In this document: positions 1 through 64,000 of the stretch, one piece after another
Layout: every line of letters begins with the position of its first letter
Position numbering within the stretch: position 1 is the stretch's first letter
Notes under the pieces: generated by a model
What the model was told of the DNA's origin: nothing
The model's database searches: none
What the model saw: only the letters and a program-made list of their open reading frames with translations
Made by a program: the position numbers and the translations under genes
Assembly: GCA_035515295.1 (NCBI GenBank)
Contig: DATJBM010000034.1
Coordinates: forward strand, 5,346-69,345
Direction of reading: 5' to 3'
DNA length: 64,000 nucleotides
Origin: Casimicrobiaceae bacterium
Lineage (GTDB): Bacteria; Pseudomonadota; Gammaproteobacteria; Burkholderiales; Casimicrobiaceae

Positions 1-1560
1 GAACTGATTGGGAATCGTCCCGCCCTTCACCTGATCGACGAATTCGAACCCCGCCCCGCGCGGCAGCGGCTCGATGCGCAGAAACACTTCCCCGAACTGG
101 CCGGCGCCGCCGGTCTGCTTCTTGTGGCGGTGGTGACCCTCGGCCTTCAGCGTCACCGTCTCACGATACGGAATGCGCGGCGGCCGGGTCTCGATCTCGA
201 GCTTGAACTGCGAGGCCATCCGCTCGAACACCGAGCGCAGATGCAGCTCGCCCAGGCCGCGCAGCACCGTCTCGTTCAGGTTCGGGTCGTGCTCGAGCTT
301 GAGCGTCGGATCCTCGGCGATCATCTTGTGGAGCACGTCGGAGATCCGCTGCTCGTCGCCGCGCTTCTTCGGCGCGATGGCGAAGCCGTGCATCGGGGTG
401 GGAAAGGCAAGCGGCTTGAGCGAGATCTGGTCCTCTTCGTGCGAATCGTGCAGCACACAGTCGAATTCGATCTCGTCGACCTTCGCCACCGCCGCGATGT
501 CGCCCGGCACCGCGCGATCGACTTCCACCTGCTTGCCGCCCTGCAGCATGAGCAGATGGCCGACCCGGAAGGGCTTGCGCCCGTCGCCGATGAAGAGCTG
601 GGTGTCCTTGGTGATCGTGCCCTGGTGCACGCGGAAGACGCCCAGCTTGCCGATGAACGGGTCGATCACGACCTTGAACACGTGCGCCAGCACGTGCTTC
701 TTCGGATCCGGCGCGGACCGGAACTCCACGGCGTTGTCGCCGCTGCCCTTGGCGAACAGCGGGGGATTGCCCTCGGCCGGGTTGGGGGCGAGCTTGACCA
801 GGATATCCAGAAGCTCCGCCACCCCCGCGCCGCTGCGCGCCGAGACGAAGCACACCGGCACCAGATGCCCTTCGCGCAGCGCGCGCTCGAACGGGGCATG
901 CAGCTCGTCCGGCGCGATCTCGCCCTGCTCGAGATAGCGCGCCATCAGCTCCTCGTCGACCTCCACGACCTGATCGACCAGCGCCCGATGCGCGTCGGCG
1001 ACGGAGGAAAAGTCGGCCTCGCCCTCCGGATTGAAGAAGCAATCCACCACGCGCTTCCCGCCCCCGGCCGGCAGGTTGATGGGCAGGCATTCCTTGCCGA
1101 ACGCGGCCTGAATGCTCGCGAGCACGCCTTCGACGTCGATGTTTTCGGCGTCGATCTTGTTGACGATCAGGATGCGGCACAAGCGGCGCTCGGCGGCCCA
1201 GGCCATCATCCGCGAGGTGATCATCTCGATGCCGGTCTGGGCGTTGATCACGATGGCCGCCGTTTCCACCGCATCGAGCGCGCCGATCGCCTGGCCGATG
1301 AAGTCGGGAAAGCCCGGCGTGTCGACCAGGTGCACCCGCGTCGAGTCGGTGTCCAGGTGCAGCACCGAGGAGCGCAGCGAATGCTGCCAGGTTCTTTCAA
1401 GCGGGTCGAAATCGCTGACGGTGGTGCCGCGCTCGACGCTGCCTGGCGCGGGGATCGCCTTGGCGCGCGCAAGCAGCGACTCGGCGAGCGTGGTCTTGCC
1501 GGACGCGCCATGGCCCACAAGCGCGACCGTGCGTATGTTCTCCGTGGCGTACTGCGCCAT
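1..1560 (-). CDS. EF-G-family translational GTPase paralogue (5' part; 3' end runs off the left edge)
   Basis: Missing from the ORF track because no stop lies in the window. Hand translation of the reverse strand from ATG 1560-1558 gives MAQYATENIRTVALVGHGASGKTTLAESLL...VHLVDTPGFPDF...ILIVNKIDAEN (G1 GHxxxGKT, G3 DTPG, G4 NKID). At the left edge it reads GFEFVDQVKGGTIPNQF, which is EF-G domain IV-like. No closed ORF is listed in this frame, so the frame stays open. Confidence 0.8.
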   Translation of the reverse strand, partial: MAQYATENIRTVALVGHGASGKTTLAESLLARAKAIPAPGSVERGTTVSDFDPLERTWQHSLRSSVLHLDTDSTRVHLVDTPGFPDFIGQAIGALDAVETAAIVINAQTGIEMITSRMMAWAAERRLCRILIVNKIDAENIDVEGVLASIQAAFGKECLPINLPAGGGKRVVDCFFNPEGEADFSSVADAHRALVDQVVEVDEELMARYLEQGEIAPDELHAPFERALREGHLVPVCFVSARSGAGVAELLDILVKLAPNPAEGNPPLFAKGSGDNAVEFRSAPDPKKHVLAHVFKVVIDPFIGKLGVFRVHQGTITKDTQLFIGDGRKPFRVGHLLMLQGGKQVEVDRAVPGDIAAVAKVDEIEFDCVLHDSHEEDQISLKPLAFPTPMHGFAIAPKKRGDEQRISDVLHKMIAEDPTLKLEHDPNLNETVLRGLGELHLRSVFERMASQFKLEIETRPPRIPYRETVTLKAEGHHRHKKQTGGAGQFGEVFLRIEPLPRGAGFEFVDQVKGGTIPNQF

Positions 1561-1600
1561 GCTTCACTCCTTCCATGCTCTCGGGTTCATTCGGGCCCAT

Positions 1601-1635
1601 TTTAAACAAAACGGTGCCGCCCGCGCGCAGGGCGG
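1601..1635 (-). terminator. Putative rho-independent terminator after chpA
   Basis: On the minus strand: CCGCCC-TGCGCGC-GGGCGG hairpin (1617-1635) followed by CACCGTTTTGTTTAAAA, about 60 nt downstream of the chpA stop. Confidence 0.5.
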
Positions 1636-1695
1636 TGAGGAAGGAGGTGGGTTCAACGATGCGAAGCCCGGGCGCGGGCCTCGCCGTGCTGCGCT

Positions 1696-4600
1696 CTAGG
1701 CGGCGGTCAGCGCGAGCAGCTCGCGCAGGTGCCGCAGCAGATCTTCTTCCTGGTAGGGCTTGCCGAGATAACCCTCGACGCCGAGGGCCTTCGCGCGGCT
1801 GCGGTGCTTCTCCGCGGTGCGCGAAGTGATCATGATGATCGGTATGTGGGCGAGCTTCGGATCGGCCTTCACGGTCTTGGCGAACTCGAAGCCGTCCATC
1901 CGCGGCATCTCGATGTCGAGCAGGATCGCGTCCGGCGACCGCTCGGCGATCACCTGCAGGGCATCGAGGCCGTCCTTCGCGGTCATGGCCTCGAAGCCTT
2001 CGCGCGTCAGCAGCCGGCTCGTGATCTTGCGCACGGTGAGCGAGTCGTCGACGATCAGCACCAGCGGCGGTCCCGCGGGAGCGCTCGCCGCCGCTTCCGA
2101 CTTCGCGGTGTGCAACGCCGCCGGCGACGCGGACGTCGCATCCGCCCGCTGCGCGAGCTGCACCGGGTTGATGATCAGCACCACGTCACCGGTGCCGAGC
2201 ACGGTCGCGCCGGCCATGCCGGAGACCCGCGCGAGCTGCGGGCCGATGTTCTTTACGACCACTTCCTGATTGCCGATCATCTCGTCGATGTGCACGGCGG
2301 CCGTGTTCTGTCCGCTCTTGAGCAGCAGCACCGAGTTGTAGCGCAGCGTCTCGGGATTGTGGCCTAGGTTGCCGAGCAGCCGCGGCAGGTAGAAGAACGG
2401 ATACTTGCGGCTCTGCCAGTGCACTTCGCGCGTGAGATACAGGTTGATCAGATCCTTGTCCTTGATCTGCTGGACCTGCTCGACCATCGTCGAGGGCAAC
2501 GCCCAGACCCGTCCCCCGGCCCGAACAAGCACCGTCTGCGCAACGGCCAGCGTGAGCGGAAGGTAGAGCGTGAAGGTCGTGCCTTTATGGCGCACCGTTG
2601 ACACCTCGACCCGTCCGCCGAGGGCCGCGATCTCGGAGCGCACGACGTCCATGCCGACACCGCGGCCGGAGATCTGGGTGACGTTGGCCGCGGTGGAGAA
2701 GCCGGAGGCGAAGATGCACTCGACGAGCCGCGCTTCGGTCGGCTCCGCGTCGTCCGTCAGCAGCCCCAGCGCGCGCGCCCGCGCGCCGATGCGTTCGAAG
2801 TCGAGGCCCGTGCCGTCGTCGGCGATCTCGATGGCGATTTCATTGCCTTGCTGGCGCACCGTGAGTAGGATTTCGCCCGTCTCCGGCTTGCCGAGCTTGA
2901 GCCGTTCGTCGCGCAACTCGATGCCGTGATCGAGCGCGTTCCGAAGCAGGTGCTCGAGCGGTCCAACGAGTTTCTCGAGCACCGATCGGTCGAGCTCGAC
3001 CTGGGTGCCGTGAAGCTCGAGGTTGGCGCGCTTGTCGAGCTCTTTGGCCGTCTGACGCATGATCCGGTAGAGCCGCTCCGATAGGCTGCCGAAGGGAACG
3101 GTGCGGATGGAAAAGAGCTGCTGCTGGACGTCGCGCGACAGCCGTGCCTGCGCGAGCAGCGCGGCATCGGCATCGTCGATGTTGCGCAGCAGTGCCTGCT
3201 GCACCGTCGAGACGTCGTTGACGCCTTCGGCCAGCATGCGCGTGAGCTCCTGGAAGCGCGTGAAGCGGTCGAATTCCAGGGGATCGAAGTCCGCGGCTCC
3301 CGGTCGGGCTTGCGTCGTCCGGGACTGGATCTGCGACTCGGCCTGGATCTCGATCTCCCGCACCTGCGACCGCAGCCGTATCACGCTGTTGGTAAGCTCC
3401 AGGAGGTTGCCCTTGAGCGAGCGCAGTTCGCCTTCGACCCGCGCCCGGGCGATCGCCACCTCGCCGGCTTCGTTCACCAGCCGATCGATCAAGTCCGCGC
3501 GCACGCGAAGCATGGCCACCCGGGAGGCCTCGGCTTCGGAGGCGGCGGCCGGCAATTCCACCACCGGCGCGGGCGCGCTCGACGGAGCGACCGGAGCCGC
3601 GACAGGCGGAGCGGGGCTCGGCGCGGGAGCCGGCGCCGCGGGTTCGCCGGCCGGTGCCGCCTCCTGCAGCAGCCAGGGCAGCGGCGCGTTGAATTCGCCC
3701 TTGTGAAGACGGTCGAGCACGAACGCCACGCGGTCGAGGTCGGTGTCGAGCGCCTCGAAGAGTTCCGCCGACGGCTCGGCCAGCGTGTCGCCGGCGAGAA
3801 GGCGGCTTTCCATCCGGTGCGTAAGCTCCCCGAGGCGCATGGCGCCGGCCATGCGGGCGCTGCCCTTGAACGTGTGGAGCGTGCGGCGCAGAGCCTGGGC
3901 GACGTCCTGCTGTCCGGGATTCTGGCGCCACGCCCGGAGCTGCTCGCCGGCCCGGGGAAAGAGCTCTGCCGCCTCTTCCAGGAAGATGGGAAGCACCTGC
4001 TCGTCGACCTCGTCCCGCACGGATGCGAGCGCCTCGTCGGCGACGGGACCCGCGCGTGGCGCAGCGCCCTTGCCTGCCGCCGCAGGCCTAGGGGCCGGAG
4101 AGGCCAGCGCTGGCTCCGCGGGCAACGAGAACGCAGCCTCTGAGGCACGCGGCGCCGGTGTCGCAAGCGGCGCGGCGACGGCCGCCCGCGAAATCGATGG
4201 CGTCAGCACGACCACTGGGGCGAGGGGCGGCGGCTCGGGCTCGGAGACGGACTCGGCAGGCTTGTGCGCTACGCTCGCTTCTTCCTCCGCCGCTGCGGCG
4301 CGGGCCGCGGAACTCTCGCCGTCCTGGAGTGTGGCTGCCGGCGCCGTCTCGTGCCGCAGAGCTTCGAGCTCGGCGGCGATTTCCGCCGCCTCGGCTTCGT
4401 TGCCGGCGTCGAACGCGGCGCGTGATCGCACCCGCGCGGCGAGCGCGTGCAGGCCCGCGATCGCGCGGGCGAGGACGGGCTGCGCGGTCGAAGGCAGAGG
4501 CGGACCACGCTCTTCCAGACCGACGAGGCACTGCTCGAGCGCCTTCGCGGTGCTCGCGATGAGCGGAAAGCCTCCCGTCCGGTGGATCCCGCAGAGCGTG

Positions 4601-7416
4601 TGGCTGGCCCGGATCATCGCCTGCGACGGCGACACCGCAGGATCGAATTGCAGCGCTTCGAGCTCCGCGTCGAGCGTGGCCAGATGCTGCTGCGCCTCGT
4701 CGCAGAGAATCCGGTAGAGCGCGCCCGACAGCGTGACCGCGCCGACGGTCACCTCATCGGCGTCGGCGCTTTCGATCGGCGCTTCCACGGCCACCGGCTG
4801 CGCCTCGCGCGATTCGGGGATGAACTGGATCACCTCCACGCTGTGCCCGGCCTCGCCGGAGGCATCGACCCGAGCCGGCTCGAACGCCGGCGTCTCGTCG
4901 AGCTCCAGCACTTCGATGTCCGGCCGTTCCGAACGCGCGGCGGCTGCGGGAGCGATCGGTACGACGGCCGCCGGTGCAGGCGGGGCGAGCGCGTCGTCGG
5001 CGTCCACCGGCAGCTCGGCTTCGACCGCGGCGATCGCGGCGCGCAACGCCAGCGGATCCGCGGCGACGCGCCCTTTGCGGCGCAGCGTGTCGACCCACAC
5101 GCGGAAGCTCTTCTGCGCGGTATCGATCATCGTCAGCACGGCGGCGGTCGCGGGCCGCTCTTCTTCGAGCAGCCGGTTGTGGATGTTCTCCACTTGCCAG
5201 GCGATCTCGCCGAGATCGGTCAGGCCGACCATCCGGCCGCTGCCCTTGAGGGTATGGAATCCGCGTCTTACCGTCGTGAGCGCCTCGCGATCGTCGGGCT
5301 GTGCCTCCAGTCGCGCGGCGTTCGAGGCGACGTTGTCGAGAACCTCGTCGGCTTCAGTGAGGTAGATCTCGAGCAGCTCCGCGTCGAGCTCGGACGCCGC
5401 GGTCTCGAGGAGCCGCTGCGTCTCGTCCGACGGTCCCGGGGCCGGCTCGGCCGAGCGCCCGCCGGCGATCGCCGCGATCGCATCCTGTAGCGCCGCGTTG
5501 TCACCGGTACCGTCGCGTGCGAGCAGGTCGAGCGCGGCGTCGGCGTCCGACTGCAGGGTGGCGTCGCCGATCAGCTCGGCGTCGTTCTTGAGCGCGGTCA
5601 GGTCCGCCGCCAGGCGCTCGCGCACGCTCGCCTCACCGGAGGAGCGCTGCAGAGCGGCAACAGTGTCGGGCAGCGACGCCTTGAGCTCCTCCACCGCCTC
5701 CTCGATCGTCTCCGGCTCTTCGACCGGCGCCTGCGCCGGCGTGCCGAGACGCTTGGCGAGCAGCGGCTCGATCAGCCGCTCACGGTCCGGGCGCTGCTGC
5801 TCGACCGCCTCGGTGTAGAAGCCGAGACCGGAGAGCGATTCGGCGAGGAGCTCCAGGCCCTCGTTGGTGACCGTCGTGTCGGGTTTGGCGTAATCCTCGA
5901 TCTGCTGCTGGCACAGCGCGAGCAGCTCGCCGGCGCGGTCGAGCCCGAGCATCTTGAGCGCACCCATGATCTGGCTGGCGTCCTGCGCCAGCGACGCGAG
6001 CTCGCCGCGCTTCTCGTGGTCGCGGAAGAATGCGTCGAGCACCTGCTCCATGTGCCGCAGATTGGTCTGGATCTCGCGCCCCACTTGCGCGAGGAGCAAC
6101 CGCTCCTGCGCCCGCCGCGCCATCTCGTCCAACAGCGGCGCCCCGTCCGCGGTGACGGCGCGGTTCTGCTGCGCGGCGTCGAGCCGCGCGATCATCGCCT
6201 CGACCTGCTTGGGAAACTCCGGCGACAGCGAGGCGAAGTTCTCCACCGCCGACTCGGCGAGCAGGAGCCCTGTCGCGTATTCCATCGCCATCGGCTCGGG
6301 GATGGGTGAGGGCAGCTTGTCGAGCCGTCCGGACAGCGTGCTGGCGAGCTTCGAAAGCGAAGGCTCGCCGACGGCGGCGGCTTTGTCGCGCAGCGCCGAG
6401 AGCGTCGACTTGAGCTTCGGCAGGCTGTCCGCGCGGCCGCCGGTGATCTTGAGCCACAGGTCCTTGGCGGTCGAAAGCAGGTCGCGCGCTTCGCGCAGAT
6501 GCGGCTGCACGCGCACCACGTCCGCCGAGAGCGCCTCCGCGCTCGGAATCAGCGCCGGCAGCCGATAGGCGCGCTGCACGGCCTGCACCTGCGGCCCGAC
6601 CGGCGCGCTGATGGCGACGTAGTAGAGCACCTCGCGCCGCATGCGATCGGCAACCTTGCTCGACCCCTCGATGACGCGCCGGATCTGCAGGTCGATCCGG
6701 CCGCAGAGCTGGCGTACGCCGAAGCCGGTATCGACGCCTTTCTCGACGATGCTCTCGAGCAACGCTCCGACCGTCCACCAGAACGAGCGCGGCGCGGAGT
6801 GGGTCTGCACGTCCTCGATGCCCTGGACCGCCTCGCGCATCGTGCGCGCGGCCTCTTCGTCGCCACGCAGCCACGCGAGCAGCCCGCGCTGGAACAGCCG
6901 GCGCTGCTTAACGAGGAAGGACTGCAGTCGCTGCGGCGTGACCTTGGCCGTCGCGATCTTCGGCGCGCGCGCGGACAGGTCGGGATAGAACAGGTCCGTA
7001 GGCGATACCGCCTTCATGCCTCGGGCCTGCTGCATCAGCTCGTACTCGGGAAACAGCTTGAGCGGCACAGGGTTGGCGCCGCCGGCCAGCTCGTCCAGGA
7101 AGATCTTGAGCTTGCGGCAGGCCCGATCGACGCGATCACAGGCCGCGACCGCGTCGGCGGAAGGCAGCTCCTCCATGCGCGCGAGCTGCCGCTCGATCTC
7201 GTCGGTGTAGGCGGCGACCGCATCCAGGCCGACCATCTGGATCGCCCCCGCCGCCTGATGCACGTGGGTGCGCGCGACCTTGAGCTGCGTGGCCTCGTGC
7301 GGCGACGCCTTGAACGCTTCGAGCGCGTCGAGACCGCGGCCCAGCGCCTGATCGATCTCGCCCTGTACCCAGGAGAGCGGACCGAGGTCGAAATCCGAAG
7401 CGTCGTCTATGGCCAT
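1696..7416 (-). CDS. chpA: ChpA/PilL-type hybrid CheA histidine kinase (multiple Hpt domains, HATPase, CheW-like domain, C-terminal receiver)
   Basis: 1906-aa ORF. Several Hpt-like motifs (HQAAGAIQMVG, FHTLKGSGRMVG, SHTLCGIHRTGG, LHTFKGSARMAGA). CheA core (LRNALDHGIE, DDGTGLD, GRGVGMDVV), a CheW-like segment, and a receiver (LVLIVDDSLTVRK...DIEMPRMDG...GKP). Lies downstream of pilGHIJ. Confidence 0.93.
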   Translation of the reverse strand: MAIDDASDFDLGPLSWVQGEIDQALGRGLDALEAFKASPHEATQLKVARTHVHQAAGAIQMVGLDAVAAYTDEIERQLARMEELPSADAVAACDRVDRACRKLKIFLDELAGGANPVPLKLFPEYELMQQARGMKAVSPTDLFYPDLSARAPKIATAKVTPQRLQSFLVKQRRLFQRGLLAWLRGDEEAARTMREAVQGIEDVQTHSAPRSFWWTVGALLESIVEKGVDTGFGVRQLCGRIDLQIRRVIEGSSKVADRMRREVLYYVAISAPVGPQVQAVQRAYRLPALIPSAEALSADVVRVQPHLREARDLLSTAKDLWLKITGGRADSLPKLKSTLSALRDKAAAVGEPSLSKLASTLSGRLDKLPSPIPEPMAMEYATGLLLAESAVENFASLSPEFPKQVEAMIARLDAAQQNRAVTADGAPLLDEMARRAQERLLLAQVGREIQTNLRHMEQVLDAFFRDHEKRGELASLAQDASQIMGALKMLGLDRAGELLALCQQQIEDYAKPDTTVTNEGLELLAESLSGLGFYTEAVEQQRPDRERLIEPLLAKRLGTPAQAPVEEPETIEEAVEELKASLPDTVAALQRSSGEASVRERLAADLTALKNDAELIGDATLQSDADAALDLLARDGTGDNAALQDAIAAIAGGRSAEPAPGPSDETQRLLETAASELDAELLEIYLTEADEVLDNVASNAARLEAQPDDREALTTVRRGFHTLKGSGRMVGLTDLGEIAWQVENIHNRLLEEERPATAAVLTMIDTAQKSFRVWVDTLRRKGRVAADPLALRAAIAAVEAELPVDADDALAPPAPAAVVPIAPAAAARSERPDIEVLELDETPAFEPARVDASGEAGHSVEVIQFIPESREAQPVAVEAPIESADADEVTVGAVTLSGALYRILCDEAQQHLATLDAELEALQFDPAVSPSQAMIRASHTLCGIHRTGGFPLIASTAKALEQCLVGLEERGPPLPSTAQPVLARAIAGLHALAARVRSRAAFDAGNEAEAAEIAAELEALRHETAPAATLQDGESSAARAAAAEEEASVAHKPAESVSEPEPPPLAPVVVLTPSISRAAVAAPLATPAPRASEAAFSLPAEPALASPAPRPAAAGKGAAPRAGPVADEALASVRDEVDEQVLPIFLEEAAELFPRAGEQLRAWRQNPGQQDVAQALRRTLHTFKGSARMAGAMRLGELTHRMESRLLAGDTLAEPSAELFEALDTDLDRVAFVLDRLHKGEFNAPLPWLLQEAAPAGEPAAPAPAPSPAPPVAAPVAPSSAPAPVVELPAAASEAEASRVAMLRVRADLIDRLVNEAGEVAIARARVEGELRSLKGNLLELTNSVIRLRSQVREIEIQAESQIQSRTTQARPGAADFDPLEFDRFTRFQELTRMLAEGVNDVSTVQQALLRNIDDADAALLAQARLSRDVQQQLFSIRTVPFGSLSERLYRIMRQTAKELDKRANLELHGTQVELDRSVLEKLVGPLEHLLRNALDHGIELRDERLKLGKPETGEILLTVRQQGNEIAIEIADDGTGLDFERIGARARALGLLTDDAEPTEARLVECIFASGFSTAANVTQISGRGVGMDVVRSEIAALGGRVEVSTVRHKGTTFTLYLPLTLAVAQTVLVRAGGRVWALPSTMVEQVQQIKDKDLINLYLTREVHWQSRKYPFFYLPRLLGNLGHNPETLRYNSVLLLKSGQNTAAVHIDEMIGNQEVVVKNIGPQLARVSGMAGATVLGTGDVVLIINPVQLAQRADATSASPAALHTAKSEAAASAPAGPPLVLIVDDSLTVRKITSRLLTREGFEAMTAKDGLDALQVIAERSPDAILLDIEMPRMDGFEFAKTVKADPKLAHIPIIMITSRTAEKHRSRAKALGVEGYLGKPYQEEDLLRHLRELLALTAA

Positions 7417-7475
7417 GCAGTGTCGCGCCGGGCGATGGTACCGGACTTAAGCAAGAAGCACGCCGGGCACCGCCG

Positions 7476-9695
7476 CTAGACCTTGAAGCCCGCGACCGAG
7501 CTGCGCAGCTCCGCGGCGAGCTTGGTGAGCTGTCCGATCGAGACGTTGGTCTGCTTGGTGCCCTCCGTGGTCTCCTCGGTTATCTTGAGGATGCCCTGCA
7601 TGCCCCGGGTCACGTCCGACACCGACGCCGATTGCTTCTGCGTCTGCGCCGAGATGCCGCCGATCAGCTCCGCGAGCTCGCGCGACACGCGGCGGATTTC
7701 GTCGAGCGCCTGCCCCGCCGCGTCAGAGAGCTTCGTCCCCTCGACCACGCCCACCGTGCTCTTCTCCATCGCTGCGACGGCGTCCTGGGTATCGGCCTGA
7801 ATCGTCTTCACGATCGCGTCGATCTGCTTGGTCGCTTCGCCGGAGCGCTCCGCGAGGCGCTGGACTTCCTCCGCGACCACGGTGAATCCGCGCCCCGCCT
7901 CCCCGGCCGACGCCGCCTGGATCGCGGCGTTCAGCGCCAGCACGTTGGTCTGCTCGGTAATGTCGGAGATCAGCTCCACGATCTCCCCGATCTCCAGCGA
8001 CGATTCGCCGAGGCGCTTGATGCGCTTGGCGGTGTCCTGGATCTGGGTCCGGATCTCGTTCATGCCGGCGATCTGGTTCTGCACCGCCTGGCCGCCCTTT
8101 TCCGCGGCGGCGAGCGATTGCTGCGCCACCCGCGCCGACTGCGCCGCGCTCTGCGAGACTTCGTTGATCGACTGCGCCATCTGCAGCACGGAAGCCGACG
8201 CCTGCTGGATCTCGCGGTTCTGGCGCTGCGCGGCCTCGTAGAGCCGGTTGGAGATCGCCTGCGCGTCGTTGGTCGCCTTCGCCACCTGGTCGGTGGCGCT
8301 GTTGATGCCCTTGACCAGCGTGCGCAGCTCCTCGATCGTGAAGTTGATCGAATCGGCAATCGCCCCGGTCACGTCCTCGGTCACCGAAGCCTGCACGGTG
8401 AGGTCGCCGTCCGCGAGATTGCCCATCTCGTTGAGCAATCGCAGAATGGCTTCCTGGTTGCGCTTGTTCTCCTGCTCGCTGTCGTAGGCGCTCACCCGCT
8501 GCTCGTCGTAGAGCAGCTTCGCCAGCACCGCGGCGAAGCCGATCGCGAACACGGCGAACAAGATGGCGGCGCCCAGCGCACCGAGCCTCGCGGCGCTCTG
8601 GCCTTCGTAGCTCGCCGCGAGCGCGGTGGTCTGCGTGAGCACGGGTTCGGAGTCCTGGTTGATGCCCTGCGCCGCTTCCTTGGCCACCACCAGGCGCTGC
8701 ATGTTCTTGAGGATGGCGTTGACGCCCGCCTCGTAGCCCGTGAAGCGCTTCTGCAGCTCGGCCAGGGTGGCGCGGGCCTCGTCGTTGCGAACCGGCGCGA
8801 GCTTGAGCGCGTCGCTGCCCTTCAGCAGTCCGTTCAGGACGTCGCGAAACGTGCCCGTGTCCTTGCCGAGCAGGAACGCCACCTCGGCGTCGATGTCGTC
8901 GGAGGACACCAGCGCATTGGCGTTCTTGGCGATCTTCTGCGACAGGGTGGCGAGCTGGTTGATCGAGTCGATCTCGCGCACGCCGGCGCCGCCGGAGGCC
9001 GCCTGGGCGGAAGCCTGCTGGGCGAGCTCGAGCAACGCGGTGTTGGCTTGGTTGATGCTGTCCAAGCCCTTGGAAAGCGACACCAGGCTCTCTCGATTGT
9101 CGACGATCTCGGTCGCGTGCTTCTCCATGGTCTGCCAGCGCGCGCCGACCTGCGCGAGCTGGCTTTGCAGCGCCTCGGATCCCGGAGCTTCGACCGAGGC
9201 GCCCCGGATCGTCCCGCCTTGGGTGAGGGCGTCGAGGTCGGCGCGGAAGCGGTCGCGCGAATCCTTCACCGCTTCGAACGCCGCCGCGTTGCCCTGCACG
9301 GCCAGCGACGTGCCGCGGGCGAGTCGCTGCGAGAGCATCTGCATTTCGGTGGCCGTGGCGGCACTGGCAGCGCTCCTGGCAGTGAGCGTGATGTAGAGGA
9401 ACAGCATCAGCAGCCCGAGCACGACGAACACGCCGATGAGCGTGCCGAGAATCTGGTACTGCTTCGCCGCCGGCAGATGGCCGATGAACGGCAATCGTCC
9501 CGGCTGGCGCTTCTCGGCGGCAGCCGTGCGCAGCTGCTCCATGATCGAGACGGTCGCGAGCGGATCGTAGCCGGGCGCCGGGGGCGTCATCTTGACCTGC
9601 GTGGTGGTCGGCATCTCGAGCTCCGACTCGTCGACCGCGCGTCCGCGCGCCGGTCGCGTACCGAGCATGCCCTTCAGATTCAGACTAAGCGCCAT
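7476..9695 (-). CDS. pilJ: Methyl-accepting chemotaxis protein PilJ
   Basis: MCP signalling domain ([38 protein letters not shown]), two TM segments and a large periplasmic domain. Start trimmed to ATG 9695 (MALSLNLKG...), which is preceded by GGGAGAG; the 62 upstream codons of the track ORF are Arg/Gly-rich filler. Confidence 0.9.
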
Positions 9696-9744
9696 GATCT
9701 CTCCCGTCCGAGCGACGCCGATGCGCGTTCGCTCTCCCGTGCCA

Positions 9745-10275
9745 CTAGAGCCCGACTTGCAGGAAAGCGGGGTCCTGCGCGAGCCGCGCAAGGTCGATTT
9801 CCTGCCAGACTGCACCGCCGCTTTCCGTCCAGCGCGGCCCGTACCACGCCGGCCCGCCCGCGGGCGGCTCGCCCTGCGCAAGCTCCGCGAGATTGCGCAA
9901 TCCGAGCACGCGCCGCACGACCAGTCCCGCCCGGAGCTCGCCCACGCGCGGCCCGAACAGCACCAGCCGCGTCTGGCTGGGTCCCGTGGTGACGGGCTCC
10001 AGCGGATGGCCGAGGAAGCCGGCGAAGTCGATGACGCCGTAGAGATTGCCGCGGATGTTGGCGATGCCGATGTACCAGGGCTTGGTGAGCGGCACGCTGG
10101 CCGTCTGCGGCAGGGCGATCACTTCGCCCGCATCGGCGAGCCTGATGAGCCACTGCTCGCCCGCGCATGCGAACCCCAGCCGCGACTGCTCGACCTGCGC
10201 CGCCGTCTTGGCGGCGAGCCGGGTGGCCAGCTCCTGCTGGAAGGCGCGCAAATCGAGCTTGGCGGCACGGGCCAT
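9745..10275 (-). CDS. pilI: CheW-like coupling protein PilI
   Basis: 176 aa with a CheW fold signature ([37 protein letters not shown]). Located between pilH and pilJ. Confidence 0.85.
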
Positions 10276-10285
10276 GGTTACCGGG

Positions 10286-10651
10286 TCAGCCGAAGGCGGT
10301 GATCTTGGCGAGCAACTCGTCGCGCTTGACGGGCTTCACGATGTAATCGCGGGCGCCCTGACGCAGGCCCCAGATCTTGTCGGTCTCCTGACTTTTGGAA
10401 GTGCAGAGGATGATGGGCACCGTACGGGTGCTCGGATCCCGGCTGATCGCGCGCGTCGCCTGGAATCCGTTCAGCCCGGGCATGACGACGTCCATGAGAA
10501 TGAGATCCGGCTTGACCGTCTTGGCCTTGAGGATCGCGTCCTCGCCGTTGTCGCTGGCGACGACTTCGTATCCGGCCTTGGTAAGCATGTCGTTCAATAC
10601 GTGCCGCTCGGTCGGCGAATCGTCGACGATGAGAATGCGCTTGATTGCCAT
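10286..10651 (-). CDS. pilH: Single-domain response regulator PilH
   Basis: 121 aa, CheY-like (ILIVDDSPTER...DLILMDVVMPGLNG...CTSK...IVKP). Confidence 0.88.
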   Translation of the reverse strand: MAIKRILIVDDSPTERHVLNDMLTKAGYEVVASDNGEDAILKAKTVKPDLILMDVVMPGLNGFQATRAISRDPSTRTVPIILCTSKSQETDKIWGLRQGARDYIVKPVKRDELLAKITAFG

Positions 10652-10711
10652 GGTATCCCGCCCCTTAGTCCCGCCTTTGTTCTTGCGCTTCGAGCAACGG
10701 GCCCGGCGGAC

Positions 10712-11173
10712 TCAACCCGCCTGGTGCGCGGCGGCCTTGACGTGGTTGGCCACCGCCTTGAGCAAACTCTCCTTGGTGAACGGCTTGGTGAGGTACTGAT
10801 CGGAGCCGACCATCCGGCCGCGCGCCCGATCGAACAACCCGTCCTTCGACGACAGCATCACCACCGGCGTCTGGTGGAATTTGGCGTTCTTCTTGATGAG
10901 CGCGCAGGTCTGATAGCCGTCGAGGCGCGGCATCATGATATCGACGAAGATCAGGTCCGGCTGGTGATCGGCGATCTTGGCGAGCGCGTCGAACCCGTCG
11001 TCGGCGAGGATCACTGTGCAGCCGGCCTGAAGCAGGAAAATCTCGGCGCTGCGACGAATCGTGTTGCTGTCGTCGATCACCATGACTTTCACGCCCTTCA
11101 ATGCCGTCGCATCCGCCACTTCACGGCCCCCCGCGTCGTCGATCGATCGGATCCTCGCTGTCGTCGCCTGCAT
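10712..11173 (-). CDS. pilG: Single-domain response regulator PilG
   Basis: 153 aa, CheY-like with an N-terminal extension (VMVIDDSNTIRR...DLIFVDIMMPRLDG...SSKDGLFDRARGRMVGSDQYLTKPF). First gene of the pil-chp cluster. Confidence 0.88.
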   Translation of the reverse strand: MQATTARIRSIDDAGGREVADATALKGVKVMVIDDSNTIRRSAEIFLLQAGCTVILADDGFDALAKIADHQPDLIFVDIMMPRLDGYQTCALIKKNAKFHQTPVVMLSSKDGLFDRARGRMVGSDQYLTKPFTKESLLKAVANHVKAAAHQAG

Positions 11174-11216
11174 GCCGGCCTCACAGAGTGTGCCACGGAA
11201 GTAGGTAAATGCCTAG

Positions 11217-11232
11217 AGCATAATCCTTGCCA
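11217..11232 (-). promoter_or_regulatory. Possible sigma54-type -24/-12 element upstream of pilG
   Basis: Minus strand reads TGGCAAGGATTATGCT (GG-N10-GC spacing as in TGGCAC-N5-TTGCW), about 45 nt upstream of the pilG ATG. Single-site pattern match only. Confidence 0.25.
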
Positions 11233-11378
11233 GAAAAGGCAAAGCCGAGCGCGCTGAGCGATTTACAACAGTCACTTCGTGCAAACTTGCGGACAAAGTG
11301 CCGTTTTTGGGCAGTTGCCGGCCCCGGCCCGCAATAGGCCGGCTGCGTCCTCAGCAGGCGCACCCGTGGCCGGGGAAG

Positions 11379-12911
11379 TCAGTCTCGGTGGCGGATCGAG
11401 CGACCGAGAAACATGCGATACGCCGGATTCGCCGTCTCTTCGACGTACGGATAGCCCAGCCGGCTCAGGAAACGCTGGAATTCGGCGTGGTCCGACGGCG
11501 GGACCTGCATGCCGACGAGCACCCGGCCGTAGTCGGCGCCCTGGTTGCGGTAGTGGAACAGGCTGATATTCCAGCCGCGGCTCATGCTGCCGAGGAATTG
11601 CATCAGCGCACCCGGACGCTCCGGGAATTCGAAGCGGTAGAGCGTCTCGTGCTCGGCCTCGGGAGCATGCCCGCCGACCAGGTGCCGCACGTGGAGCTTG
11701 GCCATCTCGTTGTCGGAGAAGTCGTAGGCTTCGATCCGCCGCCCGTGCATCGCCCGCAGGAGCTCGCGGGTCTCGTGCCGCCCGCGCACCTCGACGCCGA
11801 CGAAGATATGGGCGATGCGCGGATCGGCGTAGCGGTAGTTGAACTCGGTGATGCTGCGCTTGCCGAGCAGCGCGCAGAACTCGCGAAAGCTGCCCGGGCG
11901 CTCCGGTATGGTCACCGCCAGGATCGCTTCGCGCTCCTCGCCCAGCTCGGCCCGCTCGGCGACGAAGCGCAGCCGGTCGAAGTTCATGTTGGCGCCGCTG
12001 GCGATCGCGACGTAGGTGCGGTCGCGCAACCGATGCCGCTCGCAATAGGCCTTGACCCCCGCGACCGCGAGCGCCCCCGCGGGCTCGAGGATGGAGCGCG
12101 TGTCCTCGAAGGTGTCCTTGATCGCTGCGCAGATCGCGTCGGTGTCGACCAGCACCATCTCGTCGAGGAGAGTACGGCAGAGCCGGAACGGCTCCGCCCC
12201 GACCTGCTTCACCGCCACGCCGTCGGCGAAGAGGCCGACGTCCTTGAGCTTCAGGCGCCGGCCCGCGTCGAGCGAGCGCGCCATCGCCGCCGCGTCGACC
12301 GGCTCGACGCCGATCACCCGCACCTCCGGGCGCACGCGCTTGACGTAGGCGGCGATCCCCGCGATCAGCCCGCCGCCGCCAACCGGCACGAAGATGGCGT
12401 CGATCGTTCCTTGCTGCTGGCGCAGGATCTCCATGCCGATCGTGCCCTGACCGGCAATCACGTCCGGGTCGTCGTACGGATGCACGAACACGGCGCCGCT
12501 CGAACGGGCCATTGCCGAGGCGCGCGCATAGGCGTCGCTGTACGAGTCGCCGTGAAGGAGGACCTTCGCCCCGCGCCCCGCTACCGCCTCGATCTTGATG
12601 TGCGGCGTGGTGATCGGCATGACGATCGTCGACCGGCAGGAGAGCCGCTGGGCGGCGAGCGCCACGCCCTGCGCATGATTGCCGGCGGAAGCCGCGATCA
12701 CTCCCCTTGCGCGCTCGGCCTCGGAGAGATGCGCCATCTTGTTGTAGGCGCCGCGAAGCTTGAACGAGAACACCGACTGCTGATCCTCACGCTTGAGCAG
12801 CACGCGGTTACCCAAGCGCTCCGAGAGCGTCGCTGCGGGCTCCAGCGGCGACTCGACCGCCACCTCGTAGACCTTGGCGGTGAGGATGCGCTTGAGGTAG
12901 TCGACAGACAT
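11379..12911 (-). CDS. ilvA: Biosynthetic threonine dehydratase (threonine ammonia-lyase)
   Basis: PLP motif FSFKLRGAYN, GGGGLIAG, and two C-terminal ACT-like regulatory repeats. Start trimmed to ATG 12911 (MSVDYLKRILTAKVYEV...). Confidence 0.92.
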   Translation of the reverse strand: MSVDYLKRILTAKVYEVAVESPLEPAATLSERLGNRVLLKREDQQSVFSFKLRGAYNKMAHLSEAERARGVIAASAGNHAQGVALAAQRLSCRSTIVMPITTPHIKIEAVAGRGAKVLLHGDSYSDAYARASAMARSSGAVFVHPYDDPDVIAGQGTIGMEILRQQQGTIDAIFVPVGGGGLIAGIAAYVKRVRPEVRVIGVEPVDAAAMARSLDAGRRLKLKDVGLFADGVAVKQVGAEPFRLCRTLLDEMVLVDTDAICAAIKDTFEDTRSILEPAGALAVAGVKAYCERHRLRDRTYVAIASGANMNFDRLRFVAERAELGEEREAILAVTIPERPGSFREFCALLGKRSITEFNYRYADPRIAHIFVGVEVRGRHETRELLRAMHGRRIEAYDFSDNEMAKLHVRHLVGGHAPEAEHETLYRFEFPERPGALMQFLGSMSRGWNISLFHYRNQGADYGRVLVGMQVPPSDHAEFQRFLSRLGYPYVEETANPAYRMFLGRSIRHRD

Positions 12912-13018
12912 CGCTTGGGAGGGATCGCGCAGCGAGGGCCGTGAAGCGTAGCAGAAACGCCGCGCGCGCCAAAGGCGCGGGCGCGGCGTTTCTGCTAGCC
13001 TTCGCGCTTCGCCCGTCC

Positions 13019-14515
13019 ATGCGCCGAGCCCCCACCCCGACCGCCGCAACCGCCCGCACGCTCGCCGTCGTCGACCTGGGCTCCAACAGCTTCCGGCTCG
13101 AGATCGGACGGGTCGAGGGTAGTCAGATCTACCGCCTCGACACATGGCGCGAGACGCTGCGCTTCGGCGCGGGCCTCGATCCCCAGGGGCGGATCAAGTC
13201 CTCGGCGATGAAGGCCGCGCTCGAATGCCTGGCGCGCTTCCGCGAGCGCCTCGCCGGCCTGCATCCGTCCGCGGTGCGCGCGGTGGCGACGAACACCTTT
13301 CGCGTGGCCAAGAACGCGCGCGAGTTTCTGCCGCGCGCCGAGCGCACGCTGGGACACCCGATCGACGTCATCGGCGGCCACGAGGAGGCGCGGCTCATCT
13401 ATCTCGGCGCCGCGCACGAGCTGCCGCGCTCGCTCGAGCCGCGGCTCGTGATCGACATCGGCGGCGGCTCCACCGAGTTCATTGTCGGCCGCGGCCTCGA
13501 GCCGGAGCGGCTGGAGTCGCTCAAGATCGGCTGCGTCGGCCTGACGCAGCGGTTCTTCGGCGATGGCTCGGTCACGGCGGACGCGTTCGCGGCGTGCGAG
13601 ACAGCCGCACGGGTCGAGATCGAGCCGATCGCGGGAGAATTCGGGCCGCGGCACTGGCACGACGCGTATGCCTCGTCCGGGACCGCGGCGGCGCTGGCGG
13701 AGATCCTCGAGCAGAACGGCTTCTCGGGCGGGGGCATCACCCCGCCCGGGCTCGCGCGCCTGAAGCAGCGGATGCTCGCCGCGCGGCACATCGACCGGCT
13801 GTCGCTCCATGCGCTCAAGCCGGAGCGGGCGCCGGTGCTGGCCGCGGGACTCGCGATCATGTCCGCCGCGGTAGCCGAACTCAAGGTCCAGCGGATCGAT
13901 CCGGTCGGCGGCGCGCTCAGGCTGGGCGTGCTTTACGATCTCTTAGGCCGCACGATCGACGAGGACGTGCGCGGTGTGACCGTGGAGCGCTGCGTCAAGC
14001 GCTACAGCATCGATCGCGAGCACGCCGAGCGCGTGGCCACGCTCGCGACGAACCTCTACCGGCGCGCTGCCGGACGCCCCGACGCGGCGAAACTGCAGCT
14101 CGTACGCTGGGCGGCGACCCTGCACGAGATCGGCATGTCGGTCTCGCACATCGGCTTTCACAAGCACGGAGCCTATATCCTGCAGAACGCCGACATGCCC
14201 GGCTTCTCCTCAGGCGAACAGGCTCGCCTCTCGCTGCTCGTCTTCGGCTGCCGTGGCGGGCTCGCCAAGGTCCGGGCGGCGCTCGCCGACGACGACGTGC
14301 GGGTGCAGCTGCTCGCGTTGCGCCTGGCCGTGCTGTTCCATCACGCCCGGGCGCCGATCGCGCTGCCGCGCATCCGCCTCACCGTGGGCCGGCGCGTGGC
14401 GCTCGACGTGCCCGAGCGATGGCTGCGCGCTCATCCGCTGACGGCGCACCTGCTCGCCAAGGAGCGATCGCAGTGGCGGTCGCTGGGCTTTCCCTGGAAG
14501 GGCCGGCGCGAATGA
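13019..14515 (+). CDS. ppx: Exopolyphosphatase (Ppx/GppA family)
   Basis: LAVVDLGSNSFRLEI..., DIGGGSTEF, and a C-terminal HD-like domain. Start placed at ATG 13019, which leaves about 100 nt of divergent promoter space to ilvA; the GTG at 12941 is the alternative. Confidence 0.88.
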   Translation: MRRAPTPTAATARTLAVVDLGSNSFRLEIGRVEGSQIYRLDTWRETLRFGAGLDPQGRIKSSAMKAALECLARFRERLAGLHPSAVRAVATNTFRVAKNAREFLPRAERTLGHPIDVIGGHEEARLIYLGAAHELPRSLEPRLVIDIGGGSTEFIVGRGLEPERLESLKIGCVGLTQRFFGDGSVTADAFAACETAARVEIEPIAGEFGPRHWHDAYASSGTAAALAEILEQNGFSGGGITPPGLARLKQRMLAARHIDRLSLHALKPERAPVLAAGLAIMSAAVAELKVQRIDPVGGALRLGVLYDLLGRTIDEDVRGVTVERCVKRYSIDREHAERVATLATNLYRRAAGRPDAAKLQLVRWAATLHEIGMSVSHIGFHKHGAYILQNADMPGFSSGEQARLSLLVFGCRGGLAKVRAALADDDVRVQLLALRLAVLFHHARAPIALPRIRLTVGRRVALDVPERWLRAHPLTAHLLAKERSQWRSLGFPWKGRRE

Positions 14516-14548
14516 TCGCCGCGTCCGTGCGCATGCCACGCACGCCGG

Positions 14549-16720
14549 TCAGAAACCGGCGGCGGTCTTGTCCTCCATGCGCTCGAGCAGATCGAGCTGC
14601 GCCGAGACGGAGCGGCCCTTGGTCTTTGCCTTGGCGTACGTGCCATCGGGGCCGAGCTCCCACGCGTCGTGGCTGTCGCCAAGATAAGGCTTCAGGCCCT
14701 CGTCGATCACCCGCGCCTTGAGCGCGGGATCGAGCACGGGAAACGCGACCTCGATCCGGCGGAACAGATTGCGCCCCATCCAGTCGGCGCTGGCGAGATA
14801 GACGTCGTCCGCCCCGTCGTTGTGGAACAGCCACACGCGATGATGCTCGAGGAAGCGTCCGACGATCGAGCGCACCCGGATGTTGTCCGAGACCGCCTTC
14901 ACGCCCGGCCTGAGCGCGCAGGCGCCGCGGACGATGAGATCGATGCTCACGCCGGCCTGGGACGCCGAGTACAGGGCGCGCACGACGGCTTCTTCCAGGA
15001 GCGCGTTCATCTTGGCGACGATGCGCGCCGGCTTGCCGTCGCGGGCGTGCCGGGTCTCGCGCCGGATCGCGTCCAGCAGATGCCGGTGCATGGTGAACGG
15101 TGCGAGCCAGAGCCGCTTGAGCCGGTTGGCCCTGGCGAGGCTCGTGATGTGCAGAAACACTTCCTCGACGTCGCCGCACAGATCGGGGTTGGCGGTGAGC
15201 AGTCCGAAGTCGGTGTACAGCCGCGCCGTTCGCGGGTGGTAGTTGCCCGTGCCGAGATGCGCGTAGCGCTGCAGCTGCGCGCGGCCGGCCGCGTCTTTCT
15301 CCCGGCGCAGCAGCAGCGCGAGCTTGGCGTGCGTCTTCAGCCCGAACACGCCGTACACCACCTGCGCGCCCGATTCCTCGAGGCGCTCCGCCCAGTTGAT
15401 GTTCGCCTCCTCGTCGAAGCGCGCCAGGAGCTCGACCACCACGGTGACTTCCTTGCCGCGGCGGGCGGCCTCGATCAACGACTCCATCAGCGCCGAGTTG
15501 ACGCCGGTGCGATAGACCGTCTGCTTGATCGCGATCACATCGGCGTCGTCGGCCGCCTTGCGAATGAATTCGACCACTGGCTCGAACGATTGATACGGAT
15601 GATGCAGCAGGATGTCGTGCTGCCGGATCGCGGCGAACAGGTCCTGCTGCTCGCGCAGTCGATCCGGAAGCCCTGGGACGAACGCCGGGTACTTGAGCTC
15701 GTCCAGGTCGACCTGGTCGATGAGCGCCGACATCCGCGCCAGATTGACGGGCCCCTCGCAGCGATACAGGTCGGCGTCCTGGAGCTCGAACTGCTGCAGC
15801 AGGAAGGAGGCGAGATGCTGCGGGCAATGGGCGGCGACCTCGAGCCGCACCGCCAGGCCGAACTGGCGCTGCGGGAGCTCGCCTTCGAGTGCCTGGCGCA
15901 GGTTCTTCACTTCTTCCTCGTCGATCCACAGGTCGGCGTCCCGGGTGACGCGGAACTGCGAATAGTTCACGACCTCGCGTCCGGCGAAGAGCTCCGAGAG
16001 GTGAGCGTGCATGATCGAGGACAGCAGCACGAAGGTGTTGTCCGAGCCCGCGACCTCGCGCGGCATCTTGATGACTCGAGGCACCAGCCGCGGCGCCTTC
16101 ACGATCGCCACGCTGGTCTCGCGACCGAAGGCGTCGCGTCCGGAGAGCTCGACGATGAAATTGAGGCTCTTGTTGACGACCTGCGGAAAGGGATGCGCCG
16201 GATCGAGGCCGATCGGCGTGAGGAGCGGCCGGATCTCGCCGTGGAAATATTGAGCCGCCCAGGCGCGCTGCGCCGGCGTGCGCTCGGCGCCGCGCACGAT
16301 CCTCACCCCGCCCGCGGTGAGCGCTGGGAGGATCTGCTCGTTGAGCACGCCGTACATCTCGGCCACGAGCCGCTGCGTGCCCTGGCTGATCTCGATCAGG
16401 CTGGCGCGCAGATCCTGCAGCGACACGCCCGCCGGCGGCGCCTTGAGGCGAATCTGCTCGCGCAGCCCGGCAATGCGGATCTCGAAGAATTCGTCCAGAT
16501 TGCTGCTCACGATGCACAGGAACCGCAGGCGCTCGAGCAGCGGCGTCGCGGGATCCTCGGCCAGGGCCAGCACGCGCCGGTTGAACGCCAGGACCGAGAG
16601 CTCGCGGTTGATCGCCGGCGGATCCGGCTCGCGGCCCGATGCCGGAGTCGGGGTGGAGGCAGGCGAGGTCAGCGTCGAGGCTGAAGGCGGCGAGGCGGAC
16701 AGAGTATCGTTGGAACGCAT
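14549..16720 (-). CDS. ppk: Polyphosphate kinase 1
   Basis: 723 aa. INRELSVLAFNRRVLALAED...RFLCIVSSNLDEFFEIR, two PLD-like HxK regions (e.g. GLKTHAKLALL), convergent with ppx. Confidence 0.93.
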   Translation of the reverse strand: MRSNDTLSASPPSASTLTSPASTPTPASGREPDPPAINRELSVLAFNRRVLALAEDPATPLLERLRFLCIVSSNLDEFFEIRIAGLREQIRLKAPPAGVSLQDLRASLIEISQGTQRLVAEMYGVLNEQILPALTAGGVRIVRGAERTPAQRAWAAQYFHGEIRPLLTPIGLDPAHPFPQVVNKSLNFIVELSGRDAFGRETSVAIVKAPRLVPRVIKMPREVAGSDNTFVLLSSIMHAHLSELFAGREVVNYSQFRVTRDADLWIDEEEVKNLRQALEGELPQRQFGLAVRLEVAAHCPQHLASFLLQQFELQDADLYRCEGPVNLARMSALIDQVDLDELKYPAFVPGLPDRLREQQDLFAAIRQHDILLHHPYQSFEPVVEFIRKAADDADVIAIKQTVYRTGVNSALMESLIEAARRGKEVTVVVELLARFDEEANINWAERLEESGAQVVYGVFGLKTHAKLALLLRREKDAAGRAQLQRYAHLGTGNYHPRTARLYTDFGLLTANPDLCGDVEEVFLHITSLARANRLKRLWLAPFTMHRHLLDAIRRETRHARDGKPARIVAKMNALLEEAVVRALYSASQAGVSIDLIVRGACALRPGVKAVSDNIRVRSIVGRFLEHHRVWLFHNDGADDVYLASADWMGRNLFRRIEVAFPVLDPALKARVIDEGLKPYLGDSHDAWELGPDGTYAKAKTKGRSVSAQLDLLERMEDKTAAGF

Positions 16721-16745
16721 GACGGTTTGGTTACGACGGACGGCT

Positions 16746-17468
16746 TCAGGCCGATGCCGCGAGCGTGGCGGCCTCCTCGAGCACGAACCACAGGCAACCG
16801 GCGCGAGCCTCGCCGGCGATCGTCGTCAGGTACTCGCGATGCGCCGCCCACTCCTCGGCGGAGGGCTGCAGCACCCGCACCGGCGGTAGCGCGCCGCTGG
16901 CGGCCAAGGTGGCGGCCTGCTCGGGCGAAGCGAGATCGATGACCAGGCTCTCCTGACCCCGGGTCATCGCCAGGTAGACCTCGGCCAGGAGGCGTGCATC
17001 GAGCAGCGCGCCGTGCAGCGTCCGGTGCGCGTTGTCCACCCCGAACCGCTCGCACAGCGCATCCAGGCTGTTCTTCTTGCCGGGAAACTGCTCGCGGGCC
17101 AACGCCAGGGTGTCGATCACGGTTTCGCAGAGGCTCGCGGTCGACGACAGGCCGAGGCGCTCCAGCTCGGCGTCCAGGAAGGCCAGGTCGAACGGGGCAT
17201 TGTGGATGACCCAGGCGGCGCCGCGCGCGAATTCGACGAGCTCCGCGGCGACGTCGGCAAATCGCGGCTTGTCGCGCAGGGCCTCCCAGGTGAGACCGTG
17301 CACGTCGGTCGCGCCCAGGTCGATGTCGCGCTCGGGATTGACGTAGTAGTGGACGCTGCGTCCGGTGAGCCGCCGATCGACTACCTCCACGGCAGCGATC
17401 TCGATGATGCGATGCCCCAGCTTCGGATCCAGCCCGGTGGTCTCGGTGTCGAGGATGAGGTGGCGCAT
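16746..17468 (-). CDS. dnaQ: DNA polymerase III epsilon subunit (3'-5' exonuclease)
   Basis: MRHLILDTETTGLDP (ExoI), IHNAPFDLAFLD (ExoII), HGALLDARLLAEVYL (ExoIII). Confidence 0.92.
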   Translation of the reverse strand: MRHLILDTETTGLDPKLGHRIIEIAAVEVVDRRLTGRSVHYYVNPERDIDLGATDVHGLTWEALRDKPRFADVAAELVEFARGAAWVIHNAPFDLAFLDAELERLGLSSTASLCETVIDTLALAREQFPGKKNSLDALCERFGVDNAHRTLHGALLDARLLAEVYLAMTRGQESLVIDLASPEQAATLAASGALPPVRVLQPSAEEWAAHREYLTTIAGEARAGCLWFVLEEAATLAASA

Positions 17469-17589
17469 GCGGGGCCGGGACCGATCGCCAGAACCGCTAC
17501 GCGAAACGCCGCTTCATGGCCCGCTATTCTCGCTCATCCGCGGCTCGAATCCCAATCCGGCTCGCGGTTGCACGGCGCCGCGAACCGAT

Positions 17590-18510
17590 TCAGCGCCGAT
17601 AGCGCTTGATCGTCGCCTGGATCTCCTCGATGGCCCGCTCGATCTCGTCGTCGGTGAGGTCGCGCTGCACGCCCTTGCGGTCGGTGAGGGTGAGGGTGCG
17701 GTCGATCTCGGTCTGGAACTCCCCGAGGTTGAGCGTCTCGGTGATCGTGGTCGTCGGCTCGTCGGTGAGGGTCTCGGGCCCCCAGCGGACGGCCACGACG
17801 GAGAGGTTGTCTCCCTCCGGACCGCCCCGCAGCTCCGCCTCGCGCATGATGTTGGGCGCCGCCTTGAGGATGGGCGTGCCGGTCAGGGCCCGGGCGAGCT
17901 CCTCCGCGGGGTAGACGCTCCACAGCCCATCCGTGCACAGCACGATCAAGTCGCCGTTGCGCAGCGGCGTGCGCCGCGACAGATCGATCACCGGATCGAC
18001 GAGCCCGCCCAGGCAGCTGAAGATCTTGTTGCGGTCCGGGTGGTCGGCAACCTCGTGCGCGCCGATGATCCCCTGGTCGAGGAGGTACTGCACTTTGGAA
18101 TGGTCCTTGGTCTGGCCGATAAGCCCGCCTTGGCGGAACAGATACAGCCGGGAGTCGCCCACGTGCGCCCAGTAGGCGTAGTTCGACTGCACCACGCAGG
18201 CGACGCAGGTCGTGCGCGGCGTCTCCAGCATCGAGAACTGGTTGGCGTAGGAGCCCAGCGCCTGGTGCGCGCGCAGCATCGCATCCTGGAGGAACTTGAG
18301 CGGATTCTTGAGCGTCGGCTTCGCCTCCTGCTGGAAGCGCTCGATGAACAACCTCACCGCGATCTGCGCCGCGATCTCGCCGCCGGCGTGCCCGCCCATG
18401 CCGTCGGCGAGCACCAGCAGCAGCGTGTCGCGGCTGTAGGTGTAGGCAAGCCGGTCCTGGTTGACCTTGCGCGGGCCCTTGCGGCTTTCCTGGAAGATGG
18501 TGAATTGCAC
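17590..18510 (-). CDS. PP2C-family Ser/Thr protein phosphatase
   Basis: NQDRLAY...LVLADGMGGHAGGEIAA...HVGDSRLYL...LCTDGLW motifs; 306 aa. Confidence 0.88.
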   Translation of the reverse strand: MQFTIFQESRKGPRKVNQDRLAYTYSRDTLLLVLADGMGGHAGGEIAAQIAVRLFIERFQQEAKPTLKNPLKFLQDAMLRAHQALGSYANQFSMLETPRTTCVACVVQSNYAYWAHVGDSRLYLFRQGGLIGQTKDHSKVQYLLDQGIIGAHEVADHPDRNKIFSCLGGLVDPVIDLSRRTPLRNGDLIVLCTDGLWSVYPAEELARALTGTPILKAAPNIMREAELRGGPEGDNLSVVAVRWGPETLTDEPTTTITETLNLGEFQTEIDRTLTLTDRKGVQRDLTDDEIERAIEEIQATIKRYRR

Positions 18511-18524
18511 GCTGCCCGCCGTTT

Positions 18525-19460
18525 CTAGACCACTTCGCTGAAGAGCTTGCGCTTCAGCGTGTTGAGGAAGGTGAGCTTGCGCTTGCGCGGCGGAATGTCG
18601 CGGATCGCCTTCTGCAGGGCGAACACGCTTTGCGGCCGCTCAAGCGGATCGAGCCGCAGGCACCAGTCGATCACTTCCAGCAGATTGTCGGAGTACGCCC
18701 CGGCCCAGATCTTCTTGGCGGAGACCAGGTGGTCCTCGGTGAGCCGGGCGTCGGCCGCCTGCGGGGCGAAGGCCGCAAGGCAGGCGAACATGCTGGCGCC
18801 GATCCCGTAGACATCGGTCCACGGGCCCAGGCGGTCCGGCTCGCGATATTGCTCCGGCGCGGCGAATCCGGGCGTATACATCGGGGCGAGCTTCGGCCGC
18901 GTGTTGGTCAGCGTCTGTCGCGCCGCGCCGAAGTCGAGCAGGACCGGCGAGCCGTCGGTGCGCAGATAGATGTTGGCCGGCTTGATGTCGAGGTGCAGGA
19001 GCTTGTGGGTGTGCACTTCGCGCAGGCCGTTCAGCAGGTGCATGAACACGTGCCGCACCAGGCGCTCGGAGACCTGGTCCTGACGCATCTGGATCTGCTG
19101 CTGCAGGGTGCGGCCCCGCTCGTAGCGCATGACCATGTAGACGGTCTCGTTGGCGCGGAAGAAATTGAGCACGCGCACCACGTTGGGATGGTTGATCTTG
19201 GCGAGCGCTCTGCCTTCCTCGAAGAAGCACTTCATCCCGTAGCGGAACGAGGTGAGGTTCTCGGCGGTGCTCGCGCGCACGATGTCGCCCTCGGTGCGCA
19301 GGACCAGCGAAGACGGCAGGTATTCCTTGATCGCGACCGGCCCGCCGCCGTCGTCGAAGGCTCGATAGACGATCGAGAACCCCCCGCGGCTGATCTGGCG
19401 ATCGATGCGGTAGTTCAGGAGCTGGTAGCCGGACGGCAGGGCCTGGTTGGTGGCGCCCAT
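18525..19460 (-). CDS. Hanks-type Ser/Thr protein kinase (catalytic domain only)
   Basis: ISRGGFSIVY...VAIKEY (G-loop and Lys), HLDIKPANIYL (catalytic loop), DFGAAR, TPGFAAPEQ. Start trimmed to ATG 19460 (MGATNQALPSGYQLL...); the upstream part of the track ORF runs through an AT-richer intergenic stretch. Confidence 0.85.
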   Translation of the reverse strand: MGATNQALPSGYQLLNYRIDRQISRGGFSIVYRAFDDGGGPVAIKEYLPSSLVLRTEGDIVRASTAENLTSFRYGMKCFFEEGRALAKINHPNVVRVLNFFRANETVYMVMRYERGRTLQQQIQMRQDQVSERLVRHVFMHLLNGLREVHTHKLLHLDIKPANIYLRTDGSPVLLDFGAARQTLTNTRPKLAPMYTPGFAAPEQYREPDRLGPWTDVYGIGASMFACLAAFAPQAADARLTEDHLVSAKKIWAGAYSDNLLEVIDWCLRLDPLERPQSVFALQKAIRDIPPRKRKLTFLNTLKRKLFSEVV

Positions 19461-19607
19461 AGACGCGTTGACGGAGCAAGTTTCATTCCGTCCGTACTTG
19501 CGCGGGTCTTTGATAACCTCTACATTCTCGGGCAACCGCGCATATAAAGCAAAGATTTCATTGAGTTTCTGTACCTTTCGGCGGCACCGGCCTCGGTCCG
19601 CCAAGCC

Positions 19608-20474
19608 ATGATCGCCAGCATGACCGGTTTCGCCGCCGCCGGTGCCGAACTGCCGGGGTGTTCGCTCGCGGTGGAGCTGCGCTCGGTCAATCACCGCTAC
19701 CTGGACGTACAGGTGAAGCTTCCCGACGAGCTGCGCACGCTCGATGCGGCGCTACGCGAGCTCCTCGCCGGACAGATCCGGCGTGGCAAGGTCGACTGCC
19801 GCATAACGCTCAATCGCGGCGTTTCGGGTGAAGCCACACTGGCGATCAATGCCGCGCGCGTCGCGCAGCTCCGCGACGCGGCCACCGAGGTTCTGCGCCA
19901 CGCGCCCGACAGCGCACCGATCTCGGTGGCCGACATCCTGCGCTGGCCCGGCGTGCTCGCCGAGCCGTCGCTGCCGCCGGAGGCGCTCGCAGAGAAGGTC
20001 ATGGAGCTCGCGCGCCGCGCGCTGGCGGAGCTCAGTGCGTCGCGCCGGCGCGAGGGCGACAAGCTCAAGGCGATGCTCGAAGAGCGCTGCCAGGGCATCG
20101 AAGGACAGCTCGAGCGCGTCGCGCCGCGCATTCCCGCGATTCACGCGGCCTATGTCGAGAAGCTTGGCGCGCGACTCAAGGAGGCCGGGCTCGATCCGGA
20201 CCAGGAGCGCCTCAGGCAGGAGCTGGTGCTGTTCGCCGCGAAGATCGACGTCGCCGAGGAGAGCTCGCGCCTCGCCACGCACGTGGCGGAAGTGCGCCGC
20301 GTGCTCGGTGCCGGCGGCGCAAGCGGCAAGCGGCTCGACTTCCTGATGCAGGAGCTCAACCGCGAGGCCAACACGCTGGGCTCGAAATCGGTCGATGCGG
20401 AGCTTTCGCAGGCCGCACTCGAGATGAAGGTCCTGATCGAGCAGATGCGTGAGCAGGTGCAGAACATCGAATGA
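19608..20474 (+). CDS. yicC: YicC-family stress-induced protein
   Basis: MIASMTGFA..., C-terminal DFLMQELNREANTLGSKS signature, conserved position upstream of gmk-rpoZ-spoT. Confidence 0.88.
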   Translation: MIASMTGFAAAGAELPGCSLAVELRSVNHRYLDVQVKLPDELRTLDAALRELLAGQIRRGKVDCRITLNRGVSGEATLAINAARVAQLRDAATEVLRHAPDSAPISVADILRWPGVLAEPSLPPEALAEKVMELARRALAELSASRRREGDKLKAMLEERCQGIEGQLERVAPRIPAIHAAYVEKLGARLKEAGLDPDQERLRQELVLFAAKIDVAEESSRLATHVAEVRRVLGAGGASGKRLDFLMQELNREANTLGSKSVDAELSQAALEMKVLIEQMREQVQNIE

Positions 20475-20580
20475 TTCGGGCGGTCGCTTGCACCGGGAGG
20501 CACAGAGACACAGAGGAAGGTATGCGCGTCCCCCTCGGTGTCACGGTGCCTTCCTGTGCAAGCAGCGCGGCCCGCAAGCC

Positions 20581-21204
20581 ATGACGGCCACGGGCAACCT
20601 GTTCCTGGTTGCCGCGCCGTCCGGCGCGGGCAAGACCAGCCTCACGCGGGCGCTGCTCGAGCGGGAACCCGGCATCCGGCTGTCGGTCTCGTATACCACG
20701 CGCCCGCCTCGCCCAGGCGAGACCGACGGCATCGACTACCACTTCGTCACGGCGGAGCGGTTCACGGACCTCAAGAGCGCGGGAGAGTTCCTGGAGCATG
20801 CGCACGTCCATGGCAACTGGTACGCGACCAGCGGCACGTGGCTCAAGTCGGAAGTCGACTCCGGCAGGGACGTGCTGCTCGAGATCGACTGGCAAGGCGC
20901 GGCGCAGGTCCGCCGGCTCGTCCCCGAGTCGGTGCAGGTGTTCGTGCTGCCGCCGTCGCTGGAGAGCTTGCGCGAGCGGCTCACGCGGCGCGCCCAGGAC
21001 GACGCCCGGACCATCGAGCGCCGGCTCGCCGCAGCGCGCGAGGAGATGCGTCATTGCGGTGAATTCGACTATGTTATTATTAATCAGGACTTTGCCACGG
21101 CAGTCGAGGATTTGCTCGCGATCGTGCGGGCGGCACGCCTGCGTGGCCCCCAGCAGCGCGCCCGGCATCGGGCTCTGCTCGAGCACTTGACTTCGGATAA
21201 ATGA
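20581..21204 (+). CDS. gmk: Guanylate kinase
   Basis: LFLVAAPSGAGKTSL (P-loop), SVSYTTRPPRPGETDGIDYHFV, LEIDWQGA. Start trimmed to ATG 20581. Confidence 0.92.
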   Translation: MTATGNLFLVAAPSGAGKTSLTRALLEREPGIRLSVSYTTRPPRPGETDGIDYHFVTAERFTDLKSAGEFLEHAHVHGNWYATSGTWLKSEVDSGRDVLLEIDWQGAAQVRRLVPESVQVFVLPPSLESLRERLTRRAQDDARTIERRLAAAREEMRHCGEFDYVIINQDFATAVEDLLAIVRAARLRGPQQRARHRALLEHLTSDK

Positions 21205-21207
21205 CCC

Positions 21208-21420
21208 ATGGCCCGGATAACAATCGACGACGCGCTTTCCAAGATACCCAACCGCTTCGAGCTGACGCTGGCCGCGACCAACCGCGCCCGCCAGATCAGC
21301 GCGGGATCGCAGCCTCTGCTCGAGCCCGATCGCGACAAGCCGACGGTGATCGCGCTGCGCGAGATCGCCGCCGGCAAGGTCGGCATCGAGCTCCTGCTCA
21401 AGCCGCAGACGCTCAGCTGA
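21208..21420 (+). CDS. rpoZ: RNA polymerase omega subunit
   Basis: [30 protein letters not shown]; 70 aa; located between gmk and spoT. Confidence 0.92.
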
Positions 21421-21448
21421 CGCGGACCGCTCGCCATGTGACCCGAGC

Positions 21449-23578
21449 ATGCCGGAAATCGCCGAATTCACCCGACATCTTGGTCACTATCTGCCGCCTC
21501 CGGACGTCGCTCTCGTCGAGCGCGCGTTCGCCTTCTCCGAGCATGCGCACCAGGGCCAGTTCCGCAAGTCGGGCGAGCCCTACATCACGCACCCGCTCGC
21601 GGTAGCGAGCATCCTTTCGCAGTGGCGGCTCGACGCCCAGGGGCTCGCCGCCGCGCTGCTGCACGACGTGATGGAAGACACGAGCGTCACCAAGTCCGAG
21701 ATCGAGCGCTCGTTCGGGAAGCCGGTCGCCGACATGGTCGACGGCGTCTCGAAGCTCGACCAGATCGAGTTCCAGTCGCGGGAAGACCTGCAGGCGGAGA
21801 GCTTCCGCAAGATGCTGCTGGCGATGGCGCAGGACGTTCGGGTCATACTGATCAAGCTCGCCGATCGCCTGCACAACATGCGCACGCTCGACGCCATGGT
21901 TCCCGCCCACCGCGAGCGAATCGCGCGCGAGACGCTCGACATCTATGCCCCGATCGCCAACCGTCTCGGCCTGAACGCGCTCTATCAGGAGCTGCAGGAG
22001 CTCTCCTTCAAGCACCTGCACCCGCTGCGCTACCGGGTCCTGTCCCGGGCGATCAAGGCGGCGCGCGGCAACCGGCGCGAAGTGATGAACCGGATCATGC
22101 AGTCCATTCGCGAGGGGCTCAAGGCCGCCGGCATCGCGGCGACCGTGAGCGGACGCGAGAAGACCGTCTACAGCGTCTACAAGAAGATGCGCGAGAAGCA
22201 CTACACGTTCGCTCAGGTGTTCGACATCTACGGCGTGCGCATCCTGGTCAAGGACACCACTGCCTGCTACGCGGCGCTCGGCGTGCTGCACAGCCTCTAC
22301 AAGCCGATCCCCGGCAAATTCAAGGACTACATCGCGATCCCGAAGGGCAACGGCTACCAGTCGCTGCACACCACGCTGTTCGGCCCCTACGGCACGCCGC
22401 TCGAAGCGCAGCTCCGCACCCACGACATGCATCACGTCGCGGAAGCCGGCGTCGCCGCGCACTGGCTGTACAAGGCGGGCGGCCAGCTCGATCTGGCCGA
22501 GGCCCAGCAGCAGACGCATCGGTGGCTGCAGAGCCTCTTGGAGATCCAGTCGGAGTCGCGCGACTCCAAGGAGTTTCTCGAGCACATCAAGGGGGACCTT
22601 TTCCCCGACGAGATCTACGTCTTCACGCCCAAAGGCAAGATCATGGCGCTGCCGCGAGGGGCCACCGCCGTCGACTTCGCCTACGCGGTGCACACCGACA
22701 TCGGACACCACTGCACCGCCGCGCGCATCAACTACGAGCTGATGCCGCTCAGGACCGAGCTCAGGAGCGGCGACCAGGTGGAGATCATGACCGCGCCGTC
22801 GGCTCGGCCGAATCCGTCGTGGCTCAATTTCGTTGCGACCGGGAAGGCCCGCTCGCGCATCCGCCACTTCCTCAAATCGCTGCAGCAGAAGGAATCGGCC
22901 GCGCTCGGCGAACGCATGCTCGAGCAGGCGCTGTCCTCGCTCAAGGTCTCTCCACGATCGATTACCGGCGAGCGCTGGGACGCGCTGATGCGCGACTACG
23001 GCGCGCGGAGCCGGGTCGAGATCCTGGCCGACATCGGACTCGGCAAGCGCCTGTCGTTCGTGGTCGCGCAGGCGCTCACACGCGCGAGCGCGCGCGTGAC
23101 CGACGATGCCCCCTCCGGACACGCTCGCGCCGACGCCCTGCAGTTGCGCGGCGTCGAGGGTGTCGCGATCCAGTACAGCAAGTGCTGCCGTCCGATCCCG
23201 GGCGACGCGATCGTCGGGCAGTTCCGCCGCGGCCAGGGCCTGCTCGTGCACACCCGCGACTGCCAAACCCTGCGCAAGGGACGCGTCGACACGGACCAGG
23301 TCGTCGACGTGGAATGGGCGCCCGAGGTCGACGGCGTGTTCGAGGCCGGCGTGCGGCTGCTGGTGGACGACCGTCGCGGCCTGCTGGCGCGACTCGCCAC
23401 CGAGATCGCCGACGCGGGAGCGAACATCGAATATCTGTCGATGGAGCGACCGGACGGCGATCGCGTGGTCAACATGTTCTTCAGCGTGCAGGTGCGCGAT
23501 CGGCGCCACCTCGCGCATGTCATGCGCGCCTTGCGCCGCATTCCGGAAGTGCGCCGCATCCACCGGGCGCGGACGTGA
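21449..23578 (+). CDS. spoT: Bifunctional (p)ppGpp synthetase/hydrolase (RelA/SpoT homologue)
   Basis: HD hydrolase (HAHQGQFRKSGEPYITHPL, LLHDVMEDT), synthetase (YSVYKKM..., GYQSLHTT), then TGS and ACT regions; 709 aa. Confidence 0.93.
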   Translation: MPEIAEFTRHLGHYLPPPDVALVERAFAFSEHAHQGQFRKSGEPYITHPLAVASILSQWRLDAQGLAAALLHDVMEDTSVTKSEIERSFGKPVADMVDGVSKLDQIEFQSREDLQAESFRKMLLAMAQDVRVILIKLADRLHNMRTLDAMVPAHRERIARETLDIYAPIANRLGLNALYQELQELSFKHLHPLRYRVLSRAIKAARGNRREVMNRIMQSIREGLKAAGIAATVSGREKTVYSVYKKMREKHYTFAQVFDIYGVRILVKDTTACYAALGVLHSLYKPIPGKFKDYIAIPKGNGYQSLHTTLFGPYGTPLEAQLRTHDMHHVAEAGVAAHWLYKAGGQLDLAEAQQQTHRWLQSLLEIQSESRDSKEFLEHIKGDLFPDEIYVFTPKGKIMALPRGATAVDFAYAVHTDIGHHCTAARINYELMPLRTELRSGDQVEIMTAPSARPNPSWLNFVATGKARSRIRHFLKSLQQKESAALGERMLEQALSSLKVSPRSITGERWDALMRDYGARSRVEILADIGLGKRLSFVVAQALTRASARVTDDAPSGHARADALQLRGVEGVAIQYSKCCRPIPGDAIVGQFRRGQGLLVHTRDCQTLRKGRVDTDQVVDVEWAPEVDGVFEAGVRLLVDDRRGLLARLATEIADAGANIEYLSMERPDGDRVVNMFFSVQVRDRRHLAHVMRALRRIPEVRRIHRART

Positions 23579-23588
23579 CGCACGTCGT

Positions 23589-23657
23589 GCCAACGTAGGC
23601 ACGGAGGTGCGAATTCGTTCGCACCCTCCGGCCAACGTAGGTGCGAATTTATTCGCA
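23589..23657. repeat. Two tandem REP-like palindromic units between convergent spoT and grxD (probable bidirectional terminator)
   Basis: GCCAACGTAGG occurs twice (23589-23599 and 23631-23641). Each copy is followed by a GCGAAT-centred palindrome: GGAGGTGCGAA-TTCG-TTCGCACCCTCC (23603-23629) and TGCGAAT-TT-ATTCGCA (23642-23657). Confidence 0.6.
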
Positions 23658-23693
23658 TGCGGGGTCGGACGGATCCGGCCCTACGACTCTGCG

Positions 23694-24011
23694 CTACGCC
23701 GCCTGCTCGGCGAGCAGCTGCTGCAGCTCTCCCGACTGGTACATCTCGCGCATGATGTCGCAGCCCCCGACGAACTCGCCGTTCACGTACAGCTGCGGGA
23801 TCGTCGGCCAGTTGGCGTAATCCTTCACTCCCTGGCGGATCTCCGGATCGGCGAGCACGTCGACCGAGAAGAACCGGTCGACGCCGCAGGCCTGCAGCAT
23901 CTGCACCGCCGCCGCCGAGAAGCCGCATTGCGGGAACTGCGGCGTGCCCTTCATGTAGAGCACGACCGGGTGGCCGGTCACTTGCTCGCGGATCGTTTCC
24001 TGAACGCTCAT
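23694..24011 (-). CDS. grxD: Monothiol (Grx4-type) glutaredoxin
   Basis: [17 protein letters not shown] active site, [19 protein letters not shown]; 105 aa. Confidence 0.92.
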
Positions 24012-24098
24012 CGCGCGCCTTTCGCAAAGTCTCGTTTCAGAAGATGCATTTTAGCGCATCGGCCGGCTCTTTCCGACCGGCCGACCGCGGGTGCACCT

Positions 24099-24713
24099 TC
24101 AGGCGGATACGACGTGCTCGCGGTAAGCGGGCCGTTCGCACAGTTCGCGATACCAGCGCTCGACGCGCGGCAGGCTCGGCCGCTCGATCGGCAGGATGAA
24201 CCAGCGGTGAGGAGCAAAGCCCAGCGCGATGTCGCCCATGGTCAAATCCGGGCCGGCGACGAAGCGACTGCGGCCGAGCTGGACGTCGAGGATGGAAAAG
24301 GCCGAGGCCGCTCGCCGTTTAGCGCTCTCGAGCTCCGCGGGCTCGACCGCATCGGCAGGGGAGCGCAGGAGCGCCCGGAACAGCACGCCCATCGGCGGTC
24401 CGAGTGTGGTTTGCTGCCAGTCCATCCAGCGGTCGGCATCGGCTCGGCGCCGGATATCCGTGGGCCACAGCGAGCCGGAAGCGTGCCTGGCAGCCAGATA
24501 GCGAACGATGGTGTTCGACTCCCACAGCACGAAGCCGTCATCGTCGATGGTCGGCACGAGACCGTTGGGGTTGAGCGCGAGATACTCGGGCGTCTGGTTG
24601 CCGCCGAACGGTCCGCCGACGTCTGAACGCTCGAAGGCGAGCCCGATCTCGCCACAGCACCAGAGGACTTTCTGCACGTTGCTCGAGGTCTTGCGGCCGA
24701 GGATCTTAAGCAC
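24099..24713 (-). CDS. Glutathione S-transferase family protein
   Basis: ILGRKTSSNVQKVLWCC...LNPNGLVPTIDDDGFVLWESNTIVRYLA (thioredoxin-like N domain) plus a helical C domain. Confidence 0.8.
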   Translation of the reverse strand: MLKILGRKTSSNVQKVLWCCGEIGLAFERSDVGGPFGGNQTPEYLALNPNGLVPTIDDDGFVLWESNTIVRYLAARHASGSLWPTDIRRRADADRWMDWQQTTLGPPMGVLFRALLRSPADAVEPAELESAKRRAASAFSILDVQLGRSRFVAGPDLTMGDIALGFAPHRWFILPIERPSLPRVERWYRELCERPAYREHVVSA

Positions 24714-24752
24714 TTTCGTTTCTCCTGTCTGTGTGGTCCGGCGGTCCGGTCT

Positions 24753-25724
24753 TCAGGGGCCGGCCGGGTCGACGATGCGGATCGGCTTCCCATCGAGGAA
24801 GGCCAGTACGTTCTCCACGGTGTGGCGATAGTATTCCGCGTACACTTCGAGCGCGCTGTAGCCCAGATGGGGCGTCAATACCACGTTGTCGGCGCGCGCG
24901 AACGGGTGAGTCGCGGGTAGCGGCTCGCGGTGGAATACGTCGAGCGCGGCGACGATGCGTCCCGATTGGACCGCATGGATCAACGCCGCCTCGTCGACCA
25001 GCGCCGCCCGGGCCGTGTTGACCAGGATCGCACCCGGCTTCATCCGCTCGAGCTCGGCCGCGCCCAGGATCCCCTGCGTGCGCTCGGAGAGCACCAGGTG
25101 CAGGCTCACGACGTCGGCTCGCGCCAGCAGCTCCTCCTTGGTCAGCAGCTCGCATCCTGCGGCGGCCGCGGCTGCAGCCGTGAGATGCTGGCTCCAGGCC
25201 ACGACTCGCATCTCGAGGGCTCGACCGCAGCGCGCCACGCGCGCGCCGATGCGTCCTAATCCGATGACGCCGAGCGTCTTGCCGGCGAGCACCGGTCCGG
25301 CGCGGGTGCCCTCCTGGAAGCGCCCGGCGCGGACCGCGGCGTCCGCCGCGGGAATTGCGCGCGCCGCCGCGAGCATCAGCCCCAGCGCGACCTCGGCGGT
25401 CGAGGCGCCGGAGGGACCGCCGCCGGTATGGCACACCACGACCCCGCGCGCGCGCAGCGCCGCGACGTCGATCAGCGCCGCCCTCGCCCCCGTCATGTTG
25501 AGCATCCGCAAGCTTGGCAGGCGCTGCACCAGCGAGGCCGGGAAAGGCGTTCGCTCCCGGATGGTGCACACGATCTCGACCGGCGCGAGCGCTCGCGCCG
25601 CCGCGTCCTCGTCCGCGAACGGCGCAGAGAAGAACTCCACCCGCGCGCGCGCCGAGACCGGCGCCCAGTCGGCGCTCGCGCGCGCCACGCCCTGCCAGTC
25701 GTCCAGTACGGCGATGCGGGTCAT
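24753..25724 (-). CDS. D-isomer-specific 2-hydroxyacid dehydrogenase family protein
   Basis: GKTLGVIGLGRIGARVA Rossmann motif, ILVNTARAALVD, LTPHLGYS. Confidence 0.8.
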   Translation of the reverse strand: MTRIAVLDDWQGVARASADWAPVSARARVEFFSAPFADEDAAARALAPVEIVCTIRERTPFPASLVQRLPSLRMLNMTGARAALIDVAALRARGVVVCHTGGGPSGASTAEVALGLMLAAARAIPAADAAVRAGRFQEGTRAGPVLAGKTLGVIGLGRIGARVARCGRALEMRVVAWSQHLTAAAAAAAGCELLTKEELLARADVVSLHLVLSERTQGILGAAELERMKPGAILVNTARAALVDEAALIHAVQSGRIVAALDVFHREPLPATHPFARADNVVLTPHLGYSALEVYAEYYRHTVENVLAFLDGKPIRIVDPAGP

Positions 25725-25738
25725 CGCTTGAGAGGCGC

Positions 25739-26626
25739 CTACTCCTTCACCGCGCCGGTGAGTCCCGAGACGTAGTACTCAACGAAGAACGAGTAGAGCA
25801 CCGCCACCGGGATCGACCCGAACAGCGCGCCGGCCATCAGCGGCCCCCAGTGGTAGACATCGCCCTCCACCAGCTCGGTGACCACCGCGATCGGCACGGT
25901 CTTCACCTCCGACGACGAGATGAACGTCAGCGCGTAGATGAACTCGTTCCACGACAGGGTAAACGCGAAGATGCCGGCGGAGATCAGTCCGGGCACCGCC
26001 AGCGGCAGCACGATCCGCAAGAGGATCTGCATCCGGCTCGCGCCGTCGATCAGCGCGCACTCCTCGAGCTCGAGGGGGATCGACTTGAAGTAACCCATGA
26101 GCAGCCAAGTGCAGAAAGGGACCAGGAACGTCGGGTAGGTGAGGATCAGCGCCAGCCGCGTGTCGAACAGCTGCAGCTTGTACACCATGTGGGCGAGCGG
26201 AATGAACAGGATGGACGGCGGCACGAGATATGCCAGGAAAATCGCCAGGCCGACATAGCGCGATCCGCGGAAGCGCAGCCGCTCGATGGCGTACGCGGCG
26301 AGCACGCTGGCGACGATCGACAGCAGCGTGGAAACGACTGCGACCAGCATCGTGTTCCACAGCCAGACCGGATAGTCGGTGTCGAACAGCAGCTTCTTCA
26401 CGTGCGCCAGCGTCGGATGGTGCACCCAGAAAGGATTGCCCTCGCGGGAGAGCAGCTCCTCGTTCGGCTTGAGGGCAGTCATCGCCATCCAGTAGAATGG
26501 GAACAGCAGCACGAACAGGAATACGCCGAGCGGCAGGTAGATCGTGACCACCCGCCGCGGCAGCGACACGAGGTAGCCCATGCCCTGCGTATCGACGAGC
26601 CTGCGCTCGACTTCGGCGGTCGTCAT
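25739..26626 (-). CDS. Carbohydrate-type ABC transporter permease (MalG/UgpE-like)
   Basis: EAA-loop region ECALIDGASRMQILLRIVLPLAVPG. Start trimmed to ATG 26626, which overlaps the upstream permease stop (ATGA). Confidence 0.85.
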   Translation of the reverse strand: MTTAEVERRLVDTQGMGYLVSLPRRVVTIYLPLGVFLFVLLFPFYWMAMTALKPNEELLSREGNPFWVHHPTLAHVKKLLFDTDYPVWLWNTMLVAVVSTLLSIVASVLAAYAIERLRFRGSRYVGLAIFLAYLVPPSILFIPLAHMVYKLQLFDTRLALILTYPTFLVPFCTWLLMGYFKSIPLELEECALIDGASRMQILLRIVLPLAVPGLISAGIFAFTLSWNEFIYALTFISSSEVKTVPIAVVTELVEGDVYHWGPLMAGALFGSIPVAVLYSFFVEYYVSGLTGAVKE

Positions 26627-27579
26627 TTGTCGCCGCTGCCCTGCTGCCATGCCCGGCGTTGCAGCCCGTAGTAGCTGATCAGGATCGCGGCCAGCAGGAA
26701 TGGAACCATCGCGGTCGCGATCGCCGCGCCTTCGCCCAGATTTCCGCCGGGGATGGCGCGCTGGAACGAGAGTGTGGCCATCAGGTGCGTCGCGTTGAGC
26801 GGGCCGCCGCGCGTGAGCACGTAGATGAGCTGAAAGTCGGTGAACGTGAACAGCACCGAGAACGTCATCACCACGGCGATGATTGGAGTCAGTAGCGGCA
26901 GCGTCACGTAGCGGAACTGCTGCCAGTCGGAGGCACCATCGATGCTCGCCGCCTCGTAGTACGAAGGCGAGATCGTCTGCAATCCCGCCAGCAGCGTAAT
27001 GGCGACGAACGGCACGCCGCGCCAGATGTTGGCCGCAATCGTCGAGAAGCGCGCGTTCCACGGATCGCCGAGGAAGTCGATGTACTGGTGGATCAGGCCC
27101 ATGCGCTCGAGCGCCCAGCTGATGATCGAGAACTGGGAGTCGTAGATCCACCAGAACGCGATCGCGGAGAGCGCGGTGGGCACGATGAAAGGCAGCAGTA
27201 CGACCGCACGGATCACCGACTTCCACGGCAGATGCTTGTTCAGGAGCAGCGCCAGCCAGAGGCCCAGCGCGAACTTGATGACGCTCGCGATCGCCGTGTA
27301 GAAGATCGTGTTGAAAAGTGCGAGCCGAGTTACCGAGTCGTTCCACAGGAACTCGAAGTTCTCCAGCCCGATCCACTCGCCCCCGCGGCCGACCTTGGTG
27401 TCCGTGAACCCGAGGTACGTGCCGAGGCCGAGCGGATACGTCAGGAACACGAGCAGCAGTGCGCCCGCCGGCAGCATGAAGAGGACGCCGAGGAGGGTCC
27501 GGTTGTCCAGCGCCCGCGCGAGCGCACCGACGCGCCGGGGCGCGATGCGGGCAGGCAAAGGAGACGCAGGGTGATTCAC
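26623..27579 (-). CDS. Carbohydrate-type ABC transporter permease (MalF/UgpA-like)
   Basis: Six predicted TM segments, EAASIDGASDWQQFRYVTLPLL EAA-loop. Confidence 0.85.
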   Translation of the reverse strand: MNHPASPLPARIAPRRVGALARALDNRTLLGVLFMLPAGALLLVFLTYPLGLGTYLGFTDTKVGRGGEWIGLENFEFLWNDSVTRLALFNTIFYTAIASVIKFALGLWLALLLNKHLPWKSVIRAVVLLPFIVPTALSAIAFWWIYDSQFSIISWALERMGLIHQYIDFLGDPWNARFSTIAANIWRGVPFVAITLLAGLQTISPSYYEAASIDGASDWQQFRYVTLPLLTPIIAVVMTFSVLFTFTDFQLIYVLTRGGPLNATHLMATLSFQRAIPGGNLGEGAAIATAMVPFLLAAILISYYGLQRRAWQQGSGDK

Positions 27580-27701
27580 CGAATCAAGGCAACGCAGTCA
27601 AGCCTGCAACGCGCGCGTTGAGCGGCCCTTCAGCCTCCGCTCCAACGCGCGCAGATATTCCGGCACGCGAGCCCCGCTTGCGCTCGCCCGTGGCCGGAAT
27701 A

Positions 27702-29024
27702 TCAGACCTTGTAATACCGCTCCGCCCGCTTCTGCGCGCGCTCGGCGGCCTCCTGCGGCGACTTCGCACCGGACGCCGCCTCGGCGACCATGTTGACGAC
27801 GATGAAGTCGGCGAGTGCACCGGCCGACGCGTAGCCCATCTTGCCCGCGTAGCCCGACGGCAGCATGTTCTTCATCGAGTCGCGATAGGGCGTGTGCTTC
27901 GGGTCGACGGTCCAGATCGGGTTCTTCTCGTAATGGCGCAGCGCCGGCGTGACGTAGCCGATCGACGCCTCGACCCACGGATCGAGCTGCTCGGGCTCCA
28001 TCATGAAGCGCAGGAACTCCTTCGCCGCCTTCGGGTACTTCGTGTACTTGAAGATCATCTGGTTGAAGAACAGCTGGAACTCCGTCGGCTTGCCGACGGG
28101 CCCGACCGGCATGTTGGCGTGGTAGATGTCGGCCGCCATCTCCTTCATCTTCGGGTCCTGCGAGTTCTTCGCCGCGTAGTAGATCGAGATGCCGTTGTTG
28201 GTGAGGTAGAGCTGCCCGTCGAGGAAGGCCTTGTTGTTGTTGGGGTCGAGCCAGGACAGCGTGCCCGGCACGAACGTCGGGTAGAGCTCCTTGCAATATT
28301 CGAGCGCCTTCAGCGTCTCGGGGCTGTTGATGACGACGTTGTTGCTCTGGTCGACCAGCTTGCCGCCGTGCGCCCAGACGATCCATTGGCACCAGGTATT
28401 GGCGTCGCCGGTCGCGTTGCCGAGCGCCATCCCGGCGGGCGTATTCTTCTCCTTGAGCGCCTTGCACAGCTTCAAAAAGCCGTCGGTGTCCTTCGGGAAG
28501 GTATCGAAGCCGGCCGCGTTCATCGCGCTCTTGCGGTACACCATGCACACGCCGGCCACGCCGAGCGGAACGCCGATCCAGTTCCTGCCGTTGGGCTTCA
28601 AGTAGGGCTCGCAGACCGGGTAGAAGCCGCCGTACTTCGAACCGAGGTAGTTGCACAGATCGGTCACGTCGACGAGCTTCTCCGGATAGAGATTCGCGTC
28701 GTCGTTGGTCGACAGGATGATGTCCGGGCCCGCGCCGGTGTTGGCCGCCACGGCCGCCTTCGGCCGCACGTCCTCCCAGCCTTCCTTGTCGACGCGCACG
28801 TCGATGTGGTACTTGTCCTGGAACTTCTGCACGTTCTTCATGTACTGGTCCCAGTCGCCCTGCACGAACTGGCTCCAGCGCAGCACGCGAAGCTTCGCGC
28901 CCTTCTCCGGCGTGTTGCTCCATTGCGCGTTCGCGTCCTTCACCCAGATGAACGGGCCCACGGCCGCACCGGCAGCCACGCCGGCGGACGCCTTCAGGAA
29001 ATCCCGACGCACGAACTTGCTCAT
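27702..29024 (-). CDS. ABC transporter periplasmic solute-binding protein (family 1) with Tat-type signal
   Basis: Start trimmed to ATG 29024 behind GGAGGAGGAG. N-terminus MSKFVRRDFLKASAGVAAGAAV...ANA (twin-arginine motif), followed by a family-1 SBP-like sequence. Confidence 0.82.
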   Translation of the reverse strand: MSKFVRRDFLKASAGVAAGAAVGPFIWVKDANAQWSNTPEKGAKLRVLRWSQFVQGDWDQYMKNVQKFQDKYHIDVRVDKEGWEDVRPKAAVAANTGAGPDIILSTNDDANLYPEKLVDVTDLCNYLGSKYGGFYPVCEPYLKPNGRNWIGVPLGVAGVCMVYRKSAMNAAGFDTFPKDTDGFLKLCKALKEKNTPAGMALGNATGDANTWCQWIVWAHGGKLVDQSNNVVINSPETLKALEYCKELYPTFVPGTLSWLDPNNNKAFLDGQLYLTNNGISIYYAAKNSQDPKMKEMAADIYHANMPVGPVGKPTEFQLFFNQMIFKYTKYPKAAKEFLRFMMEPEQLDPWVEASIGYVTPALRHYEKNPIWTVDPKHTPYRDSMKNMLPSGYAGKMGYASAGALADFIVVNMVAEAASGAKSPQEAAERAQKRAERYYKV

Positions 29025-29061
29025 CTCCTCCTCCTTTGCTCTTGGCGGGTGTGGAAAACGA

Positions 29062-30135
<1,074 letters not shown>

Positions 30136-30149
30136 AGCCGTTCCTCAAT

Positions 30150-31124
30150 TCACGGGTGAGGCTTGCGCGTGCCGCGCACGACCACGTAGTCGGGACGACC
30201 CGTCGCGAGCCAGGTGACGATGTTGCGCGCCGCCTTGCGCCGCAGATCGACTTCGGACTGCACGCTGAAGAACGCCGCGTGTGGAGTAAGGATCACCTTG
30301 GGATGGCCGAGCAGAGGGTGCCCCGAGGGAACCGGTTCGACGGGCAGCACGTCCAGTCCGGCGCCGCCAAGTATTCCACTATCGAGTGCCGCGAGCAAAT
30401 CGCCGATGTCGACGATGGCGCCGCGGGCCGTGTTGACGAGAAATGAATCGGATCGCATCGTCGCCAGCGCCTTCGCATCGATCATGCCGCGGGTCTCCGC
30501 GGTCAGCGGCGCGTGGATGCTCACCACGTCGCTCGCGGCGAGCAGCCCGTGCAGCTCCCGCTCCCGCTCGACGTAGGCCGGGAAATCGCCGTCGATGAGA
30601 TAGGGATCGAAGGCGGCGATACGCTGAAAGACATTTCGCGACACGTGGGCCATCCGCTTGCCGATCCGTCCCAGGCCGACGATCCCGAGCGTCATCTCGC
30701 TCGCGCGCCGCAGCTTCCCCGACGAAAGGTAGTGCCATCGGCCGGCCTGGATGTCCCTGTGGTAGGCGACCACGTTGCGCACGAGCGCCAGGGCGAGGGC
30801 CAGCGCGTGGGTGGCGACCTCGCCGATGCCGTAATCGGGCGAGTTGGCGACCCACACTCCGTGCCGCTCGCAGGCGGCGGTGTCGACGTTGTCGTAGCCG
30901 GCGCCGATGCGGCTGACGATGCCCAAGGTGGGCACCGCGGCGATCACTTTCTCGCCGACCGGAGCGTACTGCGACAGGATGCCCACGCAGCCGCTCGCCG
31001 CGGCGGCGACTTCCTCCTCGGTGCGGCACTGCGCCGCGAAGAGCTCCACCCCGGCATCTTCGAAGAGCGCGCGCTCGAGGTCGATGTCGGAGTAGTCGTG
31101 GTCGGCGTAGAGGACTCGGGGCAT
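30150..31124 (-). CDS. D-isomer-specific 2-hydroxyacid dehydrogenase (CtBP/PGDH-like), first gene of the ABC operon
   Basis: LGIVGLGRIGKRMA, LVNTARGAIVD, LTPHAAFFS. Start trimmed to ATG 31124 (MPRVLYADHDY...). Confidence 0.8.
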   Translation of the reverse strand: MPRVLYADHDYSDIDLERALFEDAGVELFAAQCRTEEEVAAAASGCVGILSQYAPVGEKVIAAVPTLGIVSRIGAGYDNVDTAACERHGVWVANSPDYGIGEVATHALALALALVRNVVAYHRDIQAGRWHYLSSGKLRRASEMTLGIVGLGRIGKRMAHVSRNVFQRIAAFDPYLIDGDFPAYVERERELHGLLAASDVVSIHAPLTAETRGMIDAKALATMRSDSFLVNTARGAIVDIGDLLAALDSGILGGAGLDVLPVEPVPSGHPLLGHPKVILTPHAAFFSVQSEVDLRRKAARNIVTWLATGRPDYVVVRGTRKPHP

Positions 31125-31261
31125 GGTTTGAGTTGTTCGCTCCGGCTTGACCGCCGCGGAACGGTACGTGGCCGGGGTGGCCCGCGTCAAGCCGATGCGC
31201 CGTGGCTTGGCGGCGGATGCCCGCGACTATAATCGACGGCGGCGAACCCGAGGAGAAGCCC

Positions 31262-32287
31262 ATGGCCATGCTGGTGCCGACCACGATCGCGGGGAGCCTT
31301 CCCAAGCCGGAATGGCTGAGCCCCCCCGGGGTGCTGTGGGCGCCATGGCTGCTGGAAGGGGCCACGCTCGAGGAAGGCAAGCGCGACGCGGTGCGCCTGG
31401 CGCTCTTCGACCAGGAGCACGCGGGCATCGACATCGTCACCGACGGCGAGCAGACGCGCCGTCACTTCGTCACCACGCTGATCGAGAACCTCGAAGGCGT
31501 GGATTTCGAGCACAAGAGAACGGTACGCATTCGCGACCGTTACGACGCCGCCGTGCCGGTAGTCGTAGGCGAGGTGGCGCGCCGGCACCCCGTCTTCACC
31601 GACGCCGCGCGCTTCGTGCGGAGCCAGACGCAGCGCAAGGTCAAGTACACGCTCCCCGGCCCGATGACGATGGTCGATACGCTCTACGACGCCCACTACC
31701 GGAGCCGTCAGAAGCTGGCCGAGGCGTTCGCGGCGATCCTGAACGAGGAGGCGCGATCGATCGAGGCCGCGGGGGTCGACGTGATCCAGTTCGACGAGCC
31801 GGCATTCAACGTCTACTTCGACGAAGTGCGCGACTGGGGCATCGCCGCGCTCGAGCGCGCTGCCGAGGGCCTACAGTGCACGACGGCTGTCCACATCTGC
31901 TACGGCTACGGGATCAAGGCCAACACCGACTGGAAGAAGACCCTCGGGTCGGAGTGGCGCCAGTACGAGAACACTTTTCCTCTTCTGGCGCGCTCCGGCA
32001 TCGACCAGGTGTCGCTCGAATGCGCGAATTCCCGGGTGCCCCTCGAGCTGCTGCGCCTGCTCCCCGGCAAGGACGTGCTGGTCGGAGCGATCGACGTGGC
32101 GACCGACCGGGTGGAGACGCCGGAAGAGGTGGCCGAGACCCTGCGCGCGGCCCTGAACCACGTGCCGCCGGAGCAGATCGTCGCCTGCACCAACTGCGGC
32201 ATGGTGCCCCTCCCACGCGCCGTGGCGCGCGGGAAGCTCGCCGCCCTGGCGGCGGGGGCGGCTTTGGTTCGGAGGGAGATCGGCTGA
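31262..32287 (+). CDS. Short cobalamin-independent methionine-synthase-like methyltransferase (MetE C-terminal domain only)
   Basis: PTTIAGSLPKPEWL, DIVTDGEQTRRHF, IQFDEPAF, HICYGYG, CTNCGM (Zn-ligand-like His/Cys/Cys). Start trimmed to ATG 31262 behind GAGGAGAAG. Confidence 0.75.
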   Translation: MAMLVPTTIAGSLPKPEWLSPPGVLWAPWLLEGATLEEGKRDAVRLALFDQEHAGIDIVTDGEQTRRHFVTTLIENLEGVDFEHKRTVRIRDRYDAAVPVVVGEVARRHPVFTDAARFVRSQTQRKVKYTLPGPMTMVDTLYDAHYRSRQKLAEAFAAILNEEARSIEAAGVDVIQFDEPAFNVYFDEVRDWGIAALERAAEGLQCTTAVHICYGYGIKANTDWKKTLGSEWRQYENTFPLLARSGIDQVSLECANSRVPLELLRLLPGKDVLVGAIDVATDRVETPEEVAETLRAALNHVPPEQIVACTNCGMVPLPRAVARGKLAALAAGAALVRREIG

Positions 32288-32329
32288 AGCGGCCGCCGGG
32301 AGCCCGAAAAACACCGCCCGACGGCCGGT

Positions 32330-32358
32330 TTGACCTCCGCGGTGGCGCCGCGTATAGT
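32330..32358 (+). promoter_or_regulatory. Sigma70-type promoter of the cold-shock gene
   Basis: TTGACC (32330-32335), 17-nt spacer, TATAGT (32353-32358). This predicts a leader of roughly 135-140 nt before the csp ATG. Confidence 0.6.
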
Positions 32359-32501
32359 CCGCTTCGTGTTTTGTTTCAAGTACTAAAGCACGACCTGTCC
32401 GGCTCATTGGCCGTTGCCGAAGCGCCGTACTTTCCTGTCCTTGAGATCAGAACATCGAACGGGTTCGACCCGACTTTTTATTTGCTTATAGGATTGGAAA
32501 C

Positions 32502-32705
32502 ATGCCAACTGGAACGGTTAAGTGGTTCAACGATGCGAAGGGGTTCGGCTTCATTACGCCGGACGGCGGGGGAGAGGATTTATTCGCCCACTTCTCGGCC
32601 ATCAACATGCCGGGATTCAAATCGTTGAAGGAAGGGCAGAAGGTGAGCTTCGAAGTCACCCAGGGCCCGAAGGGTAAGCAGGCGTCGAACATCCAGATCG
32701 TCTGA
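32502..32705 (+). CDS. CspA-family cold-shock protein
   Basis: [34 protein letters not shown] (RNP1 KGFGFI, RNP2 DLFAHF); 67 aa. Confidence 0.95.
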
Positions 32706-32728
32706 ACCCGCACCCGCACCCAACACGC

Positions 32729-32759
32729 AAGCCGGGCGCCGCCCGGCTTCTTTCTTTCT
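32729..32759 (+). terminator. Rho-independent terminator after csp
   Basis: AAGCCGGGCG-CCGCCCGGCTT stem followed by CTTTCTTTCT. Confidence 0.65.
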
Positions 32760-32778
32760 AGCGCCCGCGCAATGCCGG

Positions 32779-34092
32779 TCAGCCGGGCACCGCCCGCCGC
32801 GGCACGAACACCTCCGCGGGCGACTCCGTCCGGCGCCAGACGAGTCCCAACGTCGCGCCCATCAGCGCCCAGAAAAGGACTGCGTTCCCATAGACCGCGA
32901 GATCGTTGGTCGAGTTCTTCGTGAGCAGCGCCAGCACCAGCCCCACCGCGACGGCGGCCCAGGCCTTTGCGCGATCGCCCGCATGCCGCGCCCTCTGCCA
33001 CGCCAGGCGCACGAGTTGGTAGTGCAGCCAGAGCCACACGGCGAGACCGACCACGCCCACTTCGAGCAGCAGATCGAGGATCAGGTTATGGCCATGTGCG
33101 CCGGCCTGCGGATCGATCCGCAGCAGCGCCGCATCCTCGTCGACGCGATAGGCGCGCGGCGGGACGCTCCGCCCCAGACCGATGCCGAGCCAGGGATGCT
33201 CGCGGACGAACGCCGAATACGTCGCCCAGATCGCGGGACGCGAATCGGAGGCCATCATCTCCAGCGCTACGCTGTGGTCCAGCGGACGGGCCTCGGGCAG
33301 CCGGACGCGCGAGATGAGCTCGACGCACGCGGCCGAGACGATCAGCCCCGCCAGGGCGATCGTCAGCACGGATCTCCAGCGGAGCGCCCCGCGCAGGATC
33401 CCATAGGCCATGAGAAACCCGATGAGCGAGACGAACAGCGAAGCGATCAACGTGCGGCTCTCGCTTAAGAAACCGAGCGCGGCGAAGACGGCAACGCACA
33501 GCGCGGCGATCCACCGGGGCCAGCCCGCGCGAGAGCGGACGACGACCCGATACAGCGGCACCGCGATGAACGCCACGTAGGTGTTCGCATCGGGCGCCGC
33601 GCCGGCCCGCCACGCCAGCCACCCGAGCACGCCCGGCCGCGCCGCCGCGTCGGGATCGGTGCCCAGGATCACCGCGGCCGACATCGTGGCCACGCATAGC
33701 AGCGTCCCCGCCGTCGCGCCCGCGGCGAACGCGAGCCGGCCACCCAGCGCTTCGACGGCGATGAAGCTCACCAGAAAGATCACGAACGGATAGAATTGAT
33801 CGCTGCGAAAGCTCTGGAACGAAGCTTCGGGCAGCGCGGACCAGGCGACCGAGATCACCGCGAAGGCGAGCCATACCAGCCATTGGGCGAAGCCCGGAAC
33901 GTCCTTCCAGGGTCGAAAGCCGAACTGCAGCAGCGCGGCCGCGGCCACGAAAGCGACGAGGCTGTTGCGCAGCGCCGTAACGTGGGCCAGCGGAAGAATG
34001 GCGAGCAGCACGCCGAGGGCCACGCACAGCGCGCGCAGCGCCAGCGGGTCGCGAGCGATGCTGTGTTGGCTGGCCGTCGGGATGAGTTGCAT
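32779..34092 (-). CDS. O-antigen ligase / Wzy_C-family polytopic membrane protein
   Basis: About 10 or more hydrophobic segments and a periplasmic loop with SESRTLIASL...AGAHGHNLILDLLLEVGVVG (Wzy_C-like H-x-H-N...E-x-G). Start trimmed to ATG 34092. Confidence 0.7.
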   Translation of the reverse strand: MQLIPTASQHSIARDPLALRALCVALGVLLAILPLAHVTALRNSLVAFVAAAALLQFGFRPWKDVPGFAQWLVWLAFAVISVAWSALPEASFQSFRSDQFYPFVIFLVSFIAVEALGGRLAFAAGATAGTLLCVATMSAAVILGTDPDAAARPGVLGWLAWRAGAAPDANTYVAFIAVPLYRVVVRSRAGWPRWIAALCVAVFAALGFLSESRTLIASLFVSLIGFLMAYGILRGALRWRSVLTIALAGLIVSAACVELISRVRLPEARPLDHSVALEMMASDSRPAIWATYSAFVREHPWLGIGLGRSVPPRAYRVDEDAALLRIDPQAGAHGHNLILDLLLEVGVVGLAVWLWLHYQLVRLAWQRARHAGDRAKAWAAVAVGLVLALLTKNSTNDLAVYGNAVLFWALMGATLGLVWRRTESPAEVFVPRRAVPG

Positions 34093-34256
34093 AGCGCGCC
34101 GCTGAACACGGGCGTTGCGAAGGGCATCGCGACCTCGCGGCGGGACCTCGGACGACAAGGCTTTCGGCCGCGACGGCTGCCGCATTCTAGGAGCAATCCC
34201 TTGCCTTTACAAATCTCCGGTACGACGCGGCGCGCGTCGCGCGCCGGAGCGATTCG

Positions 34257-34880
34257 ATGACGGACTGGCCTGGCGTGCTCTGCGTCGCCACGGTCTGGTC
34301 GTACTGGATCGGCGTCGGGATCATGATCGCGCGCGTGCACCGCAAGACCCGGCATAGCCGCGGGCTGATGCCCGAGCAACCGCTCGAGCGCGCCCTGGCG
34401 CTGGTCTGGGTGCCGCTGGTCGCGGCATGGCTGACGCTGCCGTATCTGTCGCTGGTGCGCGGGCAGGCACTGCTCGCGGCGCCCGCGTTCGCCCGCGTGG
34501 CGTGGTACGCGGCGCCGCGCGCGCTCGCGGCGGTGGTGGGGCTGGCCGCGCTGCTCGCCACGAGCCTGTGCTGGTCGCGCATGGGGCTCGCCTGGCGCAT
34601 GGCGGTGAGCACGACCGAGCGCCAGCCCCTGATCAGCGACGGACCGTTTCGCTATGTGCGCCATCCGATCTACGCGCTCCAGATGCTGCTCATGGGTTGC
34701 TCGCTCGTGGTGGTGCCGACCGGCCCGATGCTCGCCGTTGCCGCGGTGCACCTCGTTCTCATCCATCTCAAGGCGCGGAACGAGGAACGGCATCTCGGGC
34801 GCGTGCACGGCGACGCCTATCGGCGCTATGCCGCGCGCACCCGACGCTTCCTGCCATGGCCGTCGGCCGAGCCGCGTTAG
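34257..34880 (+). CDS. ICMT/phospholipid-methyltransferase-family membrane methyltransferase
   Basis: TM-rich 207 aa. C-terminal signature LISDGPFRYVRHPIYALQMLL...HLKARNEERHLGRVHGDAYRRYAARTRRFLPW is typical of isoprenylcysteine carboxyl methyltransferase-like enzymes. Confidence 0.75.
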   Translation: MTDWPGVLCVATVWSYWIGVGIMIARVHRKTRHSRGLMPEQPLERALALVWVPLVAAWLTLPYLSLVRGQALLAAPAFARVAWYAAPRALAAVVGLAALLATSLCWSRMGLAWRMAVSTTERQPLISDGPFRYVRHPIYALQMLLMGCSLVVVPTGPMLAVAAVHLVLIHLKARNEERHLGRVHGDAYRRYAARTRRFLPWPSAEPR

Positions 34881-35875
34881 CACTGTGCGTCGCGGCAGCG
34901 GCGCTGCACGCCGCCGAAGCGAGGGCCGCGGATACGGAGGCGCCCTTCGCGCTCGATCGGCTCGCCGTCGACGCGAAGGTCGAGGCGCGCGTGCTGGCGC
35001 TCGATCCCGAGCGCCTGTCCGCCCGTGACGTGAGCGAGACGCTGGCGCGGGTTCCCGCGCCGAGAATCATCGCCCTCCAGGGAAGCGTGCCCCTGATCAC
35101 CATGACGCCGTTCGCCGAGTTCCTGATCGCCATGGGCTATCCCGAGGAGCGCATCCGCAACCCCCGGGACGGCGCGCTGTCGTACTCGAGCCACGTCGAC
35201 GCCCGGGCGCTCGCCGGCACGCTCGCGTGGTACGACGAGCACGAAGGTATCATGCCGATGTTGATTGGACACAGCCAAGGAGGCATGATCGCAATCAAGG
35301 TTCTGCACGAGCTCGCCGGCTCCTTCGGCGACGCGATACCGGTGTGGAATCCGTTGCGCGCCGCGGCCGAGGCGCGGACCACCATCGTCGATCCGCTCAT
35401 GGGACGGGAGCGTCCGGTGGTCGGCCTCAAGGTCCCCTACGCCGCGGCGCTCGCCACCGGCAAGCTGCCGCGACTGCTCCTGGGCCAGTGGAGCATGCTA
35501 TCCCGGCTGCAGCAGATTCCCGACACGGTCGAGGATTTCACCGGCTTCTCTTTCAGCTGGGATCCCATCGCGGGCAACTTCGGCCACGCCGAGCCCTACC
35601 GCGCGACCGGATCGGCGCGCGTGCGCAACGTGCTCCTTCCGGCGCGCGCGAGCCATATCACGCTTCCTCGCGCCGACGCGCTGGCGCGCAATCCCGCCAC
35701 CCGCGAGTGGATCGAGCGCTACTTTCCGGGCACGACGGCCGCGTTCCCGGACGTCGCGGTCGACACCGCCAACCTGCTGCACGCGGCGGACATCTGGTAC
35801 AGCGTGAAGAAACACTGGTGTATCGAAGCGCAGCGTCTGCTGCGCGCACGTCGGGGCGACGCCGGAAGGGGATGA
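34856..35875 (+). CDS. Exported alpha/beta-hydrolase (lipase-like) protein, paralogue A
   Basis: Start trimmed to ATG 34856 (25-nt overlap with the methyltransferase). Sec signal MAVGRAALALCVAAAALHAAEARA. Nucleophile elbow LIGHSQGG. Downstream conserved IPDTVEDFTGF and SHITLP are candidate Asp and His. Roughly half the positions look identical to 37251-38318 by eye. Confidence 0.7.
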   Translation: MAVGRAALALCVAAAALHAAEARAADTEAPFALDRLAVDAKVEARVLALDPERLSARDVSETLARVPAPRIIALQGSVPLITMTPFAEFLIAMGYPEERIRNPRDGALSYSSHVDARALAGTLAWYDEHEGIMPMLIGHSQGGMIAIKVLHELAGSFGDAIPVWNPLRAAAEARTTIVDPLMGRERPVVGLKVPYAAALATGKLPRLLLGQWSMLSRLQQIPDTVEDFTGFSFSWDPIAGNFGHAEPYRATGSARVRNVLLPARASHITLPRADALARNPATREWIERYFPGTTAAFPDVAVDTANLLHAADIWYSVKKHWCIEAQRLLRARRGDAGRG

Positions 35876-37254
35876 TGACCGCGCACGCGGACGGCGCGCC
35901 CCGTTCGACGGCGGCGCGGAAGGTAGGGCGCTCGACGCGGCGGAGCGATGCGCCAGCGCGCCTTGCCGGCAAGCTCAATCTGTTCCAGGCGATGGTGCTG
36001 CGCTGGCGCGAGCTCGATCCTTACGTGGCGGTGCACATGGTGGGCGTGCCCCGGCGCCTCGAAGCGGCGCGTCTCGAGGCGCACATCGGCGCGGAGCTCG
36101 AAGCGGCCGGCCTGGCGCGCATCGCGCTCGATCCGCAACGCCGGCGGTTCGAATTCCTGTCCGGTCCGGCCGCGATCGATCTCGCCGTGCGGGCGGGCGG
36201 AAACGACCCCCAGTCGGTGGCGCGTGCGGAAATCGAGCGTCAGCTCAACGGCGCTTTCCCGAGCGACGGCGCGTTCACGCCGTTCCGGTTTTTCGCGATC
36301 GACGCCGGCGCGACGTTCGAGCTGGGCATCGCCTACGACCATTTCATCGCCGGCGGCGACTCGATCGCGGTGCTGCTCGAGCGGCTCGCCGCCGGCTATG
36401 GCGCCGACGGGGCGGTCGGCACATGGTCGCCGCGACGCTATCCGCGCACCTACGGCCGCCTTTTCCGGCGCGACCTCGGCTATGCGCTGCGCGGACTGCT
36501 GCGCCTGCCGGCGATGGCGGCAAGCTGCCGTCGATCGGTACGCGCCCCGTGCCGCGGCGATCGCTCCGCGGGCACCGGCTTCGTATCCTTCCGCGCGTCG
36601 GACCACGCGCTCGCCGCGCTGCTGAGCACCGCGAAGTCCTGGCGGGTGACGATGAACGATCTGGTGCTGGCGATGCTCCTGCGGGCGCTGGCCGAGGTCG
36701 TTCCGCGGGGCAAGCGTCCCGACCGCAGTGAGCTCGGGGTGGCGTCGATCGTGAACCTGCGCGCGGAATTCGAGTCCGACGCCCATGACACGTTCGGCTT
36801 GTTCCTCGCCTCGCTGCGCATAGCGCATCCGGTTCCCGGGGGCATCGCGCTCGAGCGACTGGCCGCCGAAGTCCATGCCGAGACGCAACGTATCAAGCGC
36901 GAGAAGCTCTATCTGCAGACCCTGGTCGCGCTCGGGTGGACCGGCCTCGCCTGGCGCTTTCTTTCTCCCGACCGGCGACGGCGGTTTCTCGCCAAGCATT
37001 ACCCGCTATGGGCGGGCGTGACGGGACTCAACATCGACGCGCTGTGGTCGGAAGCGACATTGCGCGATGCGCCGATACGCTACACGCGGGCCGTGCCGAC
37101 GGGACCGCTCGCGCCGCTGGCGGTCGCCATCACGACCTTCCGCGGCGCGATGCAGATCGGCGTGTCGTTCCGTCAGGCCGACGTCCCAGGCGACACCGCC
37201 ACGCGCATCGGCCGCGCGTTGCTCGCGCAGATCGAGACGCTGGCATCGAGATGA
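35872..37254 (+). CDS. Stand-alone condensation-domain-like acyltransferase
   Basis: Start ATG 35872 overlaps the preceding stop (ATGA) and sits behind GGAAGGGG. About 460 aa. N-terminal LNLFQAMVLRWRELDPY resembles C-domain motif C1. YDHFIAGGDSIAVLL aligns with the HHxxxDG catalytic motif (second His kept, Asp replaced by Gly). Confidence 0.6.
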   Translation: MMTAHADGAPRSTAARKVGRSTRRSDAPARLAGKLNLFQAMVLRWRELDPYVAVHMVGVPRRLEAARLEAHIGAELEAAGLARIALDPQRRRFEFLSGPAAIDLAVRAGGNDPQSVARAEIERQLNGAFPSDGAFTPFRFFAIDAGATFELGIAYDHFIAGGDSIAVLLERLAAGYGADGAVGTWSPRRYPRTYGRLFRRDLGYALRGLLRLPAMAASCRRSVRAPCRGDRSAGTGFVSFRASDHALAALLSTAKSWRVTMNDLVLAMLLRALAEVVPRGKRPDRSELGVASIVNLRAEFESDAHDTFGLFLASLRIAHPVPGGIALERLAAEVHAETQRIKREKLYLQTLVALGWTGLAWRFLSPDRRRRFLAKHYPLWAGVTGLNIDALWSEATLRDAPIRYTRAVPTGPLAPLAVAITTFRGAMQIGVSFRQADVPGDTATRIGRALLAQIETLASR

Positions 37255-38318
37255 GCGTACTGCGTATCGCCTCAGTCGTGGCGCTGGTCGCGCTCCTCGC
37301 GGCTTGCGCCACGGCGCCTTATCAGGCGCCGGGGAAAGTGGGCCCGCCACCGCAAGCCGGCGCGGTGCTCAGATCGATCCCGCTCGATCCCGCACTGGAG
37401 GAGCGCATTCTCGCGCTGGATCCCGATCACGTCATGGCGGCCGACGTGCGCGATACGCTCGCCCAAGTGCCGGCGCCGCGCATCGTGCTGATCCACGGCG
37501 GCATCTATCCCGTCTATCTCGCCATGAGCTCCTTCGCCGAATTCCTGATCGGCATGGGTTATCCGGAGAAGGAGCTGCGCCGCCCCGACAACGTTCTCGA
37601 CAGCTTCTATTCGTACAGTCCCTATCAGGACAGCCGCGAGCTCGCGGGAATCGTCGCCTGGTACTACGAGCGCGACGGGATGCGGCCGATGATCATCGGC
37701 CACAGTCAGGGCGGGGTGCAGGCGGTCAAGGTGCTCGACGAGCTGGCCGGAATCTTCGGCGAGAAGATCGACGTGTGGAACCCCGTCACCGACGAGTCCG
37801 AGCATCGCACGACGATCGTCGATCCGCTGACCGGCCGAGTCCGTCCGGTCGTGGGGTTGAGCGTGTGCTACGTGTCCGCCGTCGGCGCGGGCGGCGCGGC
37901 GCTGCTGTTGCCAAACCAGTGGAGCATGGTGCATCGGCTGCACACCATCCCCGACAGCGTCGACGATTTCACGGGGTTTTCCATCAGCGGCGACCTGGTC
38001 GCGCTAACCTTCGCCGGCGCGAAGGGCGCCGCCGACTACCATCCCAACGGAACAGCGAAAGTGCGCAACGTCTTCCTGCCGGCGCAGTACAACCACGTCG
38101 TCATGCCCGCGACGCGGGATCTCGCTCGGCGCGAGGCGATGCGCGCATGGATCGACGCTTACGTTCCGGGGAAGCCGGGCCAGGCGGAAACCATGCCGAA
38201 GGGGGACAACGACGGCGCGCTGTGGGCCGCGGACGTGTGGTACAGCATCAAGAAGCACTGGTGCCTGGAGCTGCAACGGCTCATTCACGCCCGGCGCGCC
38301 GCGCTCGTGGCGCAGTGA
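37251..38318 (+). CDS. Lipoprotein alpha/beta-hydrolase (lipase-like), paralogue B
   Basis: Start ATG 37251 overlaps the preceding stop (ATGA). Lipobox in MSVLRIASVVALVALLAAC. IIGHSQGG elbow, IPDSVDDFTGF, NHVVMP, and a C-terminal WYSIKKHWCLELQRL shared with paralogue A. Confidence 0.7.
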   Translation: MSVLRIASVVALVALLAACATAPYQAPGKVGPPPQAGAVLRSIPLDPALEERILALDPDHVMAADVRDTLAQVPAPRIVLIHGGIYPVYLAMSSFAEFLIGMGYPEKELRRPDNVLDSFYSYSPYQDSRELAGIVAWYYERDGMRPMIIGHSQGGVQAVKVLDELAGIFGEKIDVWNPVTDESEHRTTIVDPLTGRVRPVVGLSVCYVSAVGAGGAALLLPNQWSMVHRLHTIPDSVDDFTGFSISGDLVALTFAGAKGAADYHPNGTAKVRNVFLPAQYNHVVMPATRDLARREAMRAWIDAYVPGKPGQAETMPKGDNDGALWAADVWYSIKKHWCLELQRLIHARRAALVAQ

Positions 38319-38469
38319 TCGGCGCCTCGCGTAAGAATCCGAGCGTTGCCGGACCCGGCTTCCCCATAGGATAATGAGTGGTTTTTGCGCCAAGGCGCGC
38401 CTTGTTGGAAGGCGCCCGCGCAAGACTCCGGCGGCCCGCGGGCCGCGACCACTCACCGATTCTTCGAGC

Positions 38470-39225
38470 ATGCCAGGCGCCCTCGCCGGAAAAGTCGCGC
38501 TCGTCACCGGCGCCTCGCGCGGCATCGGACGCGCCATCGCGCTGAAGCTCGCCACCGCGGGCTGCGACGTCGCCGTCAACTACTACAACAGCGCGGACGA
38601 GGCCGAGGCGGTGTGCGCGGAGATCCGGGCGCTGGGGCGGCGCGCGTGCGCCCTGCAGGCGAGCGTCGGCATTCCGGAGAGCGTGGACGAGATGTTCGGC
38701 GAGCTCGGCAGGCGCTTCGATCGCCTCGACATCGTGGTGAGCAACGCCGCGAGCGGCGTGCTCAAGGCGGCCATGGAGATGACGCTCAAGCACTGGCGCT
38801 GGTGCCTCGAGACCAATGCCTTCGCGCTCGACCTTCTCGCTCAGCGCGCCGTGCCGATGATGCCGGCCGGCGGACGCATCATTGCGCTCTCGAGCCTCGG
38901 CGCGTCGCGCGCCATGCCTCACTACGGCTTCATCGGCGCCTCCAAGGCCGCGCTGGAATCGCTGGTGCGCACGCTCGCGCAGGAGCTGGGGCCGAAGCAC
39001 ATCCGCGTCAACACGGTGAGCGCCGGGGTCGTGGACACCGATGCGCTGCGCTACTTTCCCAATCGCGAGGAGCTGCTCGCCGACTTCGCGCGGCGGACGC
39101 CGGCCGGGCCCCGGCTCACGCCGGAGGACGTCGCCGGCGCGGTCTATCTGCTGTGCCTGCCCGAAGCGGCCATGATCAGCGGGCACACGCTGGTCGTCGA
39201 CGGCGGCTTCGCCATCTCCGGCTGA
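38470..39225 (+). CDS. SDR-type enoyl-ACP reductase resembling Bacillus FabL
   Basis: [85 protein letters not shown]. These blocks parallel my recollection of B. subtilis FabL (YgaA). Start trimmed to ATG 38470. Confidence 0.65.
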   Translation: [251 protein letters not shown]

Positions 39226-39240
39226 CTGGGGACGGCGCCG

Positions 39241-39993
39241 ATGGACACGCAACTCACCGGCAAAGTGGCGCTCGTCACCGGGGGCAGCCGCGGGATCGGC
39301 CGCGCGATCGTCGAGCTCTTCGCCGCCGAAGGCGCCGACGTGACGTTCTTCTACCGCGACAACGCCGCCGCGGCGGAGGCGGTCGTCGCGAAGGGCGCGA
39401 CGGCGGGACAGCGCATCGCGGCGGAGAAAGTCGACGTGCGCGATGCCGCGGCGTGTTCCGCCGCGGTGGAGCGCGTCGCCGAGCGCGCGGGGCGCATCGA
39501 CATTCTGGTCAACAACGCCGGGATCATCCGCGACAATCCGCTCGCCGCCTTCTCCGACGACGACGTGCGCAGTGTCCTCGACACCAACGTCGGCGGCGTG
39601 TTCAACGTCACCCGCCCGGTCGTGCCGCACATGATCGTGCAGCGCTCGGGCAAGATCATCAACCTCTCCTCGGTGGCCGGCGAGAAGGGCGGCCGCGGCC
39701 AGACCAACTATGCCGCCAGCAAAGGGGCGATCAACGCGTTCACCCGCGCCCTCGCCGTCGAGCTCGCGCCGCGTCGGATCACGGTGAACTGCGTGGCGCC
39801 GGGCGTCATCGACACCGAGATGTCGCAAGGCGTGCGGGAGGCGGCCGGCGACGAGGTGAAGGCGCGCATCCTCCTCCGGCGCTACGGCCGTCCCGAGGAG
39901 GTCGCCTACGCGGTCTGGTTCCTCGCCTCGCCCTACGCGGATTACGTCACGGGCCAGGTCTTCAGCATCGATGGCGGCTTCAAAATGGAGTGA
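39241..39993 (+). CDS. 3-oxoacyl-ACP reductase (FabG-like SDR)
   Basis: ALVTGGSRGIGRAI, NNAGI, SSVAG...NYAASKGA (Ser-Tyr-Lys), SIDGGFKM; 250 aa. Confidence 0.85.
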   Translation: MDTQLTGKVALVTGGSRGIGRAIVELFAAEGADVTFFYRDNAAAAEAVVAKGATAGQRIAAEKVDVRDAAACSAAVERVAERAGRIDILVNNAGIIRDNPLAAFSDDDVRSVLDTNVGGVFNVTRPVVPHMIVQRSGKIINLSSVAGEKGGRGQTNYAASKGAINAFTRALAVELAPRRITVNCVAPGVIDTEMSQGVREAAGDEVKARILLRRYGRPEEVAYAVWFLASPYADYVTGQVFSIDGGFKME

Positions 39994-39999
39994 ACTCTC

Positions 40000-40428
40000 A
40001 TGGCGGAAAGCGAAATCAGCAAAGAACAAATCGAGGCGGTCTTCCCCAGGGTCGCCGAGACCATGGCCGACGCGCTCGGCTGCGACCTCGAGCAGGTGAA
40101 GCCCGACGTGTCGCTGATCGAGGGGCTGGACGCCGAGTCGATCGACTTTCTCGACATGGTGTTCCGGCTCGAGCGCGCGTTCAAGATCAAGATTCCGCGC
40201 GGCAAGATCATCGAGAACGCGCGCGGCGACATGCCCGAGTCGGAATTCGAGCAGAAGGGCATGCTCACCGAGGCGGGACTCGCCCAGCTCAAGCGCTACC
40301 TCTCCGAAGTCCCGGCCGAGCGCTTCAAGAATCCGATGAAGGTGGCGGACATTCCGCGATTGTTCACCCCCGTGACGTTCTGCAAGCTGGTGATCCGCGC
40401 CCAGCGCGAGGCGGCGCCGGCGAGCTGA
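40000..40428 (+). CDS. Acyl carrier protein, atypically long (142 aa)
   Basis: Carrier-protein core ...LIEGLDAESIDFLDMVFRLERAF (Ser in an E-S-I-D context) followed by a tail of about 60 aa. Sits between the KR and DH genes. Confidence 0.65.
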   Translation: MAESEISKEQIEAVFPRVAETMADALGCDLEQVKPDVSLIEGLDAESIDFLDMVFRLERAFKIKIPRGKIIENARGDMPESEFEQKGMLTEAGLAQLKRYLSEVPAERFKNPMKVADIPRLFTPVTFCKLVIRAQREAAPAS

Positions 40429-40450
40429 TGGCGGCTTGCTTCGGCAATTC

Positions 40451-41281
40451 ATGACCGAGCACTTCGCGGCGTTCTCGTTCGTGGACCGGATCACGAGCTT
40501 CGAGCCGGGAGTGGCGGCGCGCGGAAGCTTCGCGGTGCCAGGAAGTCTCGCGTCATTTCCGGCCTGCCTGGTCGCCGAGGCGGTGGGCCAGCTCGCGGCA
40601 TGGACGGCGATGGACGCGATCGGCTTCCGGGGACGGCCCGTGGCCGCGCTCGCCACCGAGACGGTGTTCCATCGCGACGTCGCGCCCGGCTCGCGCCTCG
40701 ATCTCTCGGTCGAGGTCGAGAGCTGCGACGACGAGGCGATCGCCTACGGCGGCCGCGCCGAGGTCGACGGCGTTGCAGTGATCGAGCTCAAGCACTGTCT
40801 GGGCCCGATGCTGCCGGTCGCCGATTTCGACGCGCCGGAAGCGCTGCGCGATCGCCTTCGACTGCTGCGCAGCGAGGGCGCGCCGGCAGGCCGGTTTCAC
40901 GGCGTCGCGCTACCCGAGCTCGCGCCGCTGGAAGGCGAGCCGGGCCGTTCCGCCCGTGCGCTGCTGAGCGTGCCGGAGGCGGCGCCGTTCTTCGCCGATC
41001 ACTTCCCGCGTCGCCCGGTGTTTCCGGCCACGCTGCTGCTCGACAGCCAGATCCGGCTTGCCCTGGACCTCGCCCGCGCCGCGGTCGGCAGCGCCGGACT
41101 CGTGGCGCGGCGCATGACGCACGTGAAGATGCGCTCGTTCATCGCGCCCGGTTCGGCCGTGACACTGGGCGCGGAGCTGGCCGCGCCGAACGACTTCAGC
41201 GACGCGGTGCGGCTCTCGGCGGCGATCGACGGGCGCACGGTCGCCACGGCGCGGCTCAACCTCGGCGCGAAGGACGGCTGA
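40451..41281 (+). CDS. Double hot-dog FabA/FabZ-like dehydratase
   Basis: C-terminal half has PFFADHFPRRPVFPATLLLDSQ (FabZ/FabA His motif). N-terminal half is a degenerate hot-dog (FVDRITSFEPG...). ATG 40451 preferred over the TTG at 40436. Confidence 0.65.
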   Translation: MTEHFAAFSFVDRITSFEPGVAARGSFAVPGSLASFPACLVAEAVGQLAAWTAMDAIGFRGRPVAALATETVFHRDVAPGSRLDLSVEVESCDDEAIAYGGRAEVDGVAVIELKHCLGPMLPVADFDAPEALRDRLRLLRSEGAPAGRFHGVALPELAPLEGEPGRSARALLSVPEAAPFFADHFPRRPVFPATLLLDSQIRLALDLARAAVGSAGLVARRMTHVKMRSFIAPGSAVTLGAELAAPNDFSDAVRLSAAIDGRTVATARLNLGAKDG

Positions 41282-42574
41282 ATGCCGCGGCGGCGCGTTG
41301 CGATCACGGGGCTCGGCCTGGTCACGCCGGTCGGTAACGACGTGGCGACCACGTGGGCCGCCTTGCGCGCGGGTCGCAGCGGCGGTGCGCCGATCACGCT
41401 CTTCGACGCGTCGGGCTTTCCCGTGCGCATCGCCGCCGAAGTAAAGGGATTCGACGCCGGCGCCGCGATCGGCGACCGCAAGCTTCTCAAGTTCGCCAAC
41501 CGCTCGCACGGCTTCGCGCTCGCCGCTGCGGAGCAGGCGTTCGACGACGCCGGCATCCGGCCGGCTTCAGCCACCGCGACGCGCTGGGGCTGCGCGGTGG
41601 GCACCGGCATGATGGGTGTGGATTTCGCAGAGCTCGTCGCCGTTCACCACCACAGTGCCGCGAACGGCGAGCTCGACGCGCTGCGGCTCCTCGACGACGC
41701 CTCCGCCAACAATCCCGTGGTGTTCTGCCGCAGCCAGTCGACAACAGGGCTGTCGCTGCTCACGAAACGCTACAACCTGCGCGGCTACGCCACGTCGGTT
41801 CACACGGCGTGCGCCTCCGGCGGTCAGGCGATCGGCACGGCGCTCAAGCTGATTCGCCGTGGCGCGGTCGATTGCGCGCTCGCGGGCGGCTTCGACTCGA
41901 TGGTGAACCCCGTAGGCATCGCCGGCTTCTGCCTGCTCTCGGCGCTCTCGGCCGACAACGATACGCCCGAGCGCGCGAGCCGTCCGTTCGACGCGACGCG
42001 CAACGGCTTCCTGCTCGGCGAGGGCGCGGGCTTCCTGGTTCTCGAGGAATGGGAATCCGCGCGGCGGCGCGGCGCGCGCATCTACGCCGAGCTCGCCGGC
42101 GACGGCAACTCGCTGTCGAGCTATCGCATCACCGATTCGCCGCCCGACGGCGACGGGCCGATCCAGTCGATGCGCCAGGCGCTCGGCGACGCCGGCGCGG
42201 CGCTCGAGGACGTCGACTACATCAACGCCCACGGCACCTCCACGCTCATGAACGACCGAAGCGAGAGCGTGGCGATTCACGCGGTGTTCGGGCCACGGAC
42301 CAGGCAGGTCGCGGTCAGCTCGACCAAGAGCTCGATGGGGCACCTGATCGCCGCCGCCGGCGCGGTCGAGGTCGCCGTGTGCGCGCTCGCGATCCGCGAC
42401 GGCGAGCTTCCGGTCAACGCCAACGTGCGCGACCCCGATCCCGACTGCGATCTCGCGCTCGTGCGCGACGCGTCGCTCAAGCGTCGAGTGCGGGTGACGC
42501 TCTCCAACTCTTTCGGCTTCGGCGGCTCGAACAGCTGCGTCGCGCTGCGCGCGCCGGATCAGGTCGCAGGCTGA
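41282..42574 (+). CDS. Beta-ketoacyl-ACP synthase (FabF-like, intact Cys-His-His)
   Basis: VAITGLGLVTPVG, VHTACASGGQAIG (Cys), NAHGTSTLMND (His), KSSMGHLIAAAG (His), NSFGFGGSNSCV. The ATG directly abuts the DH stop (TGAATG). Confidence 0.88.
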   Translation: MPRRRVAITGLGLVTPVGNDVATTWAALRAGRSGGAPITLFDASGFPVRIAAEVKGFDAGAAIGDRKLLKFANRSHGFALAAAEQAFDDAGIRPASATATRWGCAVGTGMMGVDFAELVAVHHHSAANGELDALRLLDDASANNPVVFCRSQSTTGLSLLTKRYNLRGYATSVHTACASGGQAIGTALKLIRRGAVDCALAGGFDSMVNPVGIAGFCLLSALSADNDTPERASRPFDATRNGFLLGEGAGFLVLEEWESARRRGARIYAELAGDGNSLSSYRITDSPPDGDGPIQSMRQALGDAGAALEDVDYINAHGTSTLMNDRSESVAIHAVFGPRTRQVAVSSTKSSMGHLIAAAGAVEVAVCALAIRDGELPVNANVRDPDPDCDLALVRDASLKRRVRVTLSNSFGFGGSNSCVALRAPDQVAG

Positions 42575-42587
42575 GCGAACGGCAGGC

Positions 42588-43865
42588 ATGGCGAGGCCGC
42601 GCGTCTTCATCACCGGCACCGGCGCGGTGTGCGCAGCGGGCCGCGATCCGGCCGCCATTCTGGAAGCCGTGCGCGCCGGCCGCTCGGCCATCGCCCCGAT
42701 TCGCCAGTGGGACGCCTCGAGCTGGCCGCGGAGGATGGCCGGCGAAGTCGGCGATTTCAACGCCCGCGAGCTGGTCGAAGACCGCAAGATGCACAAGCTC
42801 ATCCGGCGCACCGACTTCTTCGGACTGTACGCTTCGGGCCGCGCGGTGCAGGCCTCCGGTATCGCGACGCATCGCGACACGCTCGAAAGCGCCGCGGCGG
42901 CCCACTACAGCGACCGCACGGGCGTCTACGTCGGCTCCGGCGGCGGCAACTACGACAGCCAGTACGACTACTTTCCGCTGCTGACCGAGGCCGACGAAGC
43001 TCTGCCCGCGTTCGGCCGCGAGCTCGCCAACACCGTGAACCCGATGTGGCTGCTGCGCACGCTGCCGAACAACGTGCTCGGCCACATCGGCATCCGCCAC
43101 GGCTTCAAGGGCTCGAACGCGTGCATCACGAATCACAGCGTCGGCGGGACGCTGGCGGTGATCGAGGCGACCGAAGCGCTGCGCAACGGCGAGGCGGATC
43201 GGGCGCTCGCGGTAGGACACGACGCGCCGATCGAGCCGCAGATGGTGCTCTACTACCACGATGTCGGCCTGCTCGCGCGGGAGGCGATCCGTCCGTTCGA
43301 TGCGCGCCGCGACGGCAGCCTGTTCGGCGAGGGCGCGGCGGCATTGGCGCTGGAGACCGAAGCCTCGGCGCGGGAGCGCGGCGCGACCGCCATCGGCGAA
43401 ATCCTCGGCGGAGGCTCGGCGACCGATGCGCTCGGACTGCTCGCCATCCGCGACGACGGCGAAGCGCTGGCGCGCGCGATCGAGCTCGCGCTCGAGGATG
43501 CCGGGATCAAGCCTGGTGACGTGGGCGTGATCGCCGCGCACGGCAACGGCACGCCGCAATCCGACGCCTCCGAGGCCGCGGCCATCCGTCGGGTGTTCGG
43601 GAACGCCGCGCCGCCGGCGACCGCGTTCAAGTGGGCATTCGGACACCTCATTGCCGCCGCGGGGATCCTCGACGCCGTGCTTGTGCTCCATGCACTGCGC
43701 GACCGCGTCGTCCCGGGCGTTGCGACCTACGGCCAAGTCGATCCGGACTGCGCCGGCGCGCGCGTGTCGGCCGAGCCACAGGCAGCTCGCAGCGCTGTGG
43801 CGCTCGTCCTCTGCCGCGGCTTTGCCGGGACCAACGCGGCGGTCATCCTCCACGCTATTCGGTAG
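42588..43865 (+). CDS. KS-like partner lacking the active-site Cys (chain-length-factor type)
   Basis: Thiolase fold (VFITGTGAVCAAG..., AAHGNGTPQSD, KWAFGHLIAAAG), but the position aligned with TACASGG reads TNHSVGG, i.e. His in place of Cys. Confidence 0.7.
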   Translation: MARPRVFITGTGAVCAAGRDPAAILEAVRAGRSAIAPIRQWDASSWPRRMAGEVGDFNARELVEDRKMHKLIRRTDFFGLYASGRAVQASGIATHRDTLESAAAAHYSDRTGVYVGSGGGNYDSQYDYFPLLTEADEALPAFGRELANTVNPMWLLRTLPNNVLGHIGIRHGFKGSNACITNHSVGGTLAVIEATEALRNGEADRALAVGHDAPIEPQMVLYYHDVGLLAREAIRPFDARRDGSLFGEGAAALALETEASARERGATAIGEILGGGSATDALGLLAIRDDGEALARAIELALEDAGIKPGDVGVIAAHGNGTPQSDASEAAAIRRVFGNAAPPATAFKWAFGHLIAAAGILDAVLVLHALRDRVVPGVATYGQVDPDCAGARVSAEPQAARSAVALVLCRGFAGTNAAVILHAIR

Positions 43866-43872
43866 ACGCGCC

Positions 43873-44289
43873 ATGCAGCCGACCGCGCCGGCTTCGGCAA
43901 ACGCGATGCGCTGCGGGATCGACACGGTCGAGATCGCGCGCCTCGAGCGGCTGCTCGCGGAGAATCCACGCGGCGACCTGCTGCGATTGTTCTCGCCGCA
44001 GGAAATCGCCGACAGCGGCGACGGACCCGGACGCGCGGCGAGCCTCGCCGCGCGCTTTGCCGCCAAGGAGGCGTGCGTGAAGCTCTTCCCCCGCGAAGCC
44101 GCGCTGGGCGAGATCGAGCCGGGAGACTTTTCCGTCGCCCGCGATGCCTATGGCGCGCCGCAGGCCGCAGTGTCCGAGCGCGCCGAGGCCGTTCTCGCCC
44201 GCAACGGCATCCGTTCGATCGCGCTCTCGCTCGCGCACGACCGCACGAGCGCCTGCGCGGTCGCCCTGGCGGTTGCATCGACACGCTGA
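43873..44289 (+). CDS. AcpS-type 4'-phosphopantetheinyl transferase
   Basis: RCGIDTVEIARLERLL...RFAAKEACVKL...SLAHDRTSACAVAL, about 138 aa. Start at ATG 43873 (or 43906). Confidence 0.75.
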   Translation: MQPTAPASANAMRCGIDTVEIARLERLLAENPRGDLLRLFSPQEIADSGDGPGRAASLAARFAAKEACVKLFPREAALGEIEPGDFSVARDAYGAPQAAVSERAEAVLARNGIRSIALSLAHDRTSACAVALAVASTR

Positions 44290-45644
44290 TGGCGACTCGT
44301 CCTGCCGGAGGCACGACGAAGGATGGCGTCGGGGCGACGCTGGGGATACGCGGGCCAGCCCTTACCTACACGGGCGACCCGTTCCGCCACGGGCTGGACC
44401 GCACCCTGCGCTACGAGCCCGACGCGATCATCGTGGTCGAGGACGGCAGGATCGTTCGCTTCGGTCCCGCGGCCGACGTCGCACCGTCGCTACCCGCGGG
44501 CACGACCGTGGACCGCTATGGCGAGGACACGCTCGTCATGCCGGGATTCATCGACTGTCACGTTCACTTCCCGCAGCTCCAGATCATCGGCGCCGGCGGC
44601 GAGCAGCTCCTCGACTGGCTCGCCAAATACACCTTCGCGGCCGAGGAGCGCTTTGCCGACCCCGAACACGCCCGGGAGGTCGCGCGCTTCTTCTTGAGCG
44701 AGAGCCTGCGCAACGGCATCACCACGTCGGCCGTGTACTGCACGGTACACGCGACGTCGGTCGACGCGCTGTTCGAGGAGGCCCTCGGGCTGGGCTTGCG
44801 CACGATCGCCGGCAAGGTCCTGATGGACCGCAACGCGCCGCAAGCTCTGCTCGATACCGCGCAAGCCGGCTACGACGAGTCCAGGGCGCTGATCGAACGC
44901 TGGCACGGGCGCGGGCGGCTCAGGTACGCGATCACGCCGCGCTTCGCCGCGACCAGCAGCCCGGCGCAGCTCGAAGCCGCGGGGGCGCTTCGCGCCGAGC
45001 ATCCCGACGCCTTCCTGCAGTCGCACGTCGCGGAGAACCGACGCGAGATCGAATGGATCCGCGAGCTCTATCCGGAGCGCAGGCACTACCTCGACGTCTA
45101 CGATCACTACGGGCTTCTGGGTCCGCGCGCGATCTACGGTCACGGCATATGGCTGTCCGAGGAGGAGCTCAGGCGCTGTCACGACACGGGTACCGCGATC
45201 GCCCACTGCCCGACGTCGAACTTCTTCCTCGGCAGCGGATGCCTCGATCTGCGCCGGATGCTGTCCGGCGAGCGGCCGCTGCGCGTCGGACTGGCGACCG
45301 ACCTCGGCGCCGGCACGTCGTTCTCCATGCTGCGAACCATGAGCGAAGCCTACAAGGCCGCGCAGCTGCACGGCTACGCGCTTCGCCCCGGGCACGCCTT
45401 CTATCTCGCGACCCGCGGCAGCGCGCACGCGCTCTATGTCGACGACACCATCGGCAGCATCGCGCCCGGCATGGAGGCCGATCTCGTCGTCCTCGATCTG
45501 AGGTCCACGCCGCTCATCGAGTACCGGATGCGGCACGCGGCCGATCTCGAGGAGGCGCTCGGCGTGCAGATGGCGCTCGGCGACGACCGGGCGGTCCGGG
45601 CGACGTACGCCGGCGGCTGCAAACTCTACGACCGAGCCGCCTAG
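44289..45644 (+). CDS. guaD: Guanine deaminase
   Basis: MPGFIDCHVHFPQLQIIGAGGEQLLDWLAKYTF, AGKVLMDRNAP, YAITPRFAATSS, SHVAEN, AHCPTSNFFLGSG, GLATDLGAGTSFSML. Collinear with my recollection of E. coli GuaD. The ATG overlaps the acpS-like stop (TGATG). Confidence 0.88.
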   Translation: MATRPAGGTTKDGVGATLGIRGPALTYTGDPFRHGLDRTLRYEPDAIIVVEDGRIVRFGPAADVAPSLPAGTTVDRYGEDTLVMPGFIDCHVHFPQLQIIGAGGEQLLDWLAKYTFAAEERFADPEHAREVARFFLSESLRNGITTSAVYCTVHATSVDALFEEALGLGLRTIAGKVLMDRNAPQALLDTAQAGYDESRALIERWHGRGRLRYAITPRFAATSSPAQLEAAGALRAEHPDAFLQSHVAENRREIEWIRELYPERRHYLDVYDHYGLLGPRAIYGHGIWLSEEELRRCHDTGTAIAHCPTSNFFLGSGCLDLRRMLSGERPLRVGLATDLGAGTSFSMLRTMSEAYKAAQLHGYALRPGHAFYLATRGSAHALYVDDTIGSIAPGMEADLVVLDLRSTPLIEYRMRHAADLEEALGVQMALGDDRAVRATYAGGCKLYDRAA

Positions 45645-46660
45645 CGCGGAGGCTCCGCCGGCGCGCGGTCGCGTGCCTTCGGCGCGAACACCGGGCCGCC
45701 TTCATAGGTGAAGTACATCTTGCGCTGGCTATGGGAGACGAGCACGCGATGCGAGCGCAGAAAGTCGGCGCCAAGCAACATGTCGGGCGTATCCTGGATG
45801 CGTACGGACAGGTGGCTGGCGATCGAGGTATAGCGGGCGTCCTTGTAAAGATCGGCGAAGTGCAGGAACGTATCGCTGATGGTCTCGTCGCCGATGGCAA
45901 AGGCCTGCAACGGTGCCATCCAGGAATCGACCGGCTGCGAGCCCAGTCCCCGGCTCACTCCTGCAAACGTGACGCCCGGTGAATCGGGCGTGAGGCCAAG
46001 CCGCTCGGCCACCCGCTCGTCGAGCGTCGACACGCCGGCACCGGAGTCGAACAGGGCGTGCATTGGACGCCCGTTGATCCGGACGGGCACGACCGTGCGC
46101 TGACCGGCATCGTAGGCGGGCTCGAGATCGACTTGCCCCGTGCCCTGGGACGCCCAGTATCCGAGCGCCACGCCTTCGCATCCCTCCGGCCGAAACAACC
46201 GCACTGCGCCATGCGGCAGGTCGAATTCGACATCGGCTTGCTCGAAGAAGTCTTCCCCGAGAACAAGGTCGACGTCGTTGCCGAAACTGTGCTCGCCGGC
46301 GACCAGTATCCGCCAATTCTGACGGGTCAGTTGCCCTATCCGGACGTCCTCGACGGTGGTTTCCTCGACGTAGGTCTCGCCTCCGATGCCGAAGATGCGG
46401 CGGCCTCTCGCGACCTGGCCCGCAAGACCCAGCCGAGCCGTCGCCGAGCGAAAGAGGAACGTGTCGGAGCCCGTGTCGAGCATGACGCCGACCATCCGGC
46501 CATTGATCGCACCGTCGACCATGAGATGCCCGCGTTCAAGCCTGACGGGCCACTCGACGAGGCGCGTCATCGTGCACTTGGCAAGCGCGGGGCTCGCAAT
46601 GCTGGCGAGCATCAGAGTAAGGGCAACCAGCGCGCTGCGGGCGGCTGGCACGCGTAACAT
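45641..46660 (-). CDS. Secreted aspartic protease with two retropepsin-like lobes
   Basis: Signal peptide MLRVPAARSALVALTLMLASIASPALA. Two D-T/S-G-A/S motifs (VMLDTGSDT and ALFDSGAGVS), each in a half of about 150 aa, followed by LLGADFL / VLGEDFF flap-like motifs. Confidence 0.7.
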   Translation of the reverse strand: MLRVPAARSALVALTLMLASIASPALAKCTMTRLVEWPVRLERGHLMVDGAINGRMVGVMLDTGSDTFLFRSATARLGLAGQVARGRRIFGIGGETYVEETTVEDVRIGQLTRQNWRILVAGEHSFGNDVDLVLGEDFFEQADVEFDLPHGAVRLFRPEGCEGVALGYWASQGTGQVDLEPAYDAGQRTVVPVRINGRPMHALFDSGAGVSTLDERVAERLGLTPDSPGVTFAGVSRGLGSQPVDSWMAPLQAFAIGDETISDTFLHFADLYKDARYTSIASHLSVRIQDTPDMLLGADFLRSHRVLVSHSQRKMYFTYEGGPVFAPKARDRAPAEPPR

Positions 46661-46785
46661 GCGGGAGCGCCTCCTTCGGGTGACGAGGCGCTCATTCTAA
46701 GTCCGCCTTGGATCGAGGGGGACCCGGGCTGCCCGTATAATCGGCTAAGCTCTGCCGGTCGGCGTTGCTCGAACAGGGAGGAGCC

Positions 46786-47166
46786 GTGGACTTTTCCAGC
46801 CGCAGCCTGGCCGACGTCGTCGTCGCCGTTCCTGTCGGACCGATCGATCATGCCAACGCGCAGGGGCTGCAGGAGGCGCTCGCCCCGCTGCTCAACTCGC
46901 CCCCGCCGGGGACGGCGGGGCTGGTCCTGGATCTGTCCCGAGTCGACTACATCAGCAGCATGGGCCTGCGCGTGCTCATGGTCGCGGCGAAGCAGCTTCG
47001 CGCCCGCAGCATGCGCATCGCGGTGGCGGCGCTGACGCCCGTCGTCAAGGAGATCTTCGACATCGCGCGGTTCAATCACGTGACGGAAGTCTTCCCGACG
47101 GTGCGCTCGGCCCTGGAACGGATCTCGCCTGCCGCGCTCGCGGCCTTTGAGACCGACGCGCAATGA
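46786..47166 (+). CDS. STAS-domain anti-sigma-factor antagonist (SpoIIAA/RsbV-like)
   Basis: LVLDLSRVDYISSMGLRVLMVAAKQL (phosphorylatable Ser context D-x-I-S-S-x-G-L). GTG 46786 sits behind GGGAGGAG. Confidence 0.78.
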   Translation: MDFSSRSLADVVVAVPVGPIDHANAQGLQEALAPLLNSPPPGTAGLVLDLSRVDYISSMGLRVLMVAAKQLRARSMRIAVAALTPVVKEIFDIARFNHVTEVFPTVRSALERISPAALAAFETDAQ

Positions 47167-48125
47167 AATGCGTACGCTTCTGGGGAACGCGCGGTTCGCT
47201 CCCGGTCGCCCTGACCGCCGCAGGCGTGCGGCGCAAGATCATCGCCGCGCTGCGCGGCGCGGCCGGCCGCAACTTCGCCTCGGACGAAGCGCTGGAGGCC
47301 TACGTCGACAGCCTGGGCATGCCGGTGTCGGGGACTTACGGCGGGCACAGTCCGTGCGTCGAGATCGAGACGGGACACGGTGAATACGTGCTCTGCGACC
47401 TGGGCTCCGGCGTGCGTCCCTTCGGGCAGAAGGCGATCGCGCGGCACGGACCCGGCTCGCCGCAGACTTACCACATATTCCTCTCGCATCTGCACTGGGA
47501 CCACATCATGGGCTTCCCGCTGTTCACGCCGGCCTACATACCGGGCAACCGCATCCGCATCTACGGCGGGCACGCGGTCCTCGAGGAGGCGCTGCGCCGG
47601 CAGCACGCGGCCCCGTCGTTCCCGGTCGATTTCTCCGCGCTTCCCGCGACGATCGAGTTCGTCCGCCTCGATCCCGGGCGCGCGCACGACCTCGCCGGGT
47701 TGCGGGTCGAGCTGATGCTGCAGCGGCACAGCGGCGACTCCTACGGCTACCGCTTCTCGTCGGACGGCAAGGCGGTGATCTATTCGACCGATTCCGAGCA
47801 TGCGCTCGACGATCCGGACGACACGAATCGTTTCGTGGCGTTCTTTCGCGGCGCCGACCTGGTGATCTTCGACGCGATGTATTCGCTCGCCGACGCAATA
47901 TCGGTCAAGCAGGACTGGGGGCATTCGAGCAACATCGTCGGCGTGGAGCTTTGCCAGATGGCCGGCGCGCGCCGGCTGTGCCTGTTCCACCACGAGCCCG
48001 TGCACGGCGACGAGGCGATCGAGCGCGTGCTCGCCGAGACGCGGCGCTTCGAGGAGATCACCCGCAGCGATCGGCCGGCTCTCGCCGTGACGGCCGCGTA
48101 CGACGGGATGGAAATTCCCTTGTGA
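47163..48125 (+). CDS. MBL-fold metallo-hydrolase
   Basis: VRFWGTRGSLPV N-terminus, HIFLSHLHWDHIMGFP (HxHxDH), a later DSEH and LFHHEP. The ATG overlaps the STAS stop (ATGA). Confidence 0.8.
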   Translation: MKCVRFWGTRGSLPVALTAAGVRRKIIAALRGAAGRNFASDEALEAYVDSLGMPVSGTYGGHSPCVEIETGHGEYVLCDLGSGVRPFGQKAIARHGPGSPQTYHIFLSHLHWDHIMGFPLFTPAYIPGNRIRIYGGHAVLEEALRRQHAAPSFPVDFSALPATIEFVRLDPGRAHDLAGLRVELMLQRHSGDSYGYRFSSDGKAVIYSTDSEHALDDPDDTNRFVAFFRGADLVIFDAMYSLADAISVKQDWGHSSNIVGVELCQMAGARRLCLFHHEPVHGDEAIERVLAETRRFEEITRSDRPALAVTAAYDGMEIPL

Positions 48126-50278
48126 CGAGAACCGCCGCCGAGAACCCCGCCCGTCCCTCGTACGGCCGGATCTCCGCAGCGGGCATCGCGCTCCTGGCGC
48201 TCCTCGCCGCGCTCATCGGCGCGGAGCCGGCGTGGCATCGGCGCCTTCAGTCGGTGTGGTTCGACGCCTATCAGATGTTCATGCCGCGCGAGATCGTTTC
48301 CACGCCGGTCACGGTGGTCGAGATCGACGAGAAGAGCGTGGCCAAGCTCGGACAATGGCCATGGCCGCGCACGACGCTTGCCGAACTCGTGCGCGCGATC
48401 GAGCGCCTGGCCCCGGCCGCCATCGGCATCGACATTCTGATGCCCGAGCCCGACCGGCTTTCGCCGGAGCGATTGCTCGCAAGGGCGCGGCAGCGCGACC
48501 CCCTGCTCGACGAGCGGCTGCGGTGGCTGCCCTCGAGCGACATCGAGCTCGCGCGTGCCGTCGCCGCGGGACCCGTGGTGGTCGGCTTTGCCGGCATCGC
48601 CGAATCCAGCGCCTCGGTCCCGCCTGTCCCCCCGTTCGTCGTCGTCGATCGGGGGTCGCCGCCCCGCGCGCCGATGGTCGCGCCCAACGTGCCGACCTTT
48701 GCGGGCGCGTTGGGCAACGTCGCCGAGATCGATTACGCTGCCGCTGGGCACGGCGCGATCTCGGCCGCGCCCTCCGACGACGTGATTCGCAAGCTTCCCC
48801 TCGCGGTGCGCATCGACGAACGTCTCGCGCCATCACTGCCGATCGAGATGCTGCGTGTCGCGCTGCACGCTCCCGAGGTTCGCCTCTTCACCCATGGCGG
48901 ATCGGTCCGGGCGATTGGCGTGGGCGACTTCGTCGCGCCGACGGAAAGCGACGGGGGACTCCGCATCTACTACTCGAGACGCGATCCGCGGCGCTACGTC
49001 TCGGCGATCGACGTCCTGGACGGACGAATCGAGCCCGAGCGATTGCAGCGCAAGCTCGTTCTCATAGGCACGAGCGGTTTCGCGATGGTGGACTATCAGG
49101 GCACGTCGCTCGGAGATCGCATGCCGGGCAGCGAAATCCTCGCTCAGGCCCTCGAGAACCTCTACGACCAGACGTGGCTCGCGCGTCCCACGTGGGCAGC
49201 GCCGGCCGAGCTGGCGCTCTTGCTGCTGCTTGGCCTGGCGCTCATCTGGGCGACACCGCGCTCGAGGCCTCCGGCCGCGGCGCTGCTCGCCGTGCTCGCG
49301 GTTGTCCTGCCGATCGCCCTGGGCGCAGGCGCGTTCGTCTGGCGAAGGCTCGTGTTCGATGCCGCCACGCCGGCGCTCGGATTGGTCGTGCTGTTCAGCG
49401 TGCTGCTGCTCCTCACGCTCGCCGAAGCCGGCCGACAACGAAGGCAGCTCGAACGCGTGATTCGGACACAGCGCGAAGCGGCCGCGTACATCGCCGGCGA
49501 GGTGCGGGCCGCCAAGCGCATTCAGACGGGTCTGCTGCCGCGCGGCGACGCGCTCGCCGCCGAGCGGCGGGTCGAGATAGCCGCGGCGATGACCCCGGCC
49601 CGCGACGTCGGCGGCGACCTGTACGACTTCTTCACGCTCGATGACGGCCGCCTGTTCTTCACGATCGGCGACGTGGCCGGCAAAGGCCTCTCGGCGAGCA
49701 TGTTCATGGCGATCAGTAAGGCGCTCTACAAGAGCACCGTCCTGCGGGACCCGGACGCCGACGTGGGTGAGCTTATGCGGCGCGCGAACGCGGACATCTC
49801 GCGCGACAACCCTGAGATGTTCTTCGTCACCGCGTTCGCCGGAGTGCTCGACCTCGACTCGGGCCGGCTCGAGTACTGCAACGCCGGCCACGACAGCCCC
49901 TACGTGCTGCGCCCGGAAGGGGCAGATCTGGCGCGGCTTGGCGAAGCGGCGGGCCCGCCGCTGTGCGCCGTCGACGGTTTTAACTACCGCGCGGCTGAGC
50001 GGCGGATAGATCCCGGCCAGCTGGTGTGCCTCGTCACCGATGGCGTCGGCGACGCGCGCAATGCCCAAGGCGAGCGCTATGGAGGCGCACGCCTGCAGGC
50101 GCTGCTCGCGGGTCTGCCCGCGAAGGAGCGGACGGCGCGCGCGGTGGTCGGCGCGGTGTCCGCCGACGTGCAACGTTTTGCCGACGGCGCCGAGGCGGCC
50201 GACGACATCACGCTGCTGGTTGTGCGCTGGATCGGTCCCCAGGCGCGAGACCGACCCGAGGCTCAACCGCGGCCGTAG
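48122..50278 (+). CDS. CHASE2-sensor membrane protein with C-terminal PP2C/SpoIIE phosphatase (RsbU-like)
   Basis: GTG 48122 overlaps the MBL stop (GTGA). N-terminal TM, CHASE2 signature VTVVEIDEKSVAKLGQWPWPRTTLAELV...IGIDILMPEPD, three TM segments, then ARDVGGDLYDFF...FTIGDVAGKGLSASMFMA...LVTDGV. Confidence 0.82.
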   Translation: MTRTAAENPARPSYGRISAAGIALLALLAALIGAEPAWHRRLQSVWFDAYQMFMPREIVSTPVTVVEIDEKSVAKLGQWPWPRTTLAELVRAIERLAPAAIGIDILMPEPDRLSPERLLARARQRDPLLDERLRWLPSSDIELARAVAAGPVVVGFAGIAESSASVPPVPPFVVVDRGSPPRAPMVAPNVPTFAGALGNVAEIDYAAAGHGAISAAPSDDVIRKLPLAVRIDERLAPSLPIEMLRVALHAPEVRLFTHGGSVRAIGVGDFVAPTESDGGLRIYYSRRDPRRYVSAIDVLDGRIEPERLQRKLVLIGTSGFAMVDYQGTSLGDRMPGSEILAQALENLYDQTWLARPTWAAPAELALLLLLGLALIWATPRSRPPAAALLAVLAVVLPIALGAGAFVWRRLVFDAATPALGLVVLFSVLLLLTLAEAGRQRRQLERVIRTQREAAAYIAGEVRAAKRIQTGLLPRGDALAAERRVEIAAAMTPARDVGGDLYDFFTLDDGRLFFTIGDVAGKGLSASMFMAISKALYKSTVLRDPDADVGELMRRANADISRDNPEMFFVTAFAGVLDLDSGRLEYCNAGHDSPYVLRPEGADLARLGEAAGPPLCAVDGFNYRAAERRIDPGQLVCLVTDGVGDARNAQGERYGGARLQALLAGLPAKERTARAVVGAVSADVQRFADGAEAADDITLLVVRWIGPQARDRPEAQPRP

Positions 50279-50339
50279 GCAACGCCCCGCTTGGCGCCGA
50301 GCGACGCGAGCGAAGTTTTCGTCGGAGCGGCGGCTGCGC

Positions 50340-50936
50340 TCAGCGGACGAGAATCTCCACCCGCCTGTTGCGCGGCTCGGCCACGCCGTCCGGTGTGGGG
50401 ATCGCTGGCTCGCGCTTGCCGCGCGAGATGGCGCGAACGTCGTTCGCCGGGATCCCCAGCTTGATCAGCGCCGCCCGCACGGTCTCGGCCCGCTGCAACG
50501 CCAGCGCGTCATTGAAGGCGTCGTTGCCGACCGCATCGGTGTGACCGACGACCAGCACGTCGGGCACGGGACGCTTCGCGATCTCCGTCAGGATGCGATC
50601 GACGATCTGTCTGGATTCGTCGGTGAACTCATCCCTGCCTTCGACGAAGTACAGCGTGAAGCTCGCAGCGCGGCTGGGCTGGGCAGCCAGCGCCGGTCCG
50701 AACCGCGCCTGCACTTCCTCGGGGCTCGAGCGATAGGCGCGCGGACCGATCGCCGTGGCATGCGCCGCGGCGTACGGCTCGCTGAGCACGACTTCCTTGT
50801 CGCCCTGCTTCACCGCGACCGCGGCCGGCCGTCCATCCTGCTCCGGCAGAAGAACCACCGTCCCCCGGCTCGCGCAGCCGGCGACGAGCGCGCACGCGAC
50901 CAGTATCGCGCAACAACGGGCGATCGGTTCACTCAT
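50340..50936 (-). CDS. OmpA-family lipoprotein
   Basis: Lipobox ILVACALVAGC. C-terminal OmpA-like domain VVGHTDAVGNDAFNDALALQRAETVRAAL...NRRVEILV. Confidence 0.85.
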   Translation of the reverse strand: MSEPIARCCAILVACALVAGCASRGTVVLLPEQDGRPAAVAVKQGDKEVVLSEPYAAAHATAIGPRAYRSSPEEVQARFGPALAAQPSRAASFTLYFVEGRDEFTDESRQIVDRILTEIAKRPVPDVLVVGHTDAVGNDAFNDALALQRAETVRAALIKLGIPANDVRAISRGKREPAIPTPDGVAEPRNRRVEILVR

Positions 50937-51381
50937 CGACGCTCACCGCGAATTCCGTGCCGCGCACGCCGAGGATCGCGTTCGGCGTGCGCACCGTCAT
51001 CGCGTCGGGAGCCTGCTTGGCGATACGGCCCGATATCACGGCCAGCGTGCCGCGATTGAGCGAGGCGTCGAAGCGCCCGGCGCGCGTCGTCGGATCGAAC
51101 GCATAGCGATCGAGAGCCAGCACGCTGTTGGGACCTGCCGACAACAGGGTGTCGTCGTCCATGGTGATCCCCACCGAGCCGTCGGCGCCGGTCTTCACGA
51201 CGTCTGCCGCCTGCAGTCGCGTGCCGATCGCCGCCGGAAGCGCTTGGCCCGAGCGCTCGATCGTCACTTGTCCGCGCGAGACCTTGACCTGACCGATGTC
51301 GGCCGCCCGAGCGCAGGCCCCGAAGCACAAGGCGGTCAACAGCAGAAATGGGCACACAGCGGAACTCGATCGCTTCGGCAT
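50929..51381 (-). CDS. Exported FecR-domain protein
   Basis: Start trimmed to ATG 51381 behind GGGAGGAGAAG. Signal peptide, then VSRGQVTIERSG...GTRLQAADVVKTGADGSVGITMDDDTLLSAGPNSVLAL...VRTPNAILGVRGTEF (FecR-like beta-rich domain). 8-nt overlap with the OmpA-like gene. Confidence 0.75.
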   Translation of the reverse strand: MPKRSSSAVCPFLLLTALCFGACARAADIGQVKVSRGQVTIERSGQALPAAIGTRLQAADVVKTGADGSVGITMDDDTLLSAGPNSVLALDRYAFDPTTRAGRFDASLNRGTLAVISGRIAKQAPDAMTVRTPNAILGVRGTEFAVSVDE

Positions 51382-51503
51382 CTTCTCCTCCCGCGGGATC
51401 CGAGAGAAGCCGGGCCAAGTAAAATGCGCCCGTGCGCGCTCGCGGCGCTCCATGATGCCGCGTGGCGCACGCTGCGTCCAGACGATCCTCCTGCCCGGAA
51501 ACG

Positions 51504-51974
51504 ATGTCGAGCCTGCAGCAAGCCGTCTTTCCCGCGCGCTTTGCCGCCTTGCGCGACACGGCGGCGTTCGTGCAACGCTTCTGCGAGGGCAACGGGATCG
51601 GCCGCGAAGATGGGCTGCGGCTGACGCTGCTCGTCGAGGAGCTTTTCACCAATACGGTGCAGCACGGCCACGGCAGCGAGAGCAACGCGCCGATCAGGGT
51701 GGCGCTCGAACTTTGCGACGAAGGCGTGCGCATGCTCTACGAAGACACGGCGCCTCGCTACGATCCCACGCAGACCTGGAGCGAGGGCGAAGCGGCGCTG
51801 GACGCCCCGCCGGAAGCCAGGCCCGTGGGCGGGCTGGGGCTCGCTCTGCTCCGCGGGCTGGCTGCGGAGGCGCGTTACGCCTACGAGCAGAGCATGAATC
51901 GGCTGTGGCTCACCCTGCCGTGCCGACAGACTGTTCGCGACCATCCCCCGCAGCCCGGGTCGCCCCGCGAGTAG
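51504..51974 (+). CDS. Anti-sigma-type serine protein kinase (RsbW/SpoIIAB-like HATPase)
   Basis: LTLLVEELFTNTVQHG (N-box), VGGLGLALLRGLA (G-box), about 156 aa. Start trimmed to ATG 51504. Confidence 0.72.
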   Translation: MSSLQQAVFPARFAALRDTAAFVQRFCEGNGIGREDGLRLTLLVEELFTNTVQHGHGSESNAPIRVALELCDEGVRMLYEDTAPRYDPTQTWSEGEAALDAPPEARPVGGLGLALLRGLAAEARYAYEQSMNRLWLTLPCRQTVRDHPPQPGSPRE

Positions 51975-52008
51975 CCCGGACCCTCCGCTCCAGCCGGCGC
52001 GGCTCCTT

Positions 52009-52926
52009 CTAGATCCGAGCGGCGTCGATTGTCCACTCGGCGTGCGCGAAGCGCTCGCTCAGGAATTCCGCGAACGCGCGCACTTTGGCCGACAGATGGC
52101 GCCGGCTCGGATAGACCACATAGATGCTCGAAGGCTCCGGCGAGAAGCCGCGAAGGATGTGCACCAGGCGCCCTGCTCGCACCTCCGGCCCGACGATGAA
52201 GTCCGGCTCGTAGGCGATACCCACCCCGCTCGCCGCGAGCGCCGCGAGAAAGCGGCCGCTGTTGGCGTGGATCGGCCCGCCGATCTTCACCGAACGTTCG
52301 CGGCCCTGCCGATCGCGAAACGGCCAGGTGTTCCGGTCCGCCGCATACTCGTAGCTCAGGCACACGTGCCGCTCCAGATCTTCGGGCCGCCTCGGCTCCC
52401 CGTGGCGCTCGAGATACGACGGCGCAGCGCAGCACACGGGGTGCGTCGAGCCGACCTTTCGCCCGATCAGATTCTGGCTGCCGATGGCTCCGATGCGCAC
52501 CGCCGCGTCGAAACCTTCGTCGACGAGGTCGACCGCGCGGTCCGATAGCTCGACGTCGAACCTGAGATCCGGGTGGCGTCCGGCAAGCTCGGCGATCGCC
52601 GGCGCGAGATGGCGCTCGCCGAAAGTCACCGCGCAGGTGAGGCGCAGCGTCCCGCGCGGACGTGCCGTGCCGGCGTGCGCCGATTGCTCGGCTTCTTCGA
52701 GATCGGTGAGGAGTTGGACGCAGCGCTCGTAGAAAAGGCGTCCCGATTCGGTGAGGCTCAGGCGTCGAGTCGTGCGGTTCAAGAGCCGCGCATCGAGGTG
52801 CGCCTCGAGCTCGGCGACTTGCCTCGAGACGGCGGAAACCGAAATGTCGAGCCGCTCCGCGGCGCGGGCGAAGCTGCCGGTCTCCACGACCTTGGCGAAC
52901 GCGGCAATGGCCTGGAAGCGGTCCAT
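52009..52926 (-). CDS. LysR-family transcriptional regulator
   Basis: MDRFQAIAAFAKVVETGSFARAAERLDISVSAVSRQVAELE (wHTH) plus a LysR substrate-binding domain. Confidence 0.9.
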   Translation of the reverse strand: MDRFQAIAAFAKVVETGSFARAAERLDISVSAVSRQVAELEAHLDARLLNRTTRRLSLTESGRLFYERCVQLLTDLEEAEQSAHAGTARPRGTLRLTCAVTFGERHLAPAIAELAGRHPDLRFDVELSDRAVDLVDEGFDAAVRIGAIGSQNLIGRKVGSTHPVCCAAPSYLERHGEPRRPEDLERHVCLSYEYAADRNTWPFRDRQGRERSVKIGGPIHANSGRFLAALAASGVGIAYEPDFIVGPEVRAGRLVHILRGFSPEPSSIYVVYPSRRHLSAKVRAFAEFLSERFAHAEWTIDAARI

Positions 52927-52937
52927 TATTGAGATTG

Positions 52938-52952
52938 TTGCGTATTTCGCAA
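52938..52952. promoter_or_regulatory. LysR-type T-N11-A operator in the divergent LysR/GST promoter region
   Basis: TTGCG-TATTT-CGCAA inverted repeat inside an AT-rich island (52927-52975), 12 nt from the LysR start codon. Confidence 0.5.
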
Positions 52953-53106
52953 TAATATATTAATAGGTCAGCCGTTTATTCTGGGCTGGACAAGCCTCAT
53001 AGTTCACTCGTCGCGGGCTTTGCCGCATTCACGGAGGCGCCCCGATCGCGGCTCGCCCGCGCACCGCCTGAGCGCATCCCTTAAACCCGAACCCAGAGGA
53101 CACATC

Positions 53107-53736
53107 ATGAAGCTCTACTATTCCCCCGGCGCGTGCTCGCTCTCCCCGCACATCGCCCTGCGCGAAGCCGGGATCGACGCCGAGCTGGTCAAGGTCGATA
53201 CCCAGACCCACACGCTCGCGGACGGCAGCGACTATTACGCGGTCAACGGCAAGGGCTACGTGCCGACGCTGGAGCTCGACGACGGTGATAGGCTCACCGA
53301 GGGTCCGGCCATCGTGCAGTACATCGCCGACCGCAATCCGGGCGCGAGCCTCGCGCCGCCGGTGGGGACGCTCGAGCGCTATCGACTGCAGGAGTGGCTC
53401 AACTTCGTCACCTCGGAGCTGCACAAGCAGTTTTCACCGCTGTTCGCGGCCGATACGCCGGCAGACTACCGCGCGATCGCGAGGCAGCGTATCGTGAAGC
53501 GCTTCGACTGGCTTGCCGCGGAGCTGGCGGACCGGGACTATCTGCTCGGCAATCGATTCACCGTGGCCGACGGATATCTTTTCACCATCCTCAACTGGAC
53601 CAAGTTCGTGGGCATCGATCTCGCGCGATGGCCTGTGCTGGCGGCCTACCAGTCCCGCGTCGCGGCGCGGCCCAAGGTACGGGAGGCGATGATCGCCGAA
53701 GGCCTCCTGAAGCCCGCCGAGAAGCGTGCCGCGTGA
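53107..53736 (+). CDS. Glutathione S-transferase (GstA/beta-class-like)
   Basis: MKLYYSPGACSLSPHIALREAG...GYVPTLELDDG...EGPAIVQYIAD. Start trimmed to ATG 53107. Confidence 0.88.
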   Translation: MKLYYSPGACSLSPHIALREAGIDAELVKVDTQTHTLADGSDYYAVNGKGYVPTLELDDGDRLTEGPAIVQYIADRNPGASLAPPVGTLERYRLQEWLNFVTSELHKQFSPLFAADTPADYRAIARQRIVKRFDWLAAELADRDYLLGNRFTVADGYLFTILNWTKFVGIDLARWPVLAAYQSRVAARPKVREAMIAEGLLKPAEKRAA

Positions 53737-53748
53737 GCGGATAAATCC

Positions 53749-54552
53749 ATGGCTCACCTGCCGACGCTTTTTCTCTCGCACGGATCGCCCATGCACGCGA
53801 TCGAGCCCGGTGCGGCAGGTCGAGCCTGGACAAACCTCGGCCGCACGCTGCCAAGGCCGCGGGCGATCCTGATCGCGTCCGCGCACTGGGAAACGGCGTT
53901 GCCGATGCTGACCGGCAATCTGAAGCCGGCCACCATCCACGATTTCGGGGGGTTCCCCGAAGAGCTGTACCGCCTGCAGTATCCGGCGCCCGGTGCGCCG
54001 CAGCTTGCCGCGAAGGCCGTGGCTTGGCTCAAGGACGCCGAGATCACCGCCGGCGTCGACGGCTGCCGCGGTCTCGATCACGGGGCGTGGGTGCCGCTGC
54101 GCTTCATGTACCCGGACGCCGATGTGCCCGTCGTGCAGCTTTCGCTCCAGACGGTGCTCGGTGCCGCGCATCACCTGCGGCTCGGCCGGGCGCTCGCGCC
54201 GTTGGCCGACGAGGGCGTGCTCATCATCGGCTCCGGCCACACCACCCACAACCTGCGCGACTGGATGGCGAATCGCCGGCGGCAGGAGCCGCTGCGCTAC
54301 GCGCAGGCGTTCGCCGGGTGGGTGCACGATCGTCTCGCAGCTCACGATACCGACGCGCTCCTCGACTACCGGGACCGGGCGCCGGAGGCGGTGCGTGCGC
54401 ACCCGACGGACGAGCATTTCCTGCCGCTGTTCGTGGCGCTCGGAGCCGCCGGCGAGCATCCAGCGGCCGAGCGCGTGATCGAAGGTTACGAAAGCGGCGC
54501 GCTGTCGCTCGATTCCTACGTCTTCCGGCCTTCCGCTTCGGCGAGGCACTGA
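53749..54552 (+). CDS. ygiD: Class III extradiol ring-cleavage dioxygenase (YgiD / 4,5-DOPA dioxygenase-like)
   Basis: LFLSHGSPM, ILIASAHWE, GLDHGAWVPL, IIGSGHTTHNL, HPTDEHFLPLFVALGA. Confidence 0.82.
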   Translation: MAHLPTLFLSHGSPMHAIEPGAAGRAWTNLGRTLPRPRAILIASAHWETALPMLTGNLKPATIHDFGGFPEELYRLQYPAPGAPQLAAKAVAWLKDAEITAGVDGCRGLDHGAWVPLRFMYPDADVPVVQLSLQTVLGAAHHLRLGRALAPLADEGVLIIGSGHTTHNLRDWMANRRRQEPLRYAQAFAGWVHDRLAAHDTDALLDYRDRAPEAVRAHPTDEHFLPLFVALGAAGEHPAAERVIEGYESGALSLDSYVFRPSASARH

Positions 54553-54642
54553 GACCGCAGCGCCGGCGTCGGCTGGCCCGGCGCCCGCCCCGCTCGGAGC
54601 GGCAGCAGGCAGGCGGGCTTTCATGCCGCCACAATGCGCTCC

Positions 54643-54656
54643 TTGACCTAGATCAT
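54643..54656. promoter_or_regulatory. FNR/CRP-family box (distal) upstream of frdC
   Basis: TTGAC-CTAG-ATCAT versus the consensus TTGAT-N4-ATCAA (8/10), about 160 nt upstream of the frdC ATG. Confidence 0.4.
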
Positions 54657-54713
54657 CGCCCGCTTCGGAAGCGCGGGTCCCGGCCGGATGGCCGGCCCAA
54701 GGTCCCCGGCACC

Positions 54714-54727
54714 TTGATCCAGCGCAA
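54714..54727. promoter_or_regulatory. FNR/CRP-family box (proximal) upstream of frdC
   Basis: TTGAT-CCAG-CGCAA (8/10), centred about 88 nt upstream of the frdC ATG. Confidence 0.35.
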
Positions 54728-54808
54728 TATCGCCCAGCCGGAAAACGCCAACGATGTGAGCCACTTGAGGCCGCCTTTTTCACGGGCGGCGACCCGGGAG
54801 CGGGCTCC

Positions 54809-55579
54809 ATGGCTAACGTATTCATTTCCGGCGTCGGCCTCGCCGATGCACGCGCGAAGAGCTTGTGGCCGGCGCGGCTCGATTGGACGCAGAGCGCGTC
54901 GGGGCTGCTCGTCGCGCTGTTCATGTGGGCGCACATGTTCTTCGTCTCGTCGATTCTCGTGAGCGAGCAGGCGATGTGGACGATCACGAAGATGTTCGAG
55001 GGTTACTTCGTCTTCGGCAAGTCCTATCCGGGCATCGTGTCGGGTGTCGTCGCCTCGGTGACCGCTCTCATCGTGCTGCACGCCGCGCTGGCCGTGCGCA
55101 AGTTCCCGATCAACTGGCGCCAGTTCCGCGCCTTCCGGAGCCACATGAAGATGATGCGCCACGAAGACACGACGCTGTGGTTCTGGCAGGTCTTCACCGG
55201 CTTCGCGCTGTTCTTCCTGGCCACCATCCACCTGTACGTGATGCTGACGCGGCCGCACTTGATCGGCCCGTACGAGTCGTCGGACCGCGTGTGGAGCGAT
55301 CGCTACTGGCCGCTCTACATCCTTCTGCTGCTCGCGGTGGAGCTCCACGGCGGCATCGGCCTGTACCGTCTGGCGGTGAAGTGGGGCTGGTTCGCGGCAA
55401 GCGATCCCAACGCGACCCGCAGGCGGCTCAAGCAGCTGAAGTGGGCGCTGACGGGATTCTTCCTGGTGCTCGGGTTCGCCACGCTCGCCGCGTACATCAA
55501 GATTGGCATCGAGCACGCCCCGCACTACGGACAGCCTTACGCGCCGGCGGCAGCCGTCGCGCCGGGAGGCGGCCAATGA
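54809..55579 (+). CDS. frdC: Fumarate reductase / succinate:quinone oxidoreductase dihaem cytochrome b subunit (Wolinella FrdC type)
   Basis: 256 aa, five hydrophobic helices with conserved His ([29 protein letters not shown]). Precedes the flavoprotein gene with an ATGA overlap. Confidence 0.8.
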
Positions 55580-57579
55580 AGATCGTCTACACCGACGTGC
55601 TGGTCATCGGCGGAGGACTCGCGGGGCTGCGCCTGGGCATCGGCGCGCGACGGCGAGGGCACGATGTGGTCATCCTGTCGCTGGTGCCGCCGAAGCGCTC
55701 GCACTCCGCGGCGGCCCAAGGCGGCATGCAGGCCTCGCTGGCCAACATGATCAAGGGCCAGGGCGACAACGAGGACCTGCACTTCGAGGACACGGTGCGC
55801 GGCAGCGACTGGGGTGCCGACCAGGAGGTCGCCCGGATGTTCGTCAACACGGCGCCGAAGGCCGTGCGCGAGCTGGCGGCCTGGGGCGTGCCCTGGAGCC
55901 GCGTGCGCAAGGGCGACCGCGAAGTCATCATCAACGGCCAGAAGGTCACGATCACCGAACGCGACGAAGCGCACGGTCTTGTCGCGCAGCGCGATTTCGG
56001 CGGCACCAAGAAGTGGCGCGCCTGCTACGTCTCGGACGGCACCGGCCACGCGATGCTGCAGGCGATGAGCGATCAGGCGATCGGCGACGCCATTCCCGTG
56101 CACGAGCGCGTCGAGGCGATCGCGCTGATCCACGATGCGGCGCGCTGCTACGGCGCGATTGTCCGCGACCTCGTGACCGGCGCGCTGATCGCCTACCTCG
56201 CCAAGGCCACGGCGATCGCCAGCGGCGGCGCGGGCAGGCTCTACCGCGTGACGACCAACGCGGTGATCTGCGAAGGGATCGGCTCGGCGCTCGCGCTCGA
56301 AACCGGCGTCGCGACGCTCGGCAACATGGAGGCGATCCAGTTTCACCCGACGGGGATCTTCCCCGCCGGAATACTGGTCACCGAGGGCTGTCGCGGCGAC
56401 GGCGGACTGCTCAAGGACGTCGACGGCCACCGCTTCATGCCGGATTACGAGCCGGAAAAGAAGGAGCTCGCCTCGCGCGACGTCGTCTCGCGGCGCATGG
56501 AGACGCACATCGTCAAGGGCAAGGGCGTCAAGAGCCGCTTCGGCGATCACCTGTGGCTCGACATCACGCTCCTCGGCGAGAAGCACATCCGCCACAACCT
56601 GCGCGAGGTGAACGAGATCTGCCACTACTTCCTGGGCATCGATCCGGTGAAGGACTGGATCCCAGTGCGCCCGGCGCAGCACTACACGATGGGTGGCGTA
56701 CGTACCGGATACACCGGGGAGAGCTCCACGCTCAAGGGTCTTTTCGCGGCCGGAGAGGCGGCGTGCTGGGACATCCACGGCTTCAATCGCCTCGGCGGCA
56801 ATTCGGTCGCTGAGACCGTGGTCGCCGGCATGATCGTCGGCGAATTCATCTCCGACTTCTGCGACAACAGCGAGAACGACGTCGACATCCCGACGCGCGT
56901 CGTGCACGACTTCCTGCGCCGCGAGCAGATGGCGATCGACGGGCTGCTCGAGGGCCGCGGAACCGAGGACGGCTCGGCGATCAAGGCGCGAATGCAGGAG
57001 ATCATGACCTCGAAAGTGGGCATCTTCCGCACCGGCGCCGAGCTGGAATCGGCGGTAGCGGAGCTCCAGGACCTGCTCCGGCGCAGCCGCAGCATCGGGC
57101 TGAAGTGCAAGGCGCGCGGCGCCAATCCCGAGCTCGTGACGGGTTATCGCACCCAGAAGATGCTCAAGGTCGCGCTGTGCGTCGCCTATGGCGCGCTGAC
57201 CCGCACCGAGAGCCGCGGCGCGCATTTCCGCGAGGACTTCGCGCGGCGCGACGACGCTCGGTGGCTCAAGCGCACGCTCGCGAGCTGGAAGTCAGAGAAG
57301 GACACGCTGCCGTCTCTCGCGTACGAGACTCTGGACGTGGGCAAGATGGAGCTTCCGCCCGGCTGGCGCGGCTACGGCGCGAAGGATTACGTCGACCATC
57401 CCGATACGGCGAAGCGCCTCGCGGAAGTCCAGGCGATCCGTCAGCGCATGGCCGATGCGTCGCGGTTCGAGGTGCAGCAAGCGCTGATGCCCTATCGCCA
57501 CCTTCTTCCCGAACGGCTCCGCGGCCGCAACGAGCGGATCGACGAGCCGTTACGCAGTGAAGCGGAGATCGCCGCATGA
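55576..57579 (+). CDS. frdA: Fumarate reductase / succinate dehydrogenase flavoprotein subunit
   Basis: [13 protein letters not shown] (FAD), [11 protein letters not shown] (covalent-FAD His), [20 protein letters not shown]. Start trimmed to ATG 55576. Confidence 0.92.
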
Positions 57580-58397
57580 ACGACCTCACGCTCAAGCCAG
57601 ACGCGGCCGTCCAAAACGGAGCCGTCGTCAAGCCGGTGACCGTGCACCGCCGGACCGGCAACGGCAATGGTCTCCCGCGGCAGCTCGCGATCAGCATCCT
57701 GCGCTACAACCCGCAGGATGCGGCGAGCGTCCCGCATCTTCAGACTTATGGGATCGAGGAAGCCGACGGCATGACGCTGTTCATCGCGCTGAACGAGATC
57801 CGGGAAAAGCAGGACGCCTCGCTCCAGTTCGACTTCGTCTGCCGCGCCGGCATCTGCGGCAGCTGCGCGATGGTCGTGAACGGGCGGCCGACGCTCGCCT
57901 GCAGGACGCTGACCAAGAATCTGCCCGCCGAGATCACGCTGGCGCCGCTACCGTTCTTCGAGCTCATCGGCGATCTGTCGGTCAACACTGGGAAGTGGAT
58001 GCGCGGAATGAGCGAGCGCGTTCGCGGCTGGCTGCACCTGAAGGACCCCAATCCAGACCTCTCGCGCATCGAGGAACGGATGGATCCGGACCTGGCGGAG
58101 AAGATCTACGAGCTCGACCGCTGCATCGAATGCGGCTGCTGTGTCGCGGCCTGTGGCACCGCACGGATGCGCGAGGACTTCGTCGGAGCCGTGGCGCTCA
58201 ACCGGGTCGCGCGCTTCCGGCTCGATCCGCGCGATCGGCGGACCGATGCGGACTACTACGAGCTGATCGGCGACGACGATGGAATCTTCGGCTGCATGTC
58301 GCTGCTCGGCTGCCACGATGTCTGCCCGAAGGACTTGCCGCTCGGTACGCAGATCGCGTTTCTGCGGCGCAGAATGGTGAGGATGGGCTTCCGCTGA
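57576..58397 (+). CDS. frdB: Fumarate reductase / succinate dehydrogenase iron-sulfur subunit
   Basis: [21 protein letters not shown] (2Fe-2S), [11 protein letters not shown] (4Fe-4S), [13 protein letters not shown] (3Fe-4S). An N-terminal extension of about 35 aa precedes the usual start region. Confidence 0.9.
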
Positions 58398-58526
58398 GCC
58401 GTGGGCTCGACGCGGCGGCGTTCGCCTGCGCCGTCCGGGTTACTCGGGCGAGCACGACCAAGCCGGTCGCTCATGACGCCACCGCTGTACACCAAGCCGC
58501 GCCATTCGGTGTGAGGGCTGCGCCTG

Positions 58527-60620
<2,094 letters not shown>

Positions 60621-60774
60621 GCTCTTACGCGAGTTCTCTCCGGTTGCATCGATGCCGCCAGAATTGGCGCAGATGCAATGTGCGCCCAGTGGGGCGGCAC
60701 ATGAGCCAATGTTACCCGCGCGCACCAATCTTTGGCGACGAGATAGCGAAGCAGTCGTTCGTATCGCGACTAAT

Positions 60775-62046
60775 TTAGCCAGCAGAACACGGAACAACGC
60801 TTGATGGCAGCTCGCCTTGCGTTGCGTCGACACCGCTACGCTCGACGTAGGTCGGTATCCAGCCCCCGGGCGACGAGAAATCGACGCTGTCGGGATGCCG
60901 GGATGCCCGGCCGGATAGAAGAACGCGCTCGCCGCGGTAGGCCCAGACGCGCAGGTCGGTCCAGAGAGACACGCCCTCGCCCGCGTCCACGTGCGACTTC
61001 GGCGCCCTTCGCTGCGCGACGTAAGGATTGCCCTTCTTGAGGAGCTGACGCAGGCGCGTGCGGCCCACCTGCGCGCCCGTGAGGAGACCGTGGCTCGCGA
61101 ACCCGTGGCACGGCTTGAAGAACCACTGCTCCTTTTCGCGCGCGAGCTCGTCGACGTTCTCGGGTCGGAGCAGACGGGTCTCCGGCACGTGAACGCTCAG
61201 CAGGACTCTCTCGTCGGGCCGAATGCCGAGCTCGACGTCACTGACCGGCCTCGAGAGCGGCTCGAGCAAGCGCTTGTCGCTCCGCGTCGCGTAGGTGAAG
61301 GGATTGGGCACCACCAGCACGCTGCCCTCCGCGTAGGCGGCGCGCAGGGCCGAGAAGGCTTCCCCGTCCCAGAAGAAGTCGGTCGAGCGGTTGACCACGA
61401 ACGCTACGCGCTCGCCACGGCAGAGCAGCTGTCCACCTTCCCAGGTGGTCTCGGCCGGCGAGCCCGTCTGGGCGCGCCATCCGGCACGCCGGCACAGATC
61501 CCGGAGCAGCACGTGCTCGTGTCTGAACTTGCCCGCTCTCAGCGACTGTGCGTCGTCGAGGATCAGCACGAGACCCGAGGGCCCCTCGGAGAAGGCCCGG
61601 GCCTCCGTTCGGATCATGCCGAGCACGCGCTCGCCGAAGGCCGGAACGGACGGCGGTGCCTCGATCGCGCGACGCTCGCCGACACCGGAGAGCTCGTAGT
61701 AGAGGCGATTGAGGATCGCGGCGAACATCATCCCCGAGCCGTTGTCGTTGCACTCGATGAGCTGGAACCGATCGGGACGCTCCGGCGGGAGATGGAAATC
61801 CCACGCGCTGAAGAAGCAGATCTCCGAGCGCCGCTGTCGGACGATCGCGGGGCCCCTCGCCGTCATCGCCTCTTGCCAGGTCGGGCGCGTGGTGACCCGA
61901 TCGAAGACACGGATGAAGCTCTCGATCGCGGCCACGAGCGTGCGAGGGACGACCTGAGACACGAGCGCGACCGAGAAGCCCTCGGGCACGTCCGGCATGC
62001 CGGCTTCGCGTAGCGCTGCATAGAACCGATCTTCGAAGCCTGGCAT
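60775..62046 (-). CDS. Hypothetical protein with an ATP-grasp-like signature (glutathionylspermidine-synthase-like pre-ATP-grasp)
   Basis: 423 aa with coding-like composition. FQLIECNDNGSGMMF resembles the KLLEYNADTP element of GSP-synthase-type ligases. FFKPCHGFASHG and DLRVWAYRGERVLL resemble the ATP-grasp K-P-x-x-G and D-x-R-V motifs. Call is tentative. Confidence 0.45.
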   Translation of the reverse strand: MPGFEDRFYAALREAGMPDVPEGFSVALVSQVVPRTLVAAIESFIRVFDRVTTRPTWQEAMTARGPAIVRQRRSEICFFSAWDFHLPPERPDRFQLIECNDNGSGMMFAAILNRLYYELSGVGERRAIEAPPSVPAFGERVLGMIRTEARAFSEGPSGLVLILDDAQSLRAGKFRHEHVLLRDLCRRAGWRAQTGSPAETTWEGGQLLCRGERVAFVVNRSTDFFWDGEAFSALRAAYAEGSVLVVPNPFTYATRSDKRLLEPLSRPVSDVELGIRPDERVLLSVHVPETRLLRPENVDELAREKEQWFFKPCHGFASHGLLTGAQVGRTRLRQLLKKGNPYVAQRRAPKSHVDAGEGVSLWTDLRVWAYRGERVLLSGRASRHPDSVDFSSPGGWIPTYVERSGVDATQGELPSSVVPCSAG

Positions 62047-62076
62047 GGTCCGTCAATGTCGCCCTTCGTCCCTTCT

Positions 62077-62115
62077 GCCACTCAAGGACGAGCAAAGCGG
62101 ATCTTCTTGAGTGGC
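62077..62115 (-). other. Perfect 10-bp-stem hairpin between atpG and the ATP-grasp-like gene
   Basis: GCCACTCAAG (62077-62086) and CTTGAGTGGC (62106-62115) flank a 19-nt loop. No U-tract follows on the transcribed (minus) strand. Confidence 0.5.
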
Positions 62116-62184
62116 ATCTTCTCACCCCGCAGGTCCCGAAAGCCGATGAGCCTTTGGAGTGCCTGTGGAGTCTCGTTCATGTCG

Positions 62185-63072
62185 TCACCCGGGTCCTGCC
62201 AGCGCTTCGAAGCCGGAGACCACGTCGAACAATTCCTCGTCGATACCGCTCTGGCGCAAGCGGTAAAACCTCCGTCTCAGCTCCTCCAGCAGCTCACCGA
62301 TATTTTTTTCCGCGCGTTGCATCGCAGCCAGGCGGCTGGCGTTTTCGCTTGCCAGGGATTCGGCGCAGGCCCTGAACAGCGAGACAAAGAGATATTCGCG
62401 GACGAACGCCAGCAGCGTATGCTCCCCACCGTTCATGACCTCGGGCAGATTTCCGGTGGGCCACCGGATCGCGGCCACGTCGCGTCGCCACGCGTCGTCC
62501 AGCGGCAGCAGCCGCTGGCTCACGGGTGCACAAATCGCCCCGGGCTCGGGGCGGTTGTGGAAAACGTAGACCTGCGCGATGCCGCCCCTTTCGCGATGCG
62601 TCTCCATCTCGACCAGGATCCGCCCGACCAGCGGCGTAATCGCGCCGATGGAATTCGGCAGCATTAAGCGTTCCTCCGGCACCAGGTCGGTGTCCGCGAG
62701 GCGCGACTGAATGCGCTCGCCAACCGCCCACACGGTCTTCCTGCCCGGAAGACTTCCCAGCACCTTCCTGACAAACTCCACCATCACCTCATTGAATTGA
62801 CCCACCAGTCCCTGGTCGGACCCGAACACGACCGCGCCAATCGGCCCCGTGTCCTCGCGCTGCGCTCGCGTCGTCGCGCCAGGCCGCTCACTCTGTCGGA
62901 AGCTCGCGGCCAGACCCAGCTGCACCGTCCAATAATAATCATCCAGGGAGTGCACCGCGCTCTCGTATTGCCCGATGCTCGAAGCGGCCATGGCCTTCAT
63001 CGTGCGCACCACGGATTCGAGCTCTCCGGCACTGGCGATCTTGCGGCGCAGGCTCGCGGCGGTATCGCTCAC
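62185..63072 (-). CDS. atpG: F1 ATP synthase gamma subunit (alternative / N-ATPase-type operon)
   Basis: [27 protein letters not shown]-terminus and C-terminal [25 protein letters not shown]...[16 protein letters not shown] start overlaps the alpha stop (GTGA). No beta gene follows. Confidence 0.82.
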
Positions 63073-64000
63073 CGCTTTCCCCGGGCTTGTTGCTGTGGCT
63101 GAAAGCGCGCGAGCGTGTCGCGGGCGACCTGGACGATCGTCGCTCGATCCTCGTCGCTCAATTTATCGGCGGTATCGAATCGCGCGCGAACCTCGGCCGG
63201 AATATCGGTCGCCGCCTCGCGCAGAGCGCGTTCGGCATCCGTCATCCGGTCGAACGCAATGCCGTCGAAGAATTCCGCGGTCAACCCCACCAGCACTGCG
63301 ACTTGCGCGGCCACCGACACCGGCGCGAATTCCGGTTGTTTGAGGCAGGCACGGATCCGGCGACCGTGCTCGATGATCTTGCGGGTATTTTCATCCAGGC
63401 GGGCGCCGAAGCGGGCAAAGGTCTCGAGCTCTTCGAACTGCGCATAGGAGAGCTTGAGGTCGCCCGCAACCGCGCGGTAGGCGGCCCGTTGCGCCTTGCC
63501 GCCGACACGCGACACGGATTTGCCGACATCGACCGCCGGCAGCACGCCCAACTCGAAGAGCGACGGCGAGAGGTAGATCTGTCCGTCCGTGATTGAAATC
63601 AGGTTGGTCGGAATGTAGGCGGAAATGTCCTGCGCTTCGGTTTCGATGATCGGCAGCGCGGTCAGCGATCCACCGCCGAGTTCCGGCCCCAGGTGCGTCG
63701 CGCGCTCGAGCAGCCGCGCATGGATGTAGAAGATGTCGCCCGGAAAAGCTTCCCGTCCGGGCGGGCGGCGCAGCAGCAGGGACAGCTCGCGATAGGCGCG
63801 CGCGTGATGCGTGAGGTCGTCGTAGACCACCAGCACGTCGCGGCCCTGCTCCACGAAATGCTCCGCTATGCTGGTCGCCGCGTATGGCGCGATGTAGGCG
63901 AGGCCCGGCGGATCGTTGCCTTCGGTCACGACCACTGTGGTGTAATCCATGGCGCCTTGTTCGCGCAGGGCGGCAACCACCTTGGCCACACCGGACGCGC
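63069..64000 (-). CDS. atpA: F1 ATP synthase alpha subunit (3' part; 5' end beyond the right edge)
   Basis: ...[44 protein letters not shown]...[32 protein letters not shown]. The frame stays open to position 64000; the track's M at 63989 is an internal GTG. Confidence 0.9.

What the first reader, a model, noticed from the sequence alone, without database searches (positions are those of the whole stretch)
34856..38318. Two paralogous exported GHSQGG proteins bracket the condensation enzyme, all translationally coupled
Seen: genes 34856-35875 and 37251-38318 are collinear paralogues; roughly half of the aligned residues look identical by eye (not computed). Shared blocks are VPAPRI, FAEFLI-MGYPE, LAG--AWY-E, IGHSQGG, RTTIVDPL-G--RPVVGL, QWSM, IPD-V-DFTGF, VRNV-LPA, WYS-KKHWC-E-QRL. 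One carries a Sec signal peptide and the other a lipobox (LLAAC), so both are extracytoplasmic. The gene between them encodes a cytoplasmic-looking C-domain protein joined to both by ATGA overlaps.

Established: G-H-S-Q-G-G is the nucleophile elbow of Burkholderia-type family I.2 lipases, and Ser...Asp...His order is the alpha/beta-hydrolase triad order. Candidate Asp sits in IPD-V-DF and candidate His in SHITLP / NHVVMP.

Inference: these could be a soluble and a membrane-anchored acyl-hydrolase or transacylase pair acting on the cluster's lipid product, or on host or envelope lipids. I do not recognise the conserved C-terminal WYSxKKHWCxExQRL module from any family I know.
Basis: partly seen in the sequence, partly recalled or inferred. 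Interest (0 to 1): 0.7.

Follow-up and report, generated by a model that had tools for sequence, protein, structure and literature searches.

The report
Paired exported serine hydrolases, orphan family
Two related, exported enzymes of a previously unnamed alpha/beta-hydrolase family flank a condensation-type enzyme inside a conserved fatty-acid-building gene cluster of uncultured soil bacteria, and probably trim or move acyl or methyl-ester groups on an envelope lipid whose identity is still unknown.

Summary
Genes 34856-35875 (A) and 37251-38318 (B) are paralogues: 51% identity over 315 residues, E 9e-108. Both are joined to the middle gene by real ATGA overlaps.

A carries a signal-peptide-like N-terminus. 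B has a lipobox that recurs in 100 of 112 orthologues.

AlphaFold and Foldseek place B in the alpha/beta-hydrolase fold. Its nearest solved structures are minimal lipases. Burkholderia family I.2 lipases share only the GHSQGG elbow.

The likely triad is Ser152, Asp248 and His282 in B (Ser140, Asp236, His267 in A).

The family has no Pfam, NCBIfam or PDB relative and is small: 577 representatives among 1.84 billion.

The triplet recurs with fixed positions. All 46 copies upstream of C are A-type and all 58 downstream copies are B-type. It sits in a conserved cluster: ICMT-like methyltransferase, A, C, B, FabL, FabG, ACP, dehydratase, two ketosynthases and AcpS.

In every relative whose held DNA reaches past the second ketosynthase, an LpxL-like lipid A-type acyltransferase completes the cluster. 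That domain is missing from this window.

Most likely A and B are extracytoplasmic tailoring hydrolases or transacylases for this pathway's lipid. Substrate and chemistry are untested. This is an uncharacterised variant of a known enzyme kind, of moderate interest.

The parts
34257..34880 (+). ICMT/PEMT-family membrane methyltransferase (207 aa). It overlaps the start of gene A by 25 nt.
   Evidence: Pfam ICMT 36.3 bits (cutoff 24) and PEMT 30.3 bits (cutoff 25). NCBIfam isoprenylcysteine methyltransferase 55 bits, below its cutoff of 160; LmtA 12.5 bits only. It sits directly upstream of A in about 55 loci and downstream of B in the Nitrospirota-type loci. A clean in-frame ICMT-A fusion, P0239, exists.
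34856..35875 (+). Hydrolase A (339 aa). Exported or membrane-anchored alpha/beta-hydrolase paralogue. Ser140 is at 35273, Asp236 at 35561, His267 at 35654. The C-terminal motif is at 35795-35839.
   Evidence: 51% identical to B. N-terminal hydrophobic signal without a true lipobox. Every copy found upstream of C is A-type, 46 of 46.
35872..37254 (+). Standalone condensation-fold protein C (460 aa). It has no signal peptide. The variant active-site motif YDHFIAGGDS is at 36334-36363.
   Evidence: AF2 pLDDT 86.9. Foldseek E 1e-18 to 1e-22 to NRPS C, E and Cy domains; best match AzeD 8s6l with TM 0.76/0.80. Sub-threshold Pfam PapA_C and Condensation hits and a sub-threshold NCBIfam WS/DGAT hit. 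D156-H157-x3-G-G-D163-S164 is invariant in 35 orthologues.
37251..38318 (+). Hydrolase B (355 aa). Lipoprotein alpha/beta-hydrolase paralogue with lipobox LLAAC (Cys19). Ser152 is at 37704, Asp248 at 37992, His282 at 38094. The C-terminal motif is at 38238-38282.
   Evidence: AF2 pLDDT 88.5, pTM 0.87. Foldseek to minimal lipases and type II thioesterases. Lipobox in 100 of 112 orthologues. Ser, Asp and His conserved in 271, 265 and 267 of 272. Every copy found downstream of C is B-type, 58 of 58.
38374..39225 (+). Enoyl-ACP reductase of FabL type. The true start is probably the ATG at 38470.
   Evidence: NCBIfam FabL equivalog 347.9 bits, above its cutoff of 328. The orthologue in L081 is 251 aa. 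A promoter-like site lies at 38346-38375.
39241..39993 (+). 3-oxoacyl-ACP reductase (FabG-like).
   Evidence: Pfam adh_short and adh_short_C2. NCBIfam FabG subfamily model NF009466 258.3 bits, above its cutoff of 222.
40000..40428 (+). Dedicated acyl carrier protein (142 aa).
   Evidence: Pfam PP-binding. NCBIfam ACP models match but stay below their cutoffs.
40436..41281 (+). Double hot-dog dehydratase (FabA/FabZ/ApeI-like).
   Evidence: Pfam FabA, two matched stretches. The orthologue also hits ApeI-like.
41282..42574 (+). Ketosynthase 1 (FabF-like).
   Evidence: Pfam ketoacyl-synt N and C domains. NCBIfam FabF subfamily model 415 bits, above its cutoff of 387.
42588..43865 (+). Ketosynthase 2 (divergent FabF-like).
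   Evidence: Pfam ketoacyl-synt N and C domains. 34% identical to KS1.
43873..44289 (+). Holo-ACP synthase (AcpS). In the related loci whose held DNA reaches this position the gene continues into an LpxL-like (Lip_A_acyltrans) domain. That domain is absent here.
   Evidence: NCBIfam and TIGR pantetheinyl transferase domain 59.3 bits, above its cutoff of 45. L081 encodes a 415-aa ACPS + Lip_A_acyltrans fusion. tblastn finds the fusion in about 45 loci, but only its residues 11-127 in the window. blastn shows a clean gap of about 860 bp.
32779..34185 (-). Divergently transcribed Wzy_C / O-antigen-ligase-like membrane protein. It is a neighbour only in the closest relatives and is not part of the conserved core.
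   Evidence: Pfam Wzy_C 55 bits. Present next to the cluster in L001-L005, L007, L008 and L019 only.

Best explanation
A and B are catalytically competent serine hydrolases of an unnamed, narrowly distributed branch of the alpha/beta-hydrolase superfamily. The triad is Ser, then the Asp after beta7, then the His after beta8.

Both work outside the cytoplasm. A is released into the periplasm or held at the inner membrane by its N-terminal signal or anchor. B is a lipoprotein. The pair arose by an old duplication and has since specialised: several positions differ in a fixed way, including ones next to the oxyanion hole and the catalytic His.

They belong to one conserved pathway:
- A dedicated type II fatty acid synthase builds an acyl-ACP. 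It comprises two ketosynthases, FabG, a dehydratase, FabL, an ACP and AcpS.
- In relatives, an LpxL-family acyltransferase passes that chain to a lipid A-like or other glycolipid acceptor on the cytoplasmic face.
- The standalone condensation-fold protein C and the ICMT-type methyltransferase tailor the product.
- The product is exported by a housekeeping route, since no exporter is encoded in the cluster.
- A and B then finish or remodel it in the envelope by ester chemistry, either deacylation or transacylation. This would resemble the split between cytosolic PapA3 and periplasmic Chp2 in mycobacterial acyltrehalose synthesis.

**Shown:** paralogy, fold, conserved triad residues, export signals, synteny and translational coupling.

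**Inferred:** triad geometry, localisation, the acceptor lipid, and hydrolysis versus transfer.
For: - **Paralogy:** 51% identity, E 9e-108.
- **Fold:** the AF2 model of B has pLDDT 88.5. Foldseek matches alpha/beta hydrolases only: Lip_vut1 6nkc at E 1.5e-5, B. subtilis LipA, RedJ and other type II thioesterases.
- **Register:** hhalign places IVLIHGG on the LipA oxyanion strand and GHSQGG on AHSMGG.
- **Triad:** Ser152, Asp248 and His282 follow strands 147-151, 237-245 and 270-276. They are conserved in 271, 265 and 267 of 272 full-length members.
- **Export:** lipobox in 100 of 112 B-type proteins. A-type proteins have a hydrophobic N-terminus without a lipobox. An ICMT-A fusion keeps that hydrophobic segment as a linker.
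- **Synteny:** ICMT-A-C-B-FabL-FabG-ACP-DH-KS-KS is found in about 50 of 80 species-level loci. Positions are fixed: 46 of 46 A-type upstream of C, 58 of 58 B-type downstream. The ATGA overlap at C-B is the commonest spacing.
- **Spread across phyla:** the block with an LpxL-like gene and ICMT recurs in MAGs labelled Nitrospirota and Chloroflexota.
- **LpxL-like partner:** an AcpS+Lip_A_acyltrans fusion follows KS2 in about 45 loci.
- **Complete synthase:** FabL scores above its NCBIfam cutoff, so a full elongation cycle is encoded.
- **Specialisation:** fixed A/B differences at B positions 84 (G/S), 280 (Y/A), 221-222 and 325.
- **Precedent:** cytosolic acylation followed by periplasmic transesterification by an alpha/beta hydrolase is described for Chp2 in PMC4183827 (abstract listed).
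Against: - No biochemical or genetic data exist for any member. All hits are 'hypothetical', and every genome in the 80 loci listed is a MAG.
- Model coordinates could not be inspected. The triad geometry therefore rests on secondary-structure order and conservation.
- The structural matches are weak when normalised to the query (TM about 0.3). About half of the protein is family-specific.
- B-type copies also occur alone, next to unrelated genes such as peptidases and transporters, in genomes that also carry the cluster. The family is thus not strictly tied to the cluster.
- A is absent from about 9 loci that keep C and B. The bracket is therefore dispensable.
- The LpxL-like domain is missing from this window. 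It also scores below every lipid A acyltransferase cutoff, so the lipid A link is only an analogy.
- The best structural match of C is a dehydratase, AzeD, not an acyltransferase.
Confidence: 0.55

Rival explanations
1. A and B are carboxyl (or phosphate) methyl-esterases. They remove, outside the cytoplasm, the methyl group that the co-encoded ICMT-type methyltransferase adds inside. This would be a protect-and-deprotect or switch logic, as in BioC/BioH, ICMT/ICME and LCMT-1/PME-1, where the esterase is an alpha/beta hydrolase.
For: - The ICMT-like gene is always adjacent to the hydrolase block. It overlaps A by 25 nt here and lies directly after B in the Nitrospirota-type loci.
- An in-frame ICMT-A fusion exists.
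- ICMT-family enzymes methylate carboxylates or, in LmtA, the lipid A 1-phosphate (family description).
- That methyl-esterases paired with methyltransferases are typically alpha/beta hydrolases is established knowledge, not tested here.
Against: - Two or three specialised paralogues per genome are hard to explain by removal of a single methyl group.
- Stand-alone B-type copies lack an adjacent methyltransferase.
- The best structural neighbours are lipases and thioesterases rather than methyl-esterases.
- Nothing shows what the methyltransferase methylates.
Confidence: 0.2
2. A and B are general envelope lipases or esterases that act on bulk phospholipids, lipoproteins or environmental esters. 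Their position in the cluster would reflect co-regulation rather than a shared substrate.
For: - Stand-alone B-type lipoprotein copies sit in unrelated neighbourhoods and keep the elbow, the lipobox and the C-terminal motif.
- The nearest solved structures are true lipases.
Against: - Position and order around C are fixed across proteobacterial, Nitrospirota-labelled and Chloroflexota-labelled genomes.
- ATGA coupling to C is conserved.
- In the cases traced (L030, L035, L058, L064), the genome with a stand-alone copy also carries the cluster or its C/A homologues.
- In the best 80 loci the family is confined to MAG lineages in which the cluster also occurs. It does not show the broad spread expected of a housekeeping lipase.
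Confidence: 0.15
3. A and B are Burkholderia-type family I.2 secreted lipases.
For: The GHSQGG elbow is identical and the Ser-Asp-His order is the same.
Against: - A profile search of all PDB chains returned no lipase at E<=10.
- hhalign aligns only 14 columns around the elbow.
- There are no I.2 structures among the top 50 Foldseek hits.
- No Pfam lipase family is hit.
- There is no Lif foldase gene, and no pair of conserved cysteines.
- B is a lipoprotein, not a protein secreted by the type II system.
Confidence: 0.03

Closest known systems
Minimal alpha/beta-hydrolase lipases: Bacillus subtilis LipA (family I.4, PDB 1t2n/3qmm) and rumen metagenome Lip_vut1 (6nkc)
   Same: - Best Foldseek matches, E 1.5e-5 to 5e-4, with target-normalised TM 0.55-0.65.
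- The same strand order.
- An HG-type oxyanion strand and a small-x-Ser-x-Gly-Gly elbow that align in register.
- Asp after beta7 and His after beta8.
   Different: - Only 13-15% identity, with query-normalised TM about 0.3.
- No Pfam Lipase_2 hit.
- A and B are twice as long. They have an N-terminal helical extension, a conserved beta-hairpin insertion of about 40 residues (VWNP...RTTIVDPLTGxxRPVVGL) and a 32-residue terminal helix.
- A and B are a lipoprotein and a periplasmic protein of Gram-negative bacteria, not secreted enzymes of Firmicutes.
Burkholderia/Pseudomonas family I.1/I.2 lipases
   Same: An identical GHSQGG nucleophile elbow and the same catalytic residue order.
   Different: - No detectable homology beyond 14 residues.
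- No Lif chaperone gene.
- No conserved disulfide pair, and no evidence for the Ca2+ site.
- Different cellular destination.
Mycobacterial Chp1/Chp2 with PapA acyltransferases (sulfolipid-1 and polyacyltrehalose pathways)
   Same: The same division of labour: a cytosolic condensation-fold acyltransferase (PapA) together with a membrane-associated alpha/beta-hydrolase that finishes the lipid by transesterification. For Chp2 this happens on the periplasmic face (PMC4183827; PMC3318749, abstracts listed). In both cases the two genes are clustered with the lipid-synthesis genes.
   Different: - Chp proteins are cutinase-like and unrelated in sequence.
- Those clusters use type I PKS, FadD and an MmpL exporter.
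- This cluster has a type II synthase, an LpxL-like acyltransferase and an ICMT-like methyltransferase, and no exporter.
- The similarity is functional analogy only and is untested.
Rhizobial acpXL-fabZXL-fabF2XL-fabF1XL-lpxXL cluster (very-long-chain fatty acid of lipid A)
   Same: A dedicated ACP, dehydratase and two FabF-like ketosynthases in the same order, together with an LpxL-family acyltransferase that uses the dedicated acyl-ACP (established knowledge; cluster discussed in PMC5613085, listed). No exporter gene is needed, because the product rides LPS export.
   Different: - The rhizobial cluster has no exported alpha/beta hydrolases, no condensation-fold protein and no ICMT-like methyltransferase.
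- Here the LpxL-like domain is fused to AcpS and scores below all lipid A acyltransferase cutoffs.
- That domain is absent from this window.
AzeD and other standalone condensation-family proteins (for the bracketed gene C)
   Same: C is a discrete protein with a CAT/condensation fold. AzeD (8s6l) is its best structural match, TM 0.76/0.80. In both, the first His of HHxxxDG is replaced (PHxxxDG in AzeD, bioRxiv 10.64898/2026.07.17.738954; DHxxxGGD here).
   Different: - 17% identity.
- In C the Asp is shifted by two residues.
- AzeD dehydrates an NRPS-derived alkaloid. C sits in a fatty-acid cluster with no NRPS.
- Weak sequence hits point instead to PapA5 and WS/DGAT O-acyltransferases.

Membership tests
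Alpha/beta-hydrolase superfamily | The alpha/beta-hydrolase fold: a central, mostly parallel beta-sheet flanked by helices. | tested here: met
   AF2 model of B has pLDDT 88.5 and pTM 0.87. All significant Foldseek PDB matches are alpha/beta hydrolases.
Alpha/beta-hydrolase superfamily | Nucleophile elbow Sm-x-Nu-x-Sm-Sm directly after strand beta5. | tested here: met
   G150-H-S152-Q-G-G follows strand 147-151. Ser is conserved in 271 of 272.
Alpha/beta-hydrolase superfamily | The acid after beta7 and the His after beta8, forming a triad with the nucleophile. | tested here: inconclusive
   Asp248 and His282 follow strands 237-245 and 270-276. They are conserved in 265 and 267 of 272.
Bacterial lipase family I.2 (Burkholderia cepacia/glumae type) | Homology over the whole catalytic domain to I.1/I.2 lipases. 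| tested here: not met
   A family profile against all PDB chains returned no lipase at E<=10. None appears in the Foldseek top 50.
Bacterial lipase family I.2 (Burkholderia cepacia/glumae type) | GHSQGG elbow. | tested here: met
   Present in A and B.
Bacterial lipase family I.2 (Burkholderia cepacia/glumae type) | A lipase-specific foldase (Lif) gene adjacent, and a conserved disulfide. | tested here: not met
   All genes from 32779 to 46660 were assigned and none is Lif-like. The mature proteins have a single conserved Cys, C338, in 231 of 272.
Pfam alpha/beta-hydrolase families (Hydrolase_4, Lipase_2, Abhydrolase_1 and others) | A score at or above the family's gathering threshold. | tested here: not met
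   The only hit is Hydrolase_4 at 13.1 bits against a cutoff of 27, for A. B has no hit. No precomputed Pfam domain other than those of fused or mis-called neighbouring genes is attached to any of 240 homologues.
Bacterial lipoproteins (for B) | A signal peptide ending in the lipobox [LVI][ASTVI][GAS]C. | tested here: met
   LLAAC with Cys19. A lipobox is present in 100 of 112 B-type orthologues and in 16 of 17 stand-alone copies by regular-expression match; some of those 16 matches lie at implausible positions. Lipidation itself cannot be tested with these tools.
NRPS condensation / CAT-fold acyltransferase superfamily (for C) | The two-lobed CAT-like fold. | tested here: met
   328 Foldseek matches with E<=0.001. 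The listed top 50 are almost all C, E, Cy or X domains, and the best has TM 0.76/0.80.
NRPS condensation / CAT-fold acyltransferase superfamily (for C) | The HHxxxDG catalytic motif. | tested here: inconclusive
   The invariant motif is D156-H157-F-I-A-G-G-D163-S. The second (catalytic) His is kept, the first His is Asp, and the Asp is shifted by two residues. Pfam Condensation scores 20.2 bits (cutoff 30.6) and PapA_C 26.7 bits (cutoff 30), both below threshold.
Lipid A VLCFA-type cluster (acpXL/lpxXL logic) | A dedicated ACP, dehydratase and two ketosynthases, plus an LpxL-family acyltransferase in the same cluster. | tested here: inconclusive
   The synthase genes are present in the window. 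The LpxL-family domain is present in about 45 related loci but absent from the window. It scores below every NCBIfam lipid A acyltransferase cutoff. The acceptor lipid cannot be tested here.

The most novel reading that the evidence does not exclude
The cluster encodes an undescribed envelope-lipid pathway of uncultured soil Betaproteobacteria and Nitrospirota.
- A dedicated synthase makes a special acyl chain.
- An AcpS-fused LpxL-like enzyme places that chain on lipid A or a related glycolipid.
- A standalone condensation-fold enzyme and an ICMT-type methyltransferase tailor it.
- After export, a two-step relay of novel alpha/beta-hydrolase-fold enzymes remodels it: A near the inner membrane, then lipoprotein B.

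A and B would then be alpha/beta-hydrolase counterparts of the beta-barrel lipid A remodelling enzymes PagP, PagL and LpxR.
Probability: 0.2. Interest if true: 0.7.

Novelty: new variant of a known kind. Interest (0 to 1): 0.45.

Why it matters
This family of several thousand metagenomic proteins has no Pfam, NCBIfam or PDB relative and no name. It now has a fold, a probable catalytic triad, a cellular location and a fixed genomic partner set.

The surrounding cluster is conserved in abundant but uncultured soil lineages (Casimicrobiaceae and Nitrospirota-labelled MAGs). It consists of a dedicated fatty acid synthase, an LpxL-like acyltransferase, a standalone condensation-fold protein, an ICMT-type methyltransferase and the exported hydrolases. 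It is likely to specify an unknown outer-envelope lipid.

Identifying that lipid would extend the repertoire of lipid A or glycolipid remodelling chemistry. It would also assign a function to a standalone condensation-fold clade.

The result is not a surprise in kind. Exported serine hydrolases in lipid clusters have precedents.

Tried and rejected
1. **Burkholderia family I.2 lipase membership.** Rejected. The similarity is confined to the elbow.
2. **Apparent gene fusions as evidence for coupling or topology.** P0069, P0284 and P0319 look like B or A joined to an SDR. P0316 and P0358 look like C joined to B. All contain long stretches of out-of-frame, Arg/Pro/Ala-rich text. They are frameshift or gene-calling artefacts and were discarded. 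Only the ICMT-A fusion P0239 reads cleanly, and even that could be a single-base error.
3. **ORF 44144-45982 (612 aa) as a cluster member.** Rejected. It has no Pfam hit. The real genes there are AcpS (43873-44289) and an amidohydrolase in the 44073-45644 frame, starting at about 44289.
4. **Annotated relatives in plasmids.** tblastn found none.
5. **Literature searches.** Searches for GHSQGG, for Casimicrobiaceae lipid clusters, for ICMT plus ACP plus ketosynthase clusters, and for acpXL/lpxXL in Betaproteobacteria found nothing on this family or cluster.
6. **The look-up of encoding contigs for the window's own B protein.** It was not on record. A close relative was used instead.
7. **A conserved disulfide or catalytic role for the Cys in KKHWC.** Rejected as essential. 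It is Ala, Val or Thr in about 30 of 272 members.
8. **The neighbouring Wzy_C gene as a core member.** Rejected. It is adjacent only in the closest relatives.

Full report
**1. What is in the sequence**

The window is GC-rich, about 0.68. The exact A and B proteins are on record from a Casimicrobiaceae (Burkholderiales) metagenome-assembled genome.

Gene A (34856-35875, 339 aa) and gene B (37251-38318, 355 aa) translate cleanly. They align over 315 residues at 51% identity, E 9e-108. Each is the only other copy in the window.

The two ATGA overlaps are also real. ATG 35872-35874 overlaps TGA 35873-35875. ATG 37251-37253 overlaps TGA 37252-37254.

The start of the middle gene is secure. No alternative start codon occurs before residue 41, while residues 33-39 are invariant among orthologues. 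A GGAAGGGG ribosome-binding sequence precedes 35872.

The upstream gene (34257-34880) overlaps A by 25 nt, so four genes are coupled, not three.

**2. What A and B are**

Neither protein reaches any Pfam or NCBIfam threshold. None of 240 listed homologues carries a precomputed Pfam domain other than that of a fused or mis-called neighbouring gene. A profile of 40 family members finds nothing meaningful among all PDB sequences.

An exhaustive profile search of 1.84 billion representative proteins returns only 577 hits at E<=0.001, many of them fragments. This is a compact family. It is not detectably linked by sequence to any curated alpha/beta-hydrolase family or solved structure.

AlphaFold2 on that alignment gives a confident model of B, pLDDT 88.5 and pTM 0.87. 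Foldseek against the PDB matches alpha/beta hydrolases only. The best are the minimal lipases Lip_vut1 and B. subtilis LipA, followed by type II thioesterases such as RedJ and assorted carboxylesterases. The matches cover the small targets well (TM 0.55-0.65) but only about a third of the query. About half of the protein is therefore family-specific.

In the model Ser152 follows strand 147-151, Asp248 follows strand 237-245 and His282 follows strand 270-276. These are the canonical positions of nucleophile, acid and base. Across 272 full-length members they are conserved 271, 265 and 267 times. The equivalents in A are Ser140, Asp236 and His267.

I could not read model coordinates, so the triad geometry is inferred.

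The C-terminal WYSxKKHWCxExQRL block belongs to a single 32-residue helix (323-354, pLDDT 95-99). It follows the His loop, where the canonical fold has its last helix. I read it as an elongated terminal helix of the fold rather than a separate module (inference). Its Cys is replaced in about 30 of 272 members, so it is not essential.

**3. Relation to Burkholderia lipases**

The GHSQGG elbow is shared, but nothing else is.
- hhalign aligns 14 columns.
- No I.2 structure is among the top 50 structural matches.
- There is no Lif foldase gene.
- There is no conserved disulfide pair.

The family should not be filed under I.2.

**4. Localisation**

B begins with a lipobox (LLAAC). 100 of 112 B-type orthologues have one. 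A-type proteins have a hydrophobic N-terminal segment without a lipobox.

A cleanly reading fusion protein, P0239, joins the ICMT-like membrane methyltransferase to A through that hydrophobic segment. This fits A lying across the membrane from the methyltransferase's C-terminus.

Other apparent fusions (B-SDR, C-B) are frameshift artefacts and were discarded.

**5. Recurrence and context**

A scan of one genome per species found 393 loci that encode a relative. The best 80 are all MAGs. Most are labelled Casimicrobiaceae or uncultured Betaproteobacteria. Five are labelled Nitrospirota and one Chloroflexota.

The order ICMT-A-C-B-FabL-FabG-ACP-dehydratase-KS-KS is kept in about 50 of these loci. 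Position is strictly tied to subtype. All 46 copies upstream of C are A-type and all 58 downstream copies are B-type. The duplication is therefore old and the arrangement is under selection.

The ATGA overlap between C and B is the commonest junction.

About nine loci have C-B without A. Twenty-three B-type copies stand alone, but about six of these sit on contigs cut short or where C was not detected. About 17 lie in genuinely unrelated neighbourhoods such as peptidases, an MFS transporter and a solute-binding protein. In the four cases traced, the genome also carries the cluster or its C/A homologues. These copies keep the GHSQGG (GHSLGG in one) elbow and the C-terminal motif, and most keep a lipobox.

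A and B differ at near-fixed positions. These include residue 84 next to the oxyanion-hole glycine (Gly in B, Ser in A) and residue 280, two residues before the catalytic His (Tyr in B, Ala in A). This indicates functional specialisation.

**6. The rest of the cluster**

- The gene after B scores above the NCBIfam cutoff for the enoyl-ACP reductase FabL.
- It is followed by FabG, a 142-aa ACP, a double hot-dog dehydratase, two FabF-like ketosynthases and a holo-ACP synthase.
- Together these form a complete, self-priming type II elongation system.
- In every related betaproteobacterial locus long enough to show it, the AcpS gene continues into an LpxL-family (Lip_A_acyltrans) domain.
- In the Nitrospirota-type loci a separate LpxL-like gene sits directly before A or after the methyltransferase, and the ICMT-like gene follows B.
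- The cross-phylum core is therefore: synthase, LpxL-like acyltransferase, C, B and ICMT-like methyltransferase, with A usually present.
- The LpxL-like domain scores below every specific lipid A acyltransferase model, so its acceptor is unknown.
- In this window the domain is cleanly missing. About 860 bp are absent between the AcpS domain and the next gene.
- No transporter is encoded in the cluster.

**7. The middle gene**

C is a standalone condensation-fold protein: pLDDT 86.9 and Foldseek E down to 6.5e-22. Its best match is AzeD, a discrete condensation-family dehydratase in which the first His of HHxxxDG is also replaced (bioRxiv 10.64898/2026.07.17.738954).

C has an invariant DHxxxGGDS motif. 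It also has weak sequence hits to PapA5 and WS/DGAT O-acyltransferases. Acyl transfer is the simplest guess in a fatty-acid cluster, but dehydration or another reaction is not excluded.

**8. How it most likely works**

*Shown:*
- two specialised paralogues of an orphan alpha/beta-hydrolase family with conserved Ser, Asp and His;
- export signals;
- tight and ancient linkage to a condensation-fold protein, an ICMT-type methyltransferase, a dedicated synthase and, in relatives, an LpxL-like acyltransferase.

*Inferred:*
- the synthase makes a dedicated acyl-ACP;
- the LpxL-like enzyme and C attach or tailor the chain on a lipid acceptor at the cytoplasmic face;
- the methyltransferase methylates a carboxylate or phosphate;
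- the product leaves by a housekeeping route, which for an LpxL-type product would be the LPS route;
- A and B then carry out ester chemistry in the envelope.

The closest functional precedent is the mycobacterial pairing of cytosolic PapA3 with periplasmic Chp2, which transesterifies diacyltrehalose (PMC4183827).

The main rival is that A and B are methyl-esterases that reverse the ICMT-type methylation. A weaker rival is that they are general envelope lipases. None of these can be separated without experiments.

**9. Verdict**

The pair is a new, uncharacterised variant within a well-known enzyme superfamily. It is embedded in a conserved but unstudied lipid cluster of uncultured bacteria.

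It is worth experimental follow-up, above all heterologous expression with lipidomics. It does not overturn expectations. I score interest at 0.45.

Noticed in passing
window 43873-44300 (compare L081 16647-17910): Every related locus long enough to show it encodes an AcpS + LpxL-like (Lip_A_acyltrans) fusion after the second ketosynthase. In this window only the AcpS part remains. About 860 bp are cleanly missing, and the amidohydrolase gene starts at the AcpS stop. This could be a real domain loss, a relocation or an assembly artefact; which one is unknown.
   Followed up: partly
L022, L023, L026, L027, L030, L031, L034, L035, L054, L055, L057, L058, L064, L073, L075, L080 (match at about 10000-11000 in most): A third, stand-alone B-like lipoprotein subtype with the C-terminal motif WFSIKKHWC. 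It sits in two recurrent but unrelated neighbourhoods. One has an MFS transporter and a solute-binding protein. The other has S9, M3 and S10 peptidases on the opposite strand. In the four cases traced (L030, L035, L058, L064) the genome also carries the cluster or its C/A homologues.
   Followed up: partly
P0239 (557 aa, metagenomic): A cleanly reading in-frame fusion of the ICMT-like methyltransferase and hydrolase A, joined through A's hydrophobic N-terminal segment. In the window the same two genes overlap by 25 nt in different frames, so a single-base error could also produce this fusion.
   Followed up: partly
P0069, P0284, P0316, P0319, P0358 (metagenomic database entries): Long 'fusion' proteins that hit the family are frameshifted read-throughs, with out-of-frame Arg/Pro/Ala-rich text between real domains. 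They should not be used as evidence of domain architecture.
   Followed up: yes
window 32779-34185 (- strand): A Wzy_C / O-antigen-ligase-like membrane protein is transcribed divergently from the cluster. It is adjacent only in the closest Casimicrobiaceae relatives. A promoter-like site on the - strand lies at 34212-34184.
   Followed up: partly
window 38374-38470: The longest FabL ORF starts at 38374. Domain matches begin at residue 40 and the orthologue is 251 aa, so the ATG at 38470 is the likelier start. That leaves a gap of about 150 nt after B, containing a sigma-70-like site at 38346-38375. The synthase genes may therefore have their own promoter.
   Followed up: partly
window 45641-46660 (- strand): An exported protein with two retropepsin-like aspartyl protease domains (Asp_protease_2 / gag-asp_proteas) lies just beyond the cluster. 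The same gene lies two genes beyond the amidohydrolase in the close relative L081.
   Followed up: no
L067 11741-12232; L056 11737-12225: In the Nitrospirota-type version of the cluster a small GNAT acetyltransferase gene follows the ICMT-like gene. These loci also carry three to four ketosynthase genes and no FabL-like reductase was seen in the stretch examined. The lipid made there may therefore differ.
   Followed up: no

Follow-up and report, generated by a model that had tools for sequence, protein, structure and literature searches.

Organization of the six-gene locus

The window analyzed in this study is a 64,000-nt stretch of DNA of Casimicrobiaceae bacterium (GCA_035515295.1 DATJBM010000034.1:5346-69345), and the region under study (positions 46786-51974) contains six genes, which are located on both strands and constitute three transcription units (Table 1). 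All six, with the domains ascribed to them in an earlier note on this DNA, were found in a Pfam HMM check (STAS, Lactamase_B_2, CHASE2, SpoIIE, OmpA, FecR and HATPase_c_2), and the start of the STAS gene at GTG 46786 agrees with the public gene call. The gene overlaps described in that note were also verified: the STAS stop and the MBL start share ATGA and the MBL stop and the phosphatase start share GTGA (both read in the sequence), and the FecR and OmpA genes overlap by 8 nt (from ORF coordinates). As reported there, the locus is flanked by genes for a LysR regulator and a protease, the latter of the aspartyl type with tandem domains (Pfam, gene calls). Judging from position only, both the FecR and the kinase promoters are presumably located within the intergenic region between these genes; neither a match to the sigma-70 consensus nor an Rfam family was found in this region (51382..51503). 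The statement that no sigma factor lies in or next to the locus also held, as no sigma70-family ORF was found across the whole 64-kb window, and neither a sigma factor nor a GGDEF gene has been called within 10 kb of the six-gene locus.

Table 1. Features identified at positions 46786-51974 of the window
Feature	Position	Strand	Remarks
STAS protein, single-domain	46786..47166	+	126 aa from GTG 46786; ORF opens TTG 46765; Pfam STAS E 1.3e-18
MBL-fold metallo-hydrolase, proposed effector	47163..48125	+	320 aa; Pfam Lactamase_B_2 E 1e-18
CHASE2-PP2C membrane sensor phosphatase	48122..50278	+	718 aa; Pfam CHASE2 E 4e-47, SpoIIE/PP2C E 7e-43
OmpA-like peptidoglycan-binding lipoprotein	50340..50936	-	198 aa; lipobox LVAGC; Pfam OmpA E 1.5e-16
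Exported FecR-domain protein	50929..51381	-	150 aa; ORF to 51453, public gene call start 51381; Pfam FecR E 1e-10
FecR/kinase divergent intergenic region	51382..51503	.	position only
RsbW/SpoIIAB-type serine kinase	51504..51974	+	156 aa; ORF opens GTG 51462; Pfam HATPase_c_2 E 3.4e-18

The STAS protein passed the cut-off of the NCBIfam anti-sigma factor antagonist model ant_ant_sig TIGR00377 (63.5 bits, cut-off 53.45). Its phospho-Ser context, DYISSMGL, is intact, as had been claimed, and the second Ser of this motif, which in our own alignment corresponds to SpoIIAA Ser58, is invariant in all informative cassette orthologues. In the kinase, the N-box (EEL..N..HG) and the G2 box (G.LG) are conserved, and the G1 box reads EDTAPRYDP, the usual Gly being replaced in this clade; kinase activity is predicted from sequence.

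CHASE2 is often used as a sensor domain by bacteria, and we know of no signal for it. The phosphatase comprises a TM segment (13-38), a periplasmic CHASE2 domain (residues 27-374), a three-TM block (356-439) and a cytoplasmic PP2C domain, in which the metal-binding motifs GGD497, GDVAGKG516, TDG639 and DDIT694 are intact. The TM segments, together with the lipobox LVAGC of the OmpA-like protein and the signal peptide of the FecR protein, bear out the CHASE2-TM-PP2C, lipoprotein and exported FecR assignments made previously. The FecR protein consists of a signal peptide and a FecR domain only. FecI/FecR/FecA-type anti-sigma signalling was therefore rejected, as this FecR has neither a cytoplasmic anti-sigma domain nor a TM helix, and no ECF sigma factor is encoded in the window.

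A FecR-OmpA-CHASE2-only operon, devoid of STAS, MBL, PP2C and kinase genes, is carried by the Paraburkholderia plasmid pBN1, whose proteins share 51% (FecR), 40% (OmpA, full length) and 39.5% (CHASE2) identity with those described here, and Paracoccus pAMI5 encodes TPR and FecR proteins and a CHASE2 cyclase. Similar associations have been published: (i) a LysM-FecR gene beside a CHASE2 histidine kinase in the Burkholderia 'BiofilmReg' RR cluster (PMC5192318), (ii) in Campylobacterota, a CHASE2 adenylate cyclase accompanied by a cAMP phosphodiesterase and by FecR and TPR proteins (PMC9239204) and (iii) in S. meliloti, CyaD1, a CHASE2 cyclase, and SMc02177, which has a FecR domain (PMC5498481). 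The FecR, OmpA and CHASE2 parts form a separable sensory triad, and the earlier description of the module as split around a FecR/OmpA pair has to be revised, since this pair belongs to the CHASE2 sensor, as seen from the triad alone on pBN1 and from the published clusters (PMC5192318, PMC9239204). What is shared with the CHASE2/FecR systems (PMC5192318, PMC9239204, PMC5498481) is a periplasmic FecR-domain protein encoded beside a CHASE2 receptor. A peptidoglycan-binding module accompanies FecR both in the Burkholderia cluster (LysM) and in the cassette (OmpA), where, however, it is a separate lipoprotein; the output also differs, being PP2C acting on a STAS switch here and a histidine kinase or cyclase there.

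Conservation of the gene set in other genomes

Among 64 loci of other genomes that were long enough to be judged, 48 contain all six genes, encoding seven domains, arranged and oriented as here, including the kinase at the position equivalent to 51504..51974, and the remaining 16 lack the kinase alone. The carriers are, by MAG label, Betaproteobacteria, Gammaproteobacteria, Rokubacteria/Methylomirabilota, Deltaproteobacteria and Acidobacteria, and they include the cultured gammaproteobacterium Nevskia soli DSM 19509. No seventh gene is conserved beside the cassette (the most frequent flanking family occurs at no more than 10 of 81 loci), and the protease and LysR genes are common to the closest relatives only. 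The cassette is thus a self-contained and widespread six-gene signalling unit, whose gene grouping is kept across many lineages while its flanks vary; the lack of conservation in relatives that the earlier note had named as grounds for refuting its reading was therefore not observed. The PP2C phosphatase was found in every cassette-clade locus whose contig reaches far enough, and all six proteins show parallel divergence, with the highest median identity in the MBL protein (67%), followed by FecR (66%).

That the genes form three transcription units and use both strands would also suit two or three unrelated operons that happen to be adjacent in this genome. This explanation has next to no probability, since the recurrence of the same order and orientation in 48 of 64 diverse loci with unrelated flanks refutes a chance grouping, and the parallel divergence of the six proteins likewise argues against it.

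The kinase, missing from a quarter of the judgeable loci (16/64), is the least tightly linked cassette member. Because the phosphorylatable Ser is nonetheless kept in these cassettes, STAS phosphorylation may rely on a kinase encoded elsewhere or may vary by lineage.

The MBL enzyme and its pairing with STAS domains

The metal ligands of the MBL protein (H109, H111, D113, H114, H189, D210 and H276/277, i.e. HxHxDH plus downstream His, Asp and His) are invariant throughout the alignment (A1). The best Foldseek matches were YhfI, BA1088, PhnP and RNase Z, and the fold neighbours are all phosphodiesterases; the match to Apyc1 was weaker than those to YhfI or RNase Z. These structural matches have E-values from 3e-12 to 6e-7, at a sequence identity of just 14-19%. 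Assignment to ribonuclease Z (TIGR02651; 61.7 bits, cut-off 292.95) and to the Apyc1-like cyclic nucleotide-degrading phosphodiesterases (NF041851; 47.5 bits, cut-off 400) was rejected, the protein scoring far under the cut-off of every named family; its PF23023 matches are precomputed ones only. The enzyme is therefore placed in the RNase Z/YhfI/PhnP/Apyc1 phosphodiesterase branch, outside all named families. It resembles RNase Z/ElaC, YhfI (B. subtilis, 6kns), BA1088 (B. anthracis, 1zkp), PhnP (3g1p), phage Apyc1 (7u2s) and yeast PDE1 (4ojv) in its MBL fold, HxHxDH motif and later His/Asp ligands, but differs from them, apart from the low identity, by two features of its own family, an N-terminal motif, FWGTRGS, and a helical insertion (residues 19-50). 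With invariant ligands, phosphodiesterases as fold neighbours and the best conservation in the cassette, the enzyme looks active. The family is large, with thousands of members and no characterized representative, and no solved structure was found for any of them.

Pairing of MBL and STAS was analyzed in the best 150 representatives of the MBL family, clustered at 50% identity. Fifty-four of them exceed 345 aa, and a STAS domain is present in at least 44 of these, in the architectures STAS-MBL, MBL-STAS, MBL-STAS-Pkinase and MBL-STAS-Pkinase-AAA_16-TPR. With a 90% identity threshold, full-length STAS-MBL fusions make up at least 120 clusters. Such a fusion lies inside an otherwise identical cassette at two loci (L167 and L168) and adjoins only the kinase at another (L166), and cassettes with the fusion occur both with and without the kinase. 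Other arrangements are STAS-MBL-KIN-[dCache-HAMP-PP2C] (L035), [dCache-HAMP-PP2C]-MBL (L107) and an MBL gene adjoining a PP2C-kinase fusion (L092). An AF2 model of a natural STAS-MBL fusion had a pTM of 0.62 and a disordered linker, and therefore gave no confident interface. The fusions, which occur in both orders and in many lineages, indicate that the MBL enzyme is most likely the partner of the STAS protein, and their recurrence lends independent support to the earlier proposal of this enzyme as the candidate output.

According to a classical partner-switching scheme, the kinase would be the anti-sigma factor of a sigma factor encoded elsewhere, STAS would be the antagonist, and the MBL protein would be accessory or simply co-transcribed. 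In its favour, SpoIIAB/RsbW-type kinases generally also act as anti-sigma factors, matches to the RsbU/V/W families were obtained for all three core proteins, the sigma factor search here covered the 64-kb genome window, and at one locus (L049) an ECF-like ORF is situated directly upstream of STAS. We nevertheless regard this scheme as quite improbable: a sigma-like (ECF-like) ORF occurs within 8 kb at only 4 of 83 related loci, in differing positions, and is absent from that range at the other 79; the dispensable part of the cassette is the kinase and not the MBL gene, whose product is its best-conserved protein; and STAS is fused with MBL in many lineages, in cassettes with and without the kinase.

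A second alternative accepts the STAS-MBL pair and assigns it a different logic, in which STAS would serve as a ligand- or nucleotide-binding regulatory domain, or the MBL enzyme would degrade a small molecule as input or feedback, and Ser phosphorylation would be secondary. The phospho-site is kept as Ser/Thr in the two-domain STAS-MBL fusions, but in the giant MBL-STAS-Pkinase(-AAA-TPR) fusions it is frequently Ile, Val or Met, so STAS-MBL coupling does not always depend on phosphorylation. The 16 cassettes without a kinase, the many distant MBL relatives that are solitary, in unrelated contexts and with no STAS neighbour, and the cAMP phosphodiesterase of the published CHASE2 cyclase cluster (PMC9239204) point the same way. 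Within the cassette clade, however, the Ser is invariant, PP2C with intact catalytic motifs is present wherever the contig reaches, and the kinase co-occurs at 48 of 64 loci, which makes this alternative rather unlikely.

A proposed envelope-responsive circuit

The reading that we favour, with moderate confidence, is that an envelope sensor sets the phosphorylation of STAS, which would then act on the MBL phosphodiesterase instead of a sigma factor. The peptidoglycan-bound OmpA-like lipoprotein, the exported FecR protein and the periplasmic CHASE2 domain would jointly report an envelope or periplasmic condition, and the state of this sensor would set the activity of the cytoplasmic PP2C domain. 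The RsbW-type kinase is expected to phosphorylate the conserved Ser of STAS, and the PP2C domain to remove the phosphate. In one of its phosphorylation states, most likely without the phosphate, STAS would bind the co-translated MBL enzyme and alter its activity, and the output would therefore be phosphodiester hydrolysis (with RNA, a cyclic nucleotide or a cyclic phosphate as the substrate) and not sigma factor release. The whole model is based on sequence and gene context, from which we infer the direction of signalling, the MBL-binding form of STAS, activation as opposed to inhibition, and the substrate. The conservation of the cassette supports the previously suggested phosphatase/kinase/antagonist circuit, driven by the envelope and lacking a sigma factor nearby. 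A more specific version is put forward tentatively, as a possibility that we ourselves doubt: the MBL phosphodiesterase would act specifically on a cyclic nucleotide or a 2',3'-cyclic phosphate, and would be turned on or off by STAS once the latter has been dephosphorylated in response to an altered peptidoglycan or outer membrane sensed by the triad.

To our knowledge, few sigma-less partner-switching systems have a known output. In Chlamydia RsbU/RsbV/RsbW, as is envisaged for the cassette, a STAS/kinase pair is under the control of a transmembrane PP2C whose sensor domain is periplasmic; as far as we know, that sensor domain is other than CHASE2, and there are no FecR/OmpA partners and no MBL gene. 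With RsbU/RsbV/RsbW and SpoIIE/SpoIIAA/SpoIIAB the cassette shares three protein families and an identical phospho-Ser position, but it has no sigma factor gene in it or nearby, and adds an enzyme gene that is translationally coupled to STAS and fused with it in many lineages. Further parallels are found among systems with enzymatic targets. In Pseudomonas SiaABCD, SiaC activates the diguanylate cyclase SiaD (PMC8457831), and in the Anabaena HenR/STAS/glycosyltransferase module, another case of non-sigma partner switching, a STAS-like protein regulates an enzyme (PMC13555669). As in these two and in HsbR/HsbA, the small switch protein of the cassette would be phosphorylated by a Ser/Thr kinase, dephosphorylated by a PP2C phosphatase and bound to an enzyme, with no sigma factor being freed. 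The proposed target here, in contrast, is an MBL-fold phosphodiesterase, and two envelope proteins are dedicated to the phosphatase, itself a membrane sensor of the CHASE2 type. Identity of the cassette with SiaABCD was rejected (32.5 bits with the SiaA model, cut-off 700; no GGDEF gene called within 10 kb).

We found no paper describing this six-gene cassette and none in which an MBL-fold phosphodiesterase is a partner-switching target. The cassette is fairly probably a case of non-sigma partner switching in which the output is an enzyme and the envelope sensor is made of three proteins, a combination that would be new. Comparative genomics names one concrete output for a sigma-less system, an enzyme that can be assayed in vitro, and the conserved triad (lipoprotein bound to peptidoglycan, FecR-domain protein, CHASE2) is a defined system in which the CHASE2 signal can be sought. 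If a second-messenger-degrading MBL enzyme is indeed gated by partner switching, it would be the first such enzyme under STAS control, and for the orphan CHASE2 domain, accessory proteins would be defined for the first time and a biochemical read-out would become available. For genetics, Nevskia soli DSM 19509 is a usable cultured carrier.

Composition and conservation of the cassette

The six genes of the cassette lie in a window with a G+C content of ~69%, and Pfam searches recovered across them all of the domains that an earlier note had named. The DNA belongs to a metagenome-assembled genome of Casimicrobiaceae (Betaproteobacteria), and a protein recorded under that name is identical (100%) to the MBL protein. 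The ATGA and GTGA start/stop overlaps described there are visible in the sequence, and the 8-nt overlap between the FecR and OmpA genes follows from the ORF coordinates. Sequence prediction gives the sensor phosphatase an N-terminal transmembrane (TM) segment, a periplasmic CHASE2 domain and a TM block (residues 356-439), and the protein has the full set of four PP2C metal-binding motifs. The OmpA-like protein carries a lipobox, while the FecR-domain protein consists of a signal peptide and a FecR domain, and nothing else.

Features of the cassette and of the region directly upstream of it
Feature	Coordinates	Strand	Domains or content
Lipid/polyketide-like biosynthetic cluster	~38470-45644	+	gene calls
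Secreted aspartyl protease	45641-46660	-	Asp_protease_2 x2
STAS	46786-47166	+	Pfam STAS, E 1e-18
MBL	47163-48125	+	Pfam Lactamase_B_2, E 1e-18
Sensor phosphatase	48122-50278	+	Pfam CHASE2, E 4e-47; SpoIIE, E 7e-43
OmpA-like	50340-50936	-	Pfam OmpA, E 1.5e-16
FecR-domain	50929-51381	-	Pfam FecR, E 1e-10
Kinase	51504-51974	+	Pfam HATPase_c_2, E 3e-18

A profile of the MBL protein was scanned against one genome per species, and at least 594 genomes were found to hold a relative. The best 80 of these loci (62-81% identity) were retained together with three closer contigs, and their six-frame ORFs were searched with the window proteins by phmmer and jackhmmer. Among the 64 loci whose contig reached far enough to be judged, 48 keep STAS, MBL, CHASE2, PP2C, OmpA, FecR and kinase in the order and orientation seen in the window, as the earlier note had proposed to check; the remaining 16 lack the kinase only, despite at least 4 kb beyond FecR. 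This conservation of gene order excludes chance adjacency of the genes. Clustering of all flanking ORFs revealed no seventh conserved gene, each family being confined to 10 of 81 loci at most. The six proteins diverge in parallel among loci, median identity being highest for MBL (67%) and FecR (66%) and lowest for CHASE2 (45%) and the kinase (46%). Since the cassette is kept while its flanks change, it is a self-contained unit in shifting genomic contexts, and it is almost certainly real. By MAG label, the carriers are mostly Betaproteobacteria, accompanied by Gammaproteobacteria (including the cultured Nevskia soli DSM 19509), Rokubacteria/Methylomirabilota, Deltaproteobacteria and Acidobacteria.

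Genes called within 10 kb on either side comprise a polyketide/fatty-acid-like lipid cluster, an amidohydrolase, a tandem aspartyl protease, LysR, GST, LigB and succinate dehydrogenase-type genes. Of these, the protease and LysR genes recur in the closest relatives alone. The protease, directly upstream of the cassette, has two retropepsin-like domains per chain and, being shared only with the closest relatives (loci L001-L003), is placed outside the cassette. The biosynthetic cluster (two SDR reductases, ACP, FabA/ApeI-like dehydratase, two ketosynthases, phosphopantetheinyl transferase and amidohydrolase) resembles aryl-polyene-type clusters. Promoter, terminator and RNA-family scans yielded nothing useful, and a defence system was rejected as PADLOC gave the cassette proteins no match except generic OmpA/MotB. 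In one locus from another genome (L168), a phage-type integrase and transposase fragments (4213-6410) lie directly upstream of a cassette with fused STAS and MBL, which hints that the cassette is able to travel on mobile islands.

The earlier description of the locus as sigma-less held, for jackhmmer searches with RpoE, SigB and SigF seeds over the whole 64-kb window detected no ORF of the sigma70 family; the seed sequences were approximate, yet ECF-like ORFs were picked up with them in other loci. A classical anti-sigma role, with the kinase acting on a distant sigma factor, is possible, but it is weakened by the scarcity of sigma factors near the conserved loci: only 4 of 83 have a sigma-like ORF within 8 kb, at differing positions. 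Only at locus L049 (6427-7251) is the STAS gene immediately preceded by an ECF-sigma-like ORF, and in that lineage the cassette could be connected to a sigma factor.

The CHASE2 sensor and its probable FecR and OmpA partners

Plasmids were searched by tblastn with the CHASE2 part, giving two informative matches. Plasmid pBN1 of Paraburkholderia aromaticivorans (L164, 3707-6305) carries in a single operon FecR (150 aa, 51% identity to its window counterpart), OmpA (204 aa, 40% identity along its whole length) and a membrane protein with CHASE2 alone (492 aa, 39.5% identity), in which no cytoplasmic output domain was recognised. PP2C, STAS, MBL and kinase are all absent from this operon. On Paracoccus plasmid pAMI5, a CHASE2 adenylate cyclase occurs together with one TPR and one FecR protein. 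The same pairing, with other outputs, has been published: (i) in Burkholderia and relatives, a LysM-FecR protein adjoins a CHASE2 histidine kinase (PMC5192318), (ii) in Campylobacterota, the cluster that contains a CHASE2 adenylate cyclase also encodes a cAMP phosphodiesterase, a TPR protein and a protein with a FecR domain (PMC9239204) and (iii) in S. meliloti, the FecR-domain protein SMc02177 belongs to the CHASE2-cyclase regulon (PMC5498481). Conversely, in two loci (L035 and L107) dCache-HAMP replaces CHASE2 on the phosphatase, with the STAS, MBL and kinase genes retained and neither FecR nor OmpA seen within the contig stretch available. The sensor is thus separable from the remainder of the cassette. 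Because of the two plasmids, the published pairings and the dCache-HAMP loci, FecR and OmpA are regarded as accessories that very probably go with CHASE2, and the pair does not interrupt the module, which the earlier note had described as split around it.

Association of STAS with the MBL protein and the kinase

When 1.84 billion cluster representatives were searched exhaustively with HMMER, 6734 MBL relatives were found, of which 817 had E-values below 1e-30. The best 150 of the 6734 include 54 proteins of more than 345 aa, and a STAS domain is present in at least 44 of these 54; the architectures assigned by Pfam in a sample were STAS-MBL, MBL-STAS, MBL-STAS-Pkinase and MBL-STAS-Pkinase-AAA_16-TPR. 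When a STAS-MBL fusion was used as the seed, at least 120 clusters (90% identity) were obtained, and every one of these is a full-length fusion, 440-480 aa long (e.g. from Stellaceae). The gene context of the pair varies: (i) [STAS-MBL], CHASE2 and SpoIIE, then OmpA, a FecR-like gene and kinase (L167), (ii) [STAS-MBL] and [CHASE2-PP2C], then OmpA and FecR, without kinase (L168), (iii) [STAS-MBL] and [CHASE2-PP2C], then kinase (L097), (iv) STAS divergent from MBL, then a PP2C-kinase fusion (L092), (v) MBL, then STAS (L094) and (vi) a minimal form with [STAS-MBL] followed by an RsbW-type kinase alone, with no phosphatase within 7 kb (L166, 7001-8747). Distant MBL relatives in a metagenome scan were mostly in unrelated contexts, giving no clue to function.

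Fusion in both orders, with two unrelated kinase types, and adjacency maintained through rearrangement are a classical signature of physically cooperating proteins, and we consider it quite likely that STAS and MBL form a direct pair. These fusions and the persistent adjacency also weaken the anti-sigma role. At the sequence level, the data favour contact of the MBL enzyme with STAS over contact with the kinase. For a natural STAS-MBL fusion, the AF2 model has a pTM of 0.62 and a disordered linker, and is thus uninformative on the interface. The giant proteins of 1200-1650 aa (P0145, P0153, P0165, P0169 and ~25 more representatives) have a STAND-like MBL-STAS-Hanks kinase-AAA_16-TPR organization, and their kinase part gave generic matches to PADLOC kinase models.

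The second Ser of the STAS motif DYISS[MVA]GLR aligns with SpoIIAA Ser58 in our alignment and is invariant among cassette orthologues, 16 kinase-less loci included. Two-domain STAS-MBL fusions retain Ser or Thr at this site; in the giant Pkinase fusions it is often Ile, Val or Met, and these proteins may therefore use STAS differently. The cassette kinase keeps the N and G2 boxes, and the G1 box of the window clade (ED[TSA]AP.[YF]DP) is without the usual Gly; some cassette-variant and distant homologues have DxGxxFDP. Kinase-less neighbourhoods with a phosphorylatable Ser were found in L004-L006, L010-L012, L016, L022, L023, L029, L042, L050, L053, L054, L076 and L168, where either the kinase is encoded elsewhere or a different kinase acts on STAS. 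Fusions without the phospho-Ser and kinase-less cassettes also fit another logic for the STAS-MBL pair, in which STAS might serve for ligand binding or the enzyme might have a feedback role. At the position of the window's kinase, kinase-less L004 has a tandem array (12303-12855) of 6.4 copies of an 86-bp unit (88% matches), present in no other locus examined.

Putative activity of the MBL enzyme and proposed mechanism

The metal ligands of the MBL protein (H109, H111, D113, H114, H189, D210 and H276/277) are invariant. PDB sequence searches with single-clade and broad profiles found no solved structure within the family, and neither these nor NCBIfam supplied a family name, the NCBIfam scores being far under the cut-offs (RNase Z, 61.7 versus 293; cyclic-nucleotide phosphodiesterase model, 47.5 versus 400). 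The structures closest to a moderate AF2 model of the window protein (pLDDT 67.7, pTM 0.70; used for fold class only) were B. subtilis YhfI, B. anthracis BA1088, PhnP, RNase Z/ELAC1, yeast PDE1 and phage Apyc1. All of these cut phosphodiesters, namely cyclic nucleotides, cyclic phosphate or RNA 3' ends. The MBL protein is probably a phosphodiesterase as well, with an N-terminal FWGTRGS motif and a two-helix insert (residues 19-50) peculiar to its family.

On balance, we lean towards a circuit in which an envelope triad acts through PP2C and the kinase on STAS, and through STAS on the MBL phosphodiesterase. The OmpA-like lipoprotein (outer-membrane anchored and peptidoglycan-bound), the FecR-domain protein and CHASE2 would sense the envelope state, which would set PP2C activity; PP2C and the kinase would together determine the STAS phosphorylation level, and one STAS form would bind the enzyme and alter its activity. 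The components of this scheme, their conservation, the separable sensor and the STAS-MBL link are observed; we infer which way control runs, which form of STAS is active and what the substrate is.

Compared with the partner-switching family, STAS and PP2C are present, the kinase matches its family with an unusual G1 box, and a sigma factor is missing locally. The literature on STAS with MBL and on CHASE2 with PP2C/SpoIIE/STAS contained no account that we could find of the cassette, of STAS paired with MBL or of a phosphatase combining CHASE2 with PP2C, and the words hydrolase, phosphodiesterase, enzyme and fused are all absent from a 2021 review of STAS-only proteins. The cassette would work like SiaC/SiaD, HsbA/HsbD and the Anabaena HenR module, non-sigma partner-switching systems whose switch protein regulates an enzyme (PMC8457831, PMC13555669). 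The cassette differs from them in its proposed target, an MBL phosphodiesterase, in its CHASE2 sensor with FecR and OmpA partners, and in the natural STAS-enzyme fusions that occur in its family.
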